Positions 1 through 64,000 of a stretch of 64,000 nt of DNA are shown here, in pieces (within the stretch, counting starts at the first letter, position 1; the number at the start of each line of letters is the position of its first letter). The stretch is from Rhodothermales bacterium. GTDB lineage: Bacteria; Bacteroidota; Rhodothermia; Rhodothermales; Bin80. A program made the position numbers and the translations under genes. The stretch spans positions 461,276 to 525,275 of the forward strand of contig OZ241385.1 in assembly GCA_965200825.1 (NCBI GenBank), in the 5' to 3' direction. The notes below the pieces were generated by a model that saw only the letters and a program-made list of their open reading frames with translations, was not told the origin of the DNA and searched no databases.

Positions 1-763
1 AAGATACGGGGCCAAGCCATTTGTCCCAATCAAGTGTTTTTCCGGGCTCAAGTTCTGACTCCAGTTCGTAGTAGTTCCATTCGCCCTGGGGAGTATTCCT
101 ATGGTAAGAGTCCTGTGCCAACACCAGCGGTCCTATTCGGCCAGCGCGGATCAGTTCTGCAGCTGCATGCCATTTTCCCTGAGTACAGTACTGTGAGCCA
201 ATTTGAAATTTATGGCCTGTTTCCTTAACCTTATCATAGATCTCAAACCCTTCAGTAAAGTAACGGGTCATGGGTTTTTCGCAGTAGACATGCTTACCTG
301 CATCCAGCGCATCTACCGCAATTTTCGTGTGCCAATGATCAACCGTACCGATGAAAACTGCATCAATATCAGGGTTGTCTAGAATTGCCTGATAGTCCTC
401 ATGAACCTCTACGGCGGCTTCACGGCCAGCTGCCTGGCGTGCAGCATCAAGTGCCTTATGAGCCCGGTCGCGTCGTTTGGAAAACAAATCACAAGCCGCT
501 GCTCCAATAGCATTCAACTGAACGTTATGGCGAGGCCTCCCATTATTCGTTGGATTGGTGACGCTTAACAGGTGAGCATTAAAACCCTGTCCGCCCACAC
601 CTATAAATCCACATACAATTGCGTCATTGGCCCCTAGCACTGAACCAGTTGCGGGTGCCTTGGAACGGGCAGTATTTACACCCTGCAATCCGGCCGCAAC
701 TGCGGCGGTACCGATAGCGGACTTTTTGATAAAGTCACGACGAGAGTTTTGTTTGTCTAGCAT
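1..763 (-). CDS. Gfo/Idh/MocA family oxidoreductase with twin-arginine (TAT) signal; 3' end runs off the window
   Basis: Minus-strand translation from the ATG at 763-761 gives MLDKQNSRRDFIKKSAIGTAAVAAG (SRRxFIK TAT motif), then the Rossmann stretch IVCGFIGVGGQG and EKP motif typical of the family. The six-frame track missed it because no stop lies inside the window. Confidence 0.75.
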   Translation of the reverse strand, partial: MLDKQNSRRDFIKKSAIGTAAVAAGLQGVNTARSKAPATGSVLGANDAIVCGFIGVGGQGFNAHLLSVTNPTNNGRPRHNVQLNAIGAAACDLFSKRRDRAHKALDAARQAAGREAAVEVHEDYQAILDNPDIDAVFIGTVDHWHTKIAVDALDAGKHVYCEKPMTRYFTEGFEIYDKVKETGHKFQIGSQYCTQGKWHAAAELIRAGRIGPLVLAQDSYHRNTPQGEWNYYELESELEPGKTLDWDKWLGPVS

Positions 764-1136
764 GATAAGTTATAATGATAGTTGACAATAATGAATGGAA
801 CCGCTTCCGAAAGCCGAGGCGGGCCCGGTAAGATACAAAAAAAAATTAAAAGAACAGATAGAAGACATGCCAATCAAACCTCTCCGCTTCAAATGGTTGT
901 CAGTTTCTCATCGACATATCATCCGGCATAAATTTTGAGAGGTTTAGTGCTTCGTTATCTGTTTGATGAAGGCTGTTTTTAATGGTTCTCATTATCTTTA
1001 ATGAATTGTGATTGTCTATCTTCATGGATGTCGGTGTTACATATCTTCGGTAGAGCCCTGTCCTCGGAGGGAATACAGACAGCACATACCAACACGTAAT
1101 ATGAAACAATTACGGCTGAATCAGCCTAAAATATAA

Positions 1137-1754
1137 ATGACCAAACTGTCACGGAAAATGATATCTTCTCTGAATTGGAAATCTTTGTCATGCGCACTTT
1201 TCCTGGTTATAATTCTGATAACACCTGTATATGCGCAGATTACAAATTACACCATCGCTCCTGAGAGTAACATATATGTAGACGGAACCTCAAATCAGAC
1301 ACCTGAATGGAGAGTCTATGCAACGGAAATTACTGGTACAGTGAACTTGAATGAAGAGGGCAATGTAGATACCGCACAGATAGTCGTGCCCTCCAAGATG
1401 ATGAAGAGTAAAAAAAGCCCGATTATGGATCGGGGGATGTATGATGCACTTCAGGCAAATGATTTTCCCGAGATTATTTATAAACTTGCTTCGGTTTCGG
1501 ACGTCACCGCCTCCAATGATACCATGTTCACGCTCAATGCAACGGGTAATCTGACGATTGCAGCGGAAACCAAAGAAATCAATCTTCCTGTGGAGGGCAT
1601 CAGGAAGCCGGGTGGTGCAATCCATTTCAGAGGAACACATGAACTCCTGATGACCGATTATGGACTCAAGCCTCCCTCCCTCATGTTTGGGCGTCTCAGA
1701 ACTGGTGATGAACTGGTTATCACCTTTGAGATCGTTGCCGTTCCGGCAGAATAG
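1137..1754 (+). CDS. YceI-like periplasmic polyisoprenoid-binding family protein (signal peptide)
   Basis: 205 aa with an N-terminal hydrophobic signal. Motifs resemble the YceI family (…DFPEIIYKL…; C-terminal GTHELLMTDYGLKPP…ELVITFEIVA). The start could instead be the internal Met at 1158. Confidence 0.5.
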   Translation: MTKLSRKMISSLNWKSLSCALFLVIILITPVYAQITNYTIAPESNIYVDGTSNQTPEWRVYATEITGTVNLNEEGNVDTAQIVVPSKMMKSKKSPIMDRGMYDALQANDFPEIIYKLASVSDVTASNDTMFTLNATGNLTIAAETKEINLPVEGIRKPGGAIHFRGTHELLMTDYGLKPPSLMFGRLRTGDELVITFEIVAVPAE

Positions 1755-1957
1755 ACACTAGAGCTCCAAAAGCTTGCACCTGTTTTTGACCCGGAATATG
1801 ATGATGACCTTGATATCCGGGAAGCCTCGACCGTCATTGGCCGCAGGGACTGTAGACGTTGCGTGATTTTTCAAGGAAATCGTATCAGGTGAATGCCCGG
1901 ATTGTTAGATGGAGTGCTCACTTGTTTCATCTGTATCCACAAGAATTGCGGTAGAGC

Positions 1958-4900
1958 CTATCTTTGAATTGGTGGTGCACCTGTTGCCTCTAGAGCACTG
2001 GTCAGCGCCGGGAGTACCGTTTCTTCAAAGGATGTCAAAGTTGCTTCAAGTTCAATGAGTTGGGTTTCGGCGATCTCCAACGACCGTTCGTGTAAATCCG
2101 TGGGTCCATAGGTGTTCTGTAGGCCACTCATTCCCACAAACAGCCGCGACATGAGTGTGGGTGAATTCCTTTCGCCAAGAGGATTTTTTGATTCATATCC
2201 GGTCAGATTATGATCAATTCCAAGGAGAGTAGTTCGTGCCTTGTGAAGCTCTGTGGTGAGTTCTGCTGAAGGATTTGTTGCCCGAAGATGCGCAGTCTCC
2301 ATGGCTTCGATTAATTCGGTATGATTTTCAAGAGACTCTGAGAATTTACTTGCGCGTTGCATCAGCGAAGCAACTTTTTTGCGATAGGAGTTGATTTCGC
2401 CAGGAGTTTTTCCCTCAAGTGCAGGCGCTCGAAGGGGTTCAACTTCAAATGAAGTAGGCCCGGAAAGAACTGATTCCATCCCATCGCTCACCCGAACTAA
2501 CGTGGCGGTGTAGGTGCCAGGTGTGGCAAGGAATCGGCCTGAGCCGTTATTTTGACTTCCGGGTCTGACTACGCTGGTCGCGGGATATCTTAGATCCCAG
2601 GTCGCTCGATGCATTCCTTTAGACGTGCCGCCAGCAACACGGCCGGCCACCTGGTTTGCTTCATCTCTGATCACGATAAAAACCTTGTCTTCAGTCTCGT
2701 TGAGCTCGGCGTCAAGTGCATCCCAGCCAGGAAAAGGAATATCCTCATCGGGGTCGATCTCCTTTTCTGCTTCCACCCGGGCCTGTTTCAGCGTTTGAGA
2801 GCCTTCACGAAGGTAGTAGGTGAAGTTTGTGCCATAAGGAGGGTTCGGGGCGGCAAAATAGTTAGTCCCCTGAGCAGTTCCTGCGACGTCACGTTCAATA
2901 AACAGCTTGGTTGTGCGCGGTGTGAACAGATGAGCATCCTGAGAGAGCAATTCTTCATTCACGAGCCGGAGGGGGGAGTAGTCGTCAAGAACGAAAAATC
3001 CACGGCCAAATGACGCAGCTATGACGTCATTTTCCCGTCTTTGAATCACAATATCCCGGAATGAAATCGTTGCATCGGATGCAATCTTTGTCCAGTACTT
3101 CCCACCATCAACGGTAAAGTAGATTCCAAATTCAGTCGCAGTAAACAATAAATCAGGGTTCACATGATCTTGTACAATACGCCAAATTAGTGTTCGATCC
3201 GGAAGATTTCCGGCAATGGAAGTCCAGGTACGACCACGATCGATACTTTTGATCAGATAGGGAGACAGATCCCCGAATTTATGATGGTCAAGTGCAGCAT
3301 ATACGACGTCTGCGTTATGCAAGTCGGCATAGAGGTTATTTACGAATGCGCCCGCAGGGATTCCATCAATGTTTCCAACTTCCAGAGTGCGCCAATTTTG
3401 ACCATCGTCTTCTGTAATCTGAATCAGACCATCGTCTGTCCCTACATATAGGAGTCCTGCTTCAAGAGGGGATTCAGCTATAGATGATATAGTATTATAG
3501 ACGGACATGGCATAAAAATCCCATGGATTATTATAGCTCTGGACACGCCCCATGATCGGAAGTTCAATACGTTCCTGATCAAGAGTCAGATCTCCGGAAA
3601 TGGCTTTCCAGCTGTCTCCGCGATCAATTGATTTCCAGACGCGGTAGGATCCAAAGTATAGTGTAGCCGGGTCATGAGGGCTCACAACGATGGGGGCATC
3701 CCAGTTGTAGCGTTCATTTTTTTCACCACTCCCTGCCTGGGGCTGAATCAGAGTTTGTTCGCCGGTAATCAGGTCAACACGATGTAATCGTCCCTGTTGA
3801 GATTGAGCGTAGATAATGTCAGGGTTTCCAGGTTCAACTGCGGATTGGTGTCCATCTCCTCCGAGTGTTTTGAACCAGTCAGCGTTTCGTATTCCGTGTC
3901 GATTATCGGTTCGCGAAGGGCCTCCATGAGATCCGTTATCCTGTGTGCCGCCAAAGATGCGATAGAACGGTTCGGAGTCATCTACGGCAACTTTATAGTA
4001 TTGTGTGATCGGAAGATTGCCGATAAAATCCCATGATTTTGTACCATCATAGGTTTGAAAAAGTCCCCCATCGGTTCCCATGAGAATATAATCCGGATCA
4101 TCCATACGGAAGCCCATTGCATGGTTGTCCACATGTTTATCGGTACCACTCATTCGATAAAATGTACGTCCATGATCATGGGATACCTGCACACGCACAT
4201 CCATGAGATAGATCGTTCCCTCTTGGTGTGGTGAAGCATAGAGTTCCTGATAATAATGGGGACCAGTTGCTCCTGCAACTGCATCCGACATTTTTTCCCA
4301 GGAAGCTCCCCGATCAGAAGACATAAATATTCCGCCGGTTCTCAGATCAAGTTCAATTGCTGCATAAATGATGTCCGGGTTTTGAGGTGAAATCGCCAGG
4401 CCGATTTTTCCAAGGTTTGATTTGGGGATTCCTTTGGTAAGGGGCATCCAGGTGTGTCCACCATCTGTACTTTTATGAAGTCCAGTGCCGGGGCCACCTC
4501 CCATATATGCAGCTACATTCCTATGCCTTTGCCATGTAGCAGCATATAGAACTGAGGGATCTCGAGGATCAATGACCAAATCCGTGACTCCGACCCATTC
4601 ATTATCTCCGAGTTTGTGCTCCCATGACTTACCTCCATCCGTACTCATATAGAGTCCTCGCTCCCCTCCACTATTCCAGAGTGGCCCTTGTGCAGCAACC
4701 CAGATTACGTCACTGTTATCCGGATGAACAATGATTCGCGAAATATGTCGAGATTCCTTGAGCCCCATGTTGTGCCATGTTTCGCCTCCATCATCACTAC
4801 GATAGATACCGTCGCCATAGCCTACGTGTCGGCCGCCGACATTTTCTCCTGTGCCAACCCAAACCGTATGAGGGTTTCGTGGATCCAGAGTGATGGCTCC

Positions 4901-5176
4901 AATAGAGTAAGATCCTTGCCCGTCAAAAAGAGATTTCCAGGTAGTTCCGGCATTGCCAGTTTTCCATACACCGCCACTTCCTACGGCGACATACCACACA
5001 TTGTCATCTTCAGGATGCATTGCAATGTCGGCAATGCGCCCCGATGTGAATGCAGGCCCCACATTGCGTAATTTTATGGCAGAGAAATCTGTCTCATGAA
5101 CCAAGTTGTCTTGAGCGAAAACGGGGGATGTCATGAGAATCCCGATCAGGGAAAGCGTACGAACGAGGTAAGTCAT
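1958..5176 (-). CDS. Secreted BNR/Asp-box (sortilin/Vps10-like) beta-propeller repeat protein
   Basis: 1072 aa with a signal peptide (…SPVFAQ). Many repeats of the S-x-D-x-G-x-T-W type (SDDGGETW, STDGGKSW, STDGGHTW, SIDRGDSW, SIDRGRTW, TVDGGKYW) characteristic of BNR/sortilin double propellers. Confidence 0.6.
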   Translation of the reverse strand: MTYLVRTLSLIGILMTSPVFAQDNLVHETDFSAIKLRNVGPAFTSGRIADIAMHPEDDNVWYVAVGSGGVWKTGNAGTTWKSLFDGQGSYSIGAITLDPRNPHTVWVGTGENVGGRHVGYGDGIYRSDDGGETWHNMGLKESRHISRIIVHPDNSDVIWVAAQGPLWNSGGERGLYMSTDGGKSWEHKLGDNEWVGVTDLVIDPRDPSVLYAATWQRHRNVAAYMGGGPGTGLHKSTDGGHTWMPLTKGIPKSNLGKIGLAISPQNPDIIYAAIELDLRTGGIFMSSDRGASWEKMSDAVAGATGPHYYQELYASPHQEGTIYLMDVRVQVSHDHGRTFYRMSGTDKHVDNHAMGFRMDDPDYILMGTDGGLFQTYDGTKSWDFIGNLPITQYYKVAVDDSEPFYRIFGGTQDNGSHGGPSRTDNRHGIRNADWFKTLGGDGHQSAVEPGNPDIIYAQSQQGRLHRVDLITGEQTLIQPQAGSGEKNERYNWDAPIVVSPHDPATLYFGSYRVWKSIDRGDSWKAISGDLTLDQERIELPIMGRVQSYNNPWDFYAMSVYNTISSIAESPLEAGLLYVGTDDGLIQITEDDGQNWRTLEVGNIDGIPAGAFVNNLYADLHNADVVYAALDHHKFGDLSPYLIKSIDRGRTWTSIAGNLPDRTLIWRIVQDHVNPDLLFTATEFGIYFTVDGGKYWTKIASDATISFRDIVIQRRENDVIAASFGRGFFVLDDYSPLRLVNEELLSQDAHLFTPRTTKLFIERDVAGTAQGTNYFAAPNPPYGTNFTYYLREGSQTLKQARVEAEKEIDPDEDIPFPGWDALDAELNETEDKVFIVIRDEANQVAGRVAGGTSKGMHRATWDLRYPATSVVRPGSQNNGSGRFLATPGTYTATLVRVSDGMESVLSGPTSFEVEPLRAPALEGKTPGEINSYRKKVASLMQRASKFSESLENHTELIEAMETAHLRATNPSAELTTELHKARTTLLGIDHNLTGYESKNPLGERNSPTLMSRLFVGMSGLQNTYGPTDLHERSLEIAETQLIELEATLTSFEETVLPALTSALEATGAPPIQR

Positions 5177-5404
5177 ATGAAATGTTATTTGGAATAAGCC
5201 CGAAAGATAAGATTATGGAACGGGAAATATGGATTATTTCACAAAAAATCGAAAATTCAATAATCCAAAAATGAAGAATGAAGGTGAAAAATGTCTATAG
5301 AATTGCCAATTCCCAGAAGAATGTTTTCCTAGTAGCCAATCATGCACCGGTTGCGGGACGGGTTTCTATGGATCCACTGTCTTCGTCCTTTAGGTTGAGG
5401 TCAA

Positions 5405-6217
5405 TCATCCAATACGCCTGTGGTTCAGACAGGGTAGCCGCTTACGCAGTTGATTCTGATATGCGAAATTCAAGTCGCTGCTGATCACACAGGTTCGATC
5501 TGGTGCCTGTGCAAGAATCTGTCCCCAAGGATCAATGATTACCGAGTGTCCAAAACTTTCCCGCTCGGTATTGTGCCGTCCGAACTGAGCTGGTGCAACC
5601 ACATAGGACAGGTTTTCAATTGCACGTGCCCGAAGAAGTGCAAGCCAATGGTATGCACCAGTTCTCCAAGTGAATGCCGAGGGGACAAAGAGTACCCGCG
5701 CGCCCTGAGCCGTCAATACTCTGTATAATTCTGGAAAGCGCAGGTCGTAGCATACGCTGAGTCCCATTTTTGCTCCCAGAGCTTCAAATGTGACAGGTGT
5801 CTTACCTGGCTTAATGTAACGAGATTCCATAAATGAGTGAGAGTCGTCCAAATGAATATCAAATAGATGGATTTTGTCGTATCGAGTAATAATTTGACCG
5901 TCGGGTCCAAAAACCAGGCAGGTGTTTGTGACTCGATCATTTGCCGACAGGGGTACCGTGCCTCCCAAGATATATATGGAATGTGATTGAGCTAATTTCT
6001 GGAGCAGCTCAACTGCGGGTCCATCATTAAGGTTTTCGACCGCATCGATCTTTTTTCCCTCTCGATCCAGGTATGAAAAATTTTCGGGAAGTGCCACAAG
6101 TTGTGCATTTTGAGAAACTGCTTCTTCAATCAAAAGCTTCGCCTGTGAAAGGTTAGCGTCGATGTTTTGGCCAGAGCACATTTGCACGGCGGCTACTCGT
6201 ATGGAAGAAGGAGACAT
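5405..6217 (-). CDS. Carbon-nitrogen hydrolase (nitrilase/Nit-family amidohydrolase)
   Basis: 270 aa. RVAAVQM…, LVALPE (catalytic Glu region), VCYDLRFPE (catalytic Cys), typical CN_hydrolase spacing. Confidence 0.8.
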   Translation of the reverse strand: MSPSSIRVAAVQMCSGQNIDANLSQAKLLIEEAVSQNAQLVALPENFSYLDREGKKIDAVENLNDGPAVELLQKLAQSHSIYILGGTVPLSANDRVTNTCLVFGPDGQIITRYDKIHLFDIHLDDSHSFMESRYIKPGKTPVTFEALGAKMGLSVCYDLRFPELYRVLTAQGARVLFVPSAFTWRTGAYHWLALLRARAIENLSYVVAPAQFGRHNTERESFGHSVIIDPWGQILAQAPDRTCVISSDLNFAYQNQLRKRLPCLNHRRIG

Positions 6218-6274
6218 GGAGAGAAAATTCAGATGATGTATATTTCGTGTCCAACCAGATACTCCCTTAATTTG

Positions 6275-7135
6275 ATGCGTTTATTTAGTACAATTTTGTT
6301 TGTTGTCATTTTTATACTCGGCTGTGGCAATATGGAAACAGAACAGGCCATGATGGAAGAGCCTGATATCAGTTCACTCACTGCCGTAACTGAAGCACGC
6401 CTCATGGCGACAGAAGGAGGCCAACTCCTGTTACGTGCAATTAATGCTCATGGTGGCTTAGATGCCTGGCACAACGCAGAGACGAGCAGTTATGTTTGGG
6501 GATTTGAAGGTGGCATGAAGGGGAAAATGGTTGCCCATAATCGAACTCGGCAGGTATACCATGATATCATGTTTATGGGGGACGAAGCAGCACCGGATGC
6601 TCAGATGGCCTGGGATGGAACCAATGCCTGGATTTACCCTGATTCCCTTCCCACATCACCACGCTTTATGGCCACTACGGGGTACTATTTTCAGTCAATT
6701 CCCTTTATCCTTGCCGATCCCGGAGTTCGTTATGAGGTATTGACTCCTGCGCTCCTTGATAGCGTAGAGCATCAGATTGTGCGTGCAACGTTTGATGATG
6801 GTGTAGGAGACGCTCCAGGAGATCATTACACGCTCTACATTAATCCCGAAACACACATGGTCAATGCAATTCTGTATCGATCAACATATGGCCGCGGACG
6901 TCCGGAGATCAGCGAAGATATGCTTCAGACGCTTCTATACTACGAGGATTATGTTACAGTTGACGGGTTAACGGTCCCCACTCAATTTGAAGGATATGGA
7001 TTTTCAGGGGGATCGAAAGGTGAAAAATATTATGAGGCCGCATCGAGCGAACATTCTTATACGCAGCCGTTTGATGAAAGCCGGCTTGTTATGCCAGAAG
7101 GTGGCAGGGTAGATCCAATGCCTTCCAGTGAGTAA
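6275..7135 (+). CDS. Hypothetical lipoprotein
   Basis: The track ORF 6167..7135 overlaps the convergent hydrolase. The internal Met at 6275 gives MRLFSTILFVVIFILGC (lipobox LGC). No recognisable catalytic motifs. Confidence 0.4.
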   Translation: MRLFSTILFVVIFILGCGNMETEQAMMEEPDISSLTAVTEARLMATEGGQLLLRAINAHGGLDAWHNAETSSYVWGFEGGMKGKMVAHNRTRQVYHDIMFMGDEAAPDAQMAWDGTNAWIYPDSLPTSPRFMATTGYYFQSIPFILADPGVRYEVLTPALLDSVEHQIVRATFDDGVGDAPGDHYTLYINPETHMVNAILYRSTYGRGRPEISEDMLQTLLYYEDYVTVDGLTVPTQFEGYGFSGGSKGEKYYEAASSEHSYTQPFDESRLVMPEGGRVDPMPSSE

Positions 7136-7185
7136 ATTTGTCCTTTGTGCAGTTTGCATTTGAGTCAAAAGTAAAAACTTGTGTC

Positions 7186-8095
7186 ATGTCAAAAATAGTC
7201 AGCTGTATGGATCGCCGAGAATTTATTACTACTACTGTGGGGGCATTATCGGTTGCAACGGTGCTTCCCGGACGAGTGATTGGTAGAACAAGTCATGTCT
7301 CTCCGAACGATAAAATTCATGTTGCATTGATTGGCTGCGGAACGCAGGGCTTGCGTCAATTGATGAGCGATTGGTTGCCAAGAGATGATATTCATCTGGT
7401 TGCACTTTGTGATCCAAATAAGGATTCGGAGGATTATCGTGACTGGAGTCCACATGGACTCCGCAATGAGGTGCGTCAGTTTTTGAACAACCCAAATTGG
7501 GGATCCGAAACAGGGATTCGAGCCGGCCTCATGGCGGCAAAGGAGGTAGTTGAAGGTCATTATGCAAACAAACGCGGACAGAGTAACTGGCATGGCTTGA
7601 AGCTTTACTCGGATTTTCGAGAAATGCTGGCCGAGTCCGAAGGCATAGATGTCATTATTAATGTGACACCTGAGCACCTTCACGGAGTCATTAATATTGC
7701 CGTAATGAAGGCGGGAAAAGCTGTGGTCTCTCACAAGGTACTTGCCAACACATTGCATGAGGTGCATCAAACTGTACAGGTTGCCAAGGAAACCGGTGTG
7801 ACAAGTCACCTATTGGCGTGGAATAATGATCCCGAACTCTATCAATTGTGGGAGTGGATCGATCTGGGAGTCATTGGTAAAGTAAAGGAGGTACATAATT
7901 GGTCCAATCGCCCTGTGTGGCCACAGGGGTGGCTTGAAACACCCAAGGAGGAAATGGCAATCCCAGATGGCCTAGACTGGAAACTGTGGCTTGGATGTGT
8001 TCCTGATCGACCATATCATATTGATTACACGCATGCTCTTTTTCGAGGATGGTATGAATTTGGGAGCGGCGCTCTGGGAGATATGGGATACTATA
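7186..8095 (+). pseudogene. Gfo/Idh/MocA oxidoreductase (TAT signal), N-terminal fragment, interrupted by IS insertion
   Basis: MSKIVSCMDRREFITTTVGALSVATV (TAT motif), Rossmann HVALIGCGTQG, then …GSGALGDMGYY where the reading frame runs into the IS terminal inverted repeat at 8096. Confidence 0.75.
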
Positions 8096-9723
8096 GAGCC
8101 TCTTGCAAAACCTCTGAGCTCGAAGAACTGAGGGACAAAAGAAGATAGTACTGTTTATTCTTCAGGCCCTGTTTTGTTCCCAAAAAAGGGAAGATTTTCG
8201 ATCAGTTTCCTTGGAAGCCCTGTCTTTTTCGAATTTCGTAGAACATGCGCCTTCATTTCATCTGTTTGGGGGCATAATTCGTACCGATTCCCCCCACCAA
8301 TCCTACGAGTCCCTGATTTCAGAACCCCAAATTTTGATTCTTAAACGCAGATTGAACCCGTTTACTGGATCAATCGGAGCATTTGGTCTACCGTGAGCAC
8401 CACCACGCCAAACATCAGGTGACACCTTACTTTCTCATGTCCACGCACTCGAAGATTGCGTGCGCCAAACTCATCCTTCAACCGTCCAAACGCCCGCTCT
8501 ACGGTAGATCGCTCTTTGTAACGTTCCCGCTCCGCAGGAACGAAATTTGCATGCCGCCGTGCCTTTAGCTCCCGGTCATGCGCCGCTTTTTGATTGCGCG
8601 GATTCTTGTCAATGATCGGAACCCGTCCAGCAGCTCGGCTCTCTGCGTATAGATCCTCTGCGTCATAGGCACTGTCCATGATCTCATACAGATACGCAAC
8701 CTGTTGCTCCGTGATTCGAGACAGTGGAATGGCTGCCTGACTATCATGCATGGACGCAGACGTTACCATACAACTGATAGGAATACCACCATCCGCAGTA
8801 TCCATGTGGAGCTTATATCCAATCCATTTCGTCGTATGCCCCTTTGCATTCCGCTTGCATCCCACGGTACAGTCGTTTGGAAGATCCTCCAACATTTCGT
8901 CTACGTCCATCGTCCGTTGTTTTTCCATGCGACGAAGTTCCTTGGGCCGTTCTTCTCCCTTTTTCGGACGTCCACGCTTTTTCGGGGCAGGGGCAGGAGC
9001 TTCCTTCTTTGGAACCGGTTTCTCTCGGGCCTCAATCGCCGTGGAATCCCGAGAAATATGGCCCACCAACTCTCCGTCATACCCTTCTGCAATCAAGGCC
9101 TCATGAATTCGGTTCGGGAGCTGATTGTGCGCAAACTCTCGGAACGCACGCGAAAACGTGGATTCACTGGGCACGGTCAGATCGCTGGGCCAGCCACAAA
9201 TGGACCGAAGGATCGAATCGGTCAACAGCCGCTCTCGGAGCGCTGACGTCGTCTGGATATTCAAGACCATCTTCGCCATAAAACTCCGCGCAAGACTCGC
9301 GCGATGCGCTTCCGGGCGTCCTCCATATCGACCGGGCAACGAGCGCGGAAGATGATCGTCCACTCGTGCTATTTCAAGCACCATCATCAGCTTCTGGTAC
9401 CGCTTGGGGAGTGAGCCAAACTGCCGTTCCAGCCACGGAAACAATTCTTGCTGGCAACTGATATAAAAGCCTCGTATTTTCTTTTTAAGGGACATGGGAA
9501 CCTCCGTTTTTGTGTTTGGATTTTGATACCCTAAAGATACGAAATCTGGAGGATTCCGTCCCTTATTTTAACTCCGGAATAAGAGTCAATCTGGTATGTT
9601 TCGAGACAGAAAAAAATAATTTGACCAGGTTCCCAAAAGGCGATCTAAATTGCCCGAATTGGATGCGCAGAGGTCGGGAATTTTTCAAAAAATACCCCGA
9701 TCCAGAGGTTTTGCAAGAGGCTC
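8096..9723 (-). mobile_element. Intact insertion sequence, IS4/IS5 superfamily (DDE_Tnp_1-type transposase), about 1628 bp
   Basis: Perfect terminal inverted repeat: 8091-8116 ctatagagcctcttgcaaaacctctg is the exact reverse complement of 9703-9728. Likely structure is a 21-bp IR (gagcctcttgcaaaacctctg) flanked by a 4-bp TATA direct duplication (8092-8095 and 9724-9727). Contains a single transposase ORF. Confidence 0.8.
8362..9495 (-). CDS. DDE transposase (IS4/IS5 superfamily)
   Basis: 377 aa. C-terminal YKERSTVERAFGRLKDEFG matches the Y-x2-R-x3-E-x6-K signature of DDE_Tnp_1 transposases, and there is a basic KKRGRPKK linker. Sits between the inverted repeats. Confidence 0.75.
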   Translation of the reverse strand: MSLKKKIRGFYISCQQELFPWLERQFGSLPKRYQKLMMVLEIARVDDHLPRSLPGRYGGRPEAHRASLARSFMAKMVLNIQTTSALRERLLTDSILRSICGWPSDLTVPSESTFSRAFREFAHNQLPNRIHEALIAEGYDGELVGHISRDSTAIEAREKPVPKKEAPAPAPKKRGRPKKGEERPKELRRMEKQRTMDVDEMLEDLPNDCTVGCKRNAKGHTTKWIGYKLHMDTADGGIPISCMVTSASMHDSQAAIPLSRITEQQVAYLYEIMDSAYDAEDLYAESRAAGRVPIIDKNPRNQKAAHDRELKARRHANFVPAERERYKERSTVERAFGRLKDEFGARNLRVRGHEKVRCHLMFGVVVLTVDQMLRLIQ

Positions 9724-10326
9724 TATAGTTTGTGGAGAACTTATCGGATATTGAATCCGGGGCCAGTGATCAGCGTGCAATCCAATGCAGCGACTGGAGC
9801 GGCCATTGTCAGAAATCAGAGCCAATGGCGGCGCTCGAAGGTTGCATTCCCCACTGCCAGCATGGTTCATTTTGAACACCGAGATGTTGATATTTTCTGG
9901 TATGATGGAGGGATGAAACCACGCATTCCCAAAGGATTGCTGGCATCGGGTGAGGCGCTTCCCATGGAAGGAGCCCTGTATGTAGGAGAACATGGAGTGA
10001 TCATGGGCAACGACTTTCTATCGAAAAGTTTTCGTCTTCTGCCTGAACGTCAAATGATCAATGAGCAAGGATCCATTCCAATTAAGCGACCGGTTGAAGC
10101 GGTGAAAAATTTGACAGATGAGTATGTAGATGCAATTCGAGAGGGAAAACAAAGTCGGGGAAGCTATATTAATGTTGCGAATCTTGCCGAAGCCTGTGCG
10201 CTCGCAAACATATCTCTGCGTACAGATGAACATATCACTTGGGATGCGGTGAATCAGAACATTACAAGCGGCAACGTCCCACAGGAGTACATCACACGTG
10301 AATACCGTGAGGGCTGGTCTGTCTGA
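9724..10326 (+). pseudogene. Gfo/Idh/MocA oxidoreductase, C-terminal fragment (continuation of 7186..8095)
   Basis: Translation LWRTYRILNPGPVISVQSNAA… resembles the C-terminal alpha/beta domain of the family. Both fragments are in the same frame modulo 3, and removing the IS plus one TATA copy (1632 bp = 3x544) restores …GDMGYYSLWRTYRILNPGP…. Confidence 0.7.
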
Positions 10327-10413
10327 ATCTAGGCTCCGGGCATGCTCGATCAATCATTGGTAGCAATGATACCGTCTTGGTAGGCAGGTTGAAATTTTGT
10401 CTGTATTCAATTG

Positions 10414-10770
10414 GGTTCTACTACAATTTGTATGGAATGATTAATTTTGGTTGAACGAACCTTAAACTCATTTTCGAATGCAAAGCAACGTAATCGATTC
10501 CATCATGGAGTACTCCTTTGGGTCATCAGTGTGGAAGAGTCGGGCGTGAACGAAGTCATGAAGATTGCCCAGATGTTTCAGAATCATCTTCACGGGGTTT
10601 GTAACGCGCTTTGTCACCCACAATCCAATGCCAAAGCGGAGCGAATGAATGGAAAATCCAAGAGGTCAAAACGATCGGTAGAGGATACAGGAAATTTGAA
10701 AACTTCAGATCCGCCATCCTCTTCTTCTGCGGTGGCCTAGCGCTTTATCCACAACAATCGTAGTAGTACC
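10414..10770 (+). repeat. Direct repeat copy 1: 3'-terminal fragment of an ISL3-like transposase gene plus its downstream end (frameshifted)
   Basis: About 95% identical to 12696-13049. Encodes …SNAKAERMNGK… matching the ISL3-family C-terminus N-x3-EG-x-NNKIK-x2-KR-x2-YG-x-RNF-x-NFR-x2-IL. Copy 1 has a 1-nt deletion relative to copy 2. Confidence 0.7.
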
Positions 10771-11031
10771 TCACTTTCTTATCTCTTTCATGGTTTTCAT
10801 CTGCCATCGGGTTTCCTTAGAATCACCCAGTGGGGATTATCAATATACGTGAACTACTTTCAAGGTTTAGTGTTATTAGAATATAGGTTTGGCCTTAGAA
10901 TGAACCCCATCCCATCAAATGAACGGGTGAGATTGATGAGCCTTATTACTGGTGCTTCTTTCATCATGTCCTCTTATAAAATTCCCCATCAATGATCTGG
11001 CTTTCATTCTCTCAAGCACTGATCCTAATTC

Positions 11032-11532
11032 ATGAAAACTACCCTACTGACTCAATCAGATCAAAAGGAGGCACTTTCACATGTGTATGTGAGGTCACTC
11101 GCTGCTATATCTGGTTTTATTACGTCTGTACCAGAGCAAGATCGTGATAGTGTTGACTTACGAATCCAGGCTGGCGGTTCTCGTAGGCCTGCCTTAGATC
11201 TACAATTAAAGGCCACAACTAAATTATCGGCTAACCAAGAAGGTGCTCTAAATTTTCGCATCTCTATTAAAAACTACAGAGATCTTCGCGACAAGACGCA
11301 AACTCCGCGATTGCTCGTTGTATTGAAACTACCAGAGGACCCGTCAAAATGGTTGATGGTAACTCCTGAAAAACTTATACTTCATAGTCATGCCTATTGG
11401 CTTAGTTTACAAAAGGGTTATGAGGACGTGGCTGATCAAGAAACGATTACGGTCCATATTCCTCAAAAAAATGTACTCAATGTTGAAACTTTGAAAACCC
11501 TAATTGAACAATCCAGAACTGGTACAATCTAA
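11032..11532 (+). CDS. DUF4365-like (PD-(D/E)xK-clan nuclease-like fold) protein
   Basis: 166 aa. N-terminus QSDQKEALSHVYVRSLAAISGFITSVPEQDRDSVDLRIQ follows the pattern I recall for DUF4365 (…E.lg..yV..la…Gf…..Eq…DyGiDl.I.). Its stop shares 1 nt with the next start (taATGa). Confidence 0.5.
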   Translation: MKTTLLTQSDQKEALSHVYVRSLAAISGFITSVPEQDRDSVDLRIQAGGSRRPALDLQLKATTKLSANQEGALNFRISIKNYRDLRDKTQTPRLLVVLKLPEDPSKWLMVTPEKLILHSHAYWLSLQKGYEDVADQETITVHIPQKNVLNVETLKTLIEQSRTGTI

Positions 11533-12680
11533 TGAGATTCAGCATTCATGATCGAGATTCATTACTGGCCATCACGCCGGTTGCTCTTTCCACATATGCA
11601 AATACAGCTGGGTGGGAGCGGCAAGGGACATACCGTGAGCATTCGGATATTTATACTGGTGAAAATCTTCCAGAAATCATTGTTCCTCGAACCGATCGCT
11701 TAGGAGATTATGCGAGCGTGGTTGTTGAATTGATTCGGATGTTTGCCCAAGTCAAACATCAAGATGAGTCAAGTGTGTATCGATCACTTTTGACTACAGA
11801 CCGTGATATCGTTCGTTTACGTACGGGAGATGAAGAGAAGGGTAATTTATCCCTTGACCAAGGCGTTGACTTAATTAGCGGTGCCCGTGATATGTTGAAG
11901 GCAGTGGCATGCTCTCTGGGGAATCCCAAAATGGTGTACCGGGCTGGGGCACATCAAAGTGCGCGTGATCTGCTTTCCAGGGTCCGTCTTGGACATACTG
12001 AGCGGGGTAGCTATGTGATTACATTGGTGATGCCAGTTTTGCCGCCTCCGACACCAGTAATGTTTCCAGATGACTCAGGATCAGACTTACCAATTGAACG
12101 ACTTCTCACTGTTCGCTTAATGAAGGCTCTTTTCGCTGCACGTTCAGCAACAGAGGAAGCTGTATCTGGCGGTGCAAATTCTTTTAGGGAAGCCGTGGAA
12201 GATGGAGTGAGTGCCAACCTTTGCGAAGCTTTGGTACAGATCATTGATTCTTCCGATACACTTGACGTAAATGTGACTTGGGCCAGTAGTCAGCCTAACG
12301 AACTGTTGCATAAGACAGCCTTCTTTAGTCGTACAGATCTGCCCATATTACGCAGTGCTGCGCGGTCGTTTAGAGAGTATTCCCCCAAACCTGATGTTCG
12401 CCTGTATGGATATGTACGACTACTGGAACGAGGACCAGAGGAAGAAGATGGGACGATTCGTCTAAATACAATGGTAGACAATAAGAACGTATCCGTTACG
12501 GCGATGTTGGGACGCCAGGACTATGAACGGGCGGTTCAAGCTCATCGTGATAAAGCATTGGTTATTCTTTCTGGTGATCTTGAGCACTTTGGACACCGAT
12601 GGAAGCTATTGAACTCACAATTTGAGGGAGTGCTTAGAGACGAAGAATGTGATCTTGTTGAGCAGTCATCTGTGATGTGA
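11532..12680 (+). CDS. Hypothetical protein, partner of the DUF4365-like gene (no recognisable motifs)
   Basis: 382 aa, translationally coupled to the upstream gene. No Walker A, HEPN, HNH or other motif found by eye. Long ORF with normal codon usage. Confidence 0.5.
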   Translation: MRFSIHDRDSLLAITPVALSTYANTAGWERQGTYREHSDIYTGENLPEIIVPRTDRLGDYASVVVELIRMFAQVKHQDESSVYRSLLTTDRDIVRLRTGDEEKGNLSLDQGVDLISGARDMLKAVACSLGNPKMVYRAGAHQSARDLLSRVRLGHTERGSYVITLVMPVLPPPTPVMFPDDSGSDLPIERLLTVRLMKALFAARSATEEAVSGGANSFREAVEDGVSANLCEALVQIIDSSDTLDVNVTWASSQPNELLHKTAFFSRTDLPILRSAARSFREYSPKPDVRLYGYVRLLERGPEEEDGTIRLNTMVDNKNVSVTAMLGRQDYERAVQAHRDKALVILSGDLEHFGHRWKLLNSQFEGVLRDEECDLVEQSSVM

Positions 12681-12695
12681 GTGCTTCAAAGAAAA

Positions 12696-13049
12696 GGTTC
12701 TACTACAATTTGTATAGAATGATTAATTTTGGTTGAACGAACCTTACCTCATTTTTGAATGCAAAGCAACGTAATCGATTCCATCATGGAGTACTCCTTT
12801 GGGTCACCAGTGTGGAAGAGTCGAGCGTGAACGAAGTCATGAAGATTGCCCAGATGTTTCAGAATCATCTTCACGGGGTTTGTAACGTGCTTTGTTATCC
12901 ACAATCCAATGCCAAAGCGGAGCGAATGAATGGAAAAATCCAAGAGGTCAAAAAGATCGGTAGAGGATACAGGAAATTTGAAAACTTCAGATCCGCCATC
13001 CTCTTCCGCGGTGGTCTGGCGCTTTATCCACAACAATCGTAGTAGCACC
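12696..13049 (+). repeat. Direct repeat copy 2: 3'-terminal fragment of an ISL3-like transposase gene (intact frame, 95 codons)
   Basis: Encodes MNAKQRNRFHHGVLLWVTSVEESSVNEVMKIAQMFQNHLHGVCNVLCYPQSNAKAERMNGKIQEVKKIGRGYRKFENFRSAILFRGGLALYP. Same orientation as copy 1. Identity breaks down at identical points on both sides. Confidence 0.7.
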
Positions 13050-13275
13050 AAAAATTCAAACCCTAAAAACCGTGGCATGTAGTCCCTTACGGATAGGCTG
13101 CAAATTTGTCAGATATTTTTCGAATCAGGCATCATATAAGAGGAGTTGAGTTGCCTGTGTGTGTCTTTTACGCAACTGTTATGGAAAATAGTGACATCTT
13201 GTCACTGTGTCGTTCTGTGGAATGCTTTTGGATTCTTGGCAAGTCAGGTTTACACATTGACAAAACGACACTGTT

Positions 13276-15894
13276 ATGAACTTAAATAAGTACACAGTTA
13301 AGGCACAGGAGGCAGTTCAGAAAGCACTCGAAATTGCTGCTGGTAATAATCATCAGGGATTGGCGCCTGCTCACCTGTTGAAAGCATTTTTGACGGACCC
13401 TAATAGCATAGGATCGACAATCATGCAACGATTGGGTGCAGATTTTCGGGGATTGGAAAGTGAGCTGGATCAGCTTCTTGAAAAATTACCGGTGGTTACA
13501 GGGTCCTCGGTCGAGGGAGGATTTCTGACCAGTGAATTAAAGCAGGTTTTTGATCAGGCTCTCAAAGAAGCTCAAGCGTTGAAAGATGAGTTTATCAGCA
13601 GCGAGCATCTGTTGATTGCCATGGCCGAGTCCAAGGGGTCTGTACGTGATGCGATGAGTCGTCGAGGGATCACAAAAAAGTCCATCTTGGAAATCCTTCA
13701 AAGCGTTCGGGGGAATCGGCGGGTTACGGATCAGCATGCCGAAGACAGTTATCAAGCACTTGAACGGTTCACCCGAAATCTCAATGAATTAGCTTCAACA
13801 GGCAAAATTGATCCTGTGATTGGACGAGATGAGGAGATTCGGCGTGTATTACAGATTCTCTCACGGCGGACAAAAAATAACCCCATTCTCATTGGCGAAG
13901 CCGGTGTAGGGAAGACTGCAATTGCAGAGGGAATTGCGATTCGGATTGTACAGGGAGATGTTCCCGAAGGCTTAAAGTCAAGGCGATTACATGCCCTGGA
14001 TATGGGGGCGCTGATTGCTGGCGCCAAGTATCGAGGAGAGTTTGAGGACCGACTGAAAGCTGTCGTCAAAGAGGTGACAGATGCAAATGGGGAAATTCTG
14101 TTATTTATAGACGAAATCCATACGCTGGTCGGAGCCGGGGCTGCAGAAGGCGCAATGGATGCCGCAAATATTCTAAAGCCGGCTTTGGCTCGTGGGGACT
14201 TGCGTGCCATTGGTGCAACGACCCTGGATGAATATCGAAAGTACTTTGAAAAAGACAAGGCACTCGAACGAAGATTTCAGACGGTCATGGTTCGAGAGCC
14301 GGAACTCGATGATGCAATTTCAATCTTAAGAGGAATTCGCGAGCGCTACGAAGTTCATCACGGGGTGCGAATCAACGATGCCGCAATTGTGGCTGCTGCC
14401 CAGCTAAGTAACCGATATATTGGAGATCGTTACTTGCCTGACAAAGCGATTGATTTGGTAGATGAAGCCATGGCCCGTCTGCGTACCGAGATTGATTCGT
14501 TGCCGGAAGAGTTGGATTCTCTGGAGCGCCAGATCAGGCAGCTGGAGATTGAACGAGAAGCACTCAAACGGGAAAAGGACCGAAAAAAACTTGCAACCCT
14601 TGAAGAGCAACTGGCAAATCTGATAGAACAGCGTAGCGGTTTACGCGCCCGGTGGGAGGAAGAAAAACAATTGATCGCTGGCATTCGTGAAGCAAAAGAA
14701 AAAATAGAGGAACTGCGCATCAAAGACGAAGCGCTTGCCCGTGCAGGCAAGTACGAAGAGGTGGCCAAGATTCGTCATGGTACAATTCCGGAGCTGGAAA
14801 CAAGAATTCAGGAAACACAAGAGCGGCTTTTGGAAATGCAGGCGAGTGGAGCACTGCTCAAAGAGGAGGTGGATGCGGAGGATATTGCCGAGATCGTTTC
14901 AAAATGGACTGGAATTCCTGTAGCCAGAATGATGGAAAGTGAACGAATGAAGCTACTCCGCGCTGAAGAGGAGCTCAAATATCGTGTGGTTGGCCAGGAT
15001 GAAGCGATTAAGGCGATTGCGGATGCAGTGCGGCGAGGGCGAGCAGGCCTTCAGGAGCAGGGGCGCCCCATCGGGTCGTTTATTTTTCTTGGGTCTACCG
15101 GCGTAGGTAAGACAGAATTGGCAAAAGCTTTAGCCGAATTCCTTTTTGACAATGAGCAGGCGCTCATACGTATTGATATGAGTGAATACCAGGAACGACA
15201 TACTGTGAGCAGGTTAATTGGAGCACCTCCGGGGTATGTAGGATATGAAGAGGGAGGGCAGTTAACCGAGCGGGTTCGGCGTCGCCCATATGCAGTTGTA
15301 CTGCTGGATGAAATTGAAAAGGCGCATCCCGAAGTATTTAATATCCTGCTTCAGGTTCTTGATGAAGGTTGTTTAACAGACAACAAGGGCCGTACAACGG
15401 ATTTCAAGAATACGATTGTTATCATGACCAGCAACCTTGGTAGTGACCTGATTCGGCAGCGGATTGAATCTGGAGATCTGTTTGAGCCTCAGGTGGTTCG
15501 GAGAGAAATAATGAGCCTCCTGAAGGCAAATGTGCGACCAGAATTTCTCAATCGTATTGACGAAATCGTTCTCTTCAACCCGCTGGAGAGAGAAATCATT
15601 CGTGAGATTGTGTCCATACAGTTTGCACGGATTCAACGCTTGGCTCTCGAGAGTAAAGGGGTATCTCTTATTCTCACTGATGGGGCCAAAGATTATTTGG
15701 CAGAGGCCGGGTTTGACCAGGCATTTGGTGCACGTCCTGTTAAGCGCCTACTCCAGCGAGAGATTGTCAATAAGTTGGCGGAAGAGTTTCTTTCCGGCTG
15801 GATTTCTGCGGGACAGACCGTGACGATAGATGTTGCCCCGGATGCCAGTGGACTTCTTCTGGAAACTGAACCCATGTCGGTTGCAGGCGGGTAG
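13276..15894 (+). CDS. clpB: ATP-dependent chaperone ClpB
   Basis: 872 aa. Clp N-domain, two AAA modules (GEAGVGKT… and GSTGVGKTE), middle coiled-coil, canonical length. Confidence 0.95.
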
Positions 15895-15953
15895 AGGTTG
15901 CTGATTGAATTTTATGTAATTATTAGAAATCTTGTCCTATATTGGGGCCCTAT

Positions 15954-15990
15954 AAAATGGCCGGTATATTAGGTGCCGGCCATTTTTATT
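15954..15990 (+). terminator. Rho-independent terminator after clpB
   Basis: aaaatGGCCGGtatattaggtgCCGGCCatttttatt: a GC stem followed by a T-run. Confidence 0.6.
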
Positions 15991-16001
15991 GAGTCGACTA
16001 C

Positions 16002-19000
16002 ATGTATTTAAAAAAGCTGTCTATTCAAGGATTCAAGAGCTTTGTTTCTCCAACAGAGCTGAATTTTGACTCTGGAATTACTGCCATTGTCGGCCCGAAT
16101 GGGTGCGGAAAGTCCAATATAGTTGATGCTCTCCGCTGGGTGATTGGAGAGCAACGAGCTCGTGTGCTGCGTTCGGACAAAATGGATAGTGTGATCTTCA
16201 ATGGAACCTCTCATCGACGGGCAGTTGGGCTTGCTGACGTTCAATTAACTATTGCGAATACTCGTGGAATCTTACCTCTGGAATATTCGGAGGTAACATT
16301 GGGGCGCCGTCTTTATCGTTCAGGGGAAGCTGAATATTTGCTTAATGGTGTCGAGTGCAGGCTTCGCGATATTACCGATCTGTTTACAGATACGGGAATG
16401 GGAGCAGGTGCATATTCAGTGATCGAACTGAAAATGGTGGATGAAATCTTGTCCGAGAATACACAAGACCGCCGCCGATTATTTGAAGAAGCATCGGGGG
16501 TCACCCGATACAAGAAGCGAAGGACAGATGCCCTCCGTAAGCTCGATCAGATGCAAACTGATCTGGAGCGCGTACAGGATCTGAGGGATGAGATTGCCAC
16601 CCGGGTTCGCAGTCTGAAAAGACAAGCAAAGACTGCTGAGCGTTACCTGCGTTATAAAGCACAAGTGCGGACAGCTCACATCGCCTTGCTCAAATTTGAA
16701 CATGATCGGTTGCAGGAAAAAGAGAGAATCCTGAAGGATGAGGCGAGTAAGATTACAGACATTTGTACAGAATTAACGACTTCGGTACATACTTCTGACA
16801 CACAGATCGAAACCTTGCGTGCAAAATTTGTATCGGAAGAGAAGAGATCCCAAATTAACCGCAAGGCATTTGTTGAGCGGGAGCAGCAAATTATCAAACT
16901 GGAAGGGGAAATTCGTCTGGAGGAGGCGAATAAGCAGACAATTTTGCAAAACCTTGATAGATCAAAGGCGGAAAAGAAGGATGTGATTGAGGAATTGAAC
17001 AGCTTGCGATCGCAGAGAAAGTCAATAGAAAGTACACTTGTTACCGCAATCTCAGAGGCAGATAGGCTAGTGGATGAATTGAAAGATGCGACTGCGGAGA
17101 GAGATGCTGCACGTCAACAGCTGACAAAATTTGAAGCTAATGGCACAAGATTAGCCTCGACTGTGCAAAGTCTGGGTCAACAGAAATCTGATTATCAGCG
17201 GCAGGCCGATCGATTCAAAAGCCGGATAACTCATTTGATGGAAGAGAAAGACAGGCTTGAAGAAGAGAGAAGGTCTGAAGATCAGGCACATAAGGACACG
17301 GTAAAGGTCAGTGAAAGTGCCCAAAAAACATTAGAGCAGGCGAGGCGGAAGCTTGAAGATGGGCGGGCCCGACAAGAAGCAGCTGAGAAAGCTTATGCAG
17401 CTTTGGGAGAAAAAGTTGTTGGAGCAGAGGAAGAAGTACAATTGGCCGAAAAGCATCTTGCTGCGAAGGATGCAGAAATCAAAATTTTGGAAGATCTTGT
17501 CAATACGTATGATTTTTTTCCCGATGCAGTTCGTTATCTACTGACCAATGCAGAGGATCTGCAGATCACCACGCTGGGGGATTTGATCACCTGTGCTCCC
17601 AAATATCGGGCTGCTCTGGCAGCGTCTCTTGAACCCTATGGCGGATGTCTTGTGGTTGAAACGGAACGTATAGCTAGGATGGCTTCGGAACGTCTGCGAA
17701 CCGAAGATATGGGGAAAGCGTATTTTATTGTCTGGGAAAATATCTCTTCAGTTTCATCTTCCGGGCATGATTTACCAAATGCTTTACTGAACCTGATCCA
17801 ACTTCGTGATGAAATTCACAGGCCGATTGTTCAGCTACTGCTTCAAGATGTATTGGTAGTAGAATCTCTGGATATAGCCCGTGAGCTCTTGGAACAGAAA
17901 GAGGGAAGGATATTTCGGTATGTCACATTCGACGGCGAATGGATTGATGGGCGAGGCATTCTCTATGCAGGAGGAAATGAAGAAGGGGGAACCTATTCAC
18001 ATCTGGCCCGACAGGACAGCCTGCGAGCGGCCAAGGATACTCGTTCTGAGCTTCAGAAACAGGTCGAAATGAAAAGGGTGGTTTTGGCAGAAATGATCGA
18101 CTCCCAAAATCAGATTGGTCTACCTGGAATTATTCAACAAGTGCGGGAAATGGAGCAATCATATATAGAGGCAGACCGCACCGCACAGAAGCATTCTCAA
18201 ATCCTTGAGCTTGGAGAGAATCAACTTGCTGTATTTGCTCGCAGGCAACAGCAGATTGTACGGGAGATCGAATCACTTGAACTGGATGCGCAACCGCACG
18301 ATGATCAACTAGGTCAAATTGATCAAAAACTTGTTGCTGTGCAGAAAGAGTATAGGCGAGTAGAGCAAGAAATTCATTCCTGGCGTGAACAGTTGGATCA
18401 GATGCAAACGGTGTATGTCCAGGCTCATACAGCTTCTGTTCAAGCAGTTGCTAATCGTGAGCGTCTTGAGGCAGATTCAAAAAGAATCGATGAAGCAAGA
18501 CTCCGACTCAGCGATCGTGCAGAGGTTCATGAAGAGGAACGTATCGCATTGGAAGAGATGCAACAAAGTGCAATCGCTCAGATTCGTCAGTTGAAAGAGC
18601 AACTTGAGACGGAGCGGTCGGTACGCGAAACTCTGAGGCAGATCAATGCAGATGACAGTGCACGAGAGCAAGAATTACGTGTAGGACTTGAACGAGCTAA
18701 TGAGCGTGCACGCAAAACACAGAAGTCGCTACAGGAAGCAAGAGAGCGGGAAACTAATATTCGGGTGGAGTACAGTGCGGTCAAAGCACGCAGAGAAGAT
18801 CTGCAGCTTCGTGCAAGAGAGGGGTATGCGGTTGAGCTTACGCAATTTGAAGCAACCGAAGAGATTGATGATGTTGCTCTCAAGGAAGAAATCCAGGAGA
18901 TTGAGCGAAAGCTGCAGGCTATGGGCAACGTAAATGCGCTCGCCCTTGAAGAATATGAAAAGCAGAGTGAGCGTCTGGAATTTATGTCGACACAATTTTC

Positions 19001-19538
19001 TGATCTTGAAGAGGCCAAAGAAACACTTGTTCGTACGATCAGCGAGATCAATCGCACTGCATCGAGGCAATTTCTGGACACCTATGAACTCATCCAGGAG
19101 AATTTCCAGAGTTTATTCTGTGAGCTTTTTGGGGAAAAAGCTACATGCAAACTCGAGTTAACTGAACCGGATGATGTTTTGGAGTCACCTATTGCCGTCA
19201 CGGCCAAGCCAAGTGGAAAACGTCCTGTCAACATTACACAGCTCTCCAGTGGTGAGAAAACACTCACGGCAATTGCACTTCTCTTTTCAATTTATCTTGT
19301 AAAACCGAGTCCGTTCTGCTTTCTTGATGAGGTGGATGCCCCGCTGGACGACACCAATATAGATCATTTTATGCGGGTGATTTATCGTTTTTCGTCGGAC
19401 ACACAGTTCGTCCTGGTCACACACAACAAGAGAACTATGGAGATGGCCAATCGTCTCTATGGAGTGACGATGCAAGAAGAGGGTGTTTCCAGTCTAGTCA
19501 GTATCCAGTTTGATGAAGCCACGGCTATGGGGAAGTAG
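16002..19538 (+). CDS. smc: Chromosome segregation protein SMC
   Basis: 1178 aa. N-terminal FKSF…GPNGCGKSNI Walker A, long coiled coils, hinge, C-terminal LSGGEKTLTAIALLFSI signature and Walker B D-box. Confidence 0.95.
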   Translation: MYLKKLSIQGFKSFVSPTELNFDSGITAIVGPNGCGKSNIVDALRWVIGEQRARVLRSDKMDSVIFNGTSHRRAVGLADVQLTIANTRGILPLEYSEVTLGRRLYRSGEAEYLLNGVECRLRDITDLFTDTGMGAGAYSVIELKMVDEILSENTQDRRRLFEEASGVTRYKKRRTDALRKLDQMQTDLERVQDLRDEIATRVRSLKRQAKTAERYLRYKAQVRTAHIALLKFEHDRLQEKERILKDEASKITDICTELTTSVHTSDTQIETLRAKFVSEEKRSQINRKAFVEREQQIIKLEGEIRLEEANKQTILQNLDRSKAEKKDVIEELNSLRSQRKSIESTLVTAISEADRLVDELKDATAERDAARQQLTKFEANGTRLASTVQSLGQQKSDYQRQADRFKSRITHLMEEKDRLEEERRSEDQAHKDTVKVSESAQKTLEQARRKLEDGRARQEAAEKAYAALGEKVVGAEEEVQLAEKHLAAKDAEIKILEDLVNTYDFFPDAVRYLLTNAEDLQITTLGDLITCAPKYRAALAASLEPYGGCLVVETERIARMASERLRTEDMGKAYFIVWENISSVSSSGHDLPNALLNLIQLRDEIHRPIVQLLLQDVLVVESLDIARELLEQKEGRIFRYVTFDGEWIDGRGILYAGGNEEGGTYSHLARQDSLRAAKDTRSELQKQVEMKRVVLAEMIDSQNQIGLPGIIQQVREMEQSYIEADRTAQKHSQILELGENQLAVFARRQQQIVREIESLELDAQPHDDQLGQIDQKLVAVQKEYRRVEQEIHSWREQLDQMQTVYVQAHTASVQAVANRERLEADSKRIDEARLRLSDRAEVHEEERIALEEMQQSAIAQIRQLKEQLETERSVRETLRQINADDSAREQELRVGLERANERARKTQKSLQEARERETNIRVEYSAVKARREDLQLRAREGYAVELTQFEATEEIDDVALKEEIQEIERKLQAMGNVNALALEEYEKQSERLEFMSTQFSDLEEAKETLVRTISEINRTASRQFLDTYELIQENFQSLFCELFGEKATCKLELTEPDDVLESPIAVTAKPSGKRPVNITQLSSGEKTLTAIALLFSIYLVKPSPFCFLDEVDAPLDDTNIDHFMRVIYRFSSDTQFVLVTHNKRTMEMANRLYGVTMQEEGVSSLVSIQFDEATAMGK

Positions 19539-19953
19539 AGATCATGGCATCCACTTCAATCTCTACCAACAACTCAGGTAAGATCAGGCCTGAAACTTCA
19601 ATCATTGTAGCGGCTGGACAGATAGTTTGAAAGGCTTCGGCGTGTGCTTTCCCGATCACTTCTTGATGGTCCCCAATATTTACGACATACATCCTGGTTC
19701 GCACTACATCCGTCATTGAAGCCCCCAGTTCAGTAAGAGCTTCGTCAATGATCTGGAAAATATAACAGGCCTGCAGGTAGGCATTGTTTGGTTCAACCAC
19801 ATTGCCATCCGGAGTCACTGCGGTAGTGCCGGATACAAATATGTGATTGCCGTTTCGGACTGCACGTGAATACCCGTACCGTGCCTCCCAAGTTGTGTTA
19901 CTACTGGTTGACAGGGCTCCTTGAATTGTCCGGGATGAATTCCTGATACGCAT
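19525..19953 (-). CDS. RidA/YjgF/L-PSP family protein
   Basis: 142 aa. …VRNGNHIFVSGTTAV… and the C-terminal …LPELLVEIEVDAM… are typical of the Rid family. Convergent 14-bp overlap with the smc end. Confidence 0.65.
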   Translation of the reverse strand: MRIRNSSRTIQGALSTSSNTTWEARYGYSRAVRNGNHIFVSGTTAVTPDGNVVEPNNAYLQACYIFQIIDEALTELGASMTDVVRTRMYVVNIGDHQEVIGKAHAEAFQTICPAATMIEVSGLILPELLVEIEVDAMISTSP

Positions 19954-20133
19954 CCGACAAACGAATAGAAAAAATCTCTGACACAGAAAAAATGTTCTGA
20001 GTCAGAGAGTCCTATAATACAAACACGAAACAATAATCCCAACCCACACATGGGCTTGGAGTACTGTACCAAGAGATGCCCTGACAGTCAGTTACAGTGG
20101 CTATATCTGACAAGAAAGGGGATTTAGCAAGGG

Positions 20134-20418
20134 TTACTCTTCGGCCTCTTCGCCGTGCTCTTCGCCACCTTCCTCATGAGCTTCTTCCATCTCCATGTCC
20201 ATCATCTCCATTGAATCTGCGCCCTCTTCCATCATATCATCTTCCATCATTTCCCCTTCCTCCATATCTCCCTCCATCATACCGTCGTCATTCATGGCGC
20301 CTTCTTCCATCATATCATCGCTCGCGGCGTCATCCATCGAGGAGTCGTCAGATGTATTACCGCCACAGGCTGTGATAAGCAGTGCGAGGGAAAAAACAAA
20401 AATGTTTAAGAATTTCAT
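20134..20418 (-). CDS. Small lipoprotein with Met/Asp/Glu-rich low-complexity tail
   Basis: Internal start MKFLNIFVFSLALLITACGG (lipobox ITAC), then a tail such as DDMMEEGAMNDDGMMEGDMEEGEMMEDDMMEEG…MEMMDMEMEE with repeated MxxM and MM motifs. Confidence 0.55.
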   Translation of the reverse strand: MKFLNIFVFSLALLITACGGNTSDDSSMDDAASDDMMEEGAMNDDGMMEGDMEEGEMMEDDMMEEGADSMEMMDMEMEEAHEEGGEEHGEEAEE

Positions 20419-21375
20419 TTTCTTTCTAAAAAAGTTATTGTGAAATATGTTCAAATATGAATAAATTCTGAAATCACATGCAAATACTGCCGTATTGCCT
20501 GCATAGTACAATATAGTAAAAAATTATCAATGTGTTGAAGAATTAGAAAAATATTATGCAAATGCAAAAATTTTGGAGAATTCAATCCCTTAGAGAGATT
20601 TGTTCAAGGAGGAGGTTAGCCTTGATTTCCTATAATTGTGGTCGATGATGATTCGTGCTACTAATATCTGCTCAAGTCAACAAGAAGGGGGCGCTTAATG
20701 AAGTAGAAACTGGCAACTGGCATTTTACCTGAATGAGATTCATAGAGATATGGAAATGGGAAAGTGAGTGGTAGTTATTTGAATTTAATGAAGTGCCATA
20801 TGCGCTGATTTAATCGATAATCAGGAAGAGAGCACGGATAAAATCTCTTCATTAGTTACAAGGATGTATGAGAAAGAGGCCTGGAGTACAAGAAATCTTA
20901 TGCTGGTCAAAGTTCTCTGCAGAATTAATGAGGTGTATCTAATTTCAGAATTCTCACAGATACGATCAACCCTGTGGTGATGTCTGAAGGATTCAACACT
21001 GAAAGATATGTGTGTCAATCACACATATGGATGCTTCCATTATTGTTACAATTCCATCAACCTCTCGATTTCTGTCAGGTCGTTGCAATTTCAAAATCAT
21101 CGGATAGCTGAAATTCTTGCAAAACCCCGAAATTGCACATAAACATTGCTCGGAAGCACCTGGGGAGTCTTCTCAGAATATATCCTGCCTTCATTTGAAA
21201 GATATAAATGATTCAAGTTTATCAAAGAGTTGGATATCGGTAAAGATGATGTATATTTACGGTGTAAGAGATTTGTAATGCAAAGGATTGGGAAACCAAA
21301 TCGGAGTTTGACTCATCTCTACAAGCTAATCTCGGTATTCAAAATCGTTTAACCCAAATTCTTAATCAACCTAAC

Positions 21376-21564
21376 GTGATGAACAGATATAACGAATTAA
21401 AAACCCTTGTTGACGGAATTGAAGCAGATTTCACCAAGTTCCATGATGGAAAAGTGAATGTTGCAGGTACACGGATTCGCAAAGCTATGTTAGAACTCAG
21501 AAATCTCGCCAGCGAAATTCGTAAGGAGGTACAGGAAGAACGTAACAGCAGGAAGGGCAACTAA
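21376..21564 (+). CDS. Histone H1-like small basic DNA-binding protein (Bacteroidota type)
   Basis: 62 aa. …KVNVAGTRIRKAMLELRNLASEIRKE… matches the GNKAAGTRARKA..EL.KL..E.RK core of Bacteroidetes histone H1-like proteins. Confidence 0.55.
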   Translation: MMNRYNELKTLVDGIEADFTKFHDGKVNVAGTRIRKAMLELRNLASEIRKEVQEERNSRKGN

Positions 21565-21800
21565 CTTCTGTTAGCTACCAAGGATGGAGCAGGTATGCCG
21601 TGAGTGAAGTTATAGATTGGATTCTAGTTCCGATTAAACTTTACTTGCAGTTAGAATCCTACTCACTGAGTGAGATTCAAGGCATACCCGGCTTCGCCGT
21701 TCCATACTTTCTCTGACTTCATAGACAGGCCAGCGATGCAGTTGCATTGGTCGAGGCTTGGTTCTTGTTGTTCAGGGCCCGCCTTGTGGCAGGTTAGTCA

Positions 21801-23018
21801 TTACTCGTGACGGAGTGCTTCAATTGGATTCAGTGCTGCGGCTTTGCGTGCCGGATAGAATCCAAAGAAGATTCCAACTCCTGCTGAAAAAGCCAGTGCA
21901 ATCATGATCGTAGTTGGCGAAGTGACAGTGTTCCATCCTGTCAATTGACTGAGTATATTTGACCCGGCAAAGCCAATGGCTACTCCAATTGCGCCCCCAA
22001 GTACACTCATCACAATGCTCTCCACAAGAAATTGAGTTAACACATCCCTTCCTCGGGCCCCTATAGCCATTCGGATTCCGATTTCTCGAGTTCGTTCCGT
22101 GACAGATACAAGCATAATATTCATAATCCCAATCCCCCCCACCAAGAGTGAAATAGATGCGATTGCGGCCAAGAGCAGTGTCATGACTTCGGTGGTTCCC
22201 TGTTCGGCTTCTGCGAGATCATTCTGATTGCGAACGGTAAAGCCATCTTCGGCAAAGCGGGATATACCATGAGACTCTCGCATGATGGCACGTATTTCTT
22301 CTTGTGCGGAAGGTATATCATTAGATGAAGGTGTGCTTGCCAGAATTTGAAATATTCGACTCCATCCACTGAGGCGGGTCTGAACGGTCGTGTAGGGAGC
22401 AAACACTACGTCATCTTGATCAGTGCCGCTGGCAGTCTGCCCTTTGGGTTCAAGGACACCAATGATTTCCACTGGAACATTGCGAACCTGCACAGTGAGT
22501 CCGACGGGATCTTCACCGGGAAAGAGGTTTTCTGCCACGGTGTGTCCAAGTACCATGACACGGCGCATTTGCCGGAGTTCACTTTGATCAAAAAATCGAC
22601 CATACTTGAGATCCCAATTCCGGATAATTTGATAATCCGTTGAAACTCCGTTAATTGTGGTACGCCAGTTGCCCTGTCCGCCAATGACTTGGGTTCGACT
22701 AAATACAACCGGCGAAACCGCAGAAACGAACAGACTTTCCCGTTTGATTTTTTCAGCATCTTTGATGGTAAGCCGGTTGTAGCTTTGGGCTCCCCGACTT
22801 ACTCCACCTTGCCTGCTGGCCCCCGGGGTTACCACGATCATGTTTGTCCCCAGTGTATTGATTTGTTCTTGGATTTGAGATTGGGCTCCCTGTCCAATGG
22901 CAACCATCACAATGACGGCTCCAACACCAATGACAATGCCCAACATTGTCAACAGTGTCCGCATTTTATTTTTCAGAATACTTTGGGATGCGACCTTTAC
23001 AAGGGTTGAGGCTTTCAT
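21801..23018 (-). CDS. ABC transporter permease, MacB/FtsX family
   Basis: 405 aa. N-terminal TM helix, large periplasmic domain, C-terminal FtsX-type 3-TM bundle (…GIGIMNIMLVSVTERTREIGIRMAIGA…). Confidence 0.85.
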   Translation of the reverse strand: MKASTLVKVASQSILKNKMRTLLTMLGIVIGVGAVIVMVAIGQGAQSQIQEQINTLGTNMIVVTPGASRQGGVSRGAQSYNRLTIKDAEKIKRESLFVSAVSPVVFSRTQVIGGQGNWRTTINGVSTDYQIIRNWDLKYGRFFDQSELRQMRRVMVLGHTVAENLFPGEDPVGLTVQVRNVPVEIIGVLEPKGQTASGTDQDDVVFAPYTTVQTRLSGWSRIFQILASTPSSNDIPSAQEEIRAIMRESHGISRFAEDGFTVRNQNDLAEAEQGTTEVMTLLLAAIASISLLVGGIGIMNIMLVSVTERTREIGIRMAIGARGRDVLTQFLVESIVMSVLGGAIGVAIGFAGSNILSQLTGWNTVTSPTTIMIALAFSAGVGIFFGFYPARKAAALNPIEALRHE

Positions 23019-23061
23019 GAATAGAGCAGATCAGGTGGATGGTATATTTTGTGGGAGTTTC

Positions 23062-23781
23062 TCAGATGGTCAGATGGGCTTTGGCTGCCTCAATGCACTT
23101 GTCTTCAATGATTTTCCCGTCACGTAATTCAATTATGCGCTCTGTACAATCTGCCACATCAGATTCATGAGTAATGAGTAGGACAGTCATTCCCTGATCA
23201 TGAAGTTCTTGAAAGAGGGCAAGAACTTCCACAGAGGTCTTGCTGTCCAAATTACCGGTGGGTTCATCTGCCAACAGGATCGATGGATTGGTGACAAGGG
23301 CACGCGCGATGGCTACACGCTGCTGCTGACCACCTGAGAGTTCATTCGGCTCATGATTCATACGATCTCCAAGTCCGACTCGCTCCAATGCCTCTTCTGC
23401 TGTTTTCCGAACTTCGATTTTACGTCGGGATCTGTCATAAAGGAGAGGTAATTCAACATTTTCACGCGCCGTGGTTCGGGCCAGCAGGTTGAACCCCTGA
23501 AAGACGAATCCAATCTTGCTGTTTCGAATATCGGCCAGCTGATTACGAGACAAATTTTCAACATGCACACCATCTATATAATAGGTGCCGGAGGTTGGAT
23601 AATCCAGACAACCAATGATATTCATCAGGGTTGATTTTCCAGAACCGGATGCTCCCACGATGGCAATCATCTCTCCACGTTCGACGGTTAGATCAACTCC
23701 CTGGAGGGCATGCACTTCAGTATTTCCCATGGTATAAACCTTGGTCAATCCTTGGGTGCGCATCACAAGGTCACGTTCCAT
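23062..23781 (-). CDS. ABC transporter ATP-binding protein (MacB/LolD-like)
   Basis: Walker [25 protein letters not shown] signature, Walker [13 protein letters not shown]. Confidence 0.9.
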
Positions 23782-23786
23782 ATGAA

Positions 23787-25058
23787 CTAAAACCCTCCTG
23801 GGCGAAAACGTCGCTGGGTTTGTTGAAAGGGATTATTTGATCCATCCCCATCCTGTTGGGTGACACCCGCAATAATCTGCATGCCAGGCTGAAGACGGTT
23901 GCTTGATACCTCCGTCATTTGACCATCTGAAATCCCGGTTTGGGCAGGCGCCATCATGAGCTCGTCGTTTTCGTTTAGATACCAAATCATTGCAAAATTA
24001 TTTCTGCTACCCCCGAAGGCTCCACTTCCACCGCCACTCCAAGAACCACCACCACTTCGAGCATTAGGAGCTCCCCGTTGTTCACCAGCGCCACTTTCCC
24101 TAGTTTCCTCAGACGATGCCTGTCTCCGTGCAGAGATGACTTCAAACATCTTTGGGGTTGCGCGAAAACGTAAAGCGGCATTGGGCAACTTAAGAATGTC
24201 GGTTGCGGATTCGATCAAAAAGTCAACCGTAGCAGTCATGCCAGGCAACAAGCGTCCATCAGGATTTTCAACGTCTACAACTACGGTATAATTCACAACA
24301 TTTTCTTGAACGGTAGACTGCAAGCGTACTTGTCGGACCGTTCCGTTAAAGGTTTCATCAGGATAAGCCTGTACGTTAAAACGGGCGAACTGCCCTTCTT
24401 CAATTTTCCCAATATCACTCTCATCTACGGATGCAAGAATCTCCATACGAGAAAGGTCATCTGCAATCAGAAAAAGCTGAGGAGCTGAGAAGCTTGCCGC
24501 GACAGTCTGGCCAACATCTACATTTCGTTCAATCACTGTTCCTGAAATTGGAGCTATGATCGTGGCATAACTCAGATTTTGACGTGCGCGATCCAGGCTA
24601 ATTTCAGCGCTTTTAGTGGATGCTTTCGCGATATCCAGATCATATTGTGCTCGTACATAATCTACTTCGGTCACAAATCGTTGGTTATAAAGAGGCTCCA
24701 GGCGTGCCAGTTCTCGCTGGGCTTGTTTAAGCTGTGCCTGGTTGCGCTCTAGGTTAGATTCTGCATCGCGTACAGTACTCCATAAAAGCGTTGTGTCAAT
24801 TCGGGCAATTACCTGTCCAGCACGTACACGATCATTGAAATCTACATAGATATCAGAGATCCTTCCGGAAACTTGGGTGCCAACTTGCACAGTTGTCACG
24901 GCATCGAGTGCCCCAGTGCTCGCGACGACAGCTTCAAGGTCACCTTGTTCCAGAGTAACGAACCTGTAGGGACTGATTGGTTCGGCAGAGCCTTGGCTAA
25001 AATACCAAAAAGCGCCGCCGGCAACCACAGCAACGGCTACAATGAGGGCGTATTTCAT
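23787..25058 (-). CDS. Efflux transporter periplasmic adaptor subunit (HlyD/MacA family)
   Basis: 423 aa. N-terminal membrane anchor, coiled-coil hairpin (…NLERNQAQLKQAQRELARLE…), beta-barrel/lipoyl-like segments, Gly/Ser-rich C-terminal tail. Confidence 0.8.
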   Translation of the reverse strand: MKYALIVAVAVVAGGAFWYFSQGSAEPISPYRFVTLEQGDLEAVVASTGALDAVTTVQVGTQVSGRISDIYVDFNDRVRAGQVIARIDTTLLWSTVRDAESNLERNQAQLKQAQRELARLEPLYNQRFVTEVDYVRAQYDLDIAKASTKSAEISLDRARQNLSYATIIAPISGTVIERNVDVGQTVAASFSAPQLFLIADDLSRMEILASVDESDIGKIEEGQFARFNVQAYPDETFNGTVRQVRLQSTVQENVVNYTVVVDVENPDGRLLPGMTATVDFLIESATDILKLPNAALRFRATPKMFEVISARRQASSEETRESGAGEQRGAPNARSGGGSWSGGGSGAFGGSRNNFAMIWYLNENDELMMAPAQTGISDGQMTEVSSNRLQPGMQIIAGVTQQDGDGSNNPFQQTQRRFRPGGF

Positions 25059-25080
25059 TCAGGTTAATGGGGTCTTTGGT

Positions 25081-25515
25081 CTATTGATTTGATGGCTTTT
25101 TTCTATGTGAGCGGCGCTCTGAGCGTTTATCATATCGATCTGTGCGGCGCTTTTGGCGATTTTGCCGTTGATCCATCCAAGCTTCAAGGCGTTGCCATTG
25201 ATCGGGAGTCAAAATTTGTTCGAGATCTTCAAGTAGTATCTGATGTTGGAATGCAAGGCTGTCAACCATGCGTCTACGTTGCTGCATGAATGATTTTTCA
25301 GCCCTGCGTAGTACCATTTTGACCTCTGTTAGTTGCTCTTCGTCACTGAACTCAATGATTCGTTCGAGATGGCGCATCATCCCACCCTGAATACGGGTGT
25401 TTGCCAGAGCAACGTTTCGATGATGTTGCCATGCGCTGGTTACGAGGATTCCAATTGCAATTCCTACAATCAGGGTAATGCCAAGAAGCAGGAAGGATTT
25501 GACACGAGTGCTCAT
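25081..25515 (-). CDS. Membrane-anchored LTXXQ-motif (CpxP/Spy-like) periplasmic stress protein
   Basis: 144 aa. N-terminal TM segment, two LTxxQ-like motifs (LTEVK, LTPDQ), highly basic C-terminus. Confidence 0.45.
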   Translation of the reverse strand: MSTRVKSFLLLGITLIVGIAIGILVTSAWQHHRNVALANTRIQGGMMRHLERIIEFSDEEQLTEVKMVLRRAEKSFMQQRRRMVDSLAFQHQILLEDLEQILTPDQWQRLEAWMDQRQNRQKRRTDRYDKRSERRSHRKKPSNQ

Positions 25516-25856
25516 GGGCTTAGGGGAGGGAATTCGTCCAAGTCTGCAGAATAGGCAGAGATCAGATTCATGGGCTGCAGTCCAAAAACAATTTCTACGG
25601 GTGTTGGAGCAACCTCGTAGTTACGACTCAGAAAAGTAGTATAAGAGATAAATATCAGGGTGAGAAGTACACTTGCCAGTGCAACGGGTTTGAAAGCAAA
25701 CCAGAGTGCCTGGAAAAAATATTCATCCGATCGATTAAGAGTCTGAATCCGTCGCATAATTCGATCGGTGAGGAACGGCTTCAGGTTGGATTCAGAACTT
25801 ATTTCTGTAGTTTCATGAAGTAGCGTTTGTAAGTGTTGATCCGTCATATATGGCAT
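25512..25856 (-). CDS. Anti-sigma factor (single TM), cognate to the upstream ECF sigma
   Basis: 114 aa, start overlaps the next gene. Central TM helix (…KPVALASVLLTLIFISYT…). Immediately downstream of the ECF sigma gene. Confidence 0.5.
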   Translation of the reverse strand: MPYMTDQHLQTLLHETTEISSESNLKPFLTDRIMRRIQTLNRSDEYFFQALWFAFKPVALASVLLTLIFISYTTFLSRNYEVAPTPVEIVFGLQPMNLISAYSADLDEFPPLSP

Positions 25857-25890
25857 GTAAGCGTTCGTTTGGTTACGTTAATTCACTTAA

Positions 25891-26454
25891 TTACATTTCC
25901 TGTTCAAGGACAGGAGATATGATATCACGCAGATGTGCAGTTGCCCGGCTGAGCCTGGATAGAACGGTTCCTTCTGCAATGTTAAGGATCTTGGCGGCTT
26001 CCGATGTTGAATATCCATCAATTAATCTGAGTACAATGACGGCACGATGATGAGGCTTAAGCCTGCTTATAGCTGATTGTATGAGTTGGATTCGATCAAA
26101 TCGATCAAATTGCGTGTCCTCGATTTGCGGTTCTGGATAGGAGGACGCATGATCCCGGCTGAGAAACATGATACTCCGACGTTTTCTTCGTCGCAGAATA
26201 TCAAGAGATCTGTTAATCGCAATTCGTGTGAGATAGGTTTTGCATGTAGCATCTCCGCGAAACCTGTCAAGCGTTTGATAAAACCGGATAAATACTTCCT
26301 GGACCACATCATCAACGTCGGGATCATTTCCAAGCATTCCAGAGACGGTACGGGCCACCGACAATTTATGACGTTCCACCAGTTCACGGAATGCATTCTG
26401 ATCTCCATTTCGTGCACGATCAAGGAAGGGTTGATCTGAGCGAGTGTGGGCCAC
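25891..26454 (-). CDS. RNA polymerase ECF-type sigma-70 factor
   Basis: Region 2 FRELVERHKLSVARTV…VQEVFIRFY and region 4 HTH …LIDGYSTSEAAKILNIAEGTVLSRLSRA…. Confidence 0.85.
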   Translation of the reverse strand: MAHTRSDQPFLDRARNGDQNAFRELVERHKLSVARTVSGMLGNDPDVDDVVQEVFIRFYQTLDRFRGDATCKTYLTRIAINRSLDILRRRKRRSIMFLSRDHASSYPEPQIEDTQFDRFDRIQLIQSAISRLKPHHRAVIVLRLIDGYSTSEAAKILNIAEGTVLSRLSRATAHLRDIISPVLEQEM

Positions 26455-26567
26455 TTTTGTAGGACTAAGTATAATTGTTCATGTTTCATCAAATCGAGGT
26501 AGATCAATTATCCCCTTCAGTGTACCGGTATAGTTGATCGATGTTGGATCAATTAAAAGCATTGGAA

Positions 26568-26981
26568 TCAATTTTGACGGCCTCTGCGGCGCATTTGTGT
26601 TTTTCGGTCAGAGTTTTGACGTTCAATGAATCTCCGATACCGATTCATTTGCTCAGGTGACAGGAATACTCCCAATGCTATTTCCGTTTCTTTATTGATT
26701 TTTTGGCGTTCAGCACGAATCATTTGGAATTGTTCACGGCCACCGTTCCGCTCAGGTCGAAGTTCTCTCAACGATTCTAATCGGTCTGAAAAAATAGCTC
26801 GTACCACTGGAATCTGATCTTCTGTCAGTTCAAGAAGAAAAATCAGCGAATCAATCCGGGCTTCTTGTAGCTCGGGTGAATCACCCAGGCCACGAGGGCC
26901 TCGCTGTGCAGAACTGAGCTGAACAAACAGGAGTCCACTCAGGAGTAACCCAGAAAATGAAAAACAGAATGTAAGACGCAT
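26568..26981 (-). CDS. Secreted LTXXQ-motif (CpxP/Spy-like) protein
   Basis: 137 aa. Signal peptide, LTEDQ and LSPEQ motifs, basic tail. Confidence 0.45.
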   Translation of the reverse strand: MRLTFCFSFSGLLLSGLLFVQLSSAQRGPRGLGDSPELQEARIDSLIFLLELTEDQIPVVRAIFSDRLESLRELRPERNGGREQFQMIRAERQKINKETEIALGVFLSPEQMNRYRRFIERQNSDRKTQMRRRGRQN

Positions 26982-27151
26982 AAGACACAGTTGTTTGGTT
27001 GTACTACAGATAATAGACGTTTGACTGGGAAAAATATTCCAGATATCATTCTTGGGAAATCATATTACTATTTTCTTGTATCAGTAGCACAACGAATCAC
27101 TTACTTTGTCGTAATTTTCGGGTTAATCAGTTCACAAAGGCTAAAAATGGT

Positions 27152-28345
27152 ATGACATACAAAGGGACAATAGGAATTCTTACAGGTGGTGGTGATGTGC
27201 CGGGATTGAATCCGGCCATTCGCGCCGTCACCATTCGTGCATTGCGAGAAGGGTACAAGGTGCTTGGAATCAAGCGTGGGTGGGCAGGTCTGGTTGATCT
27301 GATTCAAGATCCCGATGCGGATAATTCAGAAAATGTGGAAGAACTCGGAGAATCTGTTGTAAATGCCGCAGCGCGGAGTGGAGGGACGTTTCTGCATAGC
27401 TCTCGTACTCGACCAAGCCATCTTCCGCAACTCAATCTGCCAGCACATCTTCGAGATCAATTCACCGAAGATGTGAACGATGTCACTTCCGCGGTTCTTT
27501 CAAATATTGAATATCTAGGGATTGACTATCTGGTCCCAATCGGAGGAGATGATACTCTGAGCTATGGCTATCGTCTCCATAAAGAGGGAGTAAAGGTCGT
27601 GGCAATCCCCAAGACTATGGACAATGATGTGCCCGGCACCGATTATTGTATTGGGTTTGGTACTTGTGTAACCAGAACTATTGAACTGGCCAATACATTG
27701 CGGACATCTGCTGGATCACACGAGCGCTTTCTAGTGATTGAAGTTTTTGGACGCTATGCGGGATACTCAGCCTTGTTGCCGGCAATGGCAGGTGCAGCGG
27801 ATCGCTGTGTGATCCCGGAAACTGATTTTGATGTAGATCAATTGACGAAGTTGATGGTCGATGATCGAAATCGGAACCCTAGCCGCTACTCGGTAGTGTT
27901 GGTCTCTGAGGGGGCAAAAATAAAAGGAGATAAGCAGATGTCCTTTCTGGGGTCTGAAAAAGATCAATATGGACATGCCAAACTTGGTGGGATTGGGAAT
28001 CGGGTAGGAGAAGAATTAAAGAGGCGCTCCCCCAAGTATAATGATGGAAAGCGTATCAATGTGGTGAATCAGCGATTGGGGTACTTGGTTCGCTGTGGAG
28101 CACCAGATGCGTTAGATTGCATTGTTCCTATGACATACGGAAATTTGGCATTGGATCTCATCCTGAAGGGTATTTCCGGCCGTCTTGTGAATATCCGTAA
28201 TGGGATATATGGAAATATTTCGATGGAGGTGATTAATGGGCCACACAAAGTGGTGGATGTAGAAAAATTCTACAATGAAGACCGACTTCGCCCCAATTTC
28301 AAGGATCTCCAAGATGCCCCTCTTTTCATTATGAACTCTGACTGA
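27152..28345 (+). CDS. pfk: 6-phosphofructokinase (PFK-A family; the GGDDT motif suggests PPi-dependent or group III type)
   Basis: GILTGGGDVPGLN, PIGGDDTLSY, MGR-like …TMDNDV…. 397 aa. Confidence 0.8.
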   Translation: MTYKGTIGILTGGGDVPGLNPAIRAVTIRALREGYKVLGIKRGWAGLVDLIQDPDADNSENVEELGESVVNAAARSGGTFLHSSRTRPSHLPQLNLPAHLRDQFTEDVNDVTSAVLSNIEYLGIDYLVPIGGDDTLSYGYRLHKEGVKVVAIPKTMDNDVPGTDYCIGFGTCVTRTIELANTLRTSAGSHERFLVIEVFGRYAGYSALLPAMAGAADRCVIPETDFDVDQLTKLMVDDRNRNPSRYSVVLVSEGAKIKGDKQMSFLGSEKDQYGHAKLGGIGNRVGEELKRRSPKYNDGKRINVVNQRLGYLVRCGAPDALDCIVPMTYGNLALDLILKGISGRLVNIRNGIYGNISMEVINGPHKVVDVEKFYNEDRLRPNFKDLQDAPLFIMNSD

Positions 28346-28424
28346 TTTGCTTTCAGGCACGTTCTGTTTGGAGTATGCCACCTGGTTTCGGAGGCAGATA
28401 GTCGTTTGGAGATTTGACGATAAC

Positions 28425-28466
28425 ACAAGGTCCTTGATGCAACAGAATCTGCATCAAGGACCTTGT
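28425..28466 (+). terminator. Stem-loop terminator after pfk
   Basis: Perfect 17-bp inverted repeat acaaggtccttgatgca / tgcatcaaggaccttgt with an 8-nt loop. Only a weak T tract follows. Confidence 0.45.
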
Positions 28467-28599
28467 GGTTTAGTTATCTACTCATTCGGTAGAATATTAT
28501 CAATAATACCCTCATTTTCTTAATTATTTTTCTATTTTCAATTATTTTCTTAAATTATTAAGGTATAACATTACTTTTACCTTAATTAATCTGGAAAAT

Positions 28600-29949
28600 A
28601 TGCGAAATAAAAATATTGTTGCACTCGTGGGATTCGGTTTTTTTACGCCCATTGTGGCATTTGCACAGGAAGCGGAAGCTGTAGCTCCGATCAGTGGAGC
28701 AGATACTGGATGGCTACTTATCTCAACTGCGCTGGTTCTGCTAATGACCCCCGCGTTGGCATTTTTCTATGGGGGGCTTGTACGCTCCAAGAATGCGCTT
28801 AACACTATGATGATGAGTTTCGTGGCACTCGGGGTGTCCGGGACCTTATGGGCGATTGCAGGTTATTCGATTGCCTTCGGTGGTGGGAATGCCTGGTTTG
28901 GTGATTTCTCAATGGCTTTTCTCTCAGGGATTGGCCTTGATGCCAATGGTTCAATTCCAGATTTACTTTTTGTAGGGTTTCAGGGAACGTTTGCAATTAT
29001 TACTGCTGCACTGATCTCCGGTGCCGTTGTAGAACGAATGAGATTTACTCCCTATATCCTGTTCATAGGGCTCTGGGGACTCATCGTATATGCTCCCATT
29101 TGTCATTGGGTTTGGGGTGGTGGTTGGCTTGGTAGTTTGGGTGCTTTGGACTTTGCAGGTGGAGCGGTCGTTCATGTAAATGCAGGAATAGCAGCTGTGA
29201 TCGCAGCCAAGGTATTGGGGCCTCGTAAAGATTATGGACGAGAAGCACTCCTGCCTCACAATGTCCCATTTGTACTTCTTGGAGCGGGTTTGCTCTGGTT
29301 TGGATGGTTTGGATTTAACGGAGGCAGTGCATTGGCTGCCGATGGAATTGCAGCATTAGCTTTGGTCAATACACTACTTGCTCCGGCTGCAGGAGTCTTT
29401 GTTTGGACTCTTCTGGATCATTTTACTACAGGGAAAATCACGGCAGTTGGCATTGCTACTGGTATTGTTGTAGGTCTAGTCGCAATTACACCAGCCGCAG
29501 GATTCGTAAGCCCCATAGGAGCATTAATCCTTGGGGCAATTGGAGTAATTCCCAGTTACTTCATTATCAAATGGCGCACGAAAACGAGTCTTGATGATTC
29601 TCTGGATGTGTTTGCTGCCCACGGGATGGGAGGAATTATGGGTGCCTTACTCACTGGAATGCTTGCAGCGCCCGCATTTACAGCGAATGACCCAGGCTTG
29701 TTTTTCACTGGAAATTTTGGGCAGCTCGGGATTCAAGCCTTATCAATTGGTGCAGTTGCAGTGTACAGTGGAGTTCTGACCTATATCATCCTCAAGGTAG
29801 TTGGGTTAATCACCAAGCTTCGTGCAGAATCTTCGGATGAAGGAATCGGAATGGACCTTGTGGCACATGGAGAAGAAGCTTATGCAACGGGTGAAGGAGC
29901 AGTGCTGTTGAATAAAAATGAGGCTCCGGCACATGTTAACGGTTTATAA
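28600..29949 (+). CDS. amt: Ammonium transporter (Amt family)
   Basis: 449 aa. Signal peptide, 11 TM, FFYGGLVRSKN and …FAAHGMGGIMGALLTG… signatures. Confidence 0.9.
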   Translation: MRNKNIVALVGFGFFTPIVAFAQEAEAVAPISGADTGWLLISTALVLLMTPALAFFYGGLVRSKNALNTMMMSFVALGVSGTLWAIAGYSIAFGGGNAWFGDFSMAFLSGIGLDANGSIPDLLFVGFQGTFAIITAALISGAVVERMRFTPYILFIGLWGLIVYAPICHWVWGGGWLGSLGALDFAGGAVVHVNAGIAAVIAAKVLGPRKDYGREALLPHNVPFVLLGAGLLWFGWFGFNGGSALAADGIAALALVNTLLAPAAGVFVWTLLDHFTTGKITAVGIATGIVVGLVAITPAAGFVSPIGALILGAIGVIPSYFIIKWRTKTSLDDSLDVFAAHGMGGIMGALLTGMLAAPAFTANDPGLFFTGNFGQLGIQALSIGAVAVYSGVLTYIILKVVGLITKLRAESSDEGIGMDLVAHGEEAYATGEGAVLLNKNEAPAHVNGL

Positions 29950-29973
29950 AATCAACTAACCAGGATTAGACAA

Positions 29974-30324
29974 ATGAAACTCGTAAAAGCAATCATTCGG
30001 CCGTCCAAACTTCCTGATGTACTTCGAGCTCTCTATGCAGCAGAAATAACAGGGCTGACAGTTTCCAATGTTCGAGGTCATGGTGGTGAAGTTGAGGTAG
30101 TCGAAACGTATCGTGGAACCACAGCGAAGATGGAGTTGAGAGAAAAGGTGATGATTGAGATAGGTGTTTCAGACAGCTTCGTAGATACTGCTGTCGAGGC
30201 AATCTGTAACAGCGCTGCCACAGGCAGTGTCGGTGACGGGAAAATATTCGTGTTGCCGGTTGAACGTATCATTCGTGTTCGAACCGGAGAAGAGGATATG
30301 GCAGCAGTGACTCCCATACGTTGA
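29974..30324 (+). CDS. glnK: Nitrogen regulatory protein P-II (GlnK/GlnB)
   Basis: 116 aa. MKLVKAIIRP…, T-loop RGHGGE…YRG, C-terminal GDGKIFV…ERIIRVRTGE. Confidence 0.9.
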   Translation: MKLVKAIIRPSKLPDVLRALYAAEITGLTVSNVRGHGGEVEVVETYRGTTAKMELREKVMIEIGVSDSFVDTAVEAICNSAATGSVGDGKIFVLPVERIIRVRTGEEDMAAVTPIR

Positions 30325-30367
30325 CCGGGGCATTTGCTGGGTTCATATACATCAGTGATGACTCGAT

Positions 30368-30410
30368 CGGGTTACCATGAAAAATGACTTCATGGTAACC
30401 CGATTTTTTT
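30368..30410 (+). terminator. Rho-independent terminator after glnK
   Basis: cgggttaccatgaa-aaatgac-ttcatggtaacccg hairpin followed by attttttt. Confidence 0.75.
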
Positions 30411-30586
30411 GGCCAATCATGATTTACTGATCTTTAATACAATGTAATTGAGAGTTCCAAGAGTGAATTCTCAAGATCGATTAGATTGAATGCATTTTTG
30501 GGATCCCCAATCCATGATCATAGTAAAGCAGAATTCATGACGTTCGTCAGTTACGATTGCAAATTTGATTTCGGAGCACTTGTTCT

Positions 30587-31138
30587 ATGGATACGACATA
30601 TTGGATCAGTCTCATCGTTGGAGGGGTATTCGTATTGCTATCCTTGATTGGCGGAGGAGACTCAGATCTGGATACAGAAATAGACTCAGATCTAGATGCG
30701 GATGTTAGCTCTGAATCCGATATTGGCACAGGTTGGGTAGATCTGTTTTCGGTACGTACGATATTTCTCTTTGCAGCCTTTTTTGGGTTGTGTGGAGTAT
30801 TGCTTCCCCTTGCAGGATTGGGGGAGGGTGCACGTTTGCTCGCTTCCCTGACACTTGGGTTAGTTATTGGAATAGGGGGAAATTATCTGATCAAACGAGT
30901 TGGATATGCGCATATTTCGAGCGAAGTAACTTCCGCAGAGCTAAAGGGAAGAACAGCCAAGGTAGTCATTCCTTTTGATAGTTTGGATGTAGGAAAAATT
31001 GTTCTGGTTACGAAGGGGCAACGTATTCAGTTCAAGGCTCGTAGTTTTGAAGCGATTGAAGACGTATATGCAGAAGGTGAAGAGGTTATAATCGTTCGCA
31101 TGCAGGGAGCAGTTGCCGAAGTTCTGAAGGCACAGTAG
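30587..31138 (+). CDS. NfeD-like membrane protein (OB-fold partner of flotillin)
   Basis: 183 aa. N-terminal TM helices, C-terminal OB domain …GKIVLVTKGQRIQFKARSFE…VIIVRMQGAVAEV. Immediately upstream of the SPFH protein. Confidence 0.65.
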   Translation: MDTTYWISLIVGGVFVLLSLIGGGDSDLDTEIDSDLDADVSSESDIGTGWVDLFSVRTIFLFAAFFGLCGVLLPLAGLGEGARLLASLTLGLVIGIGGNYLIKRVGYAHISSEVTSAELKGRTAKVVIPFDSLDVGKIVLVTKGQRIQFKARSFEAIEDVYAEGEEVIIVRMQGAVAEVLKAQ

Positions 31139-31370
31139 ATGTGTCTAACATCGGCTGGGGAAAACACAACAGATTGTATAATTTTTTGATGAGAGTTGTC
31201 AAAGGCGTTACGCCTTGATAATGTAGGATGTATGAGTAGAACTGATTTTCAATACACTTCGTTTGCAGTAATGGCAGATAATGTAAATTCTTGTCTTTTG
31301 GAACAGAATTTGCATTTTTGTAAACAGTCAATCTGCAAATTAACTCACATTATAAAGAGCTAAAGCTTCA

Positions 31371-32630
31371 ATGGATACTGGATTTATCGTTATTGTTAGT
31401 GGAGTCCTAGTGACAGCAATACTAGTTGTATTTGGTATTGTACGGGCAAATCTCAAAATTTGTCAACCCAACGAGGTGCTCATTTTCAGTGGGCGCCGGC
31501 GCAAAATGAGTGACGGAACCATTGTAGGTTATCGGTTCATCAAGGGAGGACGTGGGTTCAGGATCCCCATTCTGGAACAGGTTGATCGCATTCATCTGAA
31601 TACTATTCCTCTAGATTTGACTGTCCAAAATGCCTATTCAAAAGGGGGAATTCCGCTTACTGTACGGGCGATCGCCAATGTGAAGGTTGCATCAAACGAA
31701 TCGGAGCTCGCCAATGCTGTTGAAAGGCTTCTGGGGAAAAATCCTCATGAAATTCAAATGATTGCAAAAGAAACCTTAGAGGGAAACCTTCGCGGAGTAT
31801 TAGCAACACTCACTCCGGAAGAGGTGAATGAGGATCGGTTAAAATTTGCGAAAGAGCTCTTGGCCGAGGCAGACAATGACTTGAGCAATTTGGGATTACA
31901 GCTCGACACGATGAAGATTCAGAGTGTTGAAGATGATGCAGGCTATCTTGATGCTATCGGACGTCAACAATCCGCTCATATCATTGCTGCAGCCCGGATT
32001 GCCGAGGCAGAAAAACGTGAACAGGCACGATTGGCAGAGACGAATGCAGACAAGAAGATTGAGCAGGCAGAGAATGAGTTACGTATTCTGAAAGCGCAAT
32101 TGTCTGCCAAGAGTGCAGCAGAGGAGGCTCGAATCGAGGTTGCAGCAGAAGTTTCTGCAGCTCAGGCACGGCAACAACTTGCAATGGAAGAGATCAAGCT
32201 TTCGGAAAAAAAGCAGCGTGCCAACGTGATTGTATCCGCCGAGGCTGAGCGCCAGGCAAAAGAAGAAATTGCCAAGGGAAATGCGGCTCGAATTTTTGAA
32301 GATGGACGGGCCGAAGTTGAGGTGTTACGTCAGAAACTCGAGCTATGGAAAGAGGCAGGGCCAAATGCAGAACGACTGTTCTTGATTCAGATGCTACCGG
32401 ATATACTCAGCCAGGTAGTGCAGACGGTTGACAATCTTTCTATTGATAAATTAACAGTGGTGGACAGTGGAAGTGGCAAAGGCATCCCGTCTGTTTTTCA
32501 CCAAATTGCTGGATCCACTCCCGCCCTTCTGGAAAGCCTGAAAGCGTCAACAGGGATTGATATTGCGCATATGCTGAGCGAGGTTTCAGTCAATGATCAA
32601 GATAATGCACTGGATAATCAAGCAGGTTGA
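31371..32630 (+). CDS. Flotillin-like SPFH/band-7 domain protein (FloA/YqiK type)
   Basis: 419 aa. N-terminal TM, SPFH core, long Ala/Glu-rich coiled-coil repeats (EAEKREQARLAE…AEEARIEVAAE…). Confidence 0.8.
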   Translation: MDTGFIVIVSGVLVTAILVVFGIVRANLKICQPNEVLIFSGRRRKMSDGTIVGYRFIKGGRGFRIPILEQVDRIHLNTIPLDLTVQNAYSKGGIPLTVRAIANVKVASNESELANAVERLLGKNPHEIQMIAKETLEGNLRGVLATLTPEEVNEDRLKFAKELLAEADNDLSNLGLQLDTMKIQSVEDDAGYLDAIGRQQSAHIIAAARIAEAEKREQARLAETNADKKIEQAENELRILKAQLSAKSAAEEARIEVAAEVSAAQARQQLAMEEIKLSEKKQRANVIVSAEAERQAKEEIAKGNAARIFEDGRAEVEVLRQKLELWKEAGPNAERLFLIQMLPDILSQVVQTVDNLSIDKLTVVDSGSGKGIPSVFHQIAGSTPALLESLKASTGIDIAHMLSEVSVNDQDNALDNQAG

Positions 32631-32714
32631 TCAGCAATTTCAAGCAGGTTCATGGAGCCATGAAGATTGCTAGGATCCGAAAGGTCATCCCTAACCCGGT
32701 GTACTTTAAATAGA

Positions 32715-35459
32715 TCAGTTTTCAATAATATTGCCCTCCTCGTCGAGCAGAACGACCGGTCCGTAACCTAGCTCTCGAATGCTCGGTTCAATCACATTCA
32801 GATCTCCAACAATCAGCCAGATCATACTACCCGGTTTAAGGACTTCCTTGGCAGCTGATGCAATTGTCTCAACATTCAGCGCACGTACTTCATCAGGGTA
32901 AGTGTCATAGTAATCTTCGGGTAAGTCATATTGGATCAGAGTCTGAATGCTTCCCGCGATTGCTCCATTCGTTTCCCATAATCCTGGCAGAGCTAAGGTT
33001 TGGCTTTCTTGAGCTTTGAGGACTTCATCCTCGGTTGCAGGATTGTTTCCAAGAATTCCCGCCAACTCTCCTTTGATTTCCATCATGGATTCTTTGGTCT
33101 TATCCGTCTGTACGGGGGCATACACCAGGAAGGGGCGCTGTCCACGCGCAGAAAGCAGTAATGAGCTTGCACCGTATGACCAGCCTTTATCCTCGCGCAA
33201 ATTCATATTGATCCGCGAAACAAAAGCGCCTCCCAGAACTGTATTCATTGTCTCAATCCCAATGTTGTTTGGTGTATTGCGTGGAGGTGCGAGGTGGCCA
33301 GCAAGAATGATGGATTGTTGGGCTTCTGGGCGATTCATCAAATATACGCGTGAATCTCCCCCATATGGAACCGATGCAATATTCTTTGAGGGGACTTCTG
33401 CCGGCTGCCAGTCTCCTAAACGATCTTCAATCAGAGGTATGAAGGTAGCCAGGTCAATATCTCCAACAACGATGAGTGTCGCGTTGCTTGGTTTGAACCA
33501 GGTTTTATGATATAATTGAAGATCTGCACGCGTCATATTGGTTACAGATTCCACTGTACCACTACCTGTGAGCGGGTTGCTATATGCATGATCTGTTCCG
33601 TAATAAAGAGTAGGCATTACTCTCAATGCCATCTGGACAGGATTTACCTTTTCACGCTGAATACCAGCGAGGCGTTGTGCTTTCAGTCGGTCAAATTCTG
33701 AATCTGCAAAAGAGGGGTTCAAAATTACATCGGCGAAGAGATCTAGGCTGGGTTCTAGGTTAGCAGTCAGCGATGTGAGATTGACAAGAGAGCCATCCAA
33801 GCCGGTACCAGTACTGAGATTTGATCCAAGATTTGCGAGCCGATCATTGATTTCCAGTGCGGTGAGTGTGGCTGTCCCTTCATCCAACATTGACATGACC
33901 ATACTTGCTGTTCCCGGATTGATTCCCTGATCAGAGGCATATCCCGCATCAAGTACCAGTGAAATGGTGACAGATGGAATTGCTCTGCGTGTTACAAGAA
34001 CAATGTCTAATCCATTACTCAAAGTAGTCCTTTGTAATTCAGGAAAGGTTACTTCCGGCTCAGGGCCAGTTTTCGGAGGTGCAGATCGATCACTTTGCTC
34101 ATCTGATGCTCTAAGTTCAGGAAAGGGATGAACTTCCAGAACATAGACGCCGTCTGAAAGCCATTCTTCGGCAATCTGGCGAACATCTTCGGGAGATGCC
34201 GAATCCTTATCATTGAAAGACTGCAGGTATGCATCGGGGCTCCCGCCATAGATCTCAGAGGATGCCAAAATATCAGATTTTCCACCGAATCCCCCGATTC
34301 GTTCCATACCGTAAATAAAACTCGCTTTTTCCTGGGTGATGACTCTGCGCAGTTCTTCGGATGTTGGCCCATTAGTGATAAATAAAGCCAGTTCTTCGTC
34401 CAGAGCATTCTCAATATCAGAAAGAGGTAAACCTGGACGGGCCGTTGCCTGGATAATAAACTGACTGCCAATACTCCCGGAATAGAGATAGGCACTGACA
34501 TCCGTGGCAATCTGGTCTGTATAGACCAAGCGCTTGTAAAATCTGGAGTTTTTGCCACTGGACAAAACACTTGAGACGAGATCAAGGTGATGAAAGTCCT
34601 GAGAGTGGCGTTCAGGCACATTCCAGACTTTATAAATACGAGACTGAGGTACCCGATCTTGAGTGACTTGACGTTGCTCACCTGTACGCTTTGCGACCCA
34701 AGTGTCAAATTGGGAAACAGGTGGTCCGGGGGGGATATCACCAAAATATTTTTCAGTAAGTGTACGGGCTTCGTTTGCAGTAATATCTCCGGCAATTGAG
34801 ATTACAGCGTTGTTTGGGCCGTAATATGATGTAAACCATTCTTGCATATCCTCTACTTCTGCTGCAGTCAGATCTTCCATAGAGCCGATCACCGTATGCG
34901 CATACGGGTGTCCTTTGGGGTATGTAGCGTTGGTAATATGATTAAATACTTGCCCATAGGGAGCATTTTCGCCTTGACGTTTTTCGTTCTGAACAACTCC
35001 GCGTTGCTCATCAAGCTTCGCTTGATCAATTGCCCCAAGTAAGTGCCCCATTCGATCAGATTCCATCCATAGAACTACATCTACGGCATTCTTGGGTACG
35101 GTCTGGAAATAATTGGTACGATCCCTATTAGTGGTACCGTTTAGATCTGTTGCCCCCAACCGCTCTAGGATTTGGAAGTAGTCATCGTTGAAATTTTCGG
35201 AGCCATTGAACATCAGGTGCTCAAAAAGATGAGCATATCCACTTCGCCCTTCGGGCTCATTTTTGGATCCTACATGATACCAAAGATTGACAGCAACCAA
35301 AGGGGCTTTCCTATCTTCGTGCACAATGACGGTCAAGCCATTCTCTAAGTGAAATTTCTCGTATTCAATTTTGGGTATTTCCATAGTCATTTTTTCCTGC
35401 GCCCGAACACCGGGTACGCATATCAGCAGAATTACAATGGTTGTTAGAAGGTATTTCAT
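32715..35459 (-). CDS. M16 family zinc peptidase (pitrilysin/insulinase-like, tandem M16 modules), secreted
   Basis: Internal start MKYLLTTIVILLICVPGVRAQ (signal peptide). Inverted zinc motif HLFEHLMFNGS (HxxEH). Length about 915 aa, consistent with a double M16 unit. Confidence 0.8.
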   Translation of the reverse strand: MKYLLTTIVILLICVPGVRAQEKMTMEIPKIEYEKFHLENGLTVIVHEDRKAPLVAVNLWYHVGSKNEPEGRSGYAHLFEHLMFNGSENFNDDYFQILERLGATDLNGTTNRDRTNYFQTVPKNAVDVVLWMESDRMGHLLGAIDQAKLDEQRGVVQNEKRQGENAPYGQVFNHITNATYPKGHPYAHTVIGSMEDLTAAEVEDMQEWFTSYYGPNNAVISIAGDITANEARTLTEKYFGDIPPGPPVSQFDTWVAKRTGEQRQVTQDRVPQSRIYKVWNVPERHSQDFHHLDLVSSVLSSGKNSRFYKRLVYTDQIATDVSAYLYSGSIGSQFIIQATARPGLPLSDIENALDEELALFITNGPTSEELRRVITQEKASFIYGMERIGGFGGKSDILASSEIYGGSPDAYLQSFNDKDSASPEDVRQIAEEWLSDGVYVLEVHPFPELRASDEQSDRSAPPKTGPEPEVTFPELQRTTLSNGLDIVLVTRRAIPSVTISLVLDAGYASDQGINPGTASMVMSMLDEGTATLTALEINDRLANLGSNLSTGTGLDGSLVNLTSLTANLEPSLDLFADVILNPSFADSEFDRLKAQRLAGIQREKVNPVQMALRVMPTLYYGTDHAYSNPLTGSGTVESVTNMTRADLQLYHKTWFKPSNATLIVVGDIDLATFIPLIEDRLGDWQPAEVPSKNIASVPYGGDSRVYLMNRPEAQQSIILAGHLAPPRNTPNNIGIETMNTVLGGAFVSRINMNLREDKGWSYGASSLLLSARGQRPFLVYAPVQTDKTKESMMEIKGELAGILGNNPATEDEVLKAQESQTLALPGLWETNGAIAGSIQTLIQYDLPEDYYDTYPDEVRALNVETIASAAKEVLKPGSMIWLIVGDLNVIEPSIRELGYGPVVLLDEEGNIIEN

Positions 35460-35632
35460 GACAAAGCTACGGTTTAGGATTGATACTGCACCTGATATCA
35501 CGCTACGGATCGTTTACGAGGCGTCATTATATGGGTTTCAAGCGGAAGAATTCTGATCTGCTTCGGCTCAAATTTGACTTTCCTGGCACTTTGAGTTCCG
35601 GCACGCCTCAAATTTCCCAACTTAAGATTGAA

Positions 35633-36220
35633 TCAGTTGGTTGTACAGGAAAGGCTGTTATGGTAGGAATTACGCCAAGAAATGTATCCACTAGTGGCCA
35701 GCCCCAAGTATAGGGTATAGAGCAATAATGTAAGGTAAAGTTCAGTGATCGCATAGAGACCGACATAAATTAAATCGGTTATAATCCAGACGAGCCAGCT
35801 TTCGAGTATTTTTCGGGTAGCCATCCAACTCGCAACCACACTCAATGCGGTTGTGATGCCTTCGAGCAATGGTTGATCTGATGCAGTAATGAATTTGAGC
35901 GCGAGTGTAAATCCCATGATTCCCAACGCGGTGAGTACGAAAAGAATCAGGCCAGTTTTAAGATGAAGCTTGGTGACCTCCAAAGTTCCTCCCTCCGGGC
36001 CGCCAGTCAACCAAGATTTCCATCCATAAAAGGAAATTCCAATGAACAACCCCTGCAGTAGCATCGTGGTGTAGAGGCGTGCATTAAAGAACACAATTCC
36101 GAAAAGGATACTGCTGATTATCGCCACTGGCCACGTCCAGATATTTTGCCGAGTATTAAGCCATACGCATAGGATTCCCGTAATTACAGCAATTCCCTCA
36201 AGAAGAGTGTCCCAACTCAT
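35633..36220 (-). CDS. pnuC: Nicotinamide riboside transporter PnuC
   Basis: 195 aa, 7-8 TM. Motifs …WLNTRQNIWTWP…, YGW..W, …DLIYVGLY… characteristic of PnuC. Confidence 0.65.
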   Translation of the reverse strand: MSWDTLLEGIAVITGILCVWLNTRQNIWTWPVAIISSILFGIVFFNARLYTTMLLQGLFIGISFYGWKSWLTGGPEGGTLEVTKLHLKTGLILFVLTALGIMGFTLALKFITASDQPLLEGITTALSVVASWMATRKILESWLVWIITDLIYVGLYAITELYLTLLLYTLYLGLATSGYISWRNSYHNSLSCTTN

Positions 36221-37419
36221 GGAATTTTGACAACATAAGCTTTTCCTGCATTCACGCCACTGGCTGCACCAATGAGGGCAGTATTACCATGCAAATCAAT
36301 TGAACTCCCGAATGCAGCTTCTCCAATGTCAATGATTCCCTGATATTGCCACTGATCATTGTCACGTGCATATATATAGACTACACGGTCCACATTGTAA
36401 TTCAGGTGTAGTTGTTCATCGTAGCCAACTACCAATGCGCGATCTTCATAGATTGCGACCTCTGTACCAAAAGCCCCTTTCCGATAGGGAGTAGGGGGCT
36501 CCAATGTTGCTGTTTTTTCCCAAACACCAGTTGAATCTTGCGCAAATAATGTGGCTTGCCCAGATTCTCGAGAACCGGATCGGGCCTGTCCAATAATCAA
36601 CTCATTCTCGTATAGGTCAAGGGAAATAAAAAAATCCTGAATTCCCCCGAGTCGGGCAACCTCGGACCAAGATCCAGATTGATCCAATCCAAACAGATAC
36701 ACAGATCCAGCCCCGCGGCCGAAGTAGCTACTACTGGCAACTGCCAGGAAGTTTTGGTAGAGAGCAGCATTTCCTCCAAAAACGCCTCTTTGAATGTTGC
36801 CAGATCCGACTAATCGTTGTTCCAAGATCCATTTTCCAGCATTCTTTTTGTAGATATAGGCAGCTCCGTCTATCTCGTTACCGGGCGACAGATTTCCACT
36901 GGTTGTAAAGAGCGCACGGTCATGATAGACTGCAACGTCTGCCCCCGCTGCCCCTTCTTGTTGCTCACGTGTGTCACCGGTAAGTCTTTCGGTCTGAATC
37001 CATTTCCCTGGCTCAATCTCTTCGTACACATAGACGGCATTGGAATGTTCATCGCCGAAGAATTCCCGACTTGCTGCCACTAGAACAACAGATCCGTCAA
37101 TAGCGACCTTCTTGCCAAAGGCAAGCCCTTTCTCGCAGTCTTGTGGAACAAGCCGAGCCACTTGCATCCAGGATTCGGTAGAATCATTCACTTCATAGAT
37201 ATAAGCTGCCCCACTTCCTGCATCACACGACCGTTCGCCACTTGCTCCGACAACAGCCCGTTTCCCATCAAGAGCCACGGAAGTCCCAAAGTAGTTGCCA
37301 CTCGTGGTATCAGCATAGGGAAGTCTTGTGATCTGTGCCTCCACACAGAATGCAATACTGAATCCCCAAACAAATAATACAGTAATTCTCCACGAGATGT
37401 AGACTAAAAAACCCTTCAT
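36217..37419 (-). CDS. Secreted FG-GAP repeat (integrin-alpha-like beta-propeller) protein
   Basis: Start at MKGFLVYISW… (signal). Repeated YFGTSVALDG…, AFGKKVAIDG…, VFGGNAALY…, AFGTEVAIY…, AFGSSIDLHG… FG-GAP units. 4-bp overlap with the pnuC end. Confidence 0.6.
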   Translation of the reverse strand: MKGFLVYISWRITVLFVWGFSIAFCVEAQITRLPYADTTSGNYFGTSVALDGKRAVVGASGERSCDAGSGAAYIYEVNDSTESWMQVARLVPQDCEKGLAFGKKVAIDGSVVLVAASREFFGDEHSNAVYVYEEIEPGKWIQTERLTGDTREQQEGAAGADVAVYHDRALFTTSGNLSPGNEIDGAAYIYKKNAGKWILEQRLVGSGNIQRGVFGGNAALYQNFLAVASSSYFGRGAGSVYLFGLDQSGSWSEVARLGGIQDFFISLDLYENELIIGQARSGSRESGQATLFAQDSTGVWEKTATLEPPTPYRKGAFGTEVAIYEDRALVVGYDEQLHLNYNVDRVVYIYARDNDQWQYQGIIDIGEAAFGSSIDLHGNTALIGAASGVNAGKAYVVKIP

Positions 37420-37557
37420 TGTATAGATTCCATAGGGGATTATATACGTGAGTAACCAATGGTATGGAACTTTGATAAGATGCACGAGTATACGGACACA
37501 ATAAGCAGGAGTAGGATCCTGCCTATTGCTTATCATAGCATCATCTACAGTGATACC

Positions 37558-38802
37558 ATGCCCGCGAGGGATTCAAAGAAGAACGAACAGGACTGTTCCT
37601 ACCGAGGAATTGAGTACCGTCTCTGTCCGGGTTCGCAAAGCAAGGCCAAGAATCTGGCTGGATTAGCCGGTGCATGTCGGTTTGTATGGAATGAGATTCT
37701 TGCCGAATGCAATGAAGAGTATAAAGATGAAACCAAAGAAAATCCTAAGTTGACCTATTTTTCTCTGGGGAAGCGGTTTACCAAGTTACGCCATTCTGTA
37801 TCGTGGTTAGGAGGTTATTCTGCGAATATTGTTAAGTACACATTGAAAGATCAAGCAGACGCGTGGCAGAAGTATTTTAAGGGTACGGCGAGCCGTCCTG
37901 ATTTCCATAAGAAGCATAAGCATACGGATTCGTTTACAGCAACAAAAGGATTGTTCAAGATTGTAGATGATAGTGTATACATCCAAAAGGTTGGCTGGAT
38001 GAAGTTCAGGCGCAATGGAGGGAATCCATACCCGGACGGTGAGCCGATTGAGTTGACAGTAAAGAAAGAGGGGCGGTACTGGAAGATGAGCGTGATTTAT
38101 AAGATTCCAACTCCGGAAAAGACGGAGAACGGCGTGGCTGTTGGTGTGGATCTAAATACGTACAACGTGGCCTGGACGTCTTCGGAAGGAGATCAGGGAA
38201 TGCTACCCATTGAGAAACCAGATATAAAAGAGATTCGGATCAAGCGCTATCAGAGGAAATTAGCAAGGCAGAAGAAAGGCTCGAACCGTAGAGCTGTAAC
38301 CAAGCGCAAGATTGCCAAGTGGAAACGAAAACAGAAAAACACTCGAAAGAATCAGGATCATCACAACAGCAAGGCATTGGCACGGAAGGCTGAAACTCTG
38401 GTACGGGAAGATCTGGGTATCCAGAGGATGTCCAAGAGTGCCAAGGGAACGGTAGAAAATCCCGGCAAGAATGTGAAAGCGAAGTCAGGGCTAAACCGCG
38501 TGATCCTGAACTCTTCATGGGGGCGATTTAACCGGTATTGTGACTACAAATTCAGCAAAGTAATTACCGTGGATCCAAAATATACGTCTCAGACCTGCAA
38601 TCAGTGTGGACACGTAGCAAAGGATAACCGAAAGACACAGAGTAGATTTAAGTGTATGGCCTGTGGCCATGCGGACCATGCAGATCTGAACGCGTCTGCA
38701 AATATCTTGGCCTCCGGGATTGGGGCTACTGGGCGTGGGAGGGGCGTTTCCGTTAGGAACCCCATTGATCCGTCAAATGGATACGGTTATTCACGTATAT
38801 AA
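37558..38802 (+). CDS. tnpB: TnpB (IS200/IS605-family OrfB, RuvC-like RNA-guided nuclease), solo IS1341-like element without tnpA
   Basis: …IEYRLCPGSQSKAKNLAGLAGACRFVWNEIL… N-terminal region, and a C-terminal zinc finger CNQCGH…KCMACGHADHADLNASANI within a RuvC-III motif. No Y1 transposase is adjacent. Confidence 0.8.
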   Translation: MPARDSKKNEQDCSYRGIEYRLCPGSQSKAKNLAGLAGACRFVWNEILAECNEEYKDETKENPKLTYFSLGKRFTKLRHSVSWLGGYSANIVKYTLKDQADAWQKYFKGTASRPDFHKKHKHTDSFTATKGLFKIVDDSVYIQKVGWMKFRRNGGNPYPDGEPIELTVKKEGRYWKMSVIYKIPTPEKTENGVAVGVDLNTYNVAWTSSEGDQGMLPIEKPDIKEIRIKRYQRKLARQKKGSNRRAVTKRKIAKWKRKQKNTRKNQDHHNSKALARKAETLVREDLGIQRMSKSAKGTVENPGKNVKAKSGLNRVILNSSWGRFNRYCDYKFSKVITVDPKYTSQTCNQCGHVAKDNRKTQSRFKCMACGHADHADLNASANILASGIGATGRGRGVSVRNPIDPSNGYGYSRI

Positions 38803-40788
38803 TTCCCATTCCATAAGTGTTTCCCAATTTGCATATAATTCGTTTAATTCCCTTTCAATCTCTGCATATGCAGCACTGGCTTCCTGTGACCGTACAGGGT
38901 CTGCGTAGGTAGCTGGATCAGCCAGAGTTTTCTCTGCTTCGCGTTTTCTTAGTTCTGCATCCGCAATGGCACTCTCTGCTTCATCACAGAGCCATTTTAA
39001 CTGATGGGGAGTGAGTTCATCAGGACTGGAGCGGCCATTTATTCTGGCTTCTCGATAGGCTCTATTGCGTGCCTCTGCTTCCCGCCTCTTTTCTTCTTTG
39101 GTTTTAGGGCCGCCGGATCGGGGTTTAGAGATAGGTTCGTGACGTGTTTTCTGAATCTGTTTGACTTGACGAAGAGAGCCATGGTCAAGTGCCCAGCGAT
39201 ATTCAGAATAGGTCCCATCATATATACGAATTTTCTGGTCTCCCACATGCCAAATTACATTGGCCACATGATCCAGAAAATGTCGGTCATGGCTTACCAC
39301 TACAAAGGTGCCAGCATATTGACGCAGAGCCTCAATTAACACTTTGATGGACTGAATATCCAGGTGGTTGGTCGGCTCGTCCAAGATCAGAAAATTCGCC
39401 GGATTGACGAGTGTCCGTGCAAGTGCCAAACGACTCTTTTCACCTCCAGAGAGGACATGAACTGGCTTAAATACGTCATCTCCAGTAAAAAGAAACGCTC
39501 CAAGTAGAGTGCGCAGATAGACTTCCTCACGTCCAATTGCTTCTCTTTCAAGAGATTCCAGCACCGTATCGGTTGAGATCAATTCATCTGCTTGGTGCTG
39601 GGCAAAGAAACGTACATTTACATTATGACCTTTTTTGCGATCACCTTGAATGGACTCACTTCCATAGAGAATTCTTGCCAGAGTTGACTTTCCGGCACCA
39701 TTTTTTCCGATCAGGGCAATTTTCTGGCCGCGATTGATTTCCAAAGGGCCTGCTTGATCAAATACGCTCACACTCGGCTCATCTGTGCTTGGATATATCT
39801 TTGAGAATTGGCCAAGAGATAAGACGACGCGTCCGGATGGGGGCGGGGCGGGGAACCGTATACGAATCTGTGCATCCGGTGATTCTGGCGCAGGAATGCG
39901 TTCCAGTTTTTCAAGGTGCTTAATTCGGCTTTGAACTTGTCGTGCTTTTGAAGCCTTGTATCTGAAGCGCGCAATGAATCGTTCGGCTTGCTGAATTTCC
40001 CGCTGTTGATTTTCATAGGAAGCCTGCTCCAGGACACGGCGTTTTTCCCGCTCAACGAGAAAAAAATCATAATTGCCAGCATACTCCGTGACGCGCCCTT
40101 GGTATAGATGGGCCACGGTGTCAATCATTCGGTTAAGGAAGTACCGGTCATGTGAAACCAGAATGACAGTACCGGAATAGCTTTTGAGGTATTTTTCTAA
40201 CCAGTCAATGCTCAGGATATCCAAATGGTTCGTAGGCTCATCAAGTAGTAGCAAATCCGGTTTTTGGAGCAGAATTTGAGCCAACGCCACACGCATTCGA
40301 TATCCTCCCGAGAGAGTTTCTATGGGACGATTGAGGTCATCAGTTGCAAAGCCCAAGCCTTCCAGAACAGATTCCGCACGCGCTTGGGCAGAATGAGCTC
40401 CTTGAATGGCTAATCGCTCGTGAATTAACTCTAATTCCGAAAGAATCTTATGATGATTAGTATCTGGATTTTCGAGAGCTTGAGTCAACTCTGTTTCCCG
40501 TGCCTGCAGAGATTCAATAGAGTCAAAAGCGGTCAGTGCTTCTTCAATAACAGATCGGCCAGATGCCAGATCTTGAACATCCTGGGATAGGTATCCAACT
40601 GATCCGGAACGGGAAACTTGGCCTGTATCGGGAGTTAATTTTTCTCCGATTACGCGCAACAGAGTTGTTTTTCCGGCGCCATTGGGGCCAATCAGTCCGA
40701 TGCGTTTTCCATCTCCAACGGTCCAGGTGAGTTCGTTGAGAATTGGGTTCCCCCCGAGTGTAACTGCAATACTCTGTAGCTGAATCAA
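38791..40788 (-). CDS. ABC-F family ATPase (Uup/EttA-like, two ABC domains plus C-terminal coiled-coil domain)
   Basis: Two Walker A motifs (GPNGAGKTT; GKNGAGKST), two LSGG signatures, inter-domain linker, charged C-terminal tail. Confidence 0.85.
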   Translation of the reverse strand: MIQLQSIAVTLGGNPILNELTWTVGDGKRIGLIGPNGAGKTTLLRVIGEKLTPDTGQVSRSGSVGYLSQDVQDLASGRSVIEEALTAFDSIESLQARETELTQALENPDTNHHKILSELELIHERLAIQGAHSAQARAESVLEGLGFATDDLNRPIETLSGGYRMRVALAQILLQKPDLLLLDEPTNHLDILSIDWLEKYLKSYSGTVILVSHDRYFLNRMIDTVAHLYQGRVTEYAGNYDFFLVEREKRRVLEQASYENQQREIQQAERFIARFRYKASKARQVQSRIKHLEKLERIPAPESPDAQIRIRFPAPPPSGRVVLSLGQFSKIYPSTDEPSVSVFDQAGPLEINRGQKIALIGKNGAGKSTLARILYGSESIQGDRKKGHNVNVRFFAQHQADELISTDTVLESLEREAIGREEVYLRTLLGAFLFTGDDVFKPVHVLSGGEKSRLALARTLVNPANFLILDEPTNHLDIQSIKVLIEALRQYAGTFVVVSHDRHFLDHVANVIWHVGDQKIRIYDGTYSEYRWALDHGSLRQVKQIQKTRHEPISKPRSGGPKTKEEKRREAEARNRAYREARINGRSSPDELTPHQLKWLCDEAESAIADAELRKREAEKTLADPATYADPVRSQEASAAYAEIERELNELYANWETLMEWELYT

Positions 40789-40797
40789 AGCTATAAA

Positions 40798-42195
40798 TCA
40801 ATATGCGTTTCGATTGACAAATCCTTTCCAGACGGTCAGGATCATAATCTTTACATCCAAGAGCAGAGACCAGTTTTGGATATAATACAGGTCATGCTGG
40901 ATTCGCTTCTCCAGAGAAGTATTTCCGCGCCATCCATTAACCTGTGCCCATCCGGTTATTCCCGCTTTCATTTTATGTCGTTGCATATATCTTGGAATTC
41001 GATCCTTGAAATCTTTGATGAATACCGGCCGTTCAGGGCGAGGTCCTACGACAGACATGTCTCCTTTTAGTACATTGATGAATTGAGGTAATTCATCCAA
41101 GGAAGTACGCCGGAGGATTTTTCCGAGTGGGGTTGCACGGTTTTCGTCTTTTTTCGCCCAGACAGCCCCAGAATCCTGTTCTGCTGTTACGGGCATTGAA
41201 CGAAATTTCAGCATGTTGAAGCACTTTCCATTAAGGCCCATACGCTCCTGTTTGTAAAGTACAGGCCCTTTCGATGAGAGCAGGACCAGCAGAGATATAA
41301 CCAAAAGAAGAGGGGAAAGGATAATCAGGACTAATAACGAAAAAGCAACGTCTACACTACGCTTCACGAATCGACGAAAATCCATGGGTGTTTCATCAAT
41401 AATATGCAGGACTGGAAGGCCATCTACGTCCGTAATACGACTATTGATAATGTCGTGCTGCAAAAGATCCGGGACTAAGCAAACATGTACTAAACGTGAC
41501 GAAAGTGAACTGAGTAGTTTTTCGATTTTACCTACCGCCTGAAGTGGTAGAGCAATATAAACGTAATCGATGGGGTCCGTGGCCGAGTCAAGCAGTGGAA
41601 GCACATCCTCCACTTTGCCGAGAACATCAGGTTCATCAATTTTATGGTCATCCAGGAACCCAATCACCTGAAATCCCATCCAAGGATATAATTCAAAGGA
41701 TTTTTCCAGACGCCGACCCGCAGTTCCAGCACCAACAATAAGAACACGTCGCAGGTTACGCCCATTCCTGCGGGCATTACGAACATAGTAGTAAATGCAG
41801 AGTCGCAGGCTCAGCATGGAGAGTGGTGTCAATGTCGCAAAGAGTAGAATCGTCAGACGTGAAACATTAAAGTCACGATAAAAGGATAAGAACGCCATCG
41901 AGACAATCAGGGCTAATCCGACTGATTTGGCCACACTTCGAATGAGGCTAGTCCAGCGCTGTGCCCTATCAGGCACATATAGGCCTGATGCCCAGAATGT
42001 GAGTGCAGCAGAAATCAGAATCCAGGGAAAGAATGTCAGATATCTGCTCAGCGGATGCCATTCCGGAAGCGGGATTGGCCAAGTGACAAAAACTTCAAAC
42101 CGAAGATAGTACGCTGCAATCCAGGCGCTTCCTACGAGGATCATATCCGCGAAGAACAGCAATTGTTGATAAAATCTGCTTTGTTCCTGCAACAT
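40798..42195 (-). CDS. Undecaprenyl-phosphate sugar phosphotransferase (WbaP/WcaJ-type exopolysaccharide priming enzyme)
   Basis: 465 aa. N-terminal TM bundle, Rossmann-like CoA-binding region, C-terminal bacterial sugar transferase domain …DELPQFINVLKGDMSVVGPRPERP…. Confidence 0.85.
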   Translation of the reverse strand: MLQEQSRFYQQLLFFADMILVGSAWIAAYYLRFEVFVTWPIPLPEWHPLSRYLTFFPWILISAALTFWASGLYVPDRAQRWTSLIRSVAKSVGLALIVSMAFLSFYRDFNVSRLTILLFATLTPLSMLSLRLCIYYYVRNARRNGRNLRRVLIVGAGTAGRRLEKSFELYPWMGFQVIGFLDDHKIDEPDVLGKVEDVLPLLDSATDPIDYVYIALPLQAVGKIEKLLSSLSSRLVHVCLVPDLLQHDIINSRITDVDGLPVLHIIDETPMDFRRFVKRSVDVAFSLLVLIILSPLLLVISLLVLLSSKGPVLYKQERMGLNGKCFNMLKFRSMPVTAEQDSGAVWAKKDENRATPLGKILRRTSLDELPQFINVLKGDMSVVGPRPERPVFIKDFKDRIPRYMQRHKMKAGITGWAQVNGWRGNTSLEKRIQHDLYYIQNWSLLLDVKIMILTVWKGFVNRNAY

Positions 42196-42231
42196 GGAGG
42201 GCTTCTGTTGTAGACGAGTACTCTTAGTAGG

Positions 42232-43479
42232 TTAGCTGAGAGATGCAGCAAGTCGTTTTGCAGTATTCAGGAGTACATTTGCTCCCTTAACGCAAGCCTC
42301 CCAAGGAGTAAATTCGCGAGAGGAGTGGCTATATCCCCCTACCGAAGGCACAAAAATCAAACCTGAAGGGGAAAGTAGTGACATGGATTGTGCATCATGT
42401 CCAGCCAGTGATGGCAGGTGCTTAAATGTGATTCCAAGTTTTTCGGAAGATGATTCAAAAATATTGATGATGGAAGGATCCATCTTTTGTGCAGGGACTG
42501 CTTCCAGAAACTGAAAGTCAAGCTCCAGTCCAAATGTGTTGGCAGCAGATTGTGCTTTCTGATGAAGATCTTCCTGTAACATCTCAGCACGCTGAGGATT
42601 TTCACTGCGCAGTTCCATAAATACTGTGACTCGGCCAGCTATAATATTAAAGGCTCCGGGTGAAAAATCCATATGTCCGACTGTAGCGACACAGTCTGGG
42701 TATTTTTCGCTGACTGTCTTTTGAACCCTCAGGCAAAATTCACTGGCTCCCAGCGCAGCATCCTGCCGCTCATTCATAGGAGTAGTTCCTGCGTGATTGG
42801 ATTGTCCTCGAAATGTGACTAGATACATATAAATTCCGACCATCCCGGTCACGATTCCTATATCTGTTTTGCTCTGTTCAAGTCGGGTGCCTTGTTCAAT
42901 GTGGAGTTCAAGATAGGCACGAAGTGTCTTGCTATGTCGAGTGGCAGATAAGATTCCCTCGTTTGTGAGATCAGCCCGTTTCAGTGCTTTCTGAAAAGCT
43001 TCTGGGTTACCTCTTGGGTTATTCAGATCTTGTAGGGTTAGCTGTCCAGAGGCTGCACGGCTCCCAAGAAGTGATATCCAAGTTCCTTCCTCGTCGGTAA
43101 AGTCAATAACTTCCATGGAAGCTTGAGGATAGTGAACACGCAGAATCTGGATCACTTCAAATGCAGAAGCAATTCCAAGAGTGCCATCAAACCGTCCTCC
43201 GTCTGCCACAGAATCAAGATGTGAACCAAGTAAAATCACGGGTTGGGCATGTTCGGGAGAGAAATTACGAGCAGAAAGATTTCCCGCACCATCTTCATGG
43301 ATTTCAAATCCGCGCTCACAGATCATGTTACGGAACGTTTCTCGTGCAGACAGGTGCGCTTCACTGAGGGCAGGTCTGTTTAGTCCGCCATCTTTTGTGG
43401 CTCCGTCTCGAGTTAATCGCTCGAAGTCCTCACGGAATCGTGTTTCGTTGATATGCAAGAGAGGCTCTGAGATTGTCAT
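42232..43479 (-). CDS. M20-family Zn-dependent amidohydrolase (allantoate amidohydrolase / N-carbamoyl-amino-acid hydrolase type)
   Basis: 415 aa. …ILLGSHLDSVADGGRFDGTLG… metal-binding region, …GHMDFSPGAFNIIAG…. Confidence 0.7.
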   Translation of the reverse strand: MTISEPLLHINETRFREDFERLTRDGATKDGGLNRPALSEAHLSARETFRNMICERGFEIHEDGAGNLSARNFSPEHAQPVILLGSHLDSVADGGRFDGTLGIASAFEVIQILRVHYPQASMEVIDFTDEEGTWISLLGSRAASGQLTLQDLNNPRGNPEAFQKALKRADLTNEGILSATRHSKTLRAYLELHIEQGTRLEQSKTDIGIVTGMVGIYMYLVTFRGQSNHAGTTPMNERQDAALGASEFCLRVQKTVSEKYPDCVATVGHMDFSPGAFNIIAGRVTVFMELRSENPQRAEMLQEDLHQKAQSAANTFGLELDFQFLEAVPAQKMDPSIINIFESSSEKLGITFKHLPSLAGHDAQSMSLLSPSGLIFVPSVGGYSHSSREFTPWEACVKGANVLLNTAKRLAASLS

Positions 43480-43524
43480 CTTCTTGGATAGGCTCTTCCA
43501 AAGGAGTATTCACAGGTTTAATAT

Positions 43525-44451
43525 TCAGAGGGGATTGACATCAAGTGCAATATCAATTGCTTGAACGGAATGAGTTAGAAATCCACAGGAGATATAGTCA
43601 ACACCGGTCGCTGCAATGAGAGGAGCTGTTTTTAATGTAATTCCACCAGTTGCTTCCGTCTTTATACGTCCATCAATATGCTTTACGGCTTGAATTAAAG
43701 GAGAGCAGTCAAAGGTACCGTCGGATTGATAGGTAGCCATATTGTCAAGAAGGAGTACATCAATTAGTGCTGCAACCTCCAGAGCCTCATTTACTTCCTG
43801 TATTGTACGGGCTTCAATATCGATCGGATAACCGGGCTTGGTTTTTGCAGCACGTTTAACACATTCAGTGATGTTCCCAACCACTTGAATGTGGTTGTCT
43901 TTAATCAAAATTCGATCATATAGTCCAATACGATGATTAGAGCCACCTCCGATACGTACAGCCCATTTATCCAGAACTCGCAGTCCTGGTACGGTCTTAC
44001 GGGTATCACGGATACGTACAGAAAACTCTTTGACGCTGGCTACCATCTTGGCTGTTGCAGTGGCAATCCCGCTCATTCGTTGCAGTAGATTCAAAGCCAG
44101 ACGCTCTGCGGTCAGAATTGATTGTAAAGGGCCGGAAATAGTACCTATAGTTGTATCTGCCGCTACTGATTTTCCGTCATTGTATGACCAGTGGCATTTG
44201 ATCACGGGATCTACGAGGTGAAAGGTATCTCTGGCAAGTGTCAGTCCTGCAATCACGCCTTTTTCCCGCATAACGAGAGTTGCCTGCCCTTGGATATCAG
44301 GGGACAAAAGTGTTTGTGATGTAATGTCCCCAAGTCCGACATCTTCTTCCAAAGCATCTTTGAGGATGTGATGCAAGTGCTCGGATGAAAGATAATGGGG
44401 GAGCTGTTCATATGAAGACATGCGTTCAATCAGCAACGCTGTATTCACCAA
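43525..44451 (-). CDS. nadC: Nicotinate-nucleotide pyrophosphorylase (carboxylating), quinolinate phosphoribosyltransferase
   Basis: …GLGDITSQ…, …[22 protein letters not shown]…, TIM-barrel QPRTase layout. About 300 aa. Confidence 0.85.
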
Positions 44452-45418
44452 TCCGGTCCAATCGTTTCAAGCGTTGACGAAGCAAATCTTCAGTAGACAA
44501 TTTAGCCAGATTTTTCAGCGAATCACAGACAGCCTCCCCAACGAGATCATAGGTCGTAGAGGGATCTTGGTGTGCACCACCCAATGGCTCTTTGACGATC
44601 TGGTCAACAATGCCTACATCAATCAGATCAGGTGCGGTCAGCTTCAATGCACGTGCAGCTTCCTCTTTATAGTCCCATGATCTCCAGAGGATTGAAGAGC
44701 AGCTTTCGGGAGAGATCACAGAATACCAGGCATTTTCGAGCATAAGCATTTGATCTCCAACTCCAATCCCGAGTGCACCGCCGGATGCTCCTTCACCAAT
44801 TACAACTACTACAATTGGAACCGGAAGTCGTGCCATAACAAACAGGTTACGGGCAATCGCTTCCGCTTGGCCACGCTCCTCTGCATCCATGCCGGGGTAC
44901 GCTCCGGGAGTATCCAGGAGGCAAATAATGGGTTTTCCAAATTTTGCTGCAAGCTCCATATGTCGTCGTGCCTTGCGGTATCCCTCTGGGTTAGGCATCC
45001 CAAAACGTCTATACCGACGTTGTTTTGTATCACGGCCTTTTTGATGCCCAATCATCAATACCGTATGATTTTTGTACCCATACTCCGCGCCATTCAGAGT
45101 TGCGAAGCCGCTGACGATAGCCGGATCATCTCCGAAGCATCGGTCGCCATGTAGTTCCACAAATCCTTTCGTCAGTGCACCAATGTAATCGTTCGTATAG
45201 GGTCTGAGTGGATGCCTTGCGATCTGTACTCGTTGCCAGCGAGTCAGATTGCCGTAGATGGAATTTCTGAGTTCTTCAATGCGAGTGGAAAGTGCTTCAA
45301 TGTCGGGGGACAGATCGATGCCATCCGCATCAAGTTTCCGTAGATCATCAAGCTTCTCTTCCAGCTCAAAAATCGGCTTTTCGAAATCCAATAGAAATTT
45401 GGTGGATTTATTGATCAT
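44426..45418 (-). CDS. accA: Acetyl-CoA carboxylase carboxyltransferase alpha subunit
   Basis: 330 aa. …[12 protein letters not shown]…, …GDDPAIVSG…, [15 protein letters not shown]. Confidence 0.9.
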
Positions 45419-45491
45419 GATTCGTTTCAGAGAGGGAGCGAGTCAACAAGTCTGATGCCCGGCGGTTCCTGTGGAGGATCGCATTGCGAAC

Positions 45492-47318
45492 TCATGAATC
45501 TCCCACACTCAAACTGCAATTACTCTGTATATCTTCTACAGCTTTTCGTTCATCGTAGTCCATGGTTAATCTCCATGTATCCTTGAGTGCAACCCAGCGC
45601 TTAACATAAATGCAGTGGTAGGTTGTGTTCGGTGGGAGCCAATTTGCAGGATCTCGACTTCCCTTGGATCGGTTCATACTGGCGGAGACTGGAATCAGCA
45701 ACCCACCTTTGCTGAGGTCATTTCCAAAAGAATAACGTGTACTATCATCCCATTTTGCTGCACCACTACGATGTGCCTCTGCAAGCGGTATGAAGTGATC
45801 AATATCTATTGCACCCGGATCGGTTATGAGTGTATCCAGGTATGGATCGAGCCACTTGCCAGCAAGAACGATGCATTGAGTTTCATCGAGGGTTGGGTCA
45901 ACGAGGCTCTCGGCGATCAGGACTTCATGTCGTGTATTCTGGCAATCACTGTCCGCATCTAGCCAACCTCCATATAGATTTCGATGATAGGGCAGAGGTG
46001 AAGTGCGAACAGAAGATGTGTCTGGTGAATTTGTGAGGAGGTCTGTAGAGTCTACAGTGACACTGGGTGCATCTGCACAAAACCCAGATTCCTGAAAATT
46101 CGAAAGTGTTTCAGGAGGAATCTCTCTCACATCAAGGAGTTCGTCCAGTGTTGTAAACGATCCATGTTGGCTTCGATACCCAATGATCGCCTGTGCTCTG
46201 ACGGGGCCAATCCCATGCACACGTTGAAGAGTTGAAGCATCCGCGGTATTGATGTTTTCACAGGCGGTTTCGGATAGAATGGAATCATCTAAAGTAACGT
46301 GCGAATGATGATCTGGGTATTCACCTGTGCTATTGGATACATGGATGCAAAAATTTGCCCTTCGAAAATTCTCAAGCGTAGCTTTTCCGATCCCTCTGAC
46401 TTGAATCAAGTCATCCAGCGATTCAAAGAATCCGTGTTGCTCACGATAGTCAATGATAGTTTGTGCTTTCGTGGGGCCAATTCCTTGAATACGTTGAAGA
46501 GTTGCAGCATTCGCAGAATTGATGTCGGTACAATTTTGATCTAAAGTGGCCGAAATATTGGCAGGCGTCTGAGATTGGGTCTCCGAGTTTCTATTTGTTG
46601 TGCTGGCCTTCTCCCGTGCTACACAGAAGCCTGCATCCCGGAAATTTTTAACAGTGGCTGGGCCGATGCCTTTCACCTGTGCCAAATCGTCTAAGGACTG
46701 AAATGGCCCGTTTTGATTGCGATAGTCTATGATAGCTTGTGCTTTGGATGCACCGATTCTATTTACTCGCTGAAGATCCGAAGCATTGGCTGTATTAATG
46801 TCGTTGTCACAGTCAGTTTCAGGAACTATTGGACCATCTGCAGGCGGGGGCGAGGGATCGTTTTTGGGTTCATTTGTTTGGGTTTTATCCTGCACACAGA
46901 AGCCAGCTTTGCGGAAATTCTCAACGGTGGCAGGCCCAATGCCTTTAACTTGTGCCAAATCGTCCAAGGACTGAAATGGTCCGTTTTGATTACGGTAGTC
47001 AATGATTGCCTGTGCTTTGGCACGTCCGATCCCTTTGACTCGTTGGAGCACTGCTGTATTTGCTGTGTTTATGTCTTCGCAGTTGCTGGCAGTTTGGATT
47101 CGTGTTATATCGTGATCAGTCGTCCAGTCTGTTTCAGGAGCATCTTTCTCAAGGTTGTCACCAAGTAAAACAGCAGTTAAGGAAGCGTTTCTTGCCATTG
47201 AGGTTGCGGGCCCCGAAAATATTGGCAAAATCAGAAAGAGGAGAAAAGAGAAGGAAATCAGAGTTAGTGATGCCAGTATAGATTGGTTTATGGGAGAGTA
47301 CAACTTGGCTTGATTCAT
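45492..47318 (-). CDS. Secreted protein: four tandem ComEA-like helix-hairpin-helix DNA-binding repeats fused to a C-terminal DUF1524 (His-Me finger/HNH-like) nuclease domain
   Basis: Signal peptide. Four ~95-aa repeats each carrying …INTA.A..LQRV.GIG..KAQAII.YR.Q.GPF.SLDDL.QV.GIG.AT…NFR.AGFC…. C-terminus DIDHFIPLAEAHRSGAAKW…FGNDLSKGGLLIPVSASMNRSKGSRDPANWLPP matches the DUF1524 core. Confidence 0.65.
   Translation of the reverse strand: MNQAKLYSPINQSILASLTLISFSFLLFLILPIFSGPATSMARNASLTAVLLGDNLEKDAPETDWTTDHDITRIQTASNCEDINTANTAVLQRVKGIGRAKAQAIIDYRNQNGPFQSLDDLAQVKGIGPATVENFRKAGFCVQDKTQTNEPKNDPSPPPADGPIVPETDCDNDINTANASDLQRVNRIGASKAQAIIDYRNQNGPFQSLDDLAQVKGIGPATVKNFRDAGFCVAREKASTTNRNSETQSQTPANISATLDQNCTDINSANAATLQRIQGIGPTKAQTIIDYREQHGFFESLDDLIQVRGIGKATLENFRRANFCIHVSNSTGEYPDHHSHVTLDDSILSETACENINTADASTLQRVHGIGPVRAQAIIGYRSQHGSFTTLDELLDVREIPPETLSNFQESGFCADAPSVTVDSTDLLTNSPDTSSVRTSPLPYHRNLYGGWLDADSDCQNTRHEVLIAESLVDPTLDETQCIVLAGKWLDPYLDTLITDPGAIDIDHFIPLAEAHRSGAAKWDDSTRYSFGNDLSKGGLLIPVSASMNRSKGSRDPANWLPPNTTYHCIYVKRWVALKDTWRLTMDYDERKAVEDIQSNCSLSVGDS
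45998..47078 (-). repeat. Four tandem ~290-bp coding repeats (ComEA HhH modules) inside 45492..47318
   Basis: Protein-level near-identical repeats, and the same is visible at DNA level (for example the …ttggcacaggtgaaaggcatcggcccagccactgtt… variants). Confidence 0.6.
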
Positions 47319-47427
47319 GAGAAGGTTTATTGTGAATTTTGCTGATTCCTCAATGTCAAAATAGTTTGATTAGGGAGAGATGGCCATGATCAGCAGCAGA
47401 ATAGACGAAGGTGGTAAGTAGAACTTC

Positions 47428-47736
47428 TTAACTCAGCACCACATATTTCTCCTTAATTCGTTCCTTGAATGCCTGTGGCAGATCATTCCAGACAAATAGA
47501 TCAACCCGAAACAATAGATCACTTTCTTCAAATGCTTCTTGTAGGTCATGAACGAGATGTTGTTGCTCGGGCGATGCAAAAACTACGAGGTCCAGATCTG
47601 ATGTGGGGCTGGATGTCCATTTTACACGGGATCCATATACCCAAGCAGGTATACCTGGAAGATGTTGATCAAGTAGTTCTCGAATAGTCGAGTATTCGTC
47701 AGTACTAATGTCGATAGTTTGATCAATTAGTTCCAT
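47428..47736 (-). CDS. Minimal nucleotidyltransferase (MNT) of a HEPN/MNT pair
   Basis: 102 aa. GSRVKWTSSPTSDLDLVVF (GS…D.D nucleotidyltransferase motif). Confidence 0.7.
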   Translation of the reverse strand: MELIDQTIDISTDEYSTIRELLDQHLPGIPAWVYGSRVKWTSSPTSDLDLVVFASPEQQHLVHDLQEAFEESDLLFRVDLFVWNDLPQAFKERIKEKYVVLS

Positions 47737-48143
47737 GGTTCTCCGGTCAATGTTTCGTAGAGATGAATGGCATCGACGATAAAATCAGGTATAAGTGAAA
47801 TGCAGTCCTGAGCCTTTTCGCCGTCGTAGTCGTGAGATGTATTAATCCGGGCATTTGCGTAACGAAACCATTGCGCCAAGGATCCAGATAGTAGAGTATT
47901 TTCGTTAGCAAGCCTCAAGACAGGTTTAGGACTGCTTGGGATCGTAGCAATCCCAAGCTCTTCAGTCATATACCTCTTCATCACCTTCCAGAGACATTCG
48001 TAGCAAACTTCAAAGCGCTGTATGATTGATTCTGCGACTGCCTCTTGGTCAAGGATCGGGGACGTCGGGGGCTTGTGCAAATAATTTTCATATTGTTCCT
48101 CCAGACGTTTGAGGGATAGGCGAAATTTAGTGTAGTCAATCAT
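47727..48143 (-). CDS. HEPN domain protein (HI0074-type nucleotidyltransferase substrate-binding protein)
   Basis: 138 aa. C-terminal R-x4-H motif RINTSH in RYANARINTSHDYD. 10-bp overlap with the MNT gene. Confidence 0.65.
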   Translation of the reverse strand: MIDYTKFRLSLKRLEEQYENYLHKPPTSPILDQEAVAESIIQRFEVCYECLWKVMKRYMTEELGIATIPSSPKPVLRLANENTLLSGSLAQWFRYANARINTSHDYDGEKAQDCISLIPDFIVDAIHLYETLTGEPWN

Positions 48144-48456
48144 GAAAAGTCACAGAATGATTTCTTCTGGAGTTGAGATATTTTCATTGGAATATAATCG
48201 AAGGCTTCTCAGCCATTTATGTGAAAATTTAAATTTTCAGATTCTGGGATCCACATCACGAGACTACCAACGCATAGGAAGACGGGAAAATCTCTTCCAC
48301 TTCCACAAGAAGTTTTTGAAAACTCCCCGAATTTATGACTCATCTCACAACCAAAAGCTGTAGCTCCGAATGTAATTTGATGCAACATTTCGTGGCATTA
48401 AGTTTACGAATCCTTTCAATCAAGAAGGATGCTCAATGAGCAGTACAGTATAGTGC

Positions 48457-50490
48457 TCAAGTTGATCCACGTAGCGCTCGCGCGGCGATCATCCAATCCA
48501 TTGCAGCGGATTGATTTCGCACATAATACCAGTATGCGTGCTCAATTTCTTCCGGTGGACGCTTAAGACGAGGTCCTAACATTTCACTGACCGCAAATAC
48601 TCCTGATCGGAGTTGCCATTCCGGATCGGGAATAAAATCTCCTTCTTCGTCAAAACCAATCAGCGATCGCTTTCCAAGCAGAACAGTACGCCACTGTCGG
48701 GTGCGTTCACTCCTGCGTGCCCACCTAGACTGGGGGCCTGCCAATTTAGAAATCAGTAAAATGACTGGATGAATGATAGCTCCAATCAGTGCGGCAATCA
48801 TATCAGATACGCGACGGGCAGCAGTAGATCTTAATGTTCCAATCACTTCTTCAGCATCCAGAAGTGTGCGTTCTCCCAAGTTTTCAATGGACGACTTTCC
48901 AATGAGATGATCCTGGCGTTCAGCCAGAATATAAGTCTGCATAGGAATTCCCAAGAGCTTTTGCATGAGCACAAAAATTTCTTTATTGGTCAAAGTGGCG
49001 GATGCAAAAATTACAGTTTCGATGTTATGGATACGTACAATATCACGTAATTGATCGTAGTTGCCCAATCGGGTAAGCGTTGAGTGCACATTATTTTTTT
49101 GCTCCTGTGTTACAATTCCCACAAGAACATATTGTGATAGATATTGCGAAGCAAGAATATTCGCATCGAGAAGATTTCCCACGACAATAGTCCTCCGCCC
49201 AAGTCGCTTGCGAGTTTTTGGAATTAGTCGTACGGCAGAGAGGAACAGTAGACAGGCAGGCAGGCAAGCAAGCACGACCATCCGCGAAAATGCTATTTGC
49301 TTAATGAAGAATGAAAGTGCTGCAAGTACAATCACAGAAACGAAAGATCCCAGCACAACAAGTCCCAAGCGAGGGCCTCTTCCCCGATACCCCCCCCAAG
49401 CAGCGATGACTCCGGTAACAATTAGTGCAAAAAGTGGAGATAATCCCCAATAGAATATAGGGGGGAATTGCAATCCAGATTGAAAAGATCTCAGAAATCC
49501 TAAAGAAGTAATAATTCCAAAGCAGATCATTAAATCATATGCGGCCGCATGGCGCAGCATATTTCCCAGTACAGTGAGTGATCCGCGAACAATCACAGCT
49601 AGGTGTAAAATCCACAGAAAGATTTTAGGGTAATCTTCACTCAAATGCTTTTGTGCGAAGCGAGTCATTGCGCCATAGAAGAGGCGCACATATTTAAAAT
49701 CCCCTTTCTTGGTACTTTCACCTTTATAGTGGATGATCTGAGTTTCCGGGGTATAGTAAATAGTCCAGCCAGCATTCTGGATTCGATAACACAAATCGAG
49801 ATCCTCTCCATACATAAAGAAATCTTCGTCAAAAAGCCCCGATCCACCACGGCCTGGGGGGGCATCGGGGGAGATGAGGGCTGATTTTCGCAAAAACATG
49901 CAGGACCCACTCAGAGCATCCACGGTGGCGATCTGATCCTCGGGCAGAAATGTAAGGTTGTATTTACCGAAAATCCGACTCCGTGGAAATATTCGACTCA
50001 ATCCGGTCATTCGGTAAAATGCAATTATTGGCGTAGGAAATGAACGGCGACTCTCCAAGGCAAATGTTCCATCGGGGTTCAGAATACGGCATCCTACTGC
50101 TCCGGCATCCGGGTGAGATTCCATGAAGTCAATCAATACCTTGATTGTATCTTCTTCAACAATAGTGTCGGGGTTCAGAATGAAGATGAATTCTCCATTT
50201 GCTACGCGTATACCTTGGTTGTTGGCCACGGAGAATCCATTATTTTCGTGATTGACAATCAATGTGATGTGAGGGAATTCCTCAACCAGCATACTCACTG
50301 AGCCATCCACTGAGTTATTGTCCACGACAATTACTTCAGATGAAATATTGATAAGGGATCGTTCAATGCTCCGAAGAGCCTGCCGAAGAAGGTCTCTCAC
50401 ATTATAATTAACAATGATCACCGATACCTTGACGGGTTCGGGTGATTTACCTAGGGGAGTCTGTGTGATTGTTAGGTGGTTGTCACTCAT
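48457..50490 (-). CDS. Family 2 glycosyltransferase fused to a C-terminal multi-TM/soluble extension
   Basis: N-terminal VSVIIVNYNVRD…VVDNNSVDGS… (GT-A, DxD-like VDNNS), then several TM helices and a ~250-aa uncharacterised C-terminal region. 677 aa. Confidence 0.7.
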   Translation of the reverse strand: MSDNHLTITQTPLGKSPEPVKVSVIIVNYNVRDLLRQALRSIERSLINISSEVIVVDNNSVDGSVSMLVEEFPHITLIVNHENNGFSVANNQGIRVANGEFIFILNPDTIVEEDTIKVLIDFMESHPDAGAVGCRILNPDGTFALESRRSFPTPIIAFYRMTGLSRIFPRSRIFGKYNLTFLPEDQIATVDALSGSCMFLRKSALISPDAPPGRGGSGLFDEDFFMYGEDLDLCYRIQNAGWTIYYTPETQIIHYKGESTKKGDFKYVRLFYGAMTRFAQKHLSEDYPKIFLWILHLAVIVRGSLTVLGNMLRHAAAYDLMICFGIITSLGFLRSFQSGLQFPPIFYWGLSPLFALIVTGVIAAWGGYRGRGPRLGLVVLGSFVSVIVLAALSFFIKQIAFSRMVVLACLPACLLFLSAVRLIPKTRKRLGRRTIVVGNLLDANILASQYLSQYVLVGIVTQEQKNNVHSTLTRLGNYDQLRDIVRIHNIETVIFASATLTNKEIFVLMQKLLGIPMQTYILAERQDHLIGKSSIENLGERTLLDAEEVIGTLRSTAARRVSDMIAALIGAIIHPVILLISKLAGPQSRWARRSERTRQWRTVLLGKRSLIGFDEEGDFIPDPEWQLRSGVFAVSEMLGPRLKRPPEEIEHAYWYYVRNQSAAMDWMIAARALRGST

Positions 50491-50569
50491 GCCCTCCGAA
50501 ATCCATTTCTCGCAGTTTAAGCTTAGATGCTAAACATACTCTGTACTTTCATGCTATACTCAAGTCTAC

Positions 50570-50835
50570 CTTAGAGCTATGAGCAAAAATTGATTGATAA
50601 AGCGAGAAAAAACGTTCTGTTTTAGCTCCAAAATAAGGAGCAAAACCTCTGGATTTTGCATCTTCGGGGCATCAAAATTCTAAAAGAAAAACGGAGTTTT
50701 TCATGTCCCTTAAAAAGAAGATAAAAGAGTTTTATATCAGTTGCCAACAGGAATTGTTTCCCTGGCTGGAACGGTAGCCTAGTTTACTTCCCAAGCAGTA
50801 CGAGAAGCTGATACTGATCTTTGAAATTCTCCTGG
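50570..50835 (+). mobile_element. Diverged partial copy of the same IS family as 8096..9723: left inverted repeat, leader and the first ~24 transposase codons, then decaying
   Basis: 50703-50776 encodes MSLKKKIKEFYISCQQELFPWLER*, versus MSLKKKIRGFYISCQQELFPWLERQ in the intact copy. The upstream leader aligns (…aaaataaggagcaaaacctctggattttgc… vs …aaaataagggacggaatcctccagatttcg…), and the IR-like end ccttagagctatgagcaaaa compares with ctatagagcctcttgcaaaa. Confidence 0.7.
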
Positions 50836-51207
50836 CCCGTCACCTGCTTGACCAACAATTTTGAGCATATTTCCGTTTGCATCGAAAACATATACTTTGG
50901 GATCTTGTCTTTCGCCTATGAAAATCCTTCCATCTTTGTCAACAGCTACAAGATCTTCAATGTCACCAAAAAGAATCGTATCTCCTCTGGATTCATTACC
51001 CAAACGAAACAATTCAGTGAGTTCAAGTCTATGTGGTACAGATTCTCCTGCTTTTTTCTCATCGTTTGCAGTACAGGCCGACAGGCAAGAAACGAGAATG
51101 ATAAAGCAAGTTAGAATTTTGCAAAATGTCGCAAAATGAATTGAGGGATATAATGTTGACGCTTGGGTATGTTGTTCACTTGCTCCTATTTGTTGTGATC
51201 GACTCAT
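50779..51207 (-). pseudogene. 3'-truncated lipoprotein gene (NHL/beta-propeller-like start) abutting the IS fragment
   Basis: Lipobox LVSCLSAC, then …GQAGDGPGEFQ (NHL-type motif). The last ~15 codons are encoded by IS-derived sequence. Only 142 aa where a propeller protein would be 300 or more. Confidence 0.45.
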
Positions 51208-51636
51208 CTCATTGATGTACAGATCCTCGCCGTTATAATTTGTACATTATCTCAATGATGTTCCTAACAGCAGGGATAATACATCTATTCTAGGCATAGG
51301 AAAATGGCCTAGAGCAATGTCTAAATCGCTGTGATACAGAGCGGACTCATAATCCTAGTGAGGTAAGTAGGAGATATCCGCGTAGGGAGCACTGATAGTA
51401 AGGTTATATCTCGAAGCCGGGGAATGAAACAACTCAATCTAAGGCGCAGTTCCAACTCTTTGGCTCAGGTCCACTCAATCACAAATAGATAGAACAATAT
51501 CTGAGTTCCAGATCAATCACCGAGGAGTTGATAGTTGGCAGGGCAAGTAATTTCAAGAGTGAAATTTGATATGATCCAAGCAAGAAAATAACCATAAGTT
51601 TTCGTTGTTTCCCGTTTTTCACATTAGCTTATTTTC

Positions 51637-51927
51637 ATGACGAACAATAATTCTGCTGTACTACACGCTGAAAGCGAAGCTACAAGCTATTCGGTTGCTG
51701 CTTGGTTTTTCATAGGATTCCTCTTAGGGGTTTTTGGCTTGCTAATTGTATATCTACGCTCGCCTAAGGCACCGGCGACTTTATTAGCGAACTATGCGGG
51801 TGATGATCGCTACCTTTTCGAGAAAGCATACATTGAGACTCTCAAAGCTAGGCAAGTCAAAACTACTTGGATAGGATGCATTCCTGGCTTTATAGTTTCT
51901 ATAATACTGTTATCTTCAGGGGTATAA
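51637..51927 (+). CDS. Small hypothetical membrane protein (2 TM)
   Basis: 96 aa, two hydrophobic helices, flanked by >400-bp AT-rich intergenic regions. Coding status uncertain. Confidence 0.3.
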   Translation: MTNNNSAVLHAESEATSYSVAAWFFIGFLLGVFGLLIVYLRSPKAPATLLANYAGDDRYLFEKAYIETLKARQVKTTWIGCIPGFIVSIILLSSGV

Positions 51928-52346
51928 AAACTCTCTCCTGATTGAATACACGGAGAATAGTGCAATGATACGATTTAGAGATTGTATAAGAGTATGAGGT
52001 TTTTTGGAATTCGTTTAAAAGAAAGGTTTCACGCACATTCCCTGCTAATCTTCAAAAATCGCGAAATTTTTGAAGGGCATGTTCTACATCATCTGCGGTT
52101 CATCGGATAAACAATAACGGGGTTCCCCTATTTATATAATGTGATCGTCCGCTTTTTGCAGATTTCAAAGATCGAGGAGAAAGCATCTATTCAATTGCCA
52201 AACTCGTTTATGAGAGCCCCATTGTATCTATCTGGGCTCTGGAGTCCCATCGGGCATAAAGGCCGGGTTGCTAACCTCGTTTAAAATCTAAAAATCCAAG
52301 ATGATCATTCTTCTGTACTGATATCCTCAAGATTTGGAATAGGATT

Positions 52347-53459
52347 ATGGAATTTGAAAATTCGTCCCCGGCTCGGCTCAATCGACATCTGGTAAGTCGC
52401 AAAAAGGAATTCTATTCACTGAATGATGATCTAATAGAATACCTGAGGAGATATAGAAGGTTGAAGGGACGGGGAGTGCGCTATAAGGATCTTTCCAGGT
52501 ACGTTGAGTCCGTGCCTCTCTACGACGAAGATGGGAATGACACTCTATGGGCTAGTGTAATTTATCAGCCGAACGAACAGCAGGAAATAGATCATGACCT
52601 TGTAGTTACCTACGCAGATTTACGAGGTCATGGCGATCTTTCAATCATCCAGCATCTCTATGTAGATCGAGTTGACCTGTGTCTATATGGAAATACACTT
52701 CCCTACAGGGTTAGAATCGTCAATGCCCTCAACGAAAATGTTGATTATTATTATGTGAAACGTACAGATGCCAATCGCATCTATGGGCTGGAGCTTGAAC
52801 ATCTTCTTTCCCCCAGTCGAATCCAGTATTTCGTCCGGGATGATACCACTATTGAAGAGCATATTGTAGGAGTGCCGGGGGATGTCTTCTTGGCAACAGC
52901 GATGCCGCAGAATCGATTCAATCTGGTACGTTTGGCCAAACAGTTTGTCAAATTTGATACTCGTTGTCTCCTGCAGCTTTTAGGAGATATGCATACGGGA
53001 AATTTCGTGGTTGATGTGACCCGTGACTTTGAAAAATATCACTACCGGTTCCGTCCCATTGATTTTGATCAACAAAGTCATCACCGTAGCATCGAAGTAT
53101 ATCGACCCCAGGCATATGAGGCAAATATCCCCTTTGTTGACGCAGTGAAAAAGGTGCTTCCACCTGTATCAATTGCTCAATATCGCAAGGAAGAAAAAGC
53201 ACTAATAACCCATCGAATGAGAGTTAGTGATGGACGTGTTCATGCATTACTTGAGGTAATGCGCAAAGATCACATTGCAACCCCCGAACATGTCCTGATG
53301 CTGGCAGAAAATTTGAGATCATTCCATGGGGATGACCGATTCGCGGCCTGCACTCATATGGGAGAACTCGTTTATAACTCGATCATGAGGTTGGATCATC
53401 GACCAACAGGTCAGGAAATACGAATTCTTGTGGATGATGCAGCAGGTGACAGTTATTGA
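52347..53459 (+). CDS. Hypothetical protein with kinase-like catalytic motifs (DxHxxN loop LLGDMHTGNFVVD; IDFD)
   Basis: 370 aa. DMHTGNF fits the D-x-H-x-x-N-F catalytic loop of HipA/CtkA and PI3/4-kinase-like folds, followed about 20 residues later by IDFD (DFG-equivalent). No glycine-rich loop is recognisable. Confidence 0.4.
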   Translation: MEFENSSPARLNRHLVSRKKEFYSLNDDLIEYLRRYRRLKGRGVRYKDLSRYVESVPLYDEDGNDTLWASVIYQPNEQQEIDHDLVVTYADLRGHGDLSIIQHLYVDRVDLCLYGNTLPYRVRIVNALNENVDYYYVKRTDANRIYGLELEHLLSPSRIQYFVRDDTTIEEHIVGVPGDVFLATAMPQNRFNLVRLAKQFVKFDTRCLLQLLGDMHTGNFVVDVTRDFEKYHYRFRPIDFDQQSHHRSIEVYRPQAYEANIPFVDAVKKVLPPVSIAQYRKEEKALITHRMRVSDGRVHALLEVMRKDHIATPEHVLMLAENLRSFHGDDRFAACTHMGELVYNSIMRLDHRPTGQEIRILVDDAAGDSY

Positions 53460-54121
53460 AGGAACGGATTGTGTCGACGTTCAAAGCCGATCTTGGTGGG
53501 AGGTCCGTGGCCGGAGTATACAGTCATGTCGTCAGGGAGTGTGAATAGCTTTTGAAATATGGATTGCATTAGGGTTCCCAGATCTCCTCCGGGCAGATCA
53601 GTTCTTCCGATTGATTGCTGAAACAGTACATCGCCAGCAATCACAAACTGGCTGGCATCGTCCACGAAGCAAATAGAGCCCGGTGCATGCCCGGGTGTGT
53701 AAAGAACCTTCCACTCAGTATCTCCAAACGTAATGGTATCCTGTTCGCTCAGCCATTTCTTTGGTGAAGGAATGGATTCCATTTGAAAACCGTACATCCT
53801 AGCTTGATCAGGCGCTCCTTCAAGCCAGGTTGATGAATCTCGATGAGCTTGCCACAAAAGATCATAACGTATCGATAACGCGCGGCATCCTAGGATATGA
53901 TCAACATGGGCGTGTGTCAGCAAAAGATGTTTGACGGTTAACCCATTGGAGCGGATATAGTCAGCGATTTGAGTTTCTTCTTCCTCATTGGAACAGCTTG
54001 CATCCACGATCACAGCTTCGGAGTTGCTGTGGCATACGTAGCTGTTGGTACCGAATGGGTTATGTGTAAACGTTTCCACATGGGTGATGACCATTTTATC
54101 GGGTAAATTTGGGTGGTGCAA
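53453..54121 (-). CDS. MBL-fold metallo-hydrolase (glyoxalase II-like)
   Basis: LLLTHAHVDHILG (HxHxDH), …YTPGHAPGSICF…, …GDVLFQQSIGRTD…. Confidence 0.8.
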   Translation of the reverse strand: MHHPNLPDKMVITHVETFTHNPFGTNSYVCHSNSEAVIVDASCSNEEEETQIADYIRSNGLTVKHLLLTHAHVDHILGCRALSIRYDLLWQAHRDSSTWLEGAPDQARMYGFQMESIPSPKKWLSEQDTITFGDTEWKVLYTPGHAPGSICFVDDASQFVIAGDVLFQQSIGRTDLPGGDLGTLMQSIFQKLFTLPDDMTVYSGHGPPTKIGFERRHNPFLQ

Positions 54122-54776
54122 TGATAATTACGAATTCGCCTTTAATGGCAGATTCGCCATGATATTTGTCGAGTAGTGTTTGTAAATCTCCGCGAGAAAT
54201 TTCCTCAAACTTTTTCGTGATTTCCCGAGCAATGACACTGACTCGCTGCTCTCCCAGCAAATTGATTAAATCGATAAGAGTGCGAATCAACCGATGAGGA
54301 CTTTCATAGAGTACGACAGTACGTGTTTCCAGTTTGATTGCTTCTAAACGCTGATTGCGCCCTTTTCGTGTTGGCAGAAAGCCTTCAAATACGAAGCGCT
54401 CTGAGGGAATGCCGCTGGCTGTAAGAGCAGGAATCAATGCAGTGGGACCAGGAAGGGCCTGAACCGGGATACTCTCTTCCCAGCACAGTCGAACTAGGTA
54501 AAAACCGGGGTCACTAAGCCCGGGAGAGCCAGCATCGCTGATCAATGCAATCTGTTGCCCGGCTTTCATTCGATCAATCAGTTGGGGGGCCCGTGAGCGC
54601 TCATTGTGGTTATGGTAGCTGATTGTCGATGTAGAAATACCATAATGTGAAAGAAATACCCCTGAGCTTCGAGTATCTTCACAGGCAATGAGATCCACGA
54701 AATTTAGTGTATCAATTGCTCGATATGTGACATCCGCTAAGTTCCCAATGGGGGTCGGCACCAGATAGAGCATCAA
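54096..54776 (-). CDS. rsmI: 16S rRNA (cytidine1402-2'-O)-methyltransferase
   Basis: MLYLVPTPIGNLADVTYRAIDTL…IACEDTR…, tetrapyrrole-methylase fold, 226 aa. Confidence 0.85.
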   Translation of the reverse strand: MMLYLVPTPIGNLADVTYRAIDTLNFVDLIACEDTRSSGVFLSHYGISTSTISYHNHNERSRAPQLIDRMKAGQQIALISDAGSPGLSDPGFYLVRLCWEESIPVQALPGPTALIPALTASGIPSERFVFEGFLPTRKGRNQRLEAIKLETRTVVLYESPHRLIRTLIDLINLLGEQRVSVIAREITKKFEEISRGDLQTLLDKYHGESAIKGEFVIIIAPPKFTR

Positions 54777-54949
54777 TATTCAAGCATTTCCATACTGAAT
54801 TTATTGCAAAACAATCGGTAGGATTAAATCAGTGTTCATTACAAACAGGCTAATTGATGACAGTGATTGTCCGATTTCATTGTAATTGACAAAAACATAA
54901 TAGCGTCGCTTCTGTGGAGAATAAACGACCATATAGGGCTTCGGGTTAG

Positions 54950-55360
54950 TTAATTTGACGATTTTTCGATGATCGAGTACAAAACAAATGTGGCCATCCC
55001 ACTGAGGCCAAGTACCAGTGAGACTGGCCAAAAAGCTTCTGTCAAAGTACTCGTGCCTGCCGCCACTGCCAGTGATACCGAAACAATCATTGCCATAAGG
55101 TTTTTCTGACGCGTCAGTCGGCTTTTCTCAAGTTCAATTTGGCCATCGCGTTCAATGATCTTCAGAACTCTATTGCCCATGCCAGGAGATATTGCTTCGT
55201 ACTGTTCAATGTGTGCCAGTATAGATCGTTTTCCGTCATTCTGTCCGATATGTATTGAAGAAGCATCCTCCTTCGATATATTTTCAGAAGCTAGAATCTT
55301 ATCTATGGGGTTTTCGGATTTATTCATAGATGTTTTTGATATTGAGTGAGCATCTTGCAA
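54950..55360 (-). CDS. Hypothetical membrane protein
   Basis: 136 aa with two C-terminal TM helices. No motif recognised. Moderate coding confidence. Confidence 0.3.
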   Translation of the reverse strand: MQDAHSISKTSMNKSENPIDKILASENISKEDASSIHIGQNDGKRSILAHIEQYEAISPGMGNRVLKIIERDGQIELEKSRLTRQKNLMAMIVSVSLAVAAGTSTLTEAFWPVSLVLGLSGMATFVLYSIIEKSSN

Positions 55361-55531
55361 ATTTCGGGTTCAGGATTTGGAAAAAACTAAAGTGTGGCTG
55401 CATGAGAATCTGGACATGAAATACATTTTCTACCAGAGGAGCAGGCTTCATATTCTCAGAGCAATATCCCATTCGTTTGTCATGACAAAACTGGCAAATT
55501 ACATCAATATTCCACATCTTCTCTGATTAAT

Positions 55532-57052
55532 CTAATGTTCAACTTGAATGCTCAGAGGAGTCTTTTCATCATCAACGTTCTTTTGGTTGTTGATGAAAGG
55601 GATTGAAGAATAATATGGCCTCACTCTCAGATCATGAGCAACTCGGATAAAGAGCCAAACTCCAATGAAGCCAATCAAAATATTTGCACACCACATGCCG
55701 ATCCAAGGAGTGAGCAGTTCTCGATCAGCCAGTTTTTCTCCCTGAACCAGAGTGATCCAGTAGAAAATAAAAATACTCATCGCTGCAAGGCAGGCAACTC
55801 CGAGTCCCCCCCGACGAATACTTAATCCAAGCGGTATGCCAATCAGGACAAAAACAAAGCAAGCCACGGAGATTGAATATTTTTTGTGAATCTCCACCTG
55901 ATAGCGGCTGATGATCGTGGTAGTACGTTTGAGATTCCGCCCCTTACCAGAAGCTGTAGTTCGTGCATCCTGCCCATAATTCCGCGCATTCTGATATATG
56001 CGCCGAACTTGGTCCGTAGTTAATCCATCTAATATGCTGCGCCGAGCGATCGAATTCGTCGGATCTTCCCTGTTAAATGCAGATATTGAGGCTGATTGGT
56101 TTAAATTCTGTCCCGAAGCTCCATTGGAATCCGTTACCGAATCTCTCCTATGGTGATCAGAGGAGAGCGGGGTTGGTGCTATACTTCGGAGCTCGATAGT
56201 CTGCTCCGTAAATTGATGTTTGAGAGAATCTACAATCTCAAACATCTGATCTACAGGTGTTGAGCGATCTGATCGATAACTCCCGGTTTGAGGTGCAGTT
56301 TGAAATCCGAGCTCGCTAAGATCAAGGCGCAGTTGGAGGCGCTCAAAACTGAGTTGTTCATATCGTTCAATGGTGATGGCCTTGGAGGGACGGAAGAGTC
56401 GATGTACTTCACCATTCAGGAGTATCATATCCAGAAAGTCTCCCTGTGGGATCAGTTCTCCACGGTCAGCATGAATAGTTGCAACATTGGCCACCCCCTG
56501 TGTATAGTCGTAGATCAGAATATCGTAGAGAGAATTGCCTTCTCGTTTTCCAACCAAAATACTGTATTCGTCAATCTCCTGATAGAATACACCTGGTTCT
56601 AGTTCAAATCCGGGTCGTGCATTCCGAATGGTCTGCCACATATTGAGGGCCCTGAAGTTTGATTCAGGGAGCAATACGTTATTGAAGTACATCATCCCCC
56701 AAGAAAGAAGGGCCGCGGCAAGGAGCACCGGCCAACTTAGACTCCAGAGGGTAATGCCACAGTTACGAACAACTACCCAAGAACGTGATTCTGCCAGTGA
56801 GCCGAAAACCATTAACGTTGATAGAAGAGAAGCCATGGGTACGGCTAACACGATCATATAGGCAAGATTGTAGGTAATCAGTTCCAGAATGAGAGCAATC
56901 GGCAAATCTCTTCCTGTCAATTCCGGTAGAAATTTAATCAGGAACTGCATCAACAACAGAAATAACAAGAGCAGTAGCCATCCCAAAAATGGGCCTGGCA
57001 GTTGCTTCAATATCATTTGGTGGATGATTCTCATCTTTGGAAAAAAGCCCAT
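55532..57052 (-). CDS. LptF/LptG (YjgP/YjgQ) family LPS export permease
   Basis: 506 aa. N-terminal 3 TM (…ILELITYNLAYMIVLAVPMASLLSTLMVFG…), large periplasmic beta-jellyroll with a low-complexity insert, C-terminal 3 TM. Confidence 0.75.
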   Translation of the reverse strand: MGFFPKMRIIHQMILKQLPGPFLGWLLLLLFLLLMQFLIKFLPELTGRDLPIALILELITYNLAYMIVLAVPMASLLSTLMVFGSLAESRSWVVVRNCGITLWSLSWPVLLAAALLSWGMMYFNNVLLPESNFRALNMWQTIRNARPGFELEPGVFYQEIDEYSILVGKREGNSLYDILIYDYTQGVANVATIHADRGELIPQGDFLDMILLNGEVHRLFRPSKAITIERYEQLSFERLQLRLDLSELGFQTAPQTGSYRSDRSTPVDQMFEIVDSLKHQFTEQTIELRSIAPTPLSSDHHRRDSVTDSNGASGQNLNQSASISAFNREDPTNSIARRSILDGLTTDQVRRIYQNARNYGQDARTTASGKGRNLKRTTTIISRYQVEIHKKYSISVACFVFVLIGIPLGLSIRRGGLGVACLAAMSIFIFYWITLVQGEKLADRELLTPWIGMWCANILIGFIGVWLFIRVAHDLRVRPYYSSIPFINNQKNVDDEKTPLSIQVEH

Positions 57053-57238
57053 CAGTTCAATGATCGATCAGGGATCTATAATTAATCTGCATGATAAACG
57101 TTGAATTGGGTGTAGTGTAACAAAAATCTATCAATTTCTAATTTTCTGCTTTGATGAGAGGTGTTTATGGGGCAACACGCGTTGCTGCCCAGAGTTATAC
57201 GGGTTTAATGATTCCATGCAGAGTCTGGCGACAAAAAT

Positions 57239-60184
57239 ATGAATTCTAAAAAAGGCGCGGATTTTTTTGTATCCATTGGGGTATTTGTGTATGCGACCAT
57301 CCTTTATGGTCTGACGGTTGCACCCACAGCGAGTTTCTGGGATGCAGGAGAATTCATTGCGATCGCCCATGGTCTGCAAGTATCCCATCCACCGGGTGCC
57401 CCATTCTATATGCTGGTCGGGAGATTATTCTCCATGTTCGCTCCCGATCATTTGGTTTCATTGTCAATCAATATGCTTTCCGTGCTGTGTAGTTCGATCA
57501 CGGTACTTCTCACATATTGGATTATTGTACGACTGCTACGAAAATTCATCTCCGGTACAGAAGAGGGCAAGCTCACATTTATGCATCACTTCGGTGGAGT
57601 CATCGGAGCCTGTACGTTTGCAGCGACAGATTCATTCTGGTTTAATGCAGTGGAGGCGGAGGTATATGCGATGTCCATGTTGTTCACTGCACTTGTAGTA
57701 TGGCTGATCATGAAGTGGAGTGAGGTGGCAAAGGATGAGTTAAAGAGTACGCAGGATCGCCTCGGGCTGGGAGCCAATCGAATTCTTGTACTGGTTGCAT
57801 ACTTGTTTGGACTTGCGATTGGAGTTCATCTAATGAGCCTCCTTGCATTGTTTTTTATCGCACTCATCATCTTTTTTGTCGAGTACGATAAGAAAGAATG
57901 GACAATTAAGGGGCAGCCTGAATGGAAGTCGATGAAGCGATGGCGGGCTATTTTGCTGACGCTTGTCATTGCATCTATCGTGTTCTTGGGTATTTATCCT
58001 GGAATTATTCAAAAACTGCCTGGAATTGCCGGCTCAACAGGGCAGCCACTCTTAACCCTCTTCTCCCTCGTTGTTGTAGTCGTTTTTGTCGTATGGTATA
58101 CTCATAACCGGTCGCTGCAAGTGGCAAACCTGGTATCTATCTGTGTGCTTATGGTTCTGATTGGATACTCGAGCTATGCAGTAATTTTTATTCGGAGTGC
58201 AGCGAATCCTCCCATTGACGAGAATGATCCGGAAACACCAGAAGCTATTGTATCCTATCTGGAGCGGGAACAGTATGGAGATACACCAATTCTGACTGGA
58301 GCAAGCTTTAATGATGATACGGGAAGTTTTGATGAAGAGAACATAAAGTTGTTCCCACGCCGTCATTCACCTGCCCCGCAACATGTGAATATTTACAGGC
58401 AGTACTCCTCTGATATGGATTACTTCTGGAGGTATCAGCTGGGGCACATGTACCTGAGATATTTTTTATGGAATTTTTCAGGGCGTGAGAGCGATGTTGA
58501 AGGCGCGCGTGCAATCACAGGGATTTCATTGCTTGAAGGTTCGAGCGAGGAGTTTCACCAAACTCCCAGTGAAAAGGCAAGTCACAATCGTTACTTCGGA
58601 TTGCCTCTGTTATTGGGGTTGTTCGGGATGTTCTATCATTTTCGTCAAGATTGGAAACATGCGTTTAGTGTATTGATCCTGTTTCTCGTGACAGGTATAG
58701 GTATCATTTTGTATTTGAATCAAACCCCCTTGCAACCACGTGAGCGGGATTATGCCTATGTGGCCAGTTTTTTTGCCTTCGCTTTTTGGATTGGAATTGG
58801 TGCAAGCGGGCTATTGCAGTTGTTATTAGATTCCATAAAGAATACAGTAGAGCAATCTCGTTATGTTGCTTGGGCTGCTGCACCGATCATATTTTTGGCT
58901 GTTCCGGGGTGGATGGCGTTCGAAAATTATGACGACCATGATCGTTCAGGGCGTTACGTTGCCCCGGATTATGCACATAATATGCTGATGAGTGTCGCAC
59001 CAAATGCAGTTCTTTTCACGAACGGCGACAACGATACATTTCCTCTGTGGTATTTGCAGGAAGTAGAGGGAATCCGAAGAGATGTACGTGTAGCAAATCT
59101 CTCGCTCCTGAATACGCCATGGTATGTGAGGCAGCTCAAGAATCAGTATTCTCGAGAGTCAACACCTCTGCCTATTACTTTATCTGAATCAGAAATCGGT
59201 AACCTAGGAGCTCGTCTATGGAGGCCTGCAGCTCAGACTTTACCCGTTGATCCAGCATTGTTCTCTGAGGAGTCAGAGGTGTTTTTGGGACAGACTGATC
59301 GAAGTTTAATGGATTCTACCATGGGTTGGATATTAGAGGGACGGAGATTCAGTACTGATCCAGAGACAGGGGATCCACTAAATCTTCTATATGGTGCCGA
59401 TATTGCCGCGCTAAATATTATTCACGGCGCAGCCGCCGGGGGATGGAAGCGCCCTGTGTATTTTGCTGTTACGGTAGCTACTGATGGACGTCTTAATCTA
59501 GATAATTATTTTCAACTAGAGGGGCAGGCTTTGAGGATTGTGCCAATACGCCATGATGAGCGATTTGGTAGGGTTGAGCTTGGCGTTACCCCTGAGCGAT
59601 TAAGGACGTTCAAGTTTAGGAATCTCGACAATCCGGATGTCTATTATGATGCCAATATTCGGCGTATGGTGGATAACTATAGGAATATTTTTTCTCAGGT
59701 TGCGTCAGCCATGATTGAGGCCGGCCAGATAGATGAAGGGATTGCACTGATGGATGAGTTTATGGAGAAGGTGCCATTTACTACAATCCCGGGAGATTTT
59801 ATTTCATTCATTTATACAGCTCGTGTCTATCAATTGGCAGGAATGCATGAAAAAGCTATAGAGATCTATCGTCATTCGGAGCCTTTATTGATGCATCGAT
59901 TGAGTCAAAGCAATTCTCAGGGGGATGATCGATATACGTTCACGTTTCTACAATCAATTCGATCTGCATATCTGGAGGCTTCCGACTTTGAGGGTGCAGC
60001 GGCGTTAGAAAATAAAATTCGAGAATCTTTTGGAGAAGAGGCAACTGTGACTGCAGCCGAAATGCAGGCTTTGGTGATGGATATTTTTGATGGGGAGATC
60101 TCTGATACTTTTTCGGGTTCAGATTCACTTCCTGCACAGGATTCTATATCGGAAGAGACAGGATTTGAAGGTGAAGATCAATAA
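57239..60184 (+). CDS. DUF2723 family large membrane protein (GT-C-like putative glycosyltransferase, TMEM260-like)
   Basis: 981 aa. N-terminal …TVAPTASFWDAGEFIAIAHGLQVSHPPGAPFYML… signature of DUF2723, about 12 TM, C-terminal TPR-like soluble region. Confidence 0.7.
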   Translation: MNSKKGADFFVSIGVFVYATILYGLTVAPTASFWDAGEFIAIAHGLQVSHPPGAPFYMLVGRLFSMFAPDHLVSLSINMLSVLCSSITVLLTYWIIVRLLRKFISGTEEGKLTFMHHFGGVIGACTFAATDSFWFNAVEAEVYAMSMLFTALVVWLIMKWSEVAKDELKSTQDRLGLGANRILVLVAYLFGLAIGVHLMSLLALFFIALIIFFVEYDKKEWTIKGQPEWKSMKRWRAILLTLVIASIVFLGIYPGIIQKLPGIAGSTGQPLLTLFSLVVVVVFVVWYTHNRSLQVANLVSICVLMVLIGYSSYAVIFIRSAANPPIDENDPETPEAIVSYLEREQYGDTPILTGASFNDDTGSFDEENIKLFPRRHSPAPQHVNIYRQYSSDMDYFWRYQLGHMYLRYFLWNFSGRESDVEGARAITGISLLEGSSEEFHQTPSEKASHNRYFGLPLLLGLFGMFYHFRQDWKHAFSVLILFLVTGIGIILYLNQTPLQPRERDYAYVASFFAFAFWIGIGASGLLQLLLDSIKNTVEQSRYVAWAAAPIIFLAVPGWMAFENYDDHDRSGRYVAPDYAHNMLMSVAPNAVLFTNGDNDTFPLWYLQEVEGIRRDVRVANLSLLNTPWYVRQLKNQYSRESTPLPITLSESEIGNLGARLWRPAAQTLPVDPALFSEESEVFLGQTDRSLMDSTMGWILEGRRFSTDPETGDPLNLLYGADIAALNIIHGAAAGGWKRPVYFAVTVATDGRLNLDNYFQLEGQALRIVPIRHDERFGRVELGVTPERLRTFKFRNLDNPDVYYDANIRRMVDNYRNIFSQVASAMIEAGQIDEGIALMDEFMEKVPFTTIPGDFISFIYTARVYQLAGMHEKAIEIYRHSEPLLMHRLSQSNSQGDDRYTFTFLQSIRSAYLEASDFEGAAALENKIRESFGEEATVTAAEMQALVMDIFDGEISDTFSGSDSLPAQDSISEETGFEGEDQ

Positions 60185-60214
60185 ACTTAAGCCATTATTA
60201 GACAGAGAGCGGAT

Positions 60215-60703
60215 ATGACTTTTCAGTTTCAGGAGCATGATTTCGAGCGAATTGGTCGGACACTCGGTGCGACACCTGTAAAAAAGGATCGGGTGGTTTT
60301 TTATGAAATCAAGAATGAGGAGCTTGGGGAAGTTGTAAAATTGGAGATTTCCATAGATGTTGAGTTCCCGGGTGATCTCAAGGATGAAATTCCAGGCCAT
60401 ATCATTACGGCTGAAACGGCGAGCTGCCAGTTGCATCTGGTTGGGTGCACCGGATTGTTCGCGGAGGAAGAGTTTCGGGAAGTTATCTTTTACGCTCGGG
60501 GGCATAATGTTGTGAATGCACTCATTGTGCAGGCAAAGGCATGGTGTCAAGTATATTCTAATTATGATCGTCGCTTATTGGATATGGATTATACCAAAAT
60601 GCCCAGGCAGATCTCGAATAGCGTGATCTCTTTCATGATGGCAGAGGGAATTCTGGAAGGCTTTGAGTTTGATGAAGACGAAGAAACTTCCATCACAGGC
60701 TGA
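60215..60703 (+). CDS. Hypothetical protein
   Basis: 162 aa ORF, no recognisable motif. Overlaps the ybeY start by 41 bp. Confidence 0.35.
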   Translation: MTFQFQEHDFERIGRTLGATPVKKDRVVFYEIKNEELGEVVKLEISIDVEFPGDLKDEIPGHIITAETASCQLHLVGCTGLFAEEEFREVIFYARGHNVVNALIVQAKAWCQVYSNYDRRLLDMDYTKMPRQISNSVISFMMAEGILEGFEFDEDEETSITG

Positions 60704-61175
60704 AACCGAAGTGGAATTCTGGCCTGATTCCCCTGAAATTTTACCAGAAGATGCGGTGATAATCTATACAGACCATTCTCATCTTAACCTGGATTCCGAT
60801 CGAATACGGAGTTTGGTCAACCAGATTACTGAAGCAGAGGGGCGACAGATTCATCGATTGGAGATTGTATTAACGGGGGCTGAGAAGCTTCATAGCTTGA
60901 ACAAGTTGTGGAAAAATGCTGATTATGATACGGATGTACTCAGCTTCTCATTCACCGATGGCTCTCTAATTGACGCAGCGGTATATGTAAGTCTGGATTT
61001 TGCACAGGAGTCCTGTAAATCTTATGGGGTCACTTTTATCCAGGAAGCTAGTCGTTACATTGTACACGGTTTACTTCATTTGATTGGCTACGAAGACAAT
61101 ACGATCGAAGCTAAGAAGGTCATGCGTCAAAAGGAAGATCAGTATCTCCTACATGCAGGCCTTATCAAGGTGTGA
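60663..61175 (+). CDS. ybeY: rRNA maturation RNase YbeY
   Basis: C-terminal HGLLHLIGYED (H-x3-H-x5-H zinc motif) and …DVLSFSF… core. Start choice uncertain (60663 or a later Met). Confidence 0.75.
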   Translation: MSLMKTKKLPSQAETEVEFWPDSPEILPEDAVIIYTDHSHLNLDSDRIRSLVNQITEAEGRQIHRLEIVLTGAEKLHSLNKLWKNADYDTDVLSFSFTDGSLIDAAVYVSLDFAQESCKSYGVTFIQEASRYIVHGLLHLIGYEDNTIEAKKVMRQKEDQYLLHAGLIKV

Positions 61176-61459
61176 AATTTTCTAGATACGAAAGAAGTTC
61201 TGTCGGATTTCCCAAACTGAGTCCCTTCCGGAGTACATCCAAATACGGCCGGAATCTGATCCTGCTGGGGTTCCGATCCAAGCTATGCTATTGCCTTATT
61301 GCGCTGCCCCCTTGCAGAGGGCACGTCAATAAACATGAAATTTGCTTGATTTTGATTAGCGCCTGCTGATATGGAACATAGATAGACAGATTTACTAAAA
61401 TCAACGGGTTGTGTGTAGGCAAGTTTTTAAATCCATAAAATCCCCAAATTTATAGTAGT

Positions 61460-62278
61460 ATGAGGACGACATTGCTCTTGGGTGGGCTTAGTGGTCTGGT
61501 GCTTGCACTTGGTGCATTTCTTGGTGGGGAGGTGGGTTTGTTGCTCGCATTTGTCATTGCAATCGCAATGAATTTTGGGTCCTATTGGTATTCTGACAAG
61601 ATTGTCTTGAGGATGTATCGTGCCCAGGAAGTGGGAAAAGATCACCAGCTTTATCGGATTACAGAACGTTTGGCGCAAAATGCAGGATTACCGATGCCGA
61701 GAGTATATGTAATCCCTGATCATTCTCCGAATGCTTTTGCTACTGGACGTAATCCCGATCATGCAGCAGTCGCTGCCACTGAAGGATTAATCCGGAATTT
61801 GAATCAGTCAGAATTGACGGGAGTGATGGCGCATGAGTTGGCACATGTCAGAAACCGTGATATTCTGATCAGTTCAATCTCAGCCACACTTGCTGCAACG
61901 ATCATGATGGTTGCACGCATGGCACAATTTGCAATGATTTTTGGAGGAGGCGGAGATCGGAGAGATAATATTGTGAGCTTTCTTGCGACCTTGATTCTCG
62001 CACCAATTGCTGCAGTCCTGATTCAGTCAGCGATTTCCAGGTCGAGAGAATTTGTAGCGGATAGAACAGGCGCAGAAATTGCAGGTTCTTCAAAAGGGTT
62101 GGCCGGTGCACTTGTAAAGATTGAAAATATTCAAGAACGCATTCCCATGGATGCGAATCCGGCTACTGCTCATATGTTTATTATGATGCCGTTTTCTAGA
62201 AAGGGTTTCATGTCTTTGTTTAGTACCCATCCTCCTACGGAGGAACGAATTCGAAGATTACATTCCTTGGGAATCTAA
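61460..62278 (+). CDS. htpX: Protease HtpX homolog (M48 zinc metalloprotease)
   Basis: HELAHVRNRD (HExxH), two N-terminal and two central TM helices, 272 aa. Confidence 0.85.
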   Translation: MRTTLLLGGLSGLVLALGAFLGGEVGLLLAFVIAIAMNFGSYWYSDKIVLRMYRAQEVGKDHQLYRITERLAQNAGLPMPRVYVIPDHSPNAFATGRNPDHAAVAATEGLIRNLNQSELTGVMAHELAHVRNRDILISSISATLAATIMMVARMAQFAMIFGGGGDRRDNIVSFLATLILAPIAAVLIQSAISRSREFVADRTGAEIAGSSKGLAGALVKIENIQERIPMDANPATAHMFIMMPFSRKGFMSLFSTHPPTEERIRRLHSLGI

Positions 62279-62505
62279 GATCTCATGGGGATTTTATAAT
62301 TTCCGCATGTCACAGGAAAGTTAGAATGATGCAGTTGATAACCCAAACGCCATAAAACAGCAGGAACCCCCAATTGCTTTTGATTGGAATCTCTTTCAGG
62401 AAGCATCAGGTTTGATGTTGGAACCTTTGAGAGTACAACTACGTCACCTTACCGGGAAATTTTTTCCACTGTTACGAAGCTCTAAACAAACTATCTATAC
62501 TTATA

Positions 62506-64000
62506 ATGAATCGACTGCGTGTGTTTCTCTTTTTTATAGGAGTAATATTTGTGATGGACGCCTCCGCTGTGAGTGCACAAGACACGGGGCGCATCCGGGG
62601 CGTCGTTTATCAGACTGATGATGCATCAGTTGTGAACGATGCTACCGTTACCTTGGTTGGCTTGAATTATTCCCAAAGGGTGAATGAATCGGGGGAATTT
62701 GTCTTTGAAGATGTTACCCCGGGTTCGGTGCTTTTGCGTGCTGAGAGTCCATCTTGGGGGCAAAATTCAAAAACAATCATAGTAACTGCTGGCGAAACGA
62801 TTGAAATTGATATTGAGGTCGGTCTATCTTTGCGTTTGGAGGAGATTGTAGTATCTGCAGGTCCTACTGCTGTAAGTCGCTCGGAACTGGTGAATCCAGT
62901 GGGTGTCATAACCGAAAACGATCTCCGTGAACTGGGTGGATTCAATTTAGGAGAATCGTTGAAAAATCAGGCGGGCATGGCATCCACGTATTTTGGACCT
63001 GGTGCCAGCCGCCCCATTATTGGTGGCGTTGGGGGGAGCAGAGTCAAAATTCTCCGGCATGGTTTGGATGTCGGCGATGTGAGTGACCAAAGTGAAGATC
63101 ACGCTGTAAGTGTCGATGCTTTTGGTGCCAAGCGAATCGAAATTATTCGTGGCCCGGCGGCACTTTTGTACGGAAGTAATATTACCGGTGGGGTGGTGCA
63201 TATTCTTGATGGGCGAATTCCCAACGAAAAGCCGGTGAACCGGATTGAGGGAACGATTCTGGGGAGAGGTGGACTGGGGGCTAGTGAGCGTGGTGGTGGC
63301 GGAAATTTGACAGGTGCTTTTGGAAATCTCGTGTGGCGTGCAAGTGGCTTATTACGTGAAACAGGAGATGTTTCCACACCTTTGTTCAATCCAGAGGACG
63401 TTCACGAGGAAGGAGAGCATCATGATGACCACGAGGATCATGATGAACATGAAGAGGAAGAACCTCGTCTAGTAGATCATATCGAAAACTCAAATACATC
63501 TTTATCAAGAGGTTCGTTGGGTATGTCTTGGCTTGGTACGCGAGGGTATATTGGAGCAGCTGTCAGCTTCCACAACACTGATTACGGTGTTCCCGGCGGT
63601 CATATGCATTCGCACGGCGATCACGAGGATCATGGCGACCACGAAGACCACGAAGACCACGAGGACCACGAGGACCATGGCGATCACGAGGATCATGAAG
63701 AAGAGGAAACCTCCGTGTCTTTAGATCTAAACTCCGTTACATACGATGTTGAAGGAGCCTATCGCTTTGGTGATGGATTTGTTAATGGTCTTCGTGCAAG
63801 AATTGGTGTGACAGATTATAAACATACCGAACTGGAACAATCTGAGTCAGGCCCGGATGTAGTTGGTATCGTTTATGAAAATAATCAATGGGCAGGACGC
63901 CTTGAACTGGATCATTCACTTTATCCCAATACAAAAGGTGTCATTGGAATACAGGCAAGAAGACGAGATTTGGACCTACAATCTGTTGGAGATCATTCAA
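62506..64000 (+). CDS. TonB-dependent receptor with carboxypeptidase-regulatory-like N-domain and His-rich loops; 3' end runs off the window
   Basis: Open frame from the ATG at 62506 to the window end; the track missed it because there is no stop. Signal peptide MNRLRVFLFFIGVIFVMDASAVSAQ, then …GRIRGVVYQTDDASVVNDATVTL…, and a plug …IEIIRGPAALLYGSNITGGVVHI…. Two His/Asp/Glu-rich runs: HEEGEHHDDHEDHDEHEEEE and HMHSHGDHEDHGDHEDHEDHEDHEDHGDHEDHEEEE. Confidence 0.75.
   Translation, partial: MNRLRVFLFFIGVIFVMDASAVSAQDTGRIRGVVYQTDDASVVNDATVTLVGLNYSQRVNESGEFVFEDVTPGSVLLRAESPSWGQNSKTIIVTAGETIEIDIEVGLSLRLEEIVVSAGPTAVSRSELVNPVGVITENDLRELGGFNLGESLKNQAGMASTYFGPGASRPIIGGVGGSRVKILRHGLDVGDVSDQSEDHAVSVDAFGAKRIEIIRGPAALLYGSNITGGVVHILDGRIPNEKPVNRIEGTILGRGGLGASERGGGGNLTGAFGNLVWRASGLLRETGDVSTPLFNPEDVHEEGEHHDDHEDHDEHEEEEPRLVDHIENSNTSLSRGSLGMSWLGTRGYIGAAVSFHNTDYGVPGGHMHSHGDHEDHGDHEDHEDHEDHEDHGDHEDHEEEETSVSLDLNSVTYDVEGAYRFGDGFVNGLRARIGVTDYKHTELEQSESGPDVVGIVYENNQWAGRLELDHSLYPNTKGVIGIQARRRDLDLQSVGDHS

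Follow-up and report, generated by a model that had tools for sequence, protein, structure and literature searches.

The window (the whole stretch of 64,000 nucleotides analysed here) contains a predicted Gfo/Idh/MocA oxidoreductase gene interrupted by a 1628-bp DDE insertion sequence (IS) of the IS5/IS1182 lineage, closest to ISUnCu17, which very probably inserted recently and is probably still mobile. The features of the interrupted locus are as follows.

7207..8095, plus strand: 5' part of the oxidoreductase gene, codons 1–296 and the first base of codon 297 (Pfam; 100% identical to positions 1–1970 of the empty-site contigs L007 and L008)
8092..8095, no strand: left TATA copy of the 4-bp target-site duplication (single ACTATAGT in the empty sites L006–L008)
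8096..9723, minus strand: complete insertion sequence, 1628 bp (IS1182-like, putative ISUnCu17-like subgroup)
8096..8116, plus strand: right inverted repeat (IRR) GAGCCTCTTGCAAAACCTCTG, on the 3' side of the transposase gene
8362..9495, minus strand: transposase gene, 377 aa (Pfam; best NCBIfam match IS1182)
9703..9723, minus strand: left inverted repeat (IRL), on the 5' side of the transposase gene, matching IRR at all 21 positions
9724..9727, no strand: right TATA copy of the target-site duplication (filled/empty comparison)
9728..10326, plus strand: 3' part of the oxidoreductase gene, from the last two bases of codon 297 to the stop codon

The element has a GC content of 50.2%, compared to 45.8% for the window. 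Each strand of the 64-kb window has exactly one occurrence of its terminal 21-mer GAGCCTCTTGCAAAACCTCTG, whereas 100 dinucleotide-preserving shuffles gave none even with 3 mismatches permitted; perfect inverted repeats of this length are far above chance expectation. The sequence-only reading had described 8091–8116 as the reverse complement of 9703–9728, which is real but one base too short on the outer side of each arm, as the perfect complementarity covers 27 nt (8090–8116 and 9703–9729, 100% complementary, with 1586 nt between the arms). Inward of the 21-mer the complementarity ends abruptly, and its outer 6 nt lie outside the element, being made up of the palindromic TATA duplication and the A-C/G-T bases of the target. 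The bases around the ends read AC-TATA-[GAGCC...GGCTC]-TATA-GT, and the palindromic nature of the target ACTATAGT accounts for the extra complementarity beyond the 21-bp repeats.

The uninterrupted allele, which the sequence-only reading had proposed to look for in related strains, is present in three public metagenome contigs (L006, L007, and L008), where the locus lacks the element and reads GGGATACTATAGTTTGTGG, with the 8-bp palindrome ACTATAGT present once. These contigs align to positions 1–8096 and 9723–10584 of the window with 0–1 mismatches and a 6-nt overlap between the two alignments. The flanks of L006 match the window at 8095 of 8096 and 862 of 862 nt and those of L007 at 1970 of 1970 and 861 of 862 nt, so that the empty-site flanks are 99.9–100% identical to the window, a difference of about 1 nt in approximately 9 kb. 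The neighbouring 286-aa gene is present on four public contigs, all of which likewise have the uninterrupted allele. A look-up of the truncated 5' product, with starts at both 7207 and 7186, found no filled allele on record in other assemblies, and the reference genomes scanned with the exact 21-mer contained no locus at least 95% identical to the window outside the IS.

Taken by itself, the window is compatible with a duplication of 2, 4, or 6 bp. The palindromic CTATAG would permit duplications of 2 or 6 bp, both of which were rejected on account of other copies that have unrelated bases directly outside GAGCC/GGCTC. The empty sites and the ends of the other copies agree, and hence the duplication is the 4-bp TATA and the element spans 8096–9723.

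As for the other copies, the 1628-bp unit recurs with no more than one difference (99.94–100% identity) in five further contigs (L001–L005) with different flanks. At least five different flanks occur on the IRL side, the bases adjoining the copy ends vary (T, C, A, A; A, A, T), and the element always ends at GAGCC/GGCTC. The 21-bp terminal repeats and 4-bp TATA duplication suggested from the letters of the window are thus borne out both by the filled and empty sites and by these five copies, all of which end at the same bases. L001–L005 encode a transposase identical to that of the window, and this exact protein is present on 12 public contigs. In L002, an open frame of 207 codons extends right to the end of the IS, indicating that another open reading frame (ORF) was disrupted at that site. 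The short-read contigs L001 and L003, in which both flanks are present, show no matching 4-bp duplication between the flanks, probably because short-read assembly bridged the repeat and paired flanks that belong to different copies. The sequence ATAA is found on both the left flank of L005 and the right flank of L001, which hints at mis-paired flanks, although no ORF continuity confirming such mis-pairing was found between these two flanks.

Neither half of the oxidoreductase gene carries a mutation; downstream of the empty site, the region of the 3' part shows 100% identity to L006 and 99.9% to L007 and L008. The upstream ORF ends in ...GALGDMGYY and then continues through 17 codons of the IS (RASCKTSELEELRDKRR*) to a stop codon at 8146–8148, while the downstream plus-strand frame starts with (L)WRTYRILNPGPVISVQ / (L)WRTYRILNPG. 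Both ends of the split gene were thus located in the ORF list where the sequence-only reading had placed them, and its proposal that one ORF of about 500 aa reappears once the IS plus one TATA copy (1632 bp) is removed was confirmed as well, the result being 502 aa from the ATG at 7186 or 495 aa from the ATG at 7207. The reconstructed ORF is 100% identical to a database protein of 495 aa (P0001), which starts at the ATG at 7207, and to the protein encoded by the empty-site contigs. There are abundant homologs (79–42% identity), which, where a source is named, are labelled as Gfo/Idh/MocA oxidoreductases of Rhodothermaceae, Rhodothermales, or Bacteroidota. When the reconstruction was aligned with 120 homologs, as had been suggested as a check, the junction was ungapped throughout the resulting 121-sequence alignment. 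The IS lies between the codons of Y303 and S304 in the motif GDMGxYSLW, of which D299, M300, Y303, and S304 are invariant in the same alignment.

As anticipated from the sequence, the reconstructed protein matches Pfam models in both its N-terminal and C-terminal parts, namely the Rossmann domain PF01408 (44.1 bits) and the C-terminal domain PF19051 (53.4 bits), and the match to the latter covers residues 252–302 before and 252–341 after removal of the IS. With both family domains matched, the interrupted gene is predicted to encode a Gfo/Idh/MocA oxidoreductase. The best NCBIfam model is that of the BT_2158-type glycoside 3-dehydrogenases (NF058561), whose score of 230.5 bits is below the curated cut-off of 750 bits, and among solved chains the nearest are 8tdf and 8tdh (“Dehydrogenase”; E = 1.6e-42, over residues 128–383 only), for which a literature search under PDB 8TDF/8TDH returned nothing usable. 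By these matches, the predicted protein is a relative of periplasmic glycoside/sugar dehydrogenases and would belong to a subfamily related to the BT_2158 type. Its N-terminus has the residues D-R-R-E-F-I followed by a hydrophobic stretch, and the motif is conserved in homologs (NRREFI). The TAT signal proposed by the sequence-only reading is thus seen as an RREFI twin-arginine motif only; no TAT signal model of Pfam or NCBIfam matched at E ≤ 0.01. The second Gfo/Idh/MocA gene reported by the sequence-only reading does exist as a fragment at the start of the window (1–763, minus strand); it has an SRRDFIK twin-arginine motif and shares only 25% identity with the interrupted gene.

In its interrupted state, the gene would yield only an N-terminal fragment of 296 residues with an IS-encoded tail of 17 residues. 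Because this fragment is without everything from the conserved motif onward, the enzyme presumably cannot be made and the gene is a predicted knock-out.

The transposase contains the domains DUF772 (PF05598, 32.2 bits), DDE_Tnp_1 (PF01609, 60.8 bits), and, at the C-terminus, DDE_Tnp_1_6 (PF13751, 32.7 bits), all of which exceed the gathering scores. In an alignment with 12–13 relatives (43–77% identity), the residues D150 (SRDST), D274 (MDSAYD), and E333 are invariant, as are R329 and K340, and the motif Y326-x2-R329-x3-E333-x6-K340 is conserved. The start codon is at the same position as in homologs and is preceded by GGAGG 8 nt upstream. The full-length ORF and the invariant D150/D274/E333 triad agree with the earlier description of the transposase as intact. 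A scan of 9496–9723 for a sigma-70-like promoter of the transposase gave none, although its results were no better than chance and its model may be unsuited to the phylum; promoter and terminator counts over 7000–10500 were likewise at the level of shuffled sequence, and an Rfam scan of the whole window gave no match.

Based on what is known for the family, the transposase would bind and cleave the two identical 21-bp ends, after which strand transfer would join these ends to target phosphates staggered by 4 bp, and repair of the gaps would duplicate TATA. The landing site would have been ACTATAGT within a chromosomal Gfo/Idh/MocA gene of a Rhodothermales-type bacterium. For this putative event, which the sequence-only reading had proposed to be recent, a very recent date is well supported because the intact gene persists in near-identical strains (about 1 nt of difference in 9 kb of flank), because the gene halves are undecayed and the inverted repeats and duplication are perfect, and because virtually identical copies exist at other sites (six copies at most 1 nt apart). 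The same evidence suggests that the element is likely still mobile.

An insertion of this kind could also be produced by misplacement of a repeat in the contig, as an identical, multi-copy IS is a classic source of misjoins and the short-read contigs L001 and L003 do appear to pair non-matching flanks. Such an assembly or consensus artefact is extremely improbable here, as both junctions fall within one gene and are exactly complementary, and a misjoin would not yield a precise 4-bp duplication of a sequence that is single in the empty site. A somewhat less remote alternative, although still very unlikely, is that the insertion is real but past, and that the copy in the window is an immobile relic and no marker of ongoing activity. 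The lack of a detected promoter for the transposase is compatible with such a relic, and the window contains, at 50630–50828, the remains of a related element (42 codons, 71% identity, ending in a stop), which indicates that the lineage does accumulate dead copies. However, the transposase ORF is full length with intact catalytic residues, the inverted repeats are identical at 21 of 21 positions with an intact duplication, the six copies are at most 1 nt apart, and presence or absence of the element varies between strains with flanks 1 nt apart in approximately 9 kb.

The family label of the element is a separate matter, and its assignment to the IS5 family (IS5 group) instead of IS1182 is unlikely; it would change only the label, leaving anatomy and consequences as they are. 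The best NCBIfam model of the transposase is IS1182 (NF033551; 103.9 bits, E = 9e-30, in three stretches), whose score is below the curated cut-off of 270 bits, a tool threshold rather than an ISfinder definition, for a profile of 488 positions compared to the 377-aa protein. A score so far below the cut-off places the protein in a putative divergent subgroup with short transposases. The IS5 models also score below their cut-offs (IS5_4, 71.5 of 140 bits, residues 56–360; IS5_3, 61.4 of 110; IS5_2, 51.3 of 140; IS5_1, 18.6 of 275). An IS5 assignment is favored by the IS5_4 and IS5_3 matches, by the occurrence of DUF772 and DDE_Tnp_1 in IS5-group transposases as well, by a homolog cluster (P0235) named at its source “IS5/IS1182 family transposase”, and by the GAG termini with 4-bp duplications, which are typical of the IS5 group in the ISfinder tables. 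Against it, IS1182 is the top curated model, the C-terminus carries DDE_Tnp_1_6, and all full-length annotated plasmid relatives are IS1182, including ISUnCu17 with the same 15-nt terminus. No IS4-family NCBIfam model was among the matches at E ≤ 0.01, and the Y-2-R-3-E-6-K motif does not discriminate for IS4 because sister families have it too. The earlier label “IS4/IS5 superfamily” therefore applies at the level of Pfam DDE_Tnp_1 only, as the closest annotated relatives belong to the IS1182 family. Domains, nearest annotated relatives, and the anatomy of ends and duplication agree on a probable IS1182-like element of the ISUnCu17 subgroup, a label that rests on the nearest named relatives and shared anatomy because the scores stay below the curated cut-offs.

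The case is an ordinary, well-documented gene inactivation by recent insertion of an element of a known family, and its general biological importance is small because IS knock-outs of accessory genes are routine. It is an unusually clean case, as filled and empty alleles are both public with flanks about 1 nt in 9 kb apart, and these paired alleles fix the exact ends, the 4-bp duplication, and the recency without experiment. The element, with 1628 bp, perfect 21-bp inverted repeats, and less than 50% identity to annotated relatives, is a new and well-defined IS for ISfinder-type catalogues, and the insertion is a strain-level marker in this Rhodothermales population.

All nine full-length annotated plasmid matches are IS1182-family elements or the IS1182-like ISUnCu17, with 40.8–46.6% aa identity to the transposase; copies on Acinetobacter plasmids, labelled IS1182 family, are at the lower end (40.8%). 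ISUnCu17 (IS1182 family, an ISfinder name used in NCBI annotation) occurs on IncP plasmids from Aeromonas caviae and from an uncultured bacterium and, like the window element, has a single transposase ORF, which is about as long (43.5% identity across 96% of the query), and the same terminal 15 nt. Its ends are GAGCCTCTTGCAAAA and TTTTGCAAGAAGCTC, flanked by 4-bp ATGA/ATGA. On the other hand, ISUnCu17 is 1483 bp long compared to 1628 bp, its inverted repeats are imperfect (14/15), fewer than half of the residues are identical, and it is plasmid-borne in Pseudomonadota within a resistance integron region; a search for literature on ISUnCu17 found nothing usable. The best annotated match is an IS1182-family copy on plasmid pBHB of Comamonas sp. 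7D-2 (WP_015585990.1; 46.6% over 99% of the transposase), which ends in GAGGCTCTTGCAGAA and ...GCAAGAGCCTC and has a 4-bp duplication (TGGT/TGGT), but its inverted repeat differs at several positions and its host replicon is a betaproteobacterial plasmid. The IS1182-family element ISPse1 from Paracoccus seriniphilus (1653 bp, 16/16 inverted repeats, 4-bp direct repeats) was demonstrated to be functional by its capture in trap plasmids (PMC3281130). Compared by description rather than by sequence, ISPse1 matches the window element in size and duplication length.

Closer relatives are encoded by the chromosome-level Rhodothermales metagenome-assembled genome OZ220707.1, which has four full-length elements (1633–1637 bp; approximately 75% nt and 72–77% aa identity) with perfect 4-bp duplications (TATT, GAAC, TAGG, and CCTC). 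These carry the identical 21-mer at one end, whereas the second inverted repeat differs in the inner 3 nt (…CCTAAC or …CCTACC), and by these differences they would represent a sister element and not the same IS. There are also 114-bp miniature elements with the same inverted repeat and 4-bp duplications. No target consensus emerged across seven duplications. The exact 21-nt end occurs in at least four phyla (Rhodothermales, Tepidisphaerales of the Planctomycetota, Verrucomicrobiota, and Kiritimatiellota). It is possible, but somewhat doubtful, that the ISUnCu17-like elements with short transposases form a coherent, not formally described subgroup between IS5 and IS1182, with the traits of a transposase of about 375–380 aa, GAGCCTCTTGCAAAA termini, and strict 4-bp duplications. 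Such a subgroup would also have given rise to the 114-bp miniature elements, and with its exact end found in several phyla, either the recognition of ends by the transposase would be unusually constrained or the elements would have spread recently between phyla. The anatomy of the window element is typical of this ISUnCu17-like group.

The locus around the first of two ISL3-derived repeats is a hotspot of strain-level variation. The two repeats are internally deleted copies (~357 bp) of an ISL3-type element, lie in direct orientation, and enclose two genes:

10414-10770, first ISL3-type copy
11032-11532, DUF4365 gene
11532-12680, gene for a 382-aa product without a Pfam match
12696-13049, second ISL3-type copy
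L007 2827-6673, additional 3.85-kb segment in an empty-site contig, corresponding to window 10577-10584 inside the first copy

The copies are 95% identical to each other, share the ends GGTTCTACTAC... and ...GTAGTAGTACC, and both retain frameshifted remnants of the transposase C-terminus (Pfam DDE_Tnp_ISL3). No matching 8-bp duplications were seen at either copy (window 10414-10770 and 12696-13049). The 3.85-kb segment is present in one of the strains in which the insertion site of the 1628-bp IS is empty, and contains an 807-aa Eco57I/N6_Mtase-type restriction-modification gene adjoining an IS1595-type transposase. The alignments of L007 to the window on either side of the segment overlap by 8 bp, which suggests that an 8-bp duplication flanks it. 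Given this overlap, the segment may be an IS1595-like element with a restriction-modification passenger.

Three further features were identified elsewhere in the window:

1-763, minus strand, another Gfo/Idh/MocA gene, represented by its N-terminal portion
46120-47075, direct repeats internal to a 608-aa ORF (45492-47318, minus strand)
50630-50828, relic of an element related to the 1628-bp IS

The sequence-only reading had described the first of these as a paralogous TAT-signal gene. The gene and its twin-arginine motif (SRRDFIK) are indeed present, and its length in the empty-site contig L006 is 464 aa; however, it shares only 25% identity with the interrupted gene and is thus a distant member of the family rather than a close paralog. 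The direct repeats, spaced ~270 nt apart with 73–79% identity, suggest that the 608-aa ORF encodes a protein composed of repeated domains of ~90 residues. The relic (~200 nt) is 79% identical to the 5' UTR and start of the 1628-bp IS, encodes 42 codons with 71% identity to the transposase N-terminus followed by a stop, and adjoins the start of a 677-aa ORF (48457-50490, minus strand).

Three sister-element copies in the Rhodothermales MAG OZ220707.1 (L014, L018, and L031) align only over transposase residues 1–291 and the IR, and could be a common deletion derivative that has since multiplied.

Among the loci L009, L010, and L012-L040, the exact 21-nt IR of the 1628-bp IS also occurs in other phyla. 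Pontiella and Kiritimatiellales have single IR ends, close to which no transposase was detectable. The Verrucomicrobiaceae MAG CAZNKC01 (L017, L019, L024, L028, L036, and L039) harbors miniature elements of ~114 bp from IR to IR, flanked by 4-bp duplications (TTCA, ACTT, AATA, and GGGA), and Tepidisphaerales carries a 1534-bp element, the transposase of which is 41% identical to that of the 1628-bp IS.

Follow-up and report, generated by a model that had tools for sequence, protein, structure and literature searches.

We find that the DNA between two miniature ISL3 elements upstream of clpB, in the 64-kb stretch of Rhodothermales DNA that we analyzed (the window), carries a translationally coupled gene pair belonging to PDC-M02, a catalogued candidate defense family. 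Gene A is a predicted stand-alone PD-(D/E)xK nuclease of the DUF4365/DREN type, and gene B encodes a non-enzymatic-looking, NTPase-free partner with two predicted nucleic-acid-binding-type folds. Most likely, the pair acts in abortive infection or in a restriction-like manner, with B as the sensor and A as the DNA-degrading component. On balance, we favor the view that positions 10771-12695 form a horizontally mobile, self-contained conflict module of two genes from the PDC-M02 family, with a DREN effector and B as its sensor, carried on the mini-ISL3 pair. The features of the locus are:

10414-10770, plus strand: mini-ISL3 copy 1, 357 bp, MITE-like, with a transposase remnant frameshifted near 10653-10656
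10771-11031, plus strand: cassette leader, 261 bp, non-coding, shared with independent copies of the cassette
11032-11532, plus strand: gene A (PDC-M02A), 166 aa, predicted DUF4365/DREN PD-(D/E)xK nuclease and predicted effector
11532-12680, plus strand: gene B (PDC-M02B), 382 aa, predicted sensor/regulator
12696-13049, plus strand: mini-ISL3 copy 2, 354 bp, oriented like copy 1, with its remnant in frame

The gene pair and its family

The only long open reading frames between the repeats are those of A (11032-11532) and B (11532-12680), both on the same strand, and nucleotide 11532 is common to the A stop and the B start (TAATG context in ATCTAATGAGA). Upstream of the cassette, an IS at ~8097-9722 interrupts a Gfo/Idh/MocA gene that is uninterrupted in a sister-strain contig (L003), proof that the IS split it in the window; downstream of copy 2, clpB starts at 13276. 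These results bear out the first-pass annotation, which had described exactly two enclosed genes sharing a stop/start nucleotide, with an IS-disrupted gene upstream and clpB just downstream. The cassette lies outside any defense island, its neighbors being clpB, smc and an oxidoreductase, and the same site in the sister strain has gained a type IIG restriction-modification (RM) gene via an IS1595 transposon. The 261-bp leader, which presumably holds a promoter and RBS, is 77% identical to that of the L086/L087 copy of the cassette across the non-coding stretch (homology from window position 10775). A sigma-70 consensus scan of the leader gave a score not above chance, and nothing significant emerged from promoter/terminator scans, the GC profile, or Rfam and tRNA scans.

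Gene A matches DUF4365 (PF14280) in a Pfam scan with an E-value of 1.6e-19 and 70.7 bits (gathering cut-off 24.3), the match spanning profile positions 1-137 of 139 and residues 13-159 of 166; the DUF4365-like character previously proposed for this protein thus stands. Twenty-five PDC-M02A HMMs also matched, the best being PDLC04278 (E 5.9e-51, residues 6-164 against profile positions 3-164 of 167). Residues E13, D39, D42, Q58 and K60 are invariant across 32 gene A homologues, the last two forming a Q58-L-K60 motif. Mutation of Q62/K64 inactivates TmuRE (PMC10810196), and gene A Q58-x-K60 appears to correspond to these residues, an equivalence drawn from motif position and not from pairwise alignment. 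In a Foldseek search with the predicted gene A model (pLDDT 76.6), the top ten matches were all SPARDA DREN-APAZ chains (probability 1.00), and the predicted fold is restriction-endonuclease-like and nearest to DREN. Further structural neighbors include Hjc, I-Ssp6803I, and restriction and homing endonucleases. The connection between A and SPARDA came solely through structure comparison; PDB sequence searches with A, an A profile and B returned nothing meaningful.

Gene B had been described as lacking any recognizable motif, and indeed no Pfam or NCBIfam family matched it; a Pfam search across 44 aligned homologues gave only noise. Neither NTPase nor nuclease families were found among the Pfam and NCBIfam models, and B showed no domain of the modification-reading kind, such as SRA, YTH or EVE. 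Thirty-seven PDC-M02B HMMs matched, led by PDLC04298 (E 1.2e-109, residues 1-363 against profile positions 1-369 of 380), and relatives of B number 4232 cluster representatives (50% identity, E<=1e-3). What the predicted model (pLDDT 83.5, pTM 0.73) adds is a HicA/dsRBD-like N-terminal domain of alpha-beta-beta-beta-alpha topology, a central helical region, and an OB fold at the C-terminus, at about residues 286-368. In two relatives (P0249, P0274), TPR arrays are added to the OB domain or stand in its place.

The two genes behave as one unit, as previously suggested from their overlap in the window. The end of A lies 3 nt ahead of the B start in ~68 of 80 genome loci, and a stop-start overlap, T(G/A)ATG or ATGA, is present in ~75 of 77. 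Divergences of A and B are correlated (Mantel r 0.69), with none of 2000 permutations as high, and both genes are under purifying selection (dN/dS ~0.16; 0.164 for A against the L086 copy, and 0.164 for B). Two apparent natural A-B fusions (P0033, P0084) were discarded as Rosetta-stone evidence, being N-truncated A genes that read through into B.

With A and B adjacent, co-oriented (A>>B) and overlapping by 1 nt, the window pair fits the PADLOC definition of PDC-M02. This family has already been catalogued with 894 RefSeq instances, as cassette CAS_00021 (FAM_01850>>FAM_00842), one of 145 candidates, and was defined through its embedding in BREX, DISARM and type I RM systems (Payne et al., bioRxiv 10.1101/2024.01.29.577857). 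Gene order, adjacency and protein sizes (~166 and ~380 aa) are the same in the window, and nothing structural differs. The first-pass annotation had placed the pair among mobile defense or addiction modules and raised the prospect of a novel anti-phage system: its status as a candidate defense module holds, but the window pair adds a member to a catalogued family and is no new kind of system. A literature search for a validated PDC-M02 or DUF4365 two-gene system, including anti-phage protection, found none.

The genomic contexts of the family fit a candidate mobile defense or addiction module. One pair lies inside a type I RM operon (L092; hsdM-hsdS-[A-B]-[AAA_21+DUF4276]-hsdR), and another adjoins hsdR fragments (L091); the window copy, from a MAG that NCBI names as uncultured Bacteroidota, differs from such RM-embedded relatives in sitting between mini-ISL3 elements near housekeeping genes. 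A conjugative plasmid carries the pair beside RelE/ParE, and plasmid-borne pairs also occur near Fic genes. In M. abscessus prophages the pair constitutes genes 1-2, and other viral carriers include Leptospira phage LE1 and an IMG/VR contig. Each of the two proteins has matches among PHROG families, and A-anchored sampling of viral contigs, intended to offset the bias of choosing loci by B, yielded one locus only.

Flanking ISL3 derivatives and arrival of the cassette

The direct repeats at 10414-10770 and 12696-13049 share four co-linear blocks of 90-98% identity. They had been reported as two ~355-bp units of ~95% identity, with a 1-nt frameshift in copy 1; we confirm both points, with lengths of 357 and 354 bp and 94.97% identity across 358 columns by blastn. 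The frameshift falls in an A-run near 10653-10656, where tblastn splits copy 1 into two frames that together cover residues 312-404 of a 405-aa transposase. Copy 2 gives a single HSP, and its remnant is an in-frame 95-aa ORF at 12755-13042.

Both repeats encode an ISL3 transposase C-terminus (Pfam DDE_Tnp_ISL3 positions 163-240 of 240, E 2.7e-15; NCBIfam ISL3 positions 288-369 of 370). The earlier description of them as transposase 3' fragments is correct to that extent, but incomplete, as both terminal inverted repeats (IRs) are present too: imperfect 23-nt IRs at 10414-10436 and 10748-10770 in copy 1, and IRs at 12696-12710 and 13035-13049 in copy 2. From left to right, each element comprises IRL, the 5'UTR, a start codon, the final ~93 codons of the transposase gene and IRR; approximately codons 3-311 of that gene (~930 nt) are deleted. 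The termini (GGTTCTAC...GTAG(T/C)ACC), 5'UTR and transposase C-terminus of the repeats match those of a full-length ISL3 in a related MAG (L089), an element with an 8-bp target-site duplication (TSD) whose termini match the 5' 65 nt and 3' end of copy 1. The repeats are therefore complete, internally deleted, non-autonomous ISL3 elements, not arbitrary 3' fragments. They resemble MITEs in that the parental IRs mark the exact ends of both short units; an autonomous ISL3 would encode a full-length DDE transposase of ~400 aa, and the two copies retain only residues ~312-404 of 405.

Chance would predict 0 occurrences of the 20-nt left terminus in the 64-kb window, and there are exactly two. The window holds these two mini-ISL3 copies only and no full-length ISL3, and a metagenome scan with the same 20-nt terminus gave two unrelated matches and no true copy. 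Unlike their ISL3 and MITE relatives, the window copies have no 8-bp TSD, either around copy 1 (flanks TTCAATTG and TCACTTTC) or around copy 2 (flanks AAAGAAAA and AAAAATTC), and all four flank pairings of the two elements gave none. An ATTCAA hexamer common to both outer flanks, 3-4 nt from the element ends, was taken as chance and not as a TSD.

Independent copies of the cassette delimit the mobile unit. At another genomic site, homology to L086 corresponds to window positions 10775-12694, exactly the inter-repeat segment, so the cassette boundaries previously suspected are real. The L086/L087 homology compares with inner element ends at 10770 and 12696, and in both L086 and L004 it stops at 12693/12694, 2-3 nt short of copy 2. 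As in a composite transposon, two direct element copies surround a cargo whose homology ends at their inner ends; a TSD and a cognate transposase are lacking, with differing outer flanks and no full-length ISL3 in the window. We propose that two mini-ISL3 copies in the same orientation, acting like a composite transposon, brought the module between the Gfo/Idh/MocA gene and clpB. Because the window shows no TSD, no full-length ISL3 and no further mini copies, transposition as a composite unit is putative. A search with the exact ClpB protein for empty sites or strain variants returned the same MAG contig only, and together with metagenome searches it revealed neither an empty site with a single mini-ISL3 and TSD nor one lacking the mini-ISL3.

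The identical repeat boundaries had instead been read as the mark of a circular unit, the cassette plus one repeat, recombining homologously with a resident ISL3 fragment. We give this reading, including a variant with tandem segmental duplication, a low probability. It would accommodate repeats in the same orientation with cargo between them, the 5% repeat divergence (compatible with recombination of non-identical copies), and the finding that neither single copy is surrounded by a TSD. However, the matching boundaries are fully accounted for by each repeat being a complete deleted ISL3 with both IRs, and the model expects the outer 8-bp flanks of the resident copy to be identical, yet TTCAATTG and AAAAATTC differ at >=5 of 8 positions. 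Tandem duplication is excluded because foreign DNA, a cassette whose homology limits are precise, lies between the repeats.

Proposed mode of action

In SPARDA, DREN by itself is an inactive monomer that becomes active when it tetramerizes on a sensor filament (PMC12205087; bioRxiv 10.1101/2025.04.08.647717), so gene A would be expected to need a partner. We propose that translational coupling yields A and B in fixed stoichiometry, and that an A-B complex holds A monomeric and inactive. Upon phage or plasmid invasion, the C-terminal domain of B would bind an invader-specific ligand, probably either single-stranded nucleic acid itself or a protein attached to it. B would then oligomerize and gather A subunits into an active tetramer, which would degrade DNA and thereby abort infection or restrict the invader. 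A sensor role for B is suggested by its predicted nucleic-acid-binding-type folds, the lack of matches to NTPase or nuclease families, and the TPR variants at the OB domain.

This design can be set against three known systems. SPARDA is likewise a two-gene sensor and effector operon, and its effector domain is that of gene A (DUF4365 = DREN), with the catalytic QxK retained. The SPARDA DREN domain degrades DNA indiscriminately. In contrast to SPARDA, the window pair has neither a short pAgo (MID-PIWI) partner nor an APAZ-nuclease fusion, the 166 residues of gene A being filled by DUF4365 (13-159). Hachiman (HamA, a DUF1837 PD-(D/E)xK protein, with the HamB helicase) and similar nuclease-plus-sensor pairs follow the same two-gene logic, in which a larger partner restrains the nuclease while monitoring the state of nucleic acids. 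The likeness drawn here is one of design: HamA is DUF1837 and gene A DUF4365, and gene B shows neither motifs nor family matches of a helicase or ATPase. Divona, an integron-cassette gene combining DUF4365, an Mrr-like nuclease and crr6, is a validated anti-phage gene (bioRxiv 10.1101/2024.07.02.601686). It resembles gene A in placing DUF4365 outside an Argonaute context, and differs in being a single fused protein with other accessory domains and no B-like partner.

A bolder version of this mechanism would make B an Argonaute- and NTP-independent invader sensor that polymerizes on an infection-specific ligand, engaged through the OB and dsRBD-like domains (an SSB-like protein, ssDNA or RNA), and assembles free-standing DREN subunits into the active tetramer, a guide-free analogue of SPARDA. 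It would also cast the clade as a habitat-specific "public good" of sponge microbiomes, passed between at least ten bacterial phyla on IS-derived vehicles. Taken as a whole, we regard this combination as doubtful.

We consider it unlikely that the pair is a toxin-antitoxin or addiction system, with A a constitutively toxic nuclease, B an antitoxin that sequesters it, and stabilization of the carrier mobile DNA, without phage sensing, as the outcome. The tight coupling of the genes would suit this role, as would the plasmid copies near RelE/ParE and Fic genes and the copies at prophage ends. The pattern of decay would also fit: A is broken or deleted (by frameshift, IS interruption or deletion) in ~30 of the 80 loci that carry B, which keep an intact "orphan" B beside remnants of A, and the solo B of L004 still looks constrained (dN/dS 0.157). 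This asymmetry is biased, however, because the 80 loci were chosen by a good B match. Moreover, SPARDA studies found DREN on its own to be an inactive monomer (PMC12205087; bioRxiv 10.1101/2025.04.08.647717), so A alone may be non-toxic. A three-domain protein of 382 aa, encoded after the putative toxin and matching no DNA-binding antitoxin family in Pfam or NCBIfam, B would be atypical for a type II antitoxin. Toxin-antitoxin and abortive-infection roles can also coexist. Effector swapping at solo-B loci was considered and rejected: A remnants are found there instead (MTATLL...LMERSRSGDI in L037), which points to deletion.

Direct, type IV-like restriction, in which B recognizes modified or single-stranded foreign nucleic acid, A cuts the invader and the host survives, seems improbable to us. 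PD-(D/E)xK is the classic restriction fold, restriction and homing endonucleases are among the structural neighbors of A, pairs sit inside type I RM operons, and the predicted OB and dsRBD-like domains of B could serve recognition. Against this, the characterized DREN systems are all collateral, non-specific degraders (PMC12205087; PMC10810196; bioRxiv 10.1101/2025.04.08.647717), and B lacks a detectable modification-reading domain. Finally, a selfish homing-type cassette, spread by A cutting empty target sites with the aid of B, would explain the sharp, near-identical cassette limits in three unrelated contexts and would suit the resemblance of the DREN nuclease to the tetrameric homing endonuclease I-Ssp6803I, but is very improbable given insertion sites that are unrelated (intergenic, RM operons, plasmids, prophages) with no conserved target, and the non-specificity of characterized DREN nucleases.

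To our knowledge, the one role in which DREN has so far been understood is that of Argonaute-coupled effector in SPARDA. The SPARDA DREN domain is also under development for diagnostics. PDC-M02 would reveal how a DREN nuclease is regulated in the absence of an Argonaute loaded with a guide, and the family is large, with 4232 representatives at 50% identity and 894 RefSeq instances across bacteria, plasmids and phages. At 1.9 kb the window copy is compact; it is also intact, under selective constraint and equipped with its native leader, which suits it to cloning and makes it a good experimental target. More broadly, the locus pictures how IS-derived elements move defense genes through a strain population: a single site has a mini-ISL3 pair carrying the A-B cassette here and an IS1595 transposon carrying an RM gene in the sister strain.

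A discrete cassette between miniature ISL3 elements

We found that exactly two long same-strand ORFs, genes A and B, lie between the two direct repeats, and that the TAA stop of A and the ATG of B overlap by one base, as the first-pass annotation had described.

Features of the A-B locus
about 8097-9722 (~1.63 kb; 8090-9729 with flanks): insertion sequence (IS) in a Gfo/Idh/MocA gene; transposase at 8362-9495, minus strand (Pfam DDE_Tnp_1/DUF772)
10414-10770: copy 1 of a miniature ISL3 element, direct repeat of copy 2; terminal inverted repeats (IRs) 10414-10436/10748-10770
11032-11532: gene A, same strand as B; 166-aa ORF
11532-12680: gene B, same strand as A; 382-aa ORF
12696-13049: copy 2 of the miniature ISL3 element, direct repeat of copy 1; terminal IRs 12696-12710/13035-13049

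The repeats align co-linearly in four blocks (90-98% identity) with three small indels between them; their overall identity is 94.97%, which confirms the earlier estimate of ~95% and the matching ends. Their 20-nt left terminus occurs twice in the window, both times at the repeats (0 expected by chance). Each copy codes for the last ~80-93 residues of an ISL3 transposase, in line with the first-pass annotation (Pfam DDE_Tnp_ISL3, 163-240 of 240; NCBIfam ISL3, 288-369 of 370), and the frameshift noted in copy 1 falls in a run of A nucleotides near 10653-10656, where tblastn splits the remnant between two frames. For a minus-strand 109-aa ORF at 12749-13078, antisense to the copy 2 remnant and annotated as a gene in public MAGs (L001-L003), no family match is recorded, and an annotation artefact is the likeliest explanation.

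Imperfect terminal IRs sit exactly at both ends of each copy. For comparison, a Rhodothermales MAG (L089/L010) contains a full-length ISL3 element whose transposase is 405 aa long. It starts with GGTTCTACCACAATTTGTGTGGAATGAG...ATG, ends with ...GTAGAACC, and is bordered by an 8-bp duplication, CGTGAAAT. The window repeat matches this element over the first ~65 nt (left IR, 5'UTR and start codon) and again over the final ~280 nt, and lacks about codons 3-311 of its transposase. Because the repeats have IRs at both ends and both ends match the full-length element, they are complete, non-autonomous miniature ISL3 (mini-ISL3) elements. The matching break points of the two copies thus call for no special recombination history; the integration model of the first-pass annotation, in which a circle carrying the cassette and one repeat recombined into a resident ISL3 fragment, is therefore improbable.

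Two comparison loci show that the cassette is a discrete unit that can be transferred. An independent copy from another metagenome (L086/L087; protein identity 91% for A, about 88% for B) lies at an unrelated site adjoining an ornithine decarboxylase gene, and at the nucleotide level it matches the window from 10775 to 12694 (88%), exactly the inter-repeat DNA. A third relative, L004, carries B only, beside an MmeI-type restriction-modification (RM) gene, and is homologous to window positions 11530-12693. Similarity between L004 and L086 persists only ~20 nt past the window breakpoint, so the module's own right boundary falls just after the stop of B. In the comparison of the window with L086, A and B each have a dN/dS of 0.164, and the non-coding leader is 77% identical.

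We consider it plausible that the whole unit moved by transposition, and put this no more strongly because we detected no target-site duplication (TSD) in any of the four flank pairings of copy 1 (TTCAATTG and TCACTTTC) and copy 2 (AAAGAAAA and AAAAATTC), no full-length ISL3 in the 64-kb window, and no further mini-ISL3 copies in a window count and metagenome scan. Double recombination via the flanking elements and loss of a TSD through adjacent rearrangement are possible alternatives. In L024 (1-1180), ~190 nt separate a 5'-truncated A from the end of an upstream full-length ISL3 transposase gene that shares 63% identity with the one in L089; ISL3 elements are thus recurrently associated with the cassette in Rhodothermales MAGs.

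The upstream IS has perfect 27-nt IRs and duplicates CTATAG at 8091-8096 and 9723-9728. It is absent from a sister-strain contig (L003), in which the Gfo/Idh/MocA oxidoreductase gene is intact (495 aa); the insertion, which the first-pass annotation had recognised as a disrupted gene, is thus recent and strain-specific. In L089/L010, a closely related transposase lies between A and B, and in L004 B is followed, ~150 nt downstream, by an IR similar to that of the window IS. The sister strain in turn carries a 3847-bp IS1595-family transposon (L003 2827-6673), absent from the window, at a point equivalent to 10577-10584 inside mini-ISL3 copy 1. Terminal IRs of 23 nt (GGGAATTATATACGAAAGTGCCG...) bound this transposon, which also has an additional internal copy of the right IR and an 8-bp TSD, TTCAGAAT. 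It carries as passenger an 807-aa type IIG RM gene (HSDR_N_2, N6_Mtase and Eco57I), making it a second, independent IS-borne defence gene at the A-B locus.

A predicted DREN nuclease and its multi-domain partner

A Pfam scan identified A as DUF4365 (score 70.7 bits; threshold 24.3), as the first-pass annotation had proposed. DUF4365 is named DREN, a PD-(D/E)xK DNA/RNA effector nuclease, in the literature on SPARDA, which pairs a short prokaryotic Argonaute (pAgo) with a DREN-APAZ protein (PMC10810196; PMC12205087; bioRxiv 10.1101/2025.04.08.647717). Residues E13, D39, D42 and Q58-L-K60 are invariant among 32 homologues of A, and the Q58/K60 pair corresponds to Q62/K64 of SPARDA TmuRE, mutation of which inactivates that enzyme (PMC10810196). 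In Foldseek, each of the ten best PDB matches of A is a DREN-APAZ chain from a SPARDA structure (9qcc, 9qbp, 9qbq, 9vx6, 9jsz and 9jt2; probability 1.00). A consists of little more than a DREN domain, and these data identify it as a DREN-family protein and predicted nuclease with an intact catalytic motif.

B had been described as lacking any recognisable motif, and we likewise found no Pfam or NCBIfam family for it, singly or across 44 homologues, and no sequence relative in the PDB. Its structure model is confident (pLDDT 83.5, pTM 0.73). B is a multi-domain, NTPase-free protein with folds of nucleic-acid-binding type; no similarity to Argonaute or APAZ appeared. The family numbers 4232 representatives at 50% identity (E<=1e-3), almost all stand-alone proteins of about 375-390 aa. 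Two variants carry TPR arrays, appended after a full B in P0249 (752 aa) and in place of the C-terminal OB-like region in P0274 (453 aa), a hint that recognition may reside in a C-terminal domain that can be swapped, although these are two cases only and may be gene-call fusions.

Pairing and genomic contexts of the module

Both proteins match, along their whole length, PADLOC models of the candidate phage-defence family PDC-M02 (5.9e-51 for A and 1.2e-109 for B). PDC-M02 (CAS_00021), with 894 instances in RefSeq, belongs to a set of 145 candidates predicted by "guilt-by-embedding" in BREX, DISARM and type I RM loci, and the authors explicitly present the set as untested predictions (Payne et al., bioRxiv 10.1101/2024.01.29.577857). 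The A-B module is a member of PDC-M02 on every feature examined. The possible novel system of the first-pass annotation therefore belongs to an already catalogued, only predicted family.

In about 68 of 80 genome loci retrieved via B, an A homologue terminates 3 nt ahead of B. Nearly all of the loci show stop-start overlap motifs, and the divergences of A and B are correlated (Mantel r 0.69, reached in 0 of 2000 permutations), so the pair is co-conserved. Of the 80 loci, 50 have an intact A and about 21 a disrupted one, while 9 have lost it by deletion, which leaves A damaged or absent in about 30; the deleted loci keep A remnants fused to the start of B. Solo-B loci in which A is almost wholly deleted (L018, L033, L037, L044, L060 and others, in Vicinamibacterales and Gemmatimonadota MAGs) directly follow hsdS-like genes in type I RM operons and retain a few N- and C-terminal A codons upstream of an intact B (e.g. 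MTATLL...LMERSRSGDI).

In L092 the pair is embedded in a type I RM operon (hsdM-hsdS-[A-B]-[AAA_21+DUF4276]-hsdR), directly followed by a second embedded pair, an AAA_15/AAA_21 ATPase with DUF4276 (9273-11059), and HEPN/MNT-like nucleotidyltransferase pairs lie upstream; L092 is a stacked 'embedded defence' locus. In L091 the pair adjoins hsdR fragments and IS elements, whereas in L090 it sits among plain metabolic genes. A conjugative Gluconobacter plasmid carries the pair beside RelE/ParE; it forms genes 1-2 of Mycobacterium abscessus prophages, with the DUF4365 gene directly upstream of B, an arrangement shared by Leptospira phage LE1 and one IMG/VR contig, and both proteins match PHROG families. 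A and B thus form a coupled, co-inherited and constrained unit, carried by mobile DNA and within RM operons.

The 80 loci closest in B (49-64% protein identity) span about ten bacterial phyla, with members in Rhodothermales, Acidobacteriota, Alpha- and Gammaproteobacteria, Cyanobacteria (including Ca. Synechococcus spongiarum), Acidimicrobiia, Spirochaetia, Gemmatimonadota, Binatia, Latescibacterota and Nitrospirales MAGs. Their identity is out of step with host phylogeny, which indicates extensive horizontal exchange. Record names such as Ca. Synechococcus spongiarum and Ca. Spongiisocius suggest that the bins may mostly be sponge-associated and the exchange habitat-bound.

A sensor-effector model and its alternatives

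Two independent SPARDA studies found that isolated DREN is monomeric and inactive, and becomes a non-specific nuclease only once a sensor filament joins four domains (PMC12205087; bioRxiv 10.1101/2025.04.08.647717). Given this need for oligomerisation, a bare DREN in A and a multi-domain, NTPase-free B, the most economical model is that B would serve as sensor and scaffold for A. Ligand-induced assembly of B would activate A, leading to abortive infection or restriction; we infer complex formation, trigger, oligomerisation-dependent activation and outcome. The module itself is not SPARDA, since it has neither pAgo nor APAZ. Its proposed working would resemble that of Hachiman, another nuclease-plus-sensor pair, although the two have no domains in common. 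We have moderate confidence in the joint reading, which combines the observed PDC-M02 membership and carriage between mini-ISL3 elements with this proposed sensor-effector mechanism.

The more frequent loss of A than of B is suggestive of a toxic A, within a sample biased by retrieval through B. A toxin-antitoxin or addiction module, also raised in the first-pass annotation, is an unlikely account of the pair, and direct restriction seems slightly more doubtful still. A homing-type selfish cassette is very improbable.

Beyond the catalogue entry, our analysis adds a structure-level identification of PDC-M02A as DREN, a domain model for PDC-M02B, evidence of co-inheritance and purifying selection, and a probable mini-ISL3 vehicle. 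The first-pass observation is confirmed and its interpretation holds in part; the A-B finding is real and biologically coherent.

Follow-up and report, generated by a model that had tools for sequence, protein, structure and literature searches.

A predicted exported protein of a Rhodothermales bacterium combining four ComEA-type HhH modules with a DUF1524/His-Me finger nuclease domain

The window analyzed here (the whole 64,000-nt stretch of contig OZ241385.1 from a Rhodothermales bacterium) carries on its reverse strand a 608-aa open reading frame that starts with ATG and in which Pfam and NCBIfam profile searches agreed on the domain order of the original prediction, i.e., four helix-hairpin-helix (HhH) modules followed by a DUF1524/His-Me finger domain. 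Neither of the two findings named in advance as refuting that prediction was made. The database protein P0001/P0264 is 100% identical but annotated from M41 only, the 608-aa form is present in the database as P0263, and a search of genome contigs with the full protein returned one locus, that of a Rhodothermales MAG. The features are as follows.

45492–47318, reverse strand: whole gene (ORF list, Pfam, NCBIfam), encoding a leader, four ComEA-type (HhH)2 modules and a DUF1524/GmrSD_C nuclease domain
47196–47318, reverse strand: predicted N-terminal export leader, aa 1–41 (hydropathy; conservation in relatives)
47217–47279, reverse strand: hydrophobic core of the leader, aa 14–34 (21 residues)
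46896–47081, reverse strand: HhH module 1, aa 80–141 (HHH_3/TIGR00426; Cys80...Cys141; hairpins KGIGRAKA and KGIGPATV)
46623–46811, reverse strand: HhH module 2, aa 170–232, 85% identical to module 1
46347–46532, reverse strand: HhH module 3, aa 263–324, 66–69% identical to modules 1 and 2
46077–46262, reverse strand: HhH module 4, aa 353–414, 56–58% identical to the other modules
45516–45989, reverse strand: nuclease domain, aa 444–601 (DUF1524/GmrSD_C His-Me finger)
45795–45806, reverse strand: DIDH, aa 505–508 (D507/H508 are the invariant D77/H78 of alignment A1)
45714–45722, reverse strand: NDL, aa 533–535 (N533 is the second invariant Asn)
45660–45674, reverse strand: NRSKG, aa 549–553 (N549 is the predicted metal-ligand Asn)
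47428–47736: MNT-side gene (Polbeta/NTP_transf_2)
47727–48143: HEPN-side gene (NTase_sub_bind, E 2e-23; contains RINTSH)

The HEPN/MNT pair that had been placed upstream is real according to Pfam, and nothing links it to the nuclease gene. No HEPN or MNT Pfam match was obtained in the called flanking genes at two of the three relatives' loci (P0005 and P0016), and the contig of the third and closest relative ends just upstream of the nuclease gene; a functional link was rejected. On the other side, accA begins 73 nt past the stop codon, both here and in the closest relative. Neither a conserved immunity-like or other partner gene nor competence, pilus or comEC genes adjoin the gene here or at the three relatives' loci, and the latter three types were also not found in the 43 scanned of the window's 52 longest ORFs. 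The PADLOC defence models gave no match to the nuclease protein, and consensus scans for promoters and terminators around the gene remained at background level.

HhH modules and nuclease domain

HHH_3 of Pfam matched the protein over four stretches (E 5e-80), as did each of the NCBIfam families TIGR00426 (“ComEA HhH repeat region”) and TIGR01259 (comEA). Measured between their Cys-to-Cys cores, to which the module coordinates given above refer, the modules recur with a period of 90–93 aa (270–276 nt), composed of a 62–63-aa core and a 28–30-aa polar linker. The earlier description of the repeats as near-identical fits modules 1 and 2 only, the other pairs being 56–69% identical. A tandem repeat at the DNA level was recovered by a seeded direct-repeat search, with 60–79% identity to the reference copy, but Tandem Repeats Finder reported nothing for positions 44000–48500, because the repeats are too diverged at the DNA level. 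The x-I-G signature is retained in seven of the eight hairpins; the exception is the degenerate second hairpin of module 4, which has REIPP in place of GIGP. The number of hairpins that bind DNA may therefore be below eight, and the nuclease-proximal module of several relatives is degenerate in the same way.

Compared with PDB sequences, module 1 matched the HhH repeats of animal EEPD1 best (8e-18; PDB 9yi2) and also ComEA (8dfk, 2e-11), and the modules also matched the ComEA structure 8dss. Judged by sequence, they are bona fide ComEA-type (HhH)2 domains and are predicted to bind dsDNA non-specifically. ComEA itself (TIGR01259/TIGR00426/PF12836; PDB 8dfk, 8dss, 2duy), a small protein working with ComEC and the pilus in competence, shares this module and an N-terminal hydrophobic segment for export or anchoring, but its single HhH domain is not accompanied by a catalytic one, whereas four modules and a nuclease are joined here. 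Moreover, a conserved Cys pair brackets the modules of the present protein, while Cys are few or absent in most of the ComEA-like matches from beyond the clade. In EEPD1, tandem ComEA-type HhH modules likewise lie N-terminal to a nuclease-fold domain; unlike the protein described here, with its four modules and His-Me finger, EEPD1 has two modules and an EEP-fold catalytic domain, and is eukaryotic and intracellular.

The C-terminal domain matched PF07510 (GmrSD_C, formerly DUF1524) with 36.4 bits in the whole protein, above the gathering score of 23 (E 5.9e-9), and with 39.6 bits when isolated (E 6.1e-10). The motifs DIDH, NDL and NRSKG quoted in the original prediction are all present, the catalytic motif running D507-H508-F-I-P and then N533 and N549, which are the invariant N103 and N119 of alignment A1. 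Across the 23 family sequences of this alignment, column identity in the nuclease domain averages 65% and 44 columns are invariant, among them an N-terminal loop W-x-D-x-D-x-D-C-x-x-T-R-x-E and Cys 459, 482, 569 and 601. In the 141 more distant representatives, D-H, N and three of the four domain Cys are kept in at least 90%. DIDH aligns with the “VDHVIP” of Cas9 HNH in a non-significant profile match, and NRSKG with its “NREKGNRIP”, in both cases at the motif level only.

Searches of the nuclease domain against the PDB, with the single sequence and with a profile, gave no significant match. In the predicted model, a beta-strand ends at DIDH and is followed by a later strand and a helix, in keeping with a beta-beta-alpha-metal core, and the structural neighbours of the model are HNH/His-Me nucleases. 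The domain is a DUF1524/His-Me finger, and nuclease activity is predicted for it. The Endonuclease I group (E. coli EndA, V. cholerae Dns/EndA and V. vulnificus Vvn; PF04231) comprises periplasmic or secreted, non-specific, disulfide-dependent His-Me nucleases (PMC5714182), and the likeness of the model to it is modest (TM 0.36–0.43, i.e., <0.5; Foldseek E 0.03). PF04231 was not matched by the nuclease domain in the Pfam search even at E ≤ 10, and HhH modules are absent from Endonuclease I, so membership of that family is not supported and the likeness is functional and architectural.

Related architectures

The combination had been called unusual, but it is not unique: HhH modules occur together with this nuclease domain in approximately 45 protein clusters (90% identity), mostly from MAGs of Rhodothermales/“Bacteroidota”, and among the 141 nearest nuclease-family representatives (50% identity), HHH_3 is present in 10. 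The clusters contain one to six modules, which precede the nuclease, follow it or flank it at both ends, with three to six when the modules are N-terminal and one to three in the other arrangements. The anticipated variation in repeat copy number therefore exists between lineages, but no change was found within any of the 90% clusters examined. HhH-only, Cys-bracketed multi-module relatives (P0038 and P0046) and relatives in which the last third of the nuclease domain is missing (P0267/P0268) were also recorded. Fusions of HhH with a ComEC-like metallo-beta-lactamase were seen among the matches as well.

The nuclease domain family as a whole numbers 2,472 representatives at E ≤ 1e-30, mostly consisting of a signal peptide and the domain and often fused to Excalibur; PKD and LTD fusions occur as well, and the minimal homologues are a classical signal peptide followed by a nuclease domain with four Cys. 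“Putative extracellular nucleases” have already been listed in the DUF1524 group of the His-Me finger classification (PMC5714182). With these secreted enzymes (His-Me group 3, “TM helix and Excalibur domain”, PMC5714182) the present protein has the entire ~165-aa domain in common, with its DxDxDC...TR.E loop, DxDH, N, NRSKG, WLP and four Cys, as well as a predicted N-terminal export signal and accessory extracellular domains; these accessory domains are four ComEA-type HhH modules here versus Excalibur, PKD, LTD or none there. In the literature searched, no account of the ComEA-HhH plus DUF1524 architecture was found, nor any assay or characterized member of the secreted DUF1524 group.

Leader and probable location

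At the place of the signal peptide of the original prediction lies a conserved hydrophobic leader, the sole such segment in the protein, with a mean Kyte-Doolittle value of 2.4 over 19 residues, one Lys (K5) in its n-region and a candidate signal-peptidase site, TSMA|RN, formed by small residues (S-M-A|R). P0002 (70% identity) and P0272 retain the leader, including a shared SM(A/P)RN motif, and an N-terminal hydrophobic segment is found in most full-length relatives. However, an h-region of 21 residues is long for a cleaved Sec signal, and the leader could be an uncleaved membrane anchor. Twelve Cys are invariant among the 23 aligned family sequences, a pair bracketing each module and four in the nuclease domain, and together with the conserved leader they argue for export of the protein. 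Such export would be in line with the presence of the extracellular Ca-binding Excalibur domain in 24 of the 141 nearest representatives.

The extracellular location that had been proposed is less well founded. An LptF/LptG permease is encoded in the window at 55532–57052, so the host is diderm, and neither a T9SS C-terminal domain (Por_Secre_tail-type) nor any other outer-membrane secretion signal was found among the Pfam matches of the protein, the nuclease domain of which reaches to within 7 residues of the C-terminus. For these reasons, the protein is at least as likely to reside in the periplasm, the compartment in which ComEA and Endonuclease I act in Gram-negatives, or at the surface as to be truly extracellular. 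Because substrates of the T2SS are not marked by any sequence signal, secretion past the periplasm is possible.

Proposed function and its alternatives

The protein is proposed to be a Sec-exported DNA endonuclease that is stabilised by disulfides, cuts irrespective of sequence and captures DNA multivalently through its own modules, a reading to which a probability of about 0.68 is given. Its leader would carry it across the inner membrane, and in the oxidising periplasm the flanking Cys pair would close each (HhH)2 module while two disulfides would form in the nuclease domain. Because these disulfides would form in that compartment, the enzyme would be active only outside the cytoplasm and no immunity protein would be needed; disulfide-gated activation is known for exported His-Me nucleases (PMC5714182). 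Up to four modules on their flexible polar linkers would grip the dsDNA backbone with no sequence preference, and their combined avidity would retain dilute DNA, also at the ionic strength of seawater. The C-terminal His-Me finger would then cut repeatedly, with H508 as the general base and N533/N549 acting with a divalent metal; the DxDxDC loop is a possible Ca2+ site. The site of action is likely the periplasm or the cell surface of the diderm host, where the enzyme would probably break down exogenous DNA, serving either to supply the cell with nucleotides and phosphate or to keep incoming DNA out.

A DNA-uptake entry nuclease, in which the ComEA dsDNA receptor and the entry nuclease are parts of one chain (compare pneumococcal EndA and Bacillus NucA), is a much less probable explanation. 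Such a periplasmic protein, whether membrane-anchored or free, would draw DNA inward by a ratchet through a type IV pilus/secretin and cut or degrade it, so that the DNA could be taken up by way of ComEC (transformation) or consumed as food. The modules are of the right kind, the long h-region fits a membrane anchor, and HhH fusions to the ComEC-like domain are known from the matches described above; in addition, the His-Me finger nuclease EndA of S. pneumoniae needs ComEA for recruitment to the uptake machine (PMC3764208), and ComEA works in the periplasm of Gram-negatives, where it pulls DNA inward (PMC3879209). Against this stand the missing competence, pilus and comEC genes at all of the loci and ORFs scanned and the composition of the wider nuclease family, in which stand-alone secreted forms or Excalibur/PKD/LTD fusions typical of scavenging nucleases predominate. 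Moreover, Endonuclease I/Dns/Vvn, which are structurally the closest relatives, reduce transformation instead of furthering it (PMC5714182). Should this rather unlikely single-chain periplasmic arrangement nevertheless operate in pilus-driven uptake, with the HhH modules ratcheting dsDNA and the tethered nuclease processing it, capture and degradation would be physically coupled, feeding the cell or handing ends to ComEC. The fusion would also connect ComEA and EndA in the Rosetta-stone sense, the evidence for their partnership in pneumococcus being co-localisation only, and would point to a route by which possibly sponge- or marine-associated Rhodothermales take up DNA as food.

It is improbable that the protein is a structural DNA binder of the envelope or biofilm, the HhH modules cross-linking or tethering extracellular DNA and the nuclease being inactive or serving for trimming only. 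Multivalent binding would suit cross-linking, and the HhH-only relatives and those with a truncated nuclease domain agree with such a role, but the strong conservation of the catalytic D-H, N and N and of the whole nuclease domain, with its 44 invariant columns, speaks for catalysis being under selection.

Two further readings, as an antibacterial toxin/effector or as a type IV restriction enzyme of the GmrSD kind inside the cell, are very unlikely: PF07510 is best known from the GmrSD/BrxU/SspE defence nucleases, with which the catalytic Pfam family is shared, His-Me fingers are frequent toxin warheads (PMC5714182) and a HEPN/MNT toxin-antitoxin pair lies upstream, but its Sec-type leader and paired Cys point to export instead of the cytoplasmic location of those enzymes, and the protein lacks the N-terminal DUF262/GmrS (ParB-like NTPase) domain, a PADLOC match and any delivery domain of the Rhs, PAAR, LXG or CDI kind and is followed by accA rather than an immunity-like gene, so both forms were rejected.

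Understood as an exported nuclease with its own capture array, the protein overturns no concept, as many secreted nucleases are familiar that bear accessory domains for DNA binding or surface attachment. Exported non-specific nucleases govern the amount of environmental DNA that a bacterium eats, tolerates or takes up, and the possession of a high-avidity DNA-capture array suggests that this one is adapted to high salt and to DNA in dilute form. The modular disulfide-stapled HhH array may also provide a scaffold for a salt-tolerant, processive DNase. Since the secreted DUF1524 family includes thousands of 50%-identity representatives, characterization of the present protein would annotate many genes.

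Gene model, export leader and catalytic domain

The nuclease gene lies exactly where it had been placed originally, on the minus strand at 45492-47318, and is listed as an ORF with an ATG start encoding 608 aa. In three identical NCBI proteins (P0001, P0262 and P0264; 568 aa) the start is placed at M41, which leaves out the hydrophobic segment, while the form obtained from other gene callers, P0263, has 608 aa. This long form is the better gene model, since P0002, the closest relative (70% identity), conserves the hydrophobic stretch and the 'SMARN' after it, and since the same pair of calls recurs in a more distant lineage, with a truncated P0015 and a P0272 carrying the leader '...LILPMF...LSMPRN'. 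An N-terminal hydrophobic segment is present in most full-length relatives. Family members annotated without the leader look cytoplasmic; they probably are not.

47196-47318, minus strand: leader region, aa 1-41, cut off in the public 568-aa annotation
45930-45947, minus strand: DxDxDC loop, aa 458-463, within WLDADSDCQNTRHE, invariant and outside the Pfam match

The leader contains one Lys and a 21-residue h-region (aa 14-34), the sole strongly hydrophobic window in the protein, with a candidate small-residue cleavage site between TSMA and RN. The leader sequence contains neither a twin-arginine motif nor a lipobox Cys. A cleaved signal usually has a shorter h-region, so the leader may instead be a signal anchor. 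The LptF/G permease encoded in the window shows that the organism is diderm and, given that no outer-membrane sorting signal is detectable and that ComEA and Endonuclease I both act in the periplasm, this compartment would be the default location of the nuclease. The conserved leader thus supports the export proposed in the original prediction, but not the extracellular location that went with it; release to the medium is possible.

Pfam assigns residues 483-585 to GmrSD_C (PF07510, the former DUF1524) scoring 36.4 bits where the gathering cutoff is 23, as expected for the C-terminal domain. When 23 nuclease domains of the family are aligned (A1; mean column identity 65%, 44 invariant columns), the invariant positions, in full-length numbering, include D507-H508 of DIDH, N533 of NDL, N549 of NRSKG, W560-L-P and four Cys (459, 482, 569 and 601). 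The W-x-D-x-D-x-D-C-x-x-T-R-x-E loop at the N-terminal start of the domain is likewise invariant, and its DxDxDC part is the least confident part of the AF2 model (pLDDT 56-58); it may bind Ca2+, as it resembles DxDxDG-type sites, including the Excalibur motif. Sequence comparison of the domain with solved structures gave no significant match. At the motif level, in a match that is not significant, 'IDHFIP' falls on 'VDHVIP' and 'NRSKG.RDP' on 'NREKGNRIP' of the Cas9 HNH domain, which in Cas9 are the positions of the His acting as general base and of the Asn that ligates the metal. On these grounds the domain is classed as a His-Me finger whose predicted active site is intact. The Endonuclease I family, PF04231, gave no match to the domain; by sequence the domain is a PF07510 member, and in modelled shape it is similar to the periplasmic Endonuclease I.

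The HhH array and the wider family

Four stretches of the protein matched HHH_3 of Pfam (E 5e-80, whole protein), and the NCBIfam ComEA models TIGR01259 and TIGR00426 gave four matches each; the four modules accordingly match the ComEA type foreseen for them and are, by sequence, members of the ComEA HhH family. Their Cys-to-Cys cores, all encoded on the minus strand, are as follows.

aa 80-141: HhH module 1
aa 170-232: HhH module 2
aa 263-324: HhH module 3
aa 353-414: HhH module 4

The linkers between them are 28-30 aa long, polar and mostly acidic, which gives the array a period of 270-276 nt. The description of the modules as near-identical had to be abandoned: the cores of modules 1 and 2 are 85% identical, while module 3 reaches 66-69% and module 4 56-58%, the DNA copies are 60-79% identical to the reference, and Tandem Repeats Finder reported no repeats at the array. 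Of the eight hairpins, seven retain the x-I-G signature; in module 4 the second one has the sequence REIPP, and the nuclease-proximal module of several relatives is similarly degenerate.

A word-indexed search with the whole protein as query yielded about 45 clusters joining HhH modules to PF07510, with named members from 'Bacteroidetes/Bacteroidota bacterium', 'Rhodothermaceae bacterium' and one 'Gammaproteobacteria bacterium' MAG, annotated merely as 'helix-hairpin-helix domain-containing' or 'DUF1524 domain-containing' proteins; the species-representative genome set gave one match, in a Rhodothermales MAG. The arrangement differs among relatives: three to six modules may precede the nuclease (mode four), two or three may precede it with one following, or one or two may follow it. 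The six-module P0004 (793 aa) contains two identical consecutive module-plus-linker units of ~90 aa, a recent duplication and direct evidence for array expansion by tandem duplication. The anticipated copy-number variation is found among relatives (3-6 N-terminal modules), but not inside the 90%-identity clusters examined, where all members have the same number of modules and lengths differ through start-site or truncation artefacts. Modules 3 and 4 pair with the modules at the same positions in P0002, and in most other relatives module 1 has its best match in module 1; by this positional matching the array is old and largely stable.

A nuclease-domain profile, run against 1.84 billion representatives at 50% identity, gave 10,224 matches with E<=1e-3, of which 2,472 reached E<=1e-30. 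Among the best 141 new representatives, GmrSD_C was present in 138, Excalibur repeats in 24 and HHH_3 in 10, and a few carried PKD, LTD, fn3 or SH3 domains. IMG/VR contigs classed as viral (L006-L056) held 51 relatives, mostly of 165-200 aa; in most of the ~45 readable ORFs a classical signal peptide directly precedes the domain, commonly with four Cys, and HhH motifs were absent from all of them. Judged by the domain counts and these minimal relatives, exported nucleases of this type form a very large family, in which the HhH fusion is a minority but recurrent variant. The literature searched contained no experimental characterisation of any member of the nuclease family, no paper on the HhH fusion and none assaying a secreted DUF1524 enzyme.

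Several IMG/VR matches are located at contig ends. The whole P0014 cluster has NLSKG in place of NRSKG, and its members P0267 and P0268 end at '...NLSKGS', without the last ~55 nuclease-domain residues; these changes may reflect nuclease decay in one lineage. Among P0072-P0120 are many candidate-phyla-radiation proteins (Kaiserbacteria, Adlerbacteria, Parcubacteria) in which a signal peptide, a single ComEA HhH module and PKD domains occur together, and in four other matches, P0048, P0061, P0100 and P0117 HhH is joined to a metallo-beta-lactamase (ComEC-like) domain. Exported proteins reuse ComEA-type modules widely.

Gene neighbourhood

From 40798 to 50490 every gene is on the minus strand, and the gene order is GT2/sugar-transferase fusion, HEPN, MNT, nuclease, accA, nadC, M20 amidohydrolase, Bac_transf sugar transferase and ABC-F.

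47727-48143, minus strand: HEPN-type NTase_sub_bind gene, containing RINTSH (Rx4H)
47428-47736, minus strand: MNT, minimal nucleotidyltransferase, with a GS...DLDL motif
38791-40788: ABC-F protein, last in this gene order
37459-38802, plus strand: IS605-family OrfB/TnpB, 447 aa (Cas12f1-like TNB, OrfB_IS605, HTH_OrfB)
11532-12680, plus strand: unannotated 382-aa ORF, abutting the DUF4365 gene
11032-11532, plus strand: DUF4365 protein, near the DDE_Tnp_1 transposase
8362-9495, minus strand: DDE_Tnp_1 transposase

The HEPN/MNT pair does sit directly upstream of the nuclease gene, as had been noted, with HEPN first and a 10-nt overlap; MNT also matches the PADLOC models 'Specificity_I' and PDC-S09. 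The closest relative's locus keeps nuclease-accA-nadC-M20-Bac_transf-ABC-F, and HEPN/MNT is not scorable there, the contig ending 450 nt upstream. Two more distant relatives have unrelated neighbourhoods, one beside a transposase and the other beside STAND-like ATPases, with no gene conserved beside the nuclease. Since the called flanking genes in two of the three relatives' loci examined gave no HEPN/MNT Pfam match, the two genes were probably inserted as an independent toxin-antitoxin unit.

The ~1.2 kb before TnpB (36221-37458) holds no long ORF, and the DDE_Tnp_1, DUF4365 and 382-aa ORF group may form a small islet of mobile or defence-like nature. Of the 52 longest ORFs in the window, the 43 that were scanned have housekeeping functions or belong to mobile elements (they include ClpB, SMC, MacB-type ABC, ECF sigma factor, PFK, AmtB, M16 peptidase, PnuC, LptF/G, YbeY, IS605 TnpB and DDE transposase), with no competence, pilus or secretion-system genes.

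Proposed mechanism and role

The molecular picture favoured here, with a probability of about 0.68, is that of an exported, disulfide-stabilised, metal-dependent His-Me nuclease that captures DNA through its HhH modules. The protein would be exported by Sec via its conserved leader, which may be cleaved, and would fold oxidatively, with one disulfide stapling each HhH module and two in the nuclease domain; these bonds are proposed because the Cys are invariant and strictly paired, and such Cys are absent from most ordinary ComEA matches. Disulfide dependence would hold the enzyme inactive in the cytoplasm, as in Endonuclease I/Vvn and Serratia nuclease (PMC5714182), which fits the lack of a conserved inhibitor gene. 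Up to four modules on flexible linkers would then bind dsDNA non-specifically and multivalently, presumably with avidity and salt tolerance, and the conserved His-Me residues would carry out metal-dependent hydrolysis.

The simplest physiological options are that the nuclease scavenges exogenous DNA or keeps it out. A dedicated uptake role, with ComEA and an entry nuclease fused, is attractive but unlikely: it would recall pneumococcus, where EndA recruitment depends on ComEA (PMC3764208), but finds no support in the gene context. A matrix or eDNA-tethering role is more doubtful still, and a toxin or restriction role is highly improbable.

Among known systems, a GmrSD restriction enzyme is ruled out by the missing DUF262 domain and by export, and canonical ComEA by the four modules plus catalytic domain. 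Periplasmic Endonuclease I is closest in its presumed working mode, to which the nuclease adds a DNA-capture array. Animal EEPD1, which gives module 1 its best match in the PDB, has a parallel layout, two ComEA-like HhH modules with a nuclease of unrelated fold. The protein is a new domain-architecture variant of a known protein kind, which brings no conceptual surprise.
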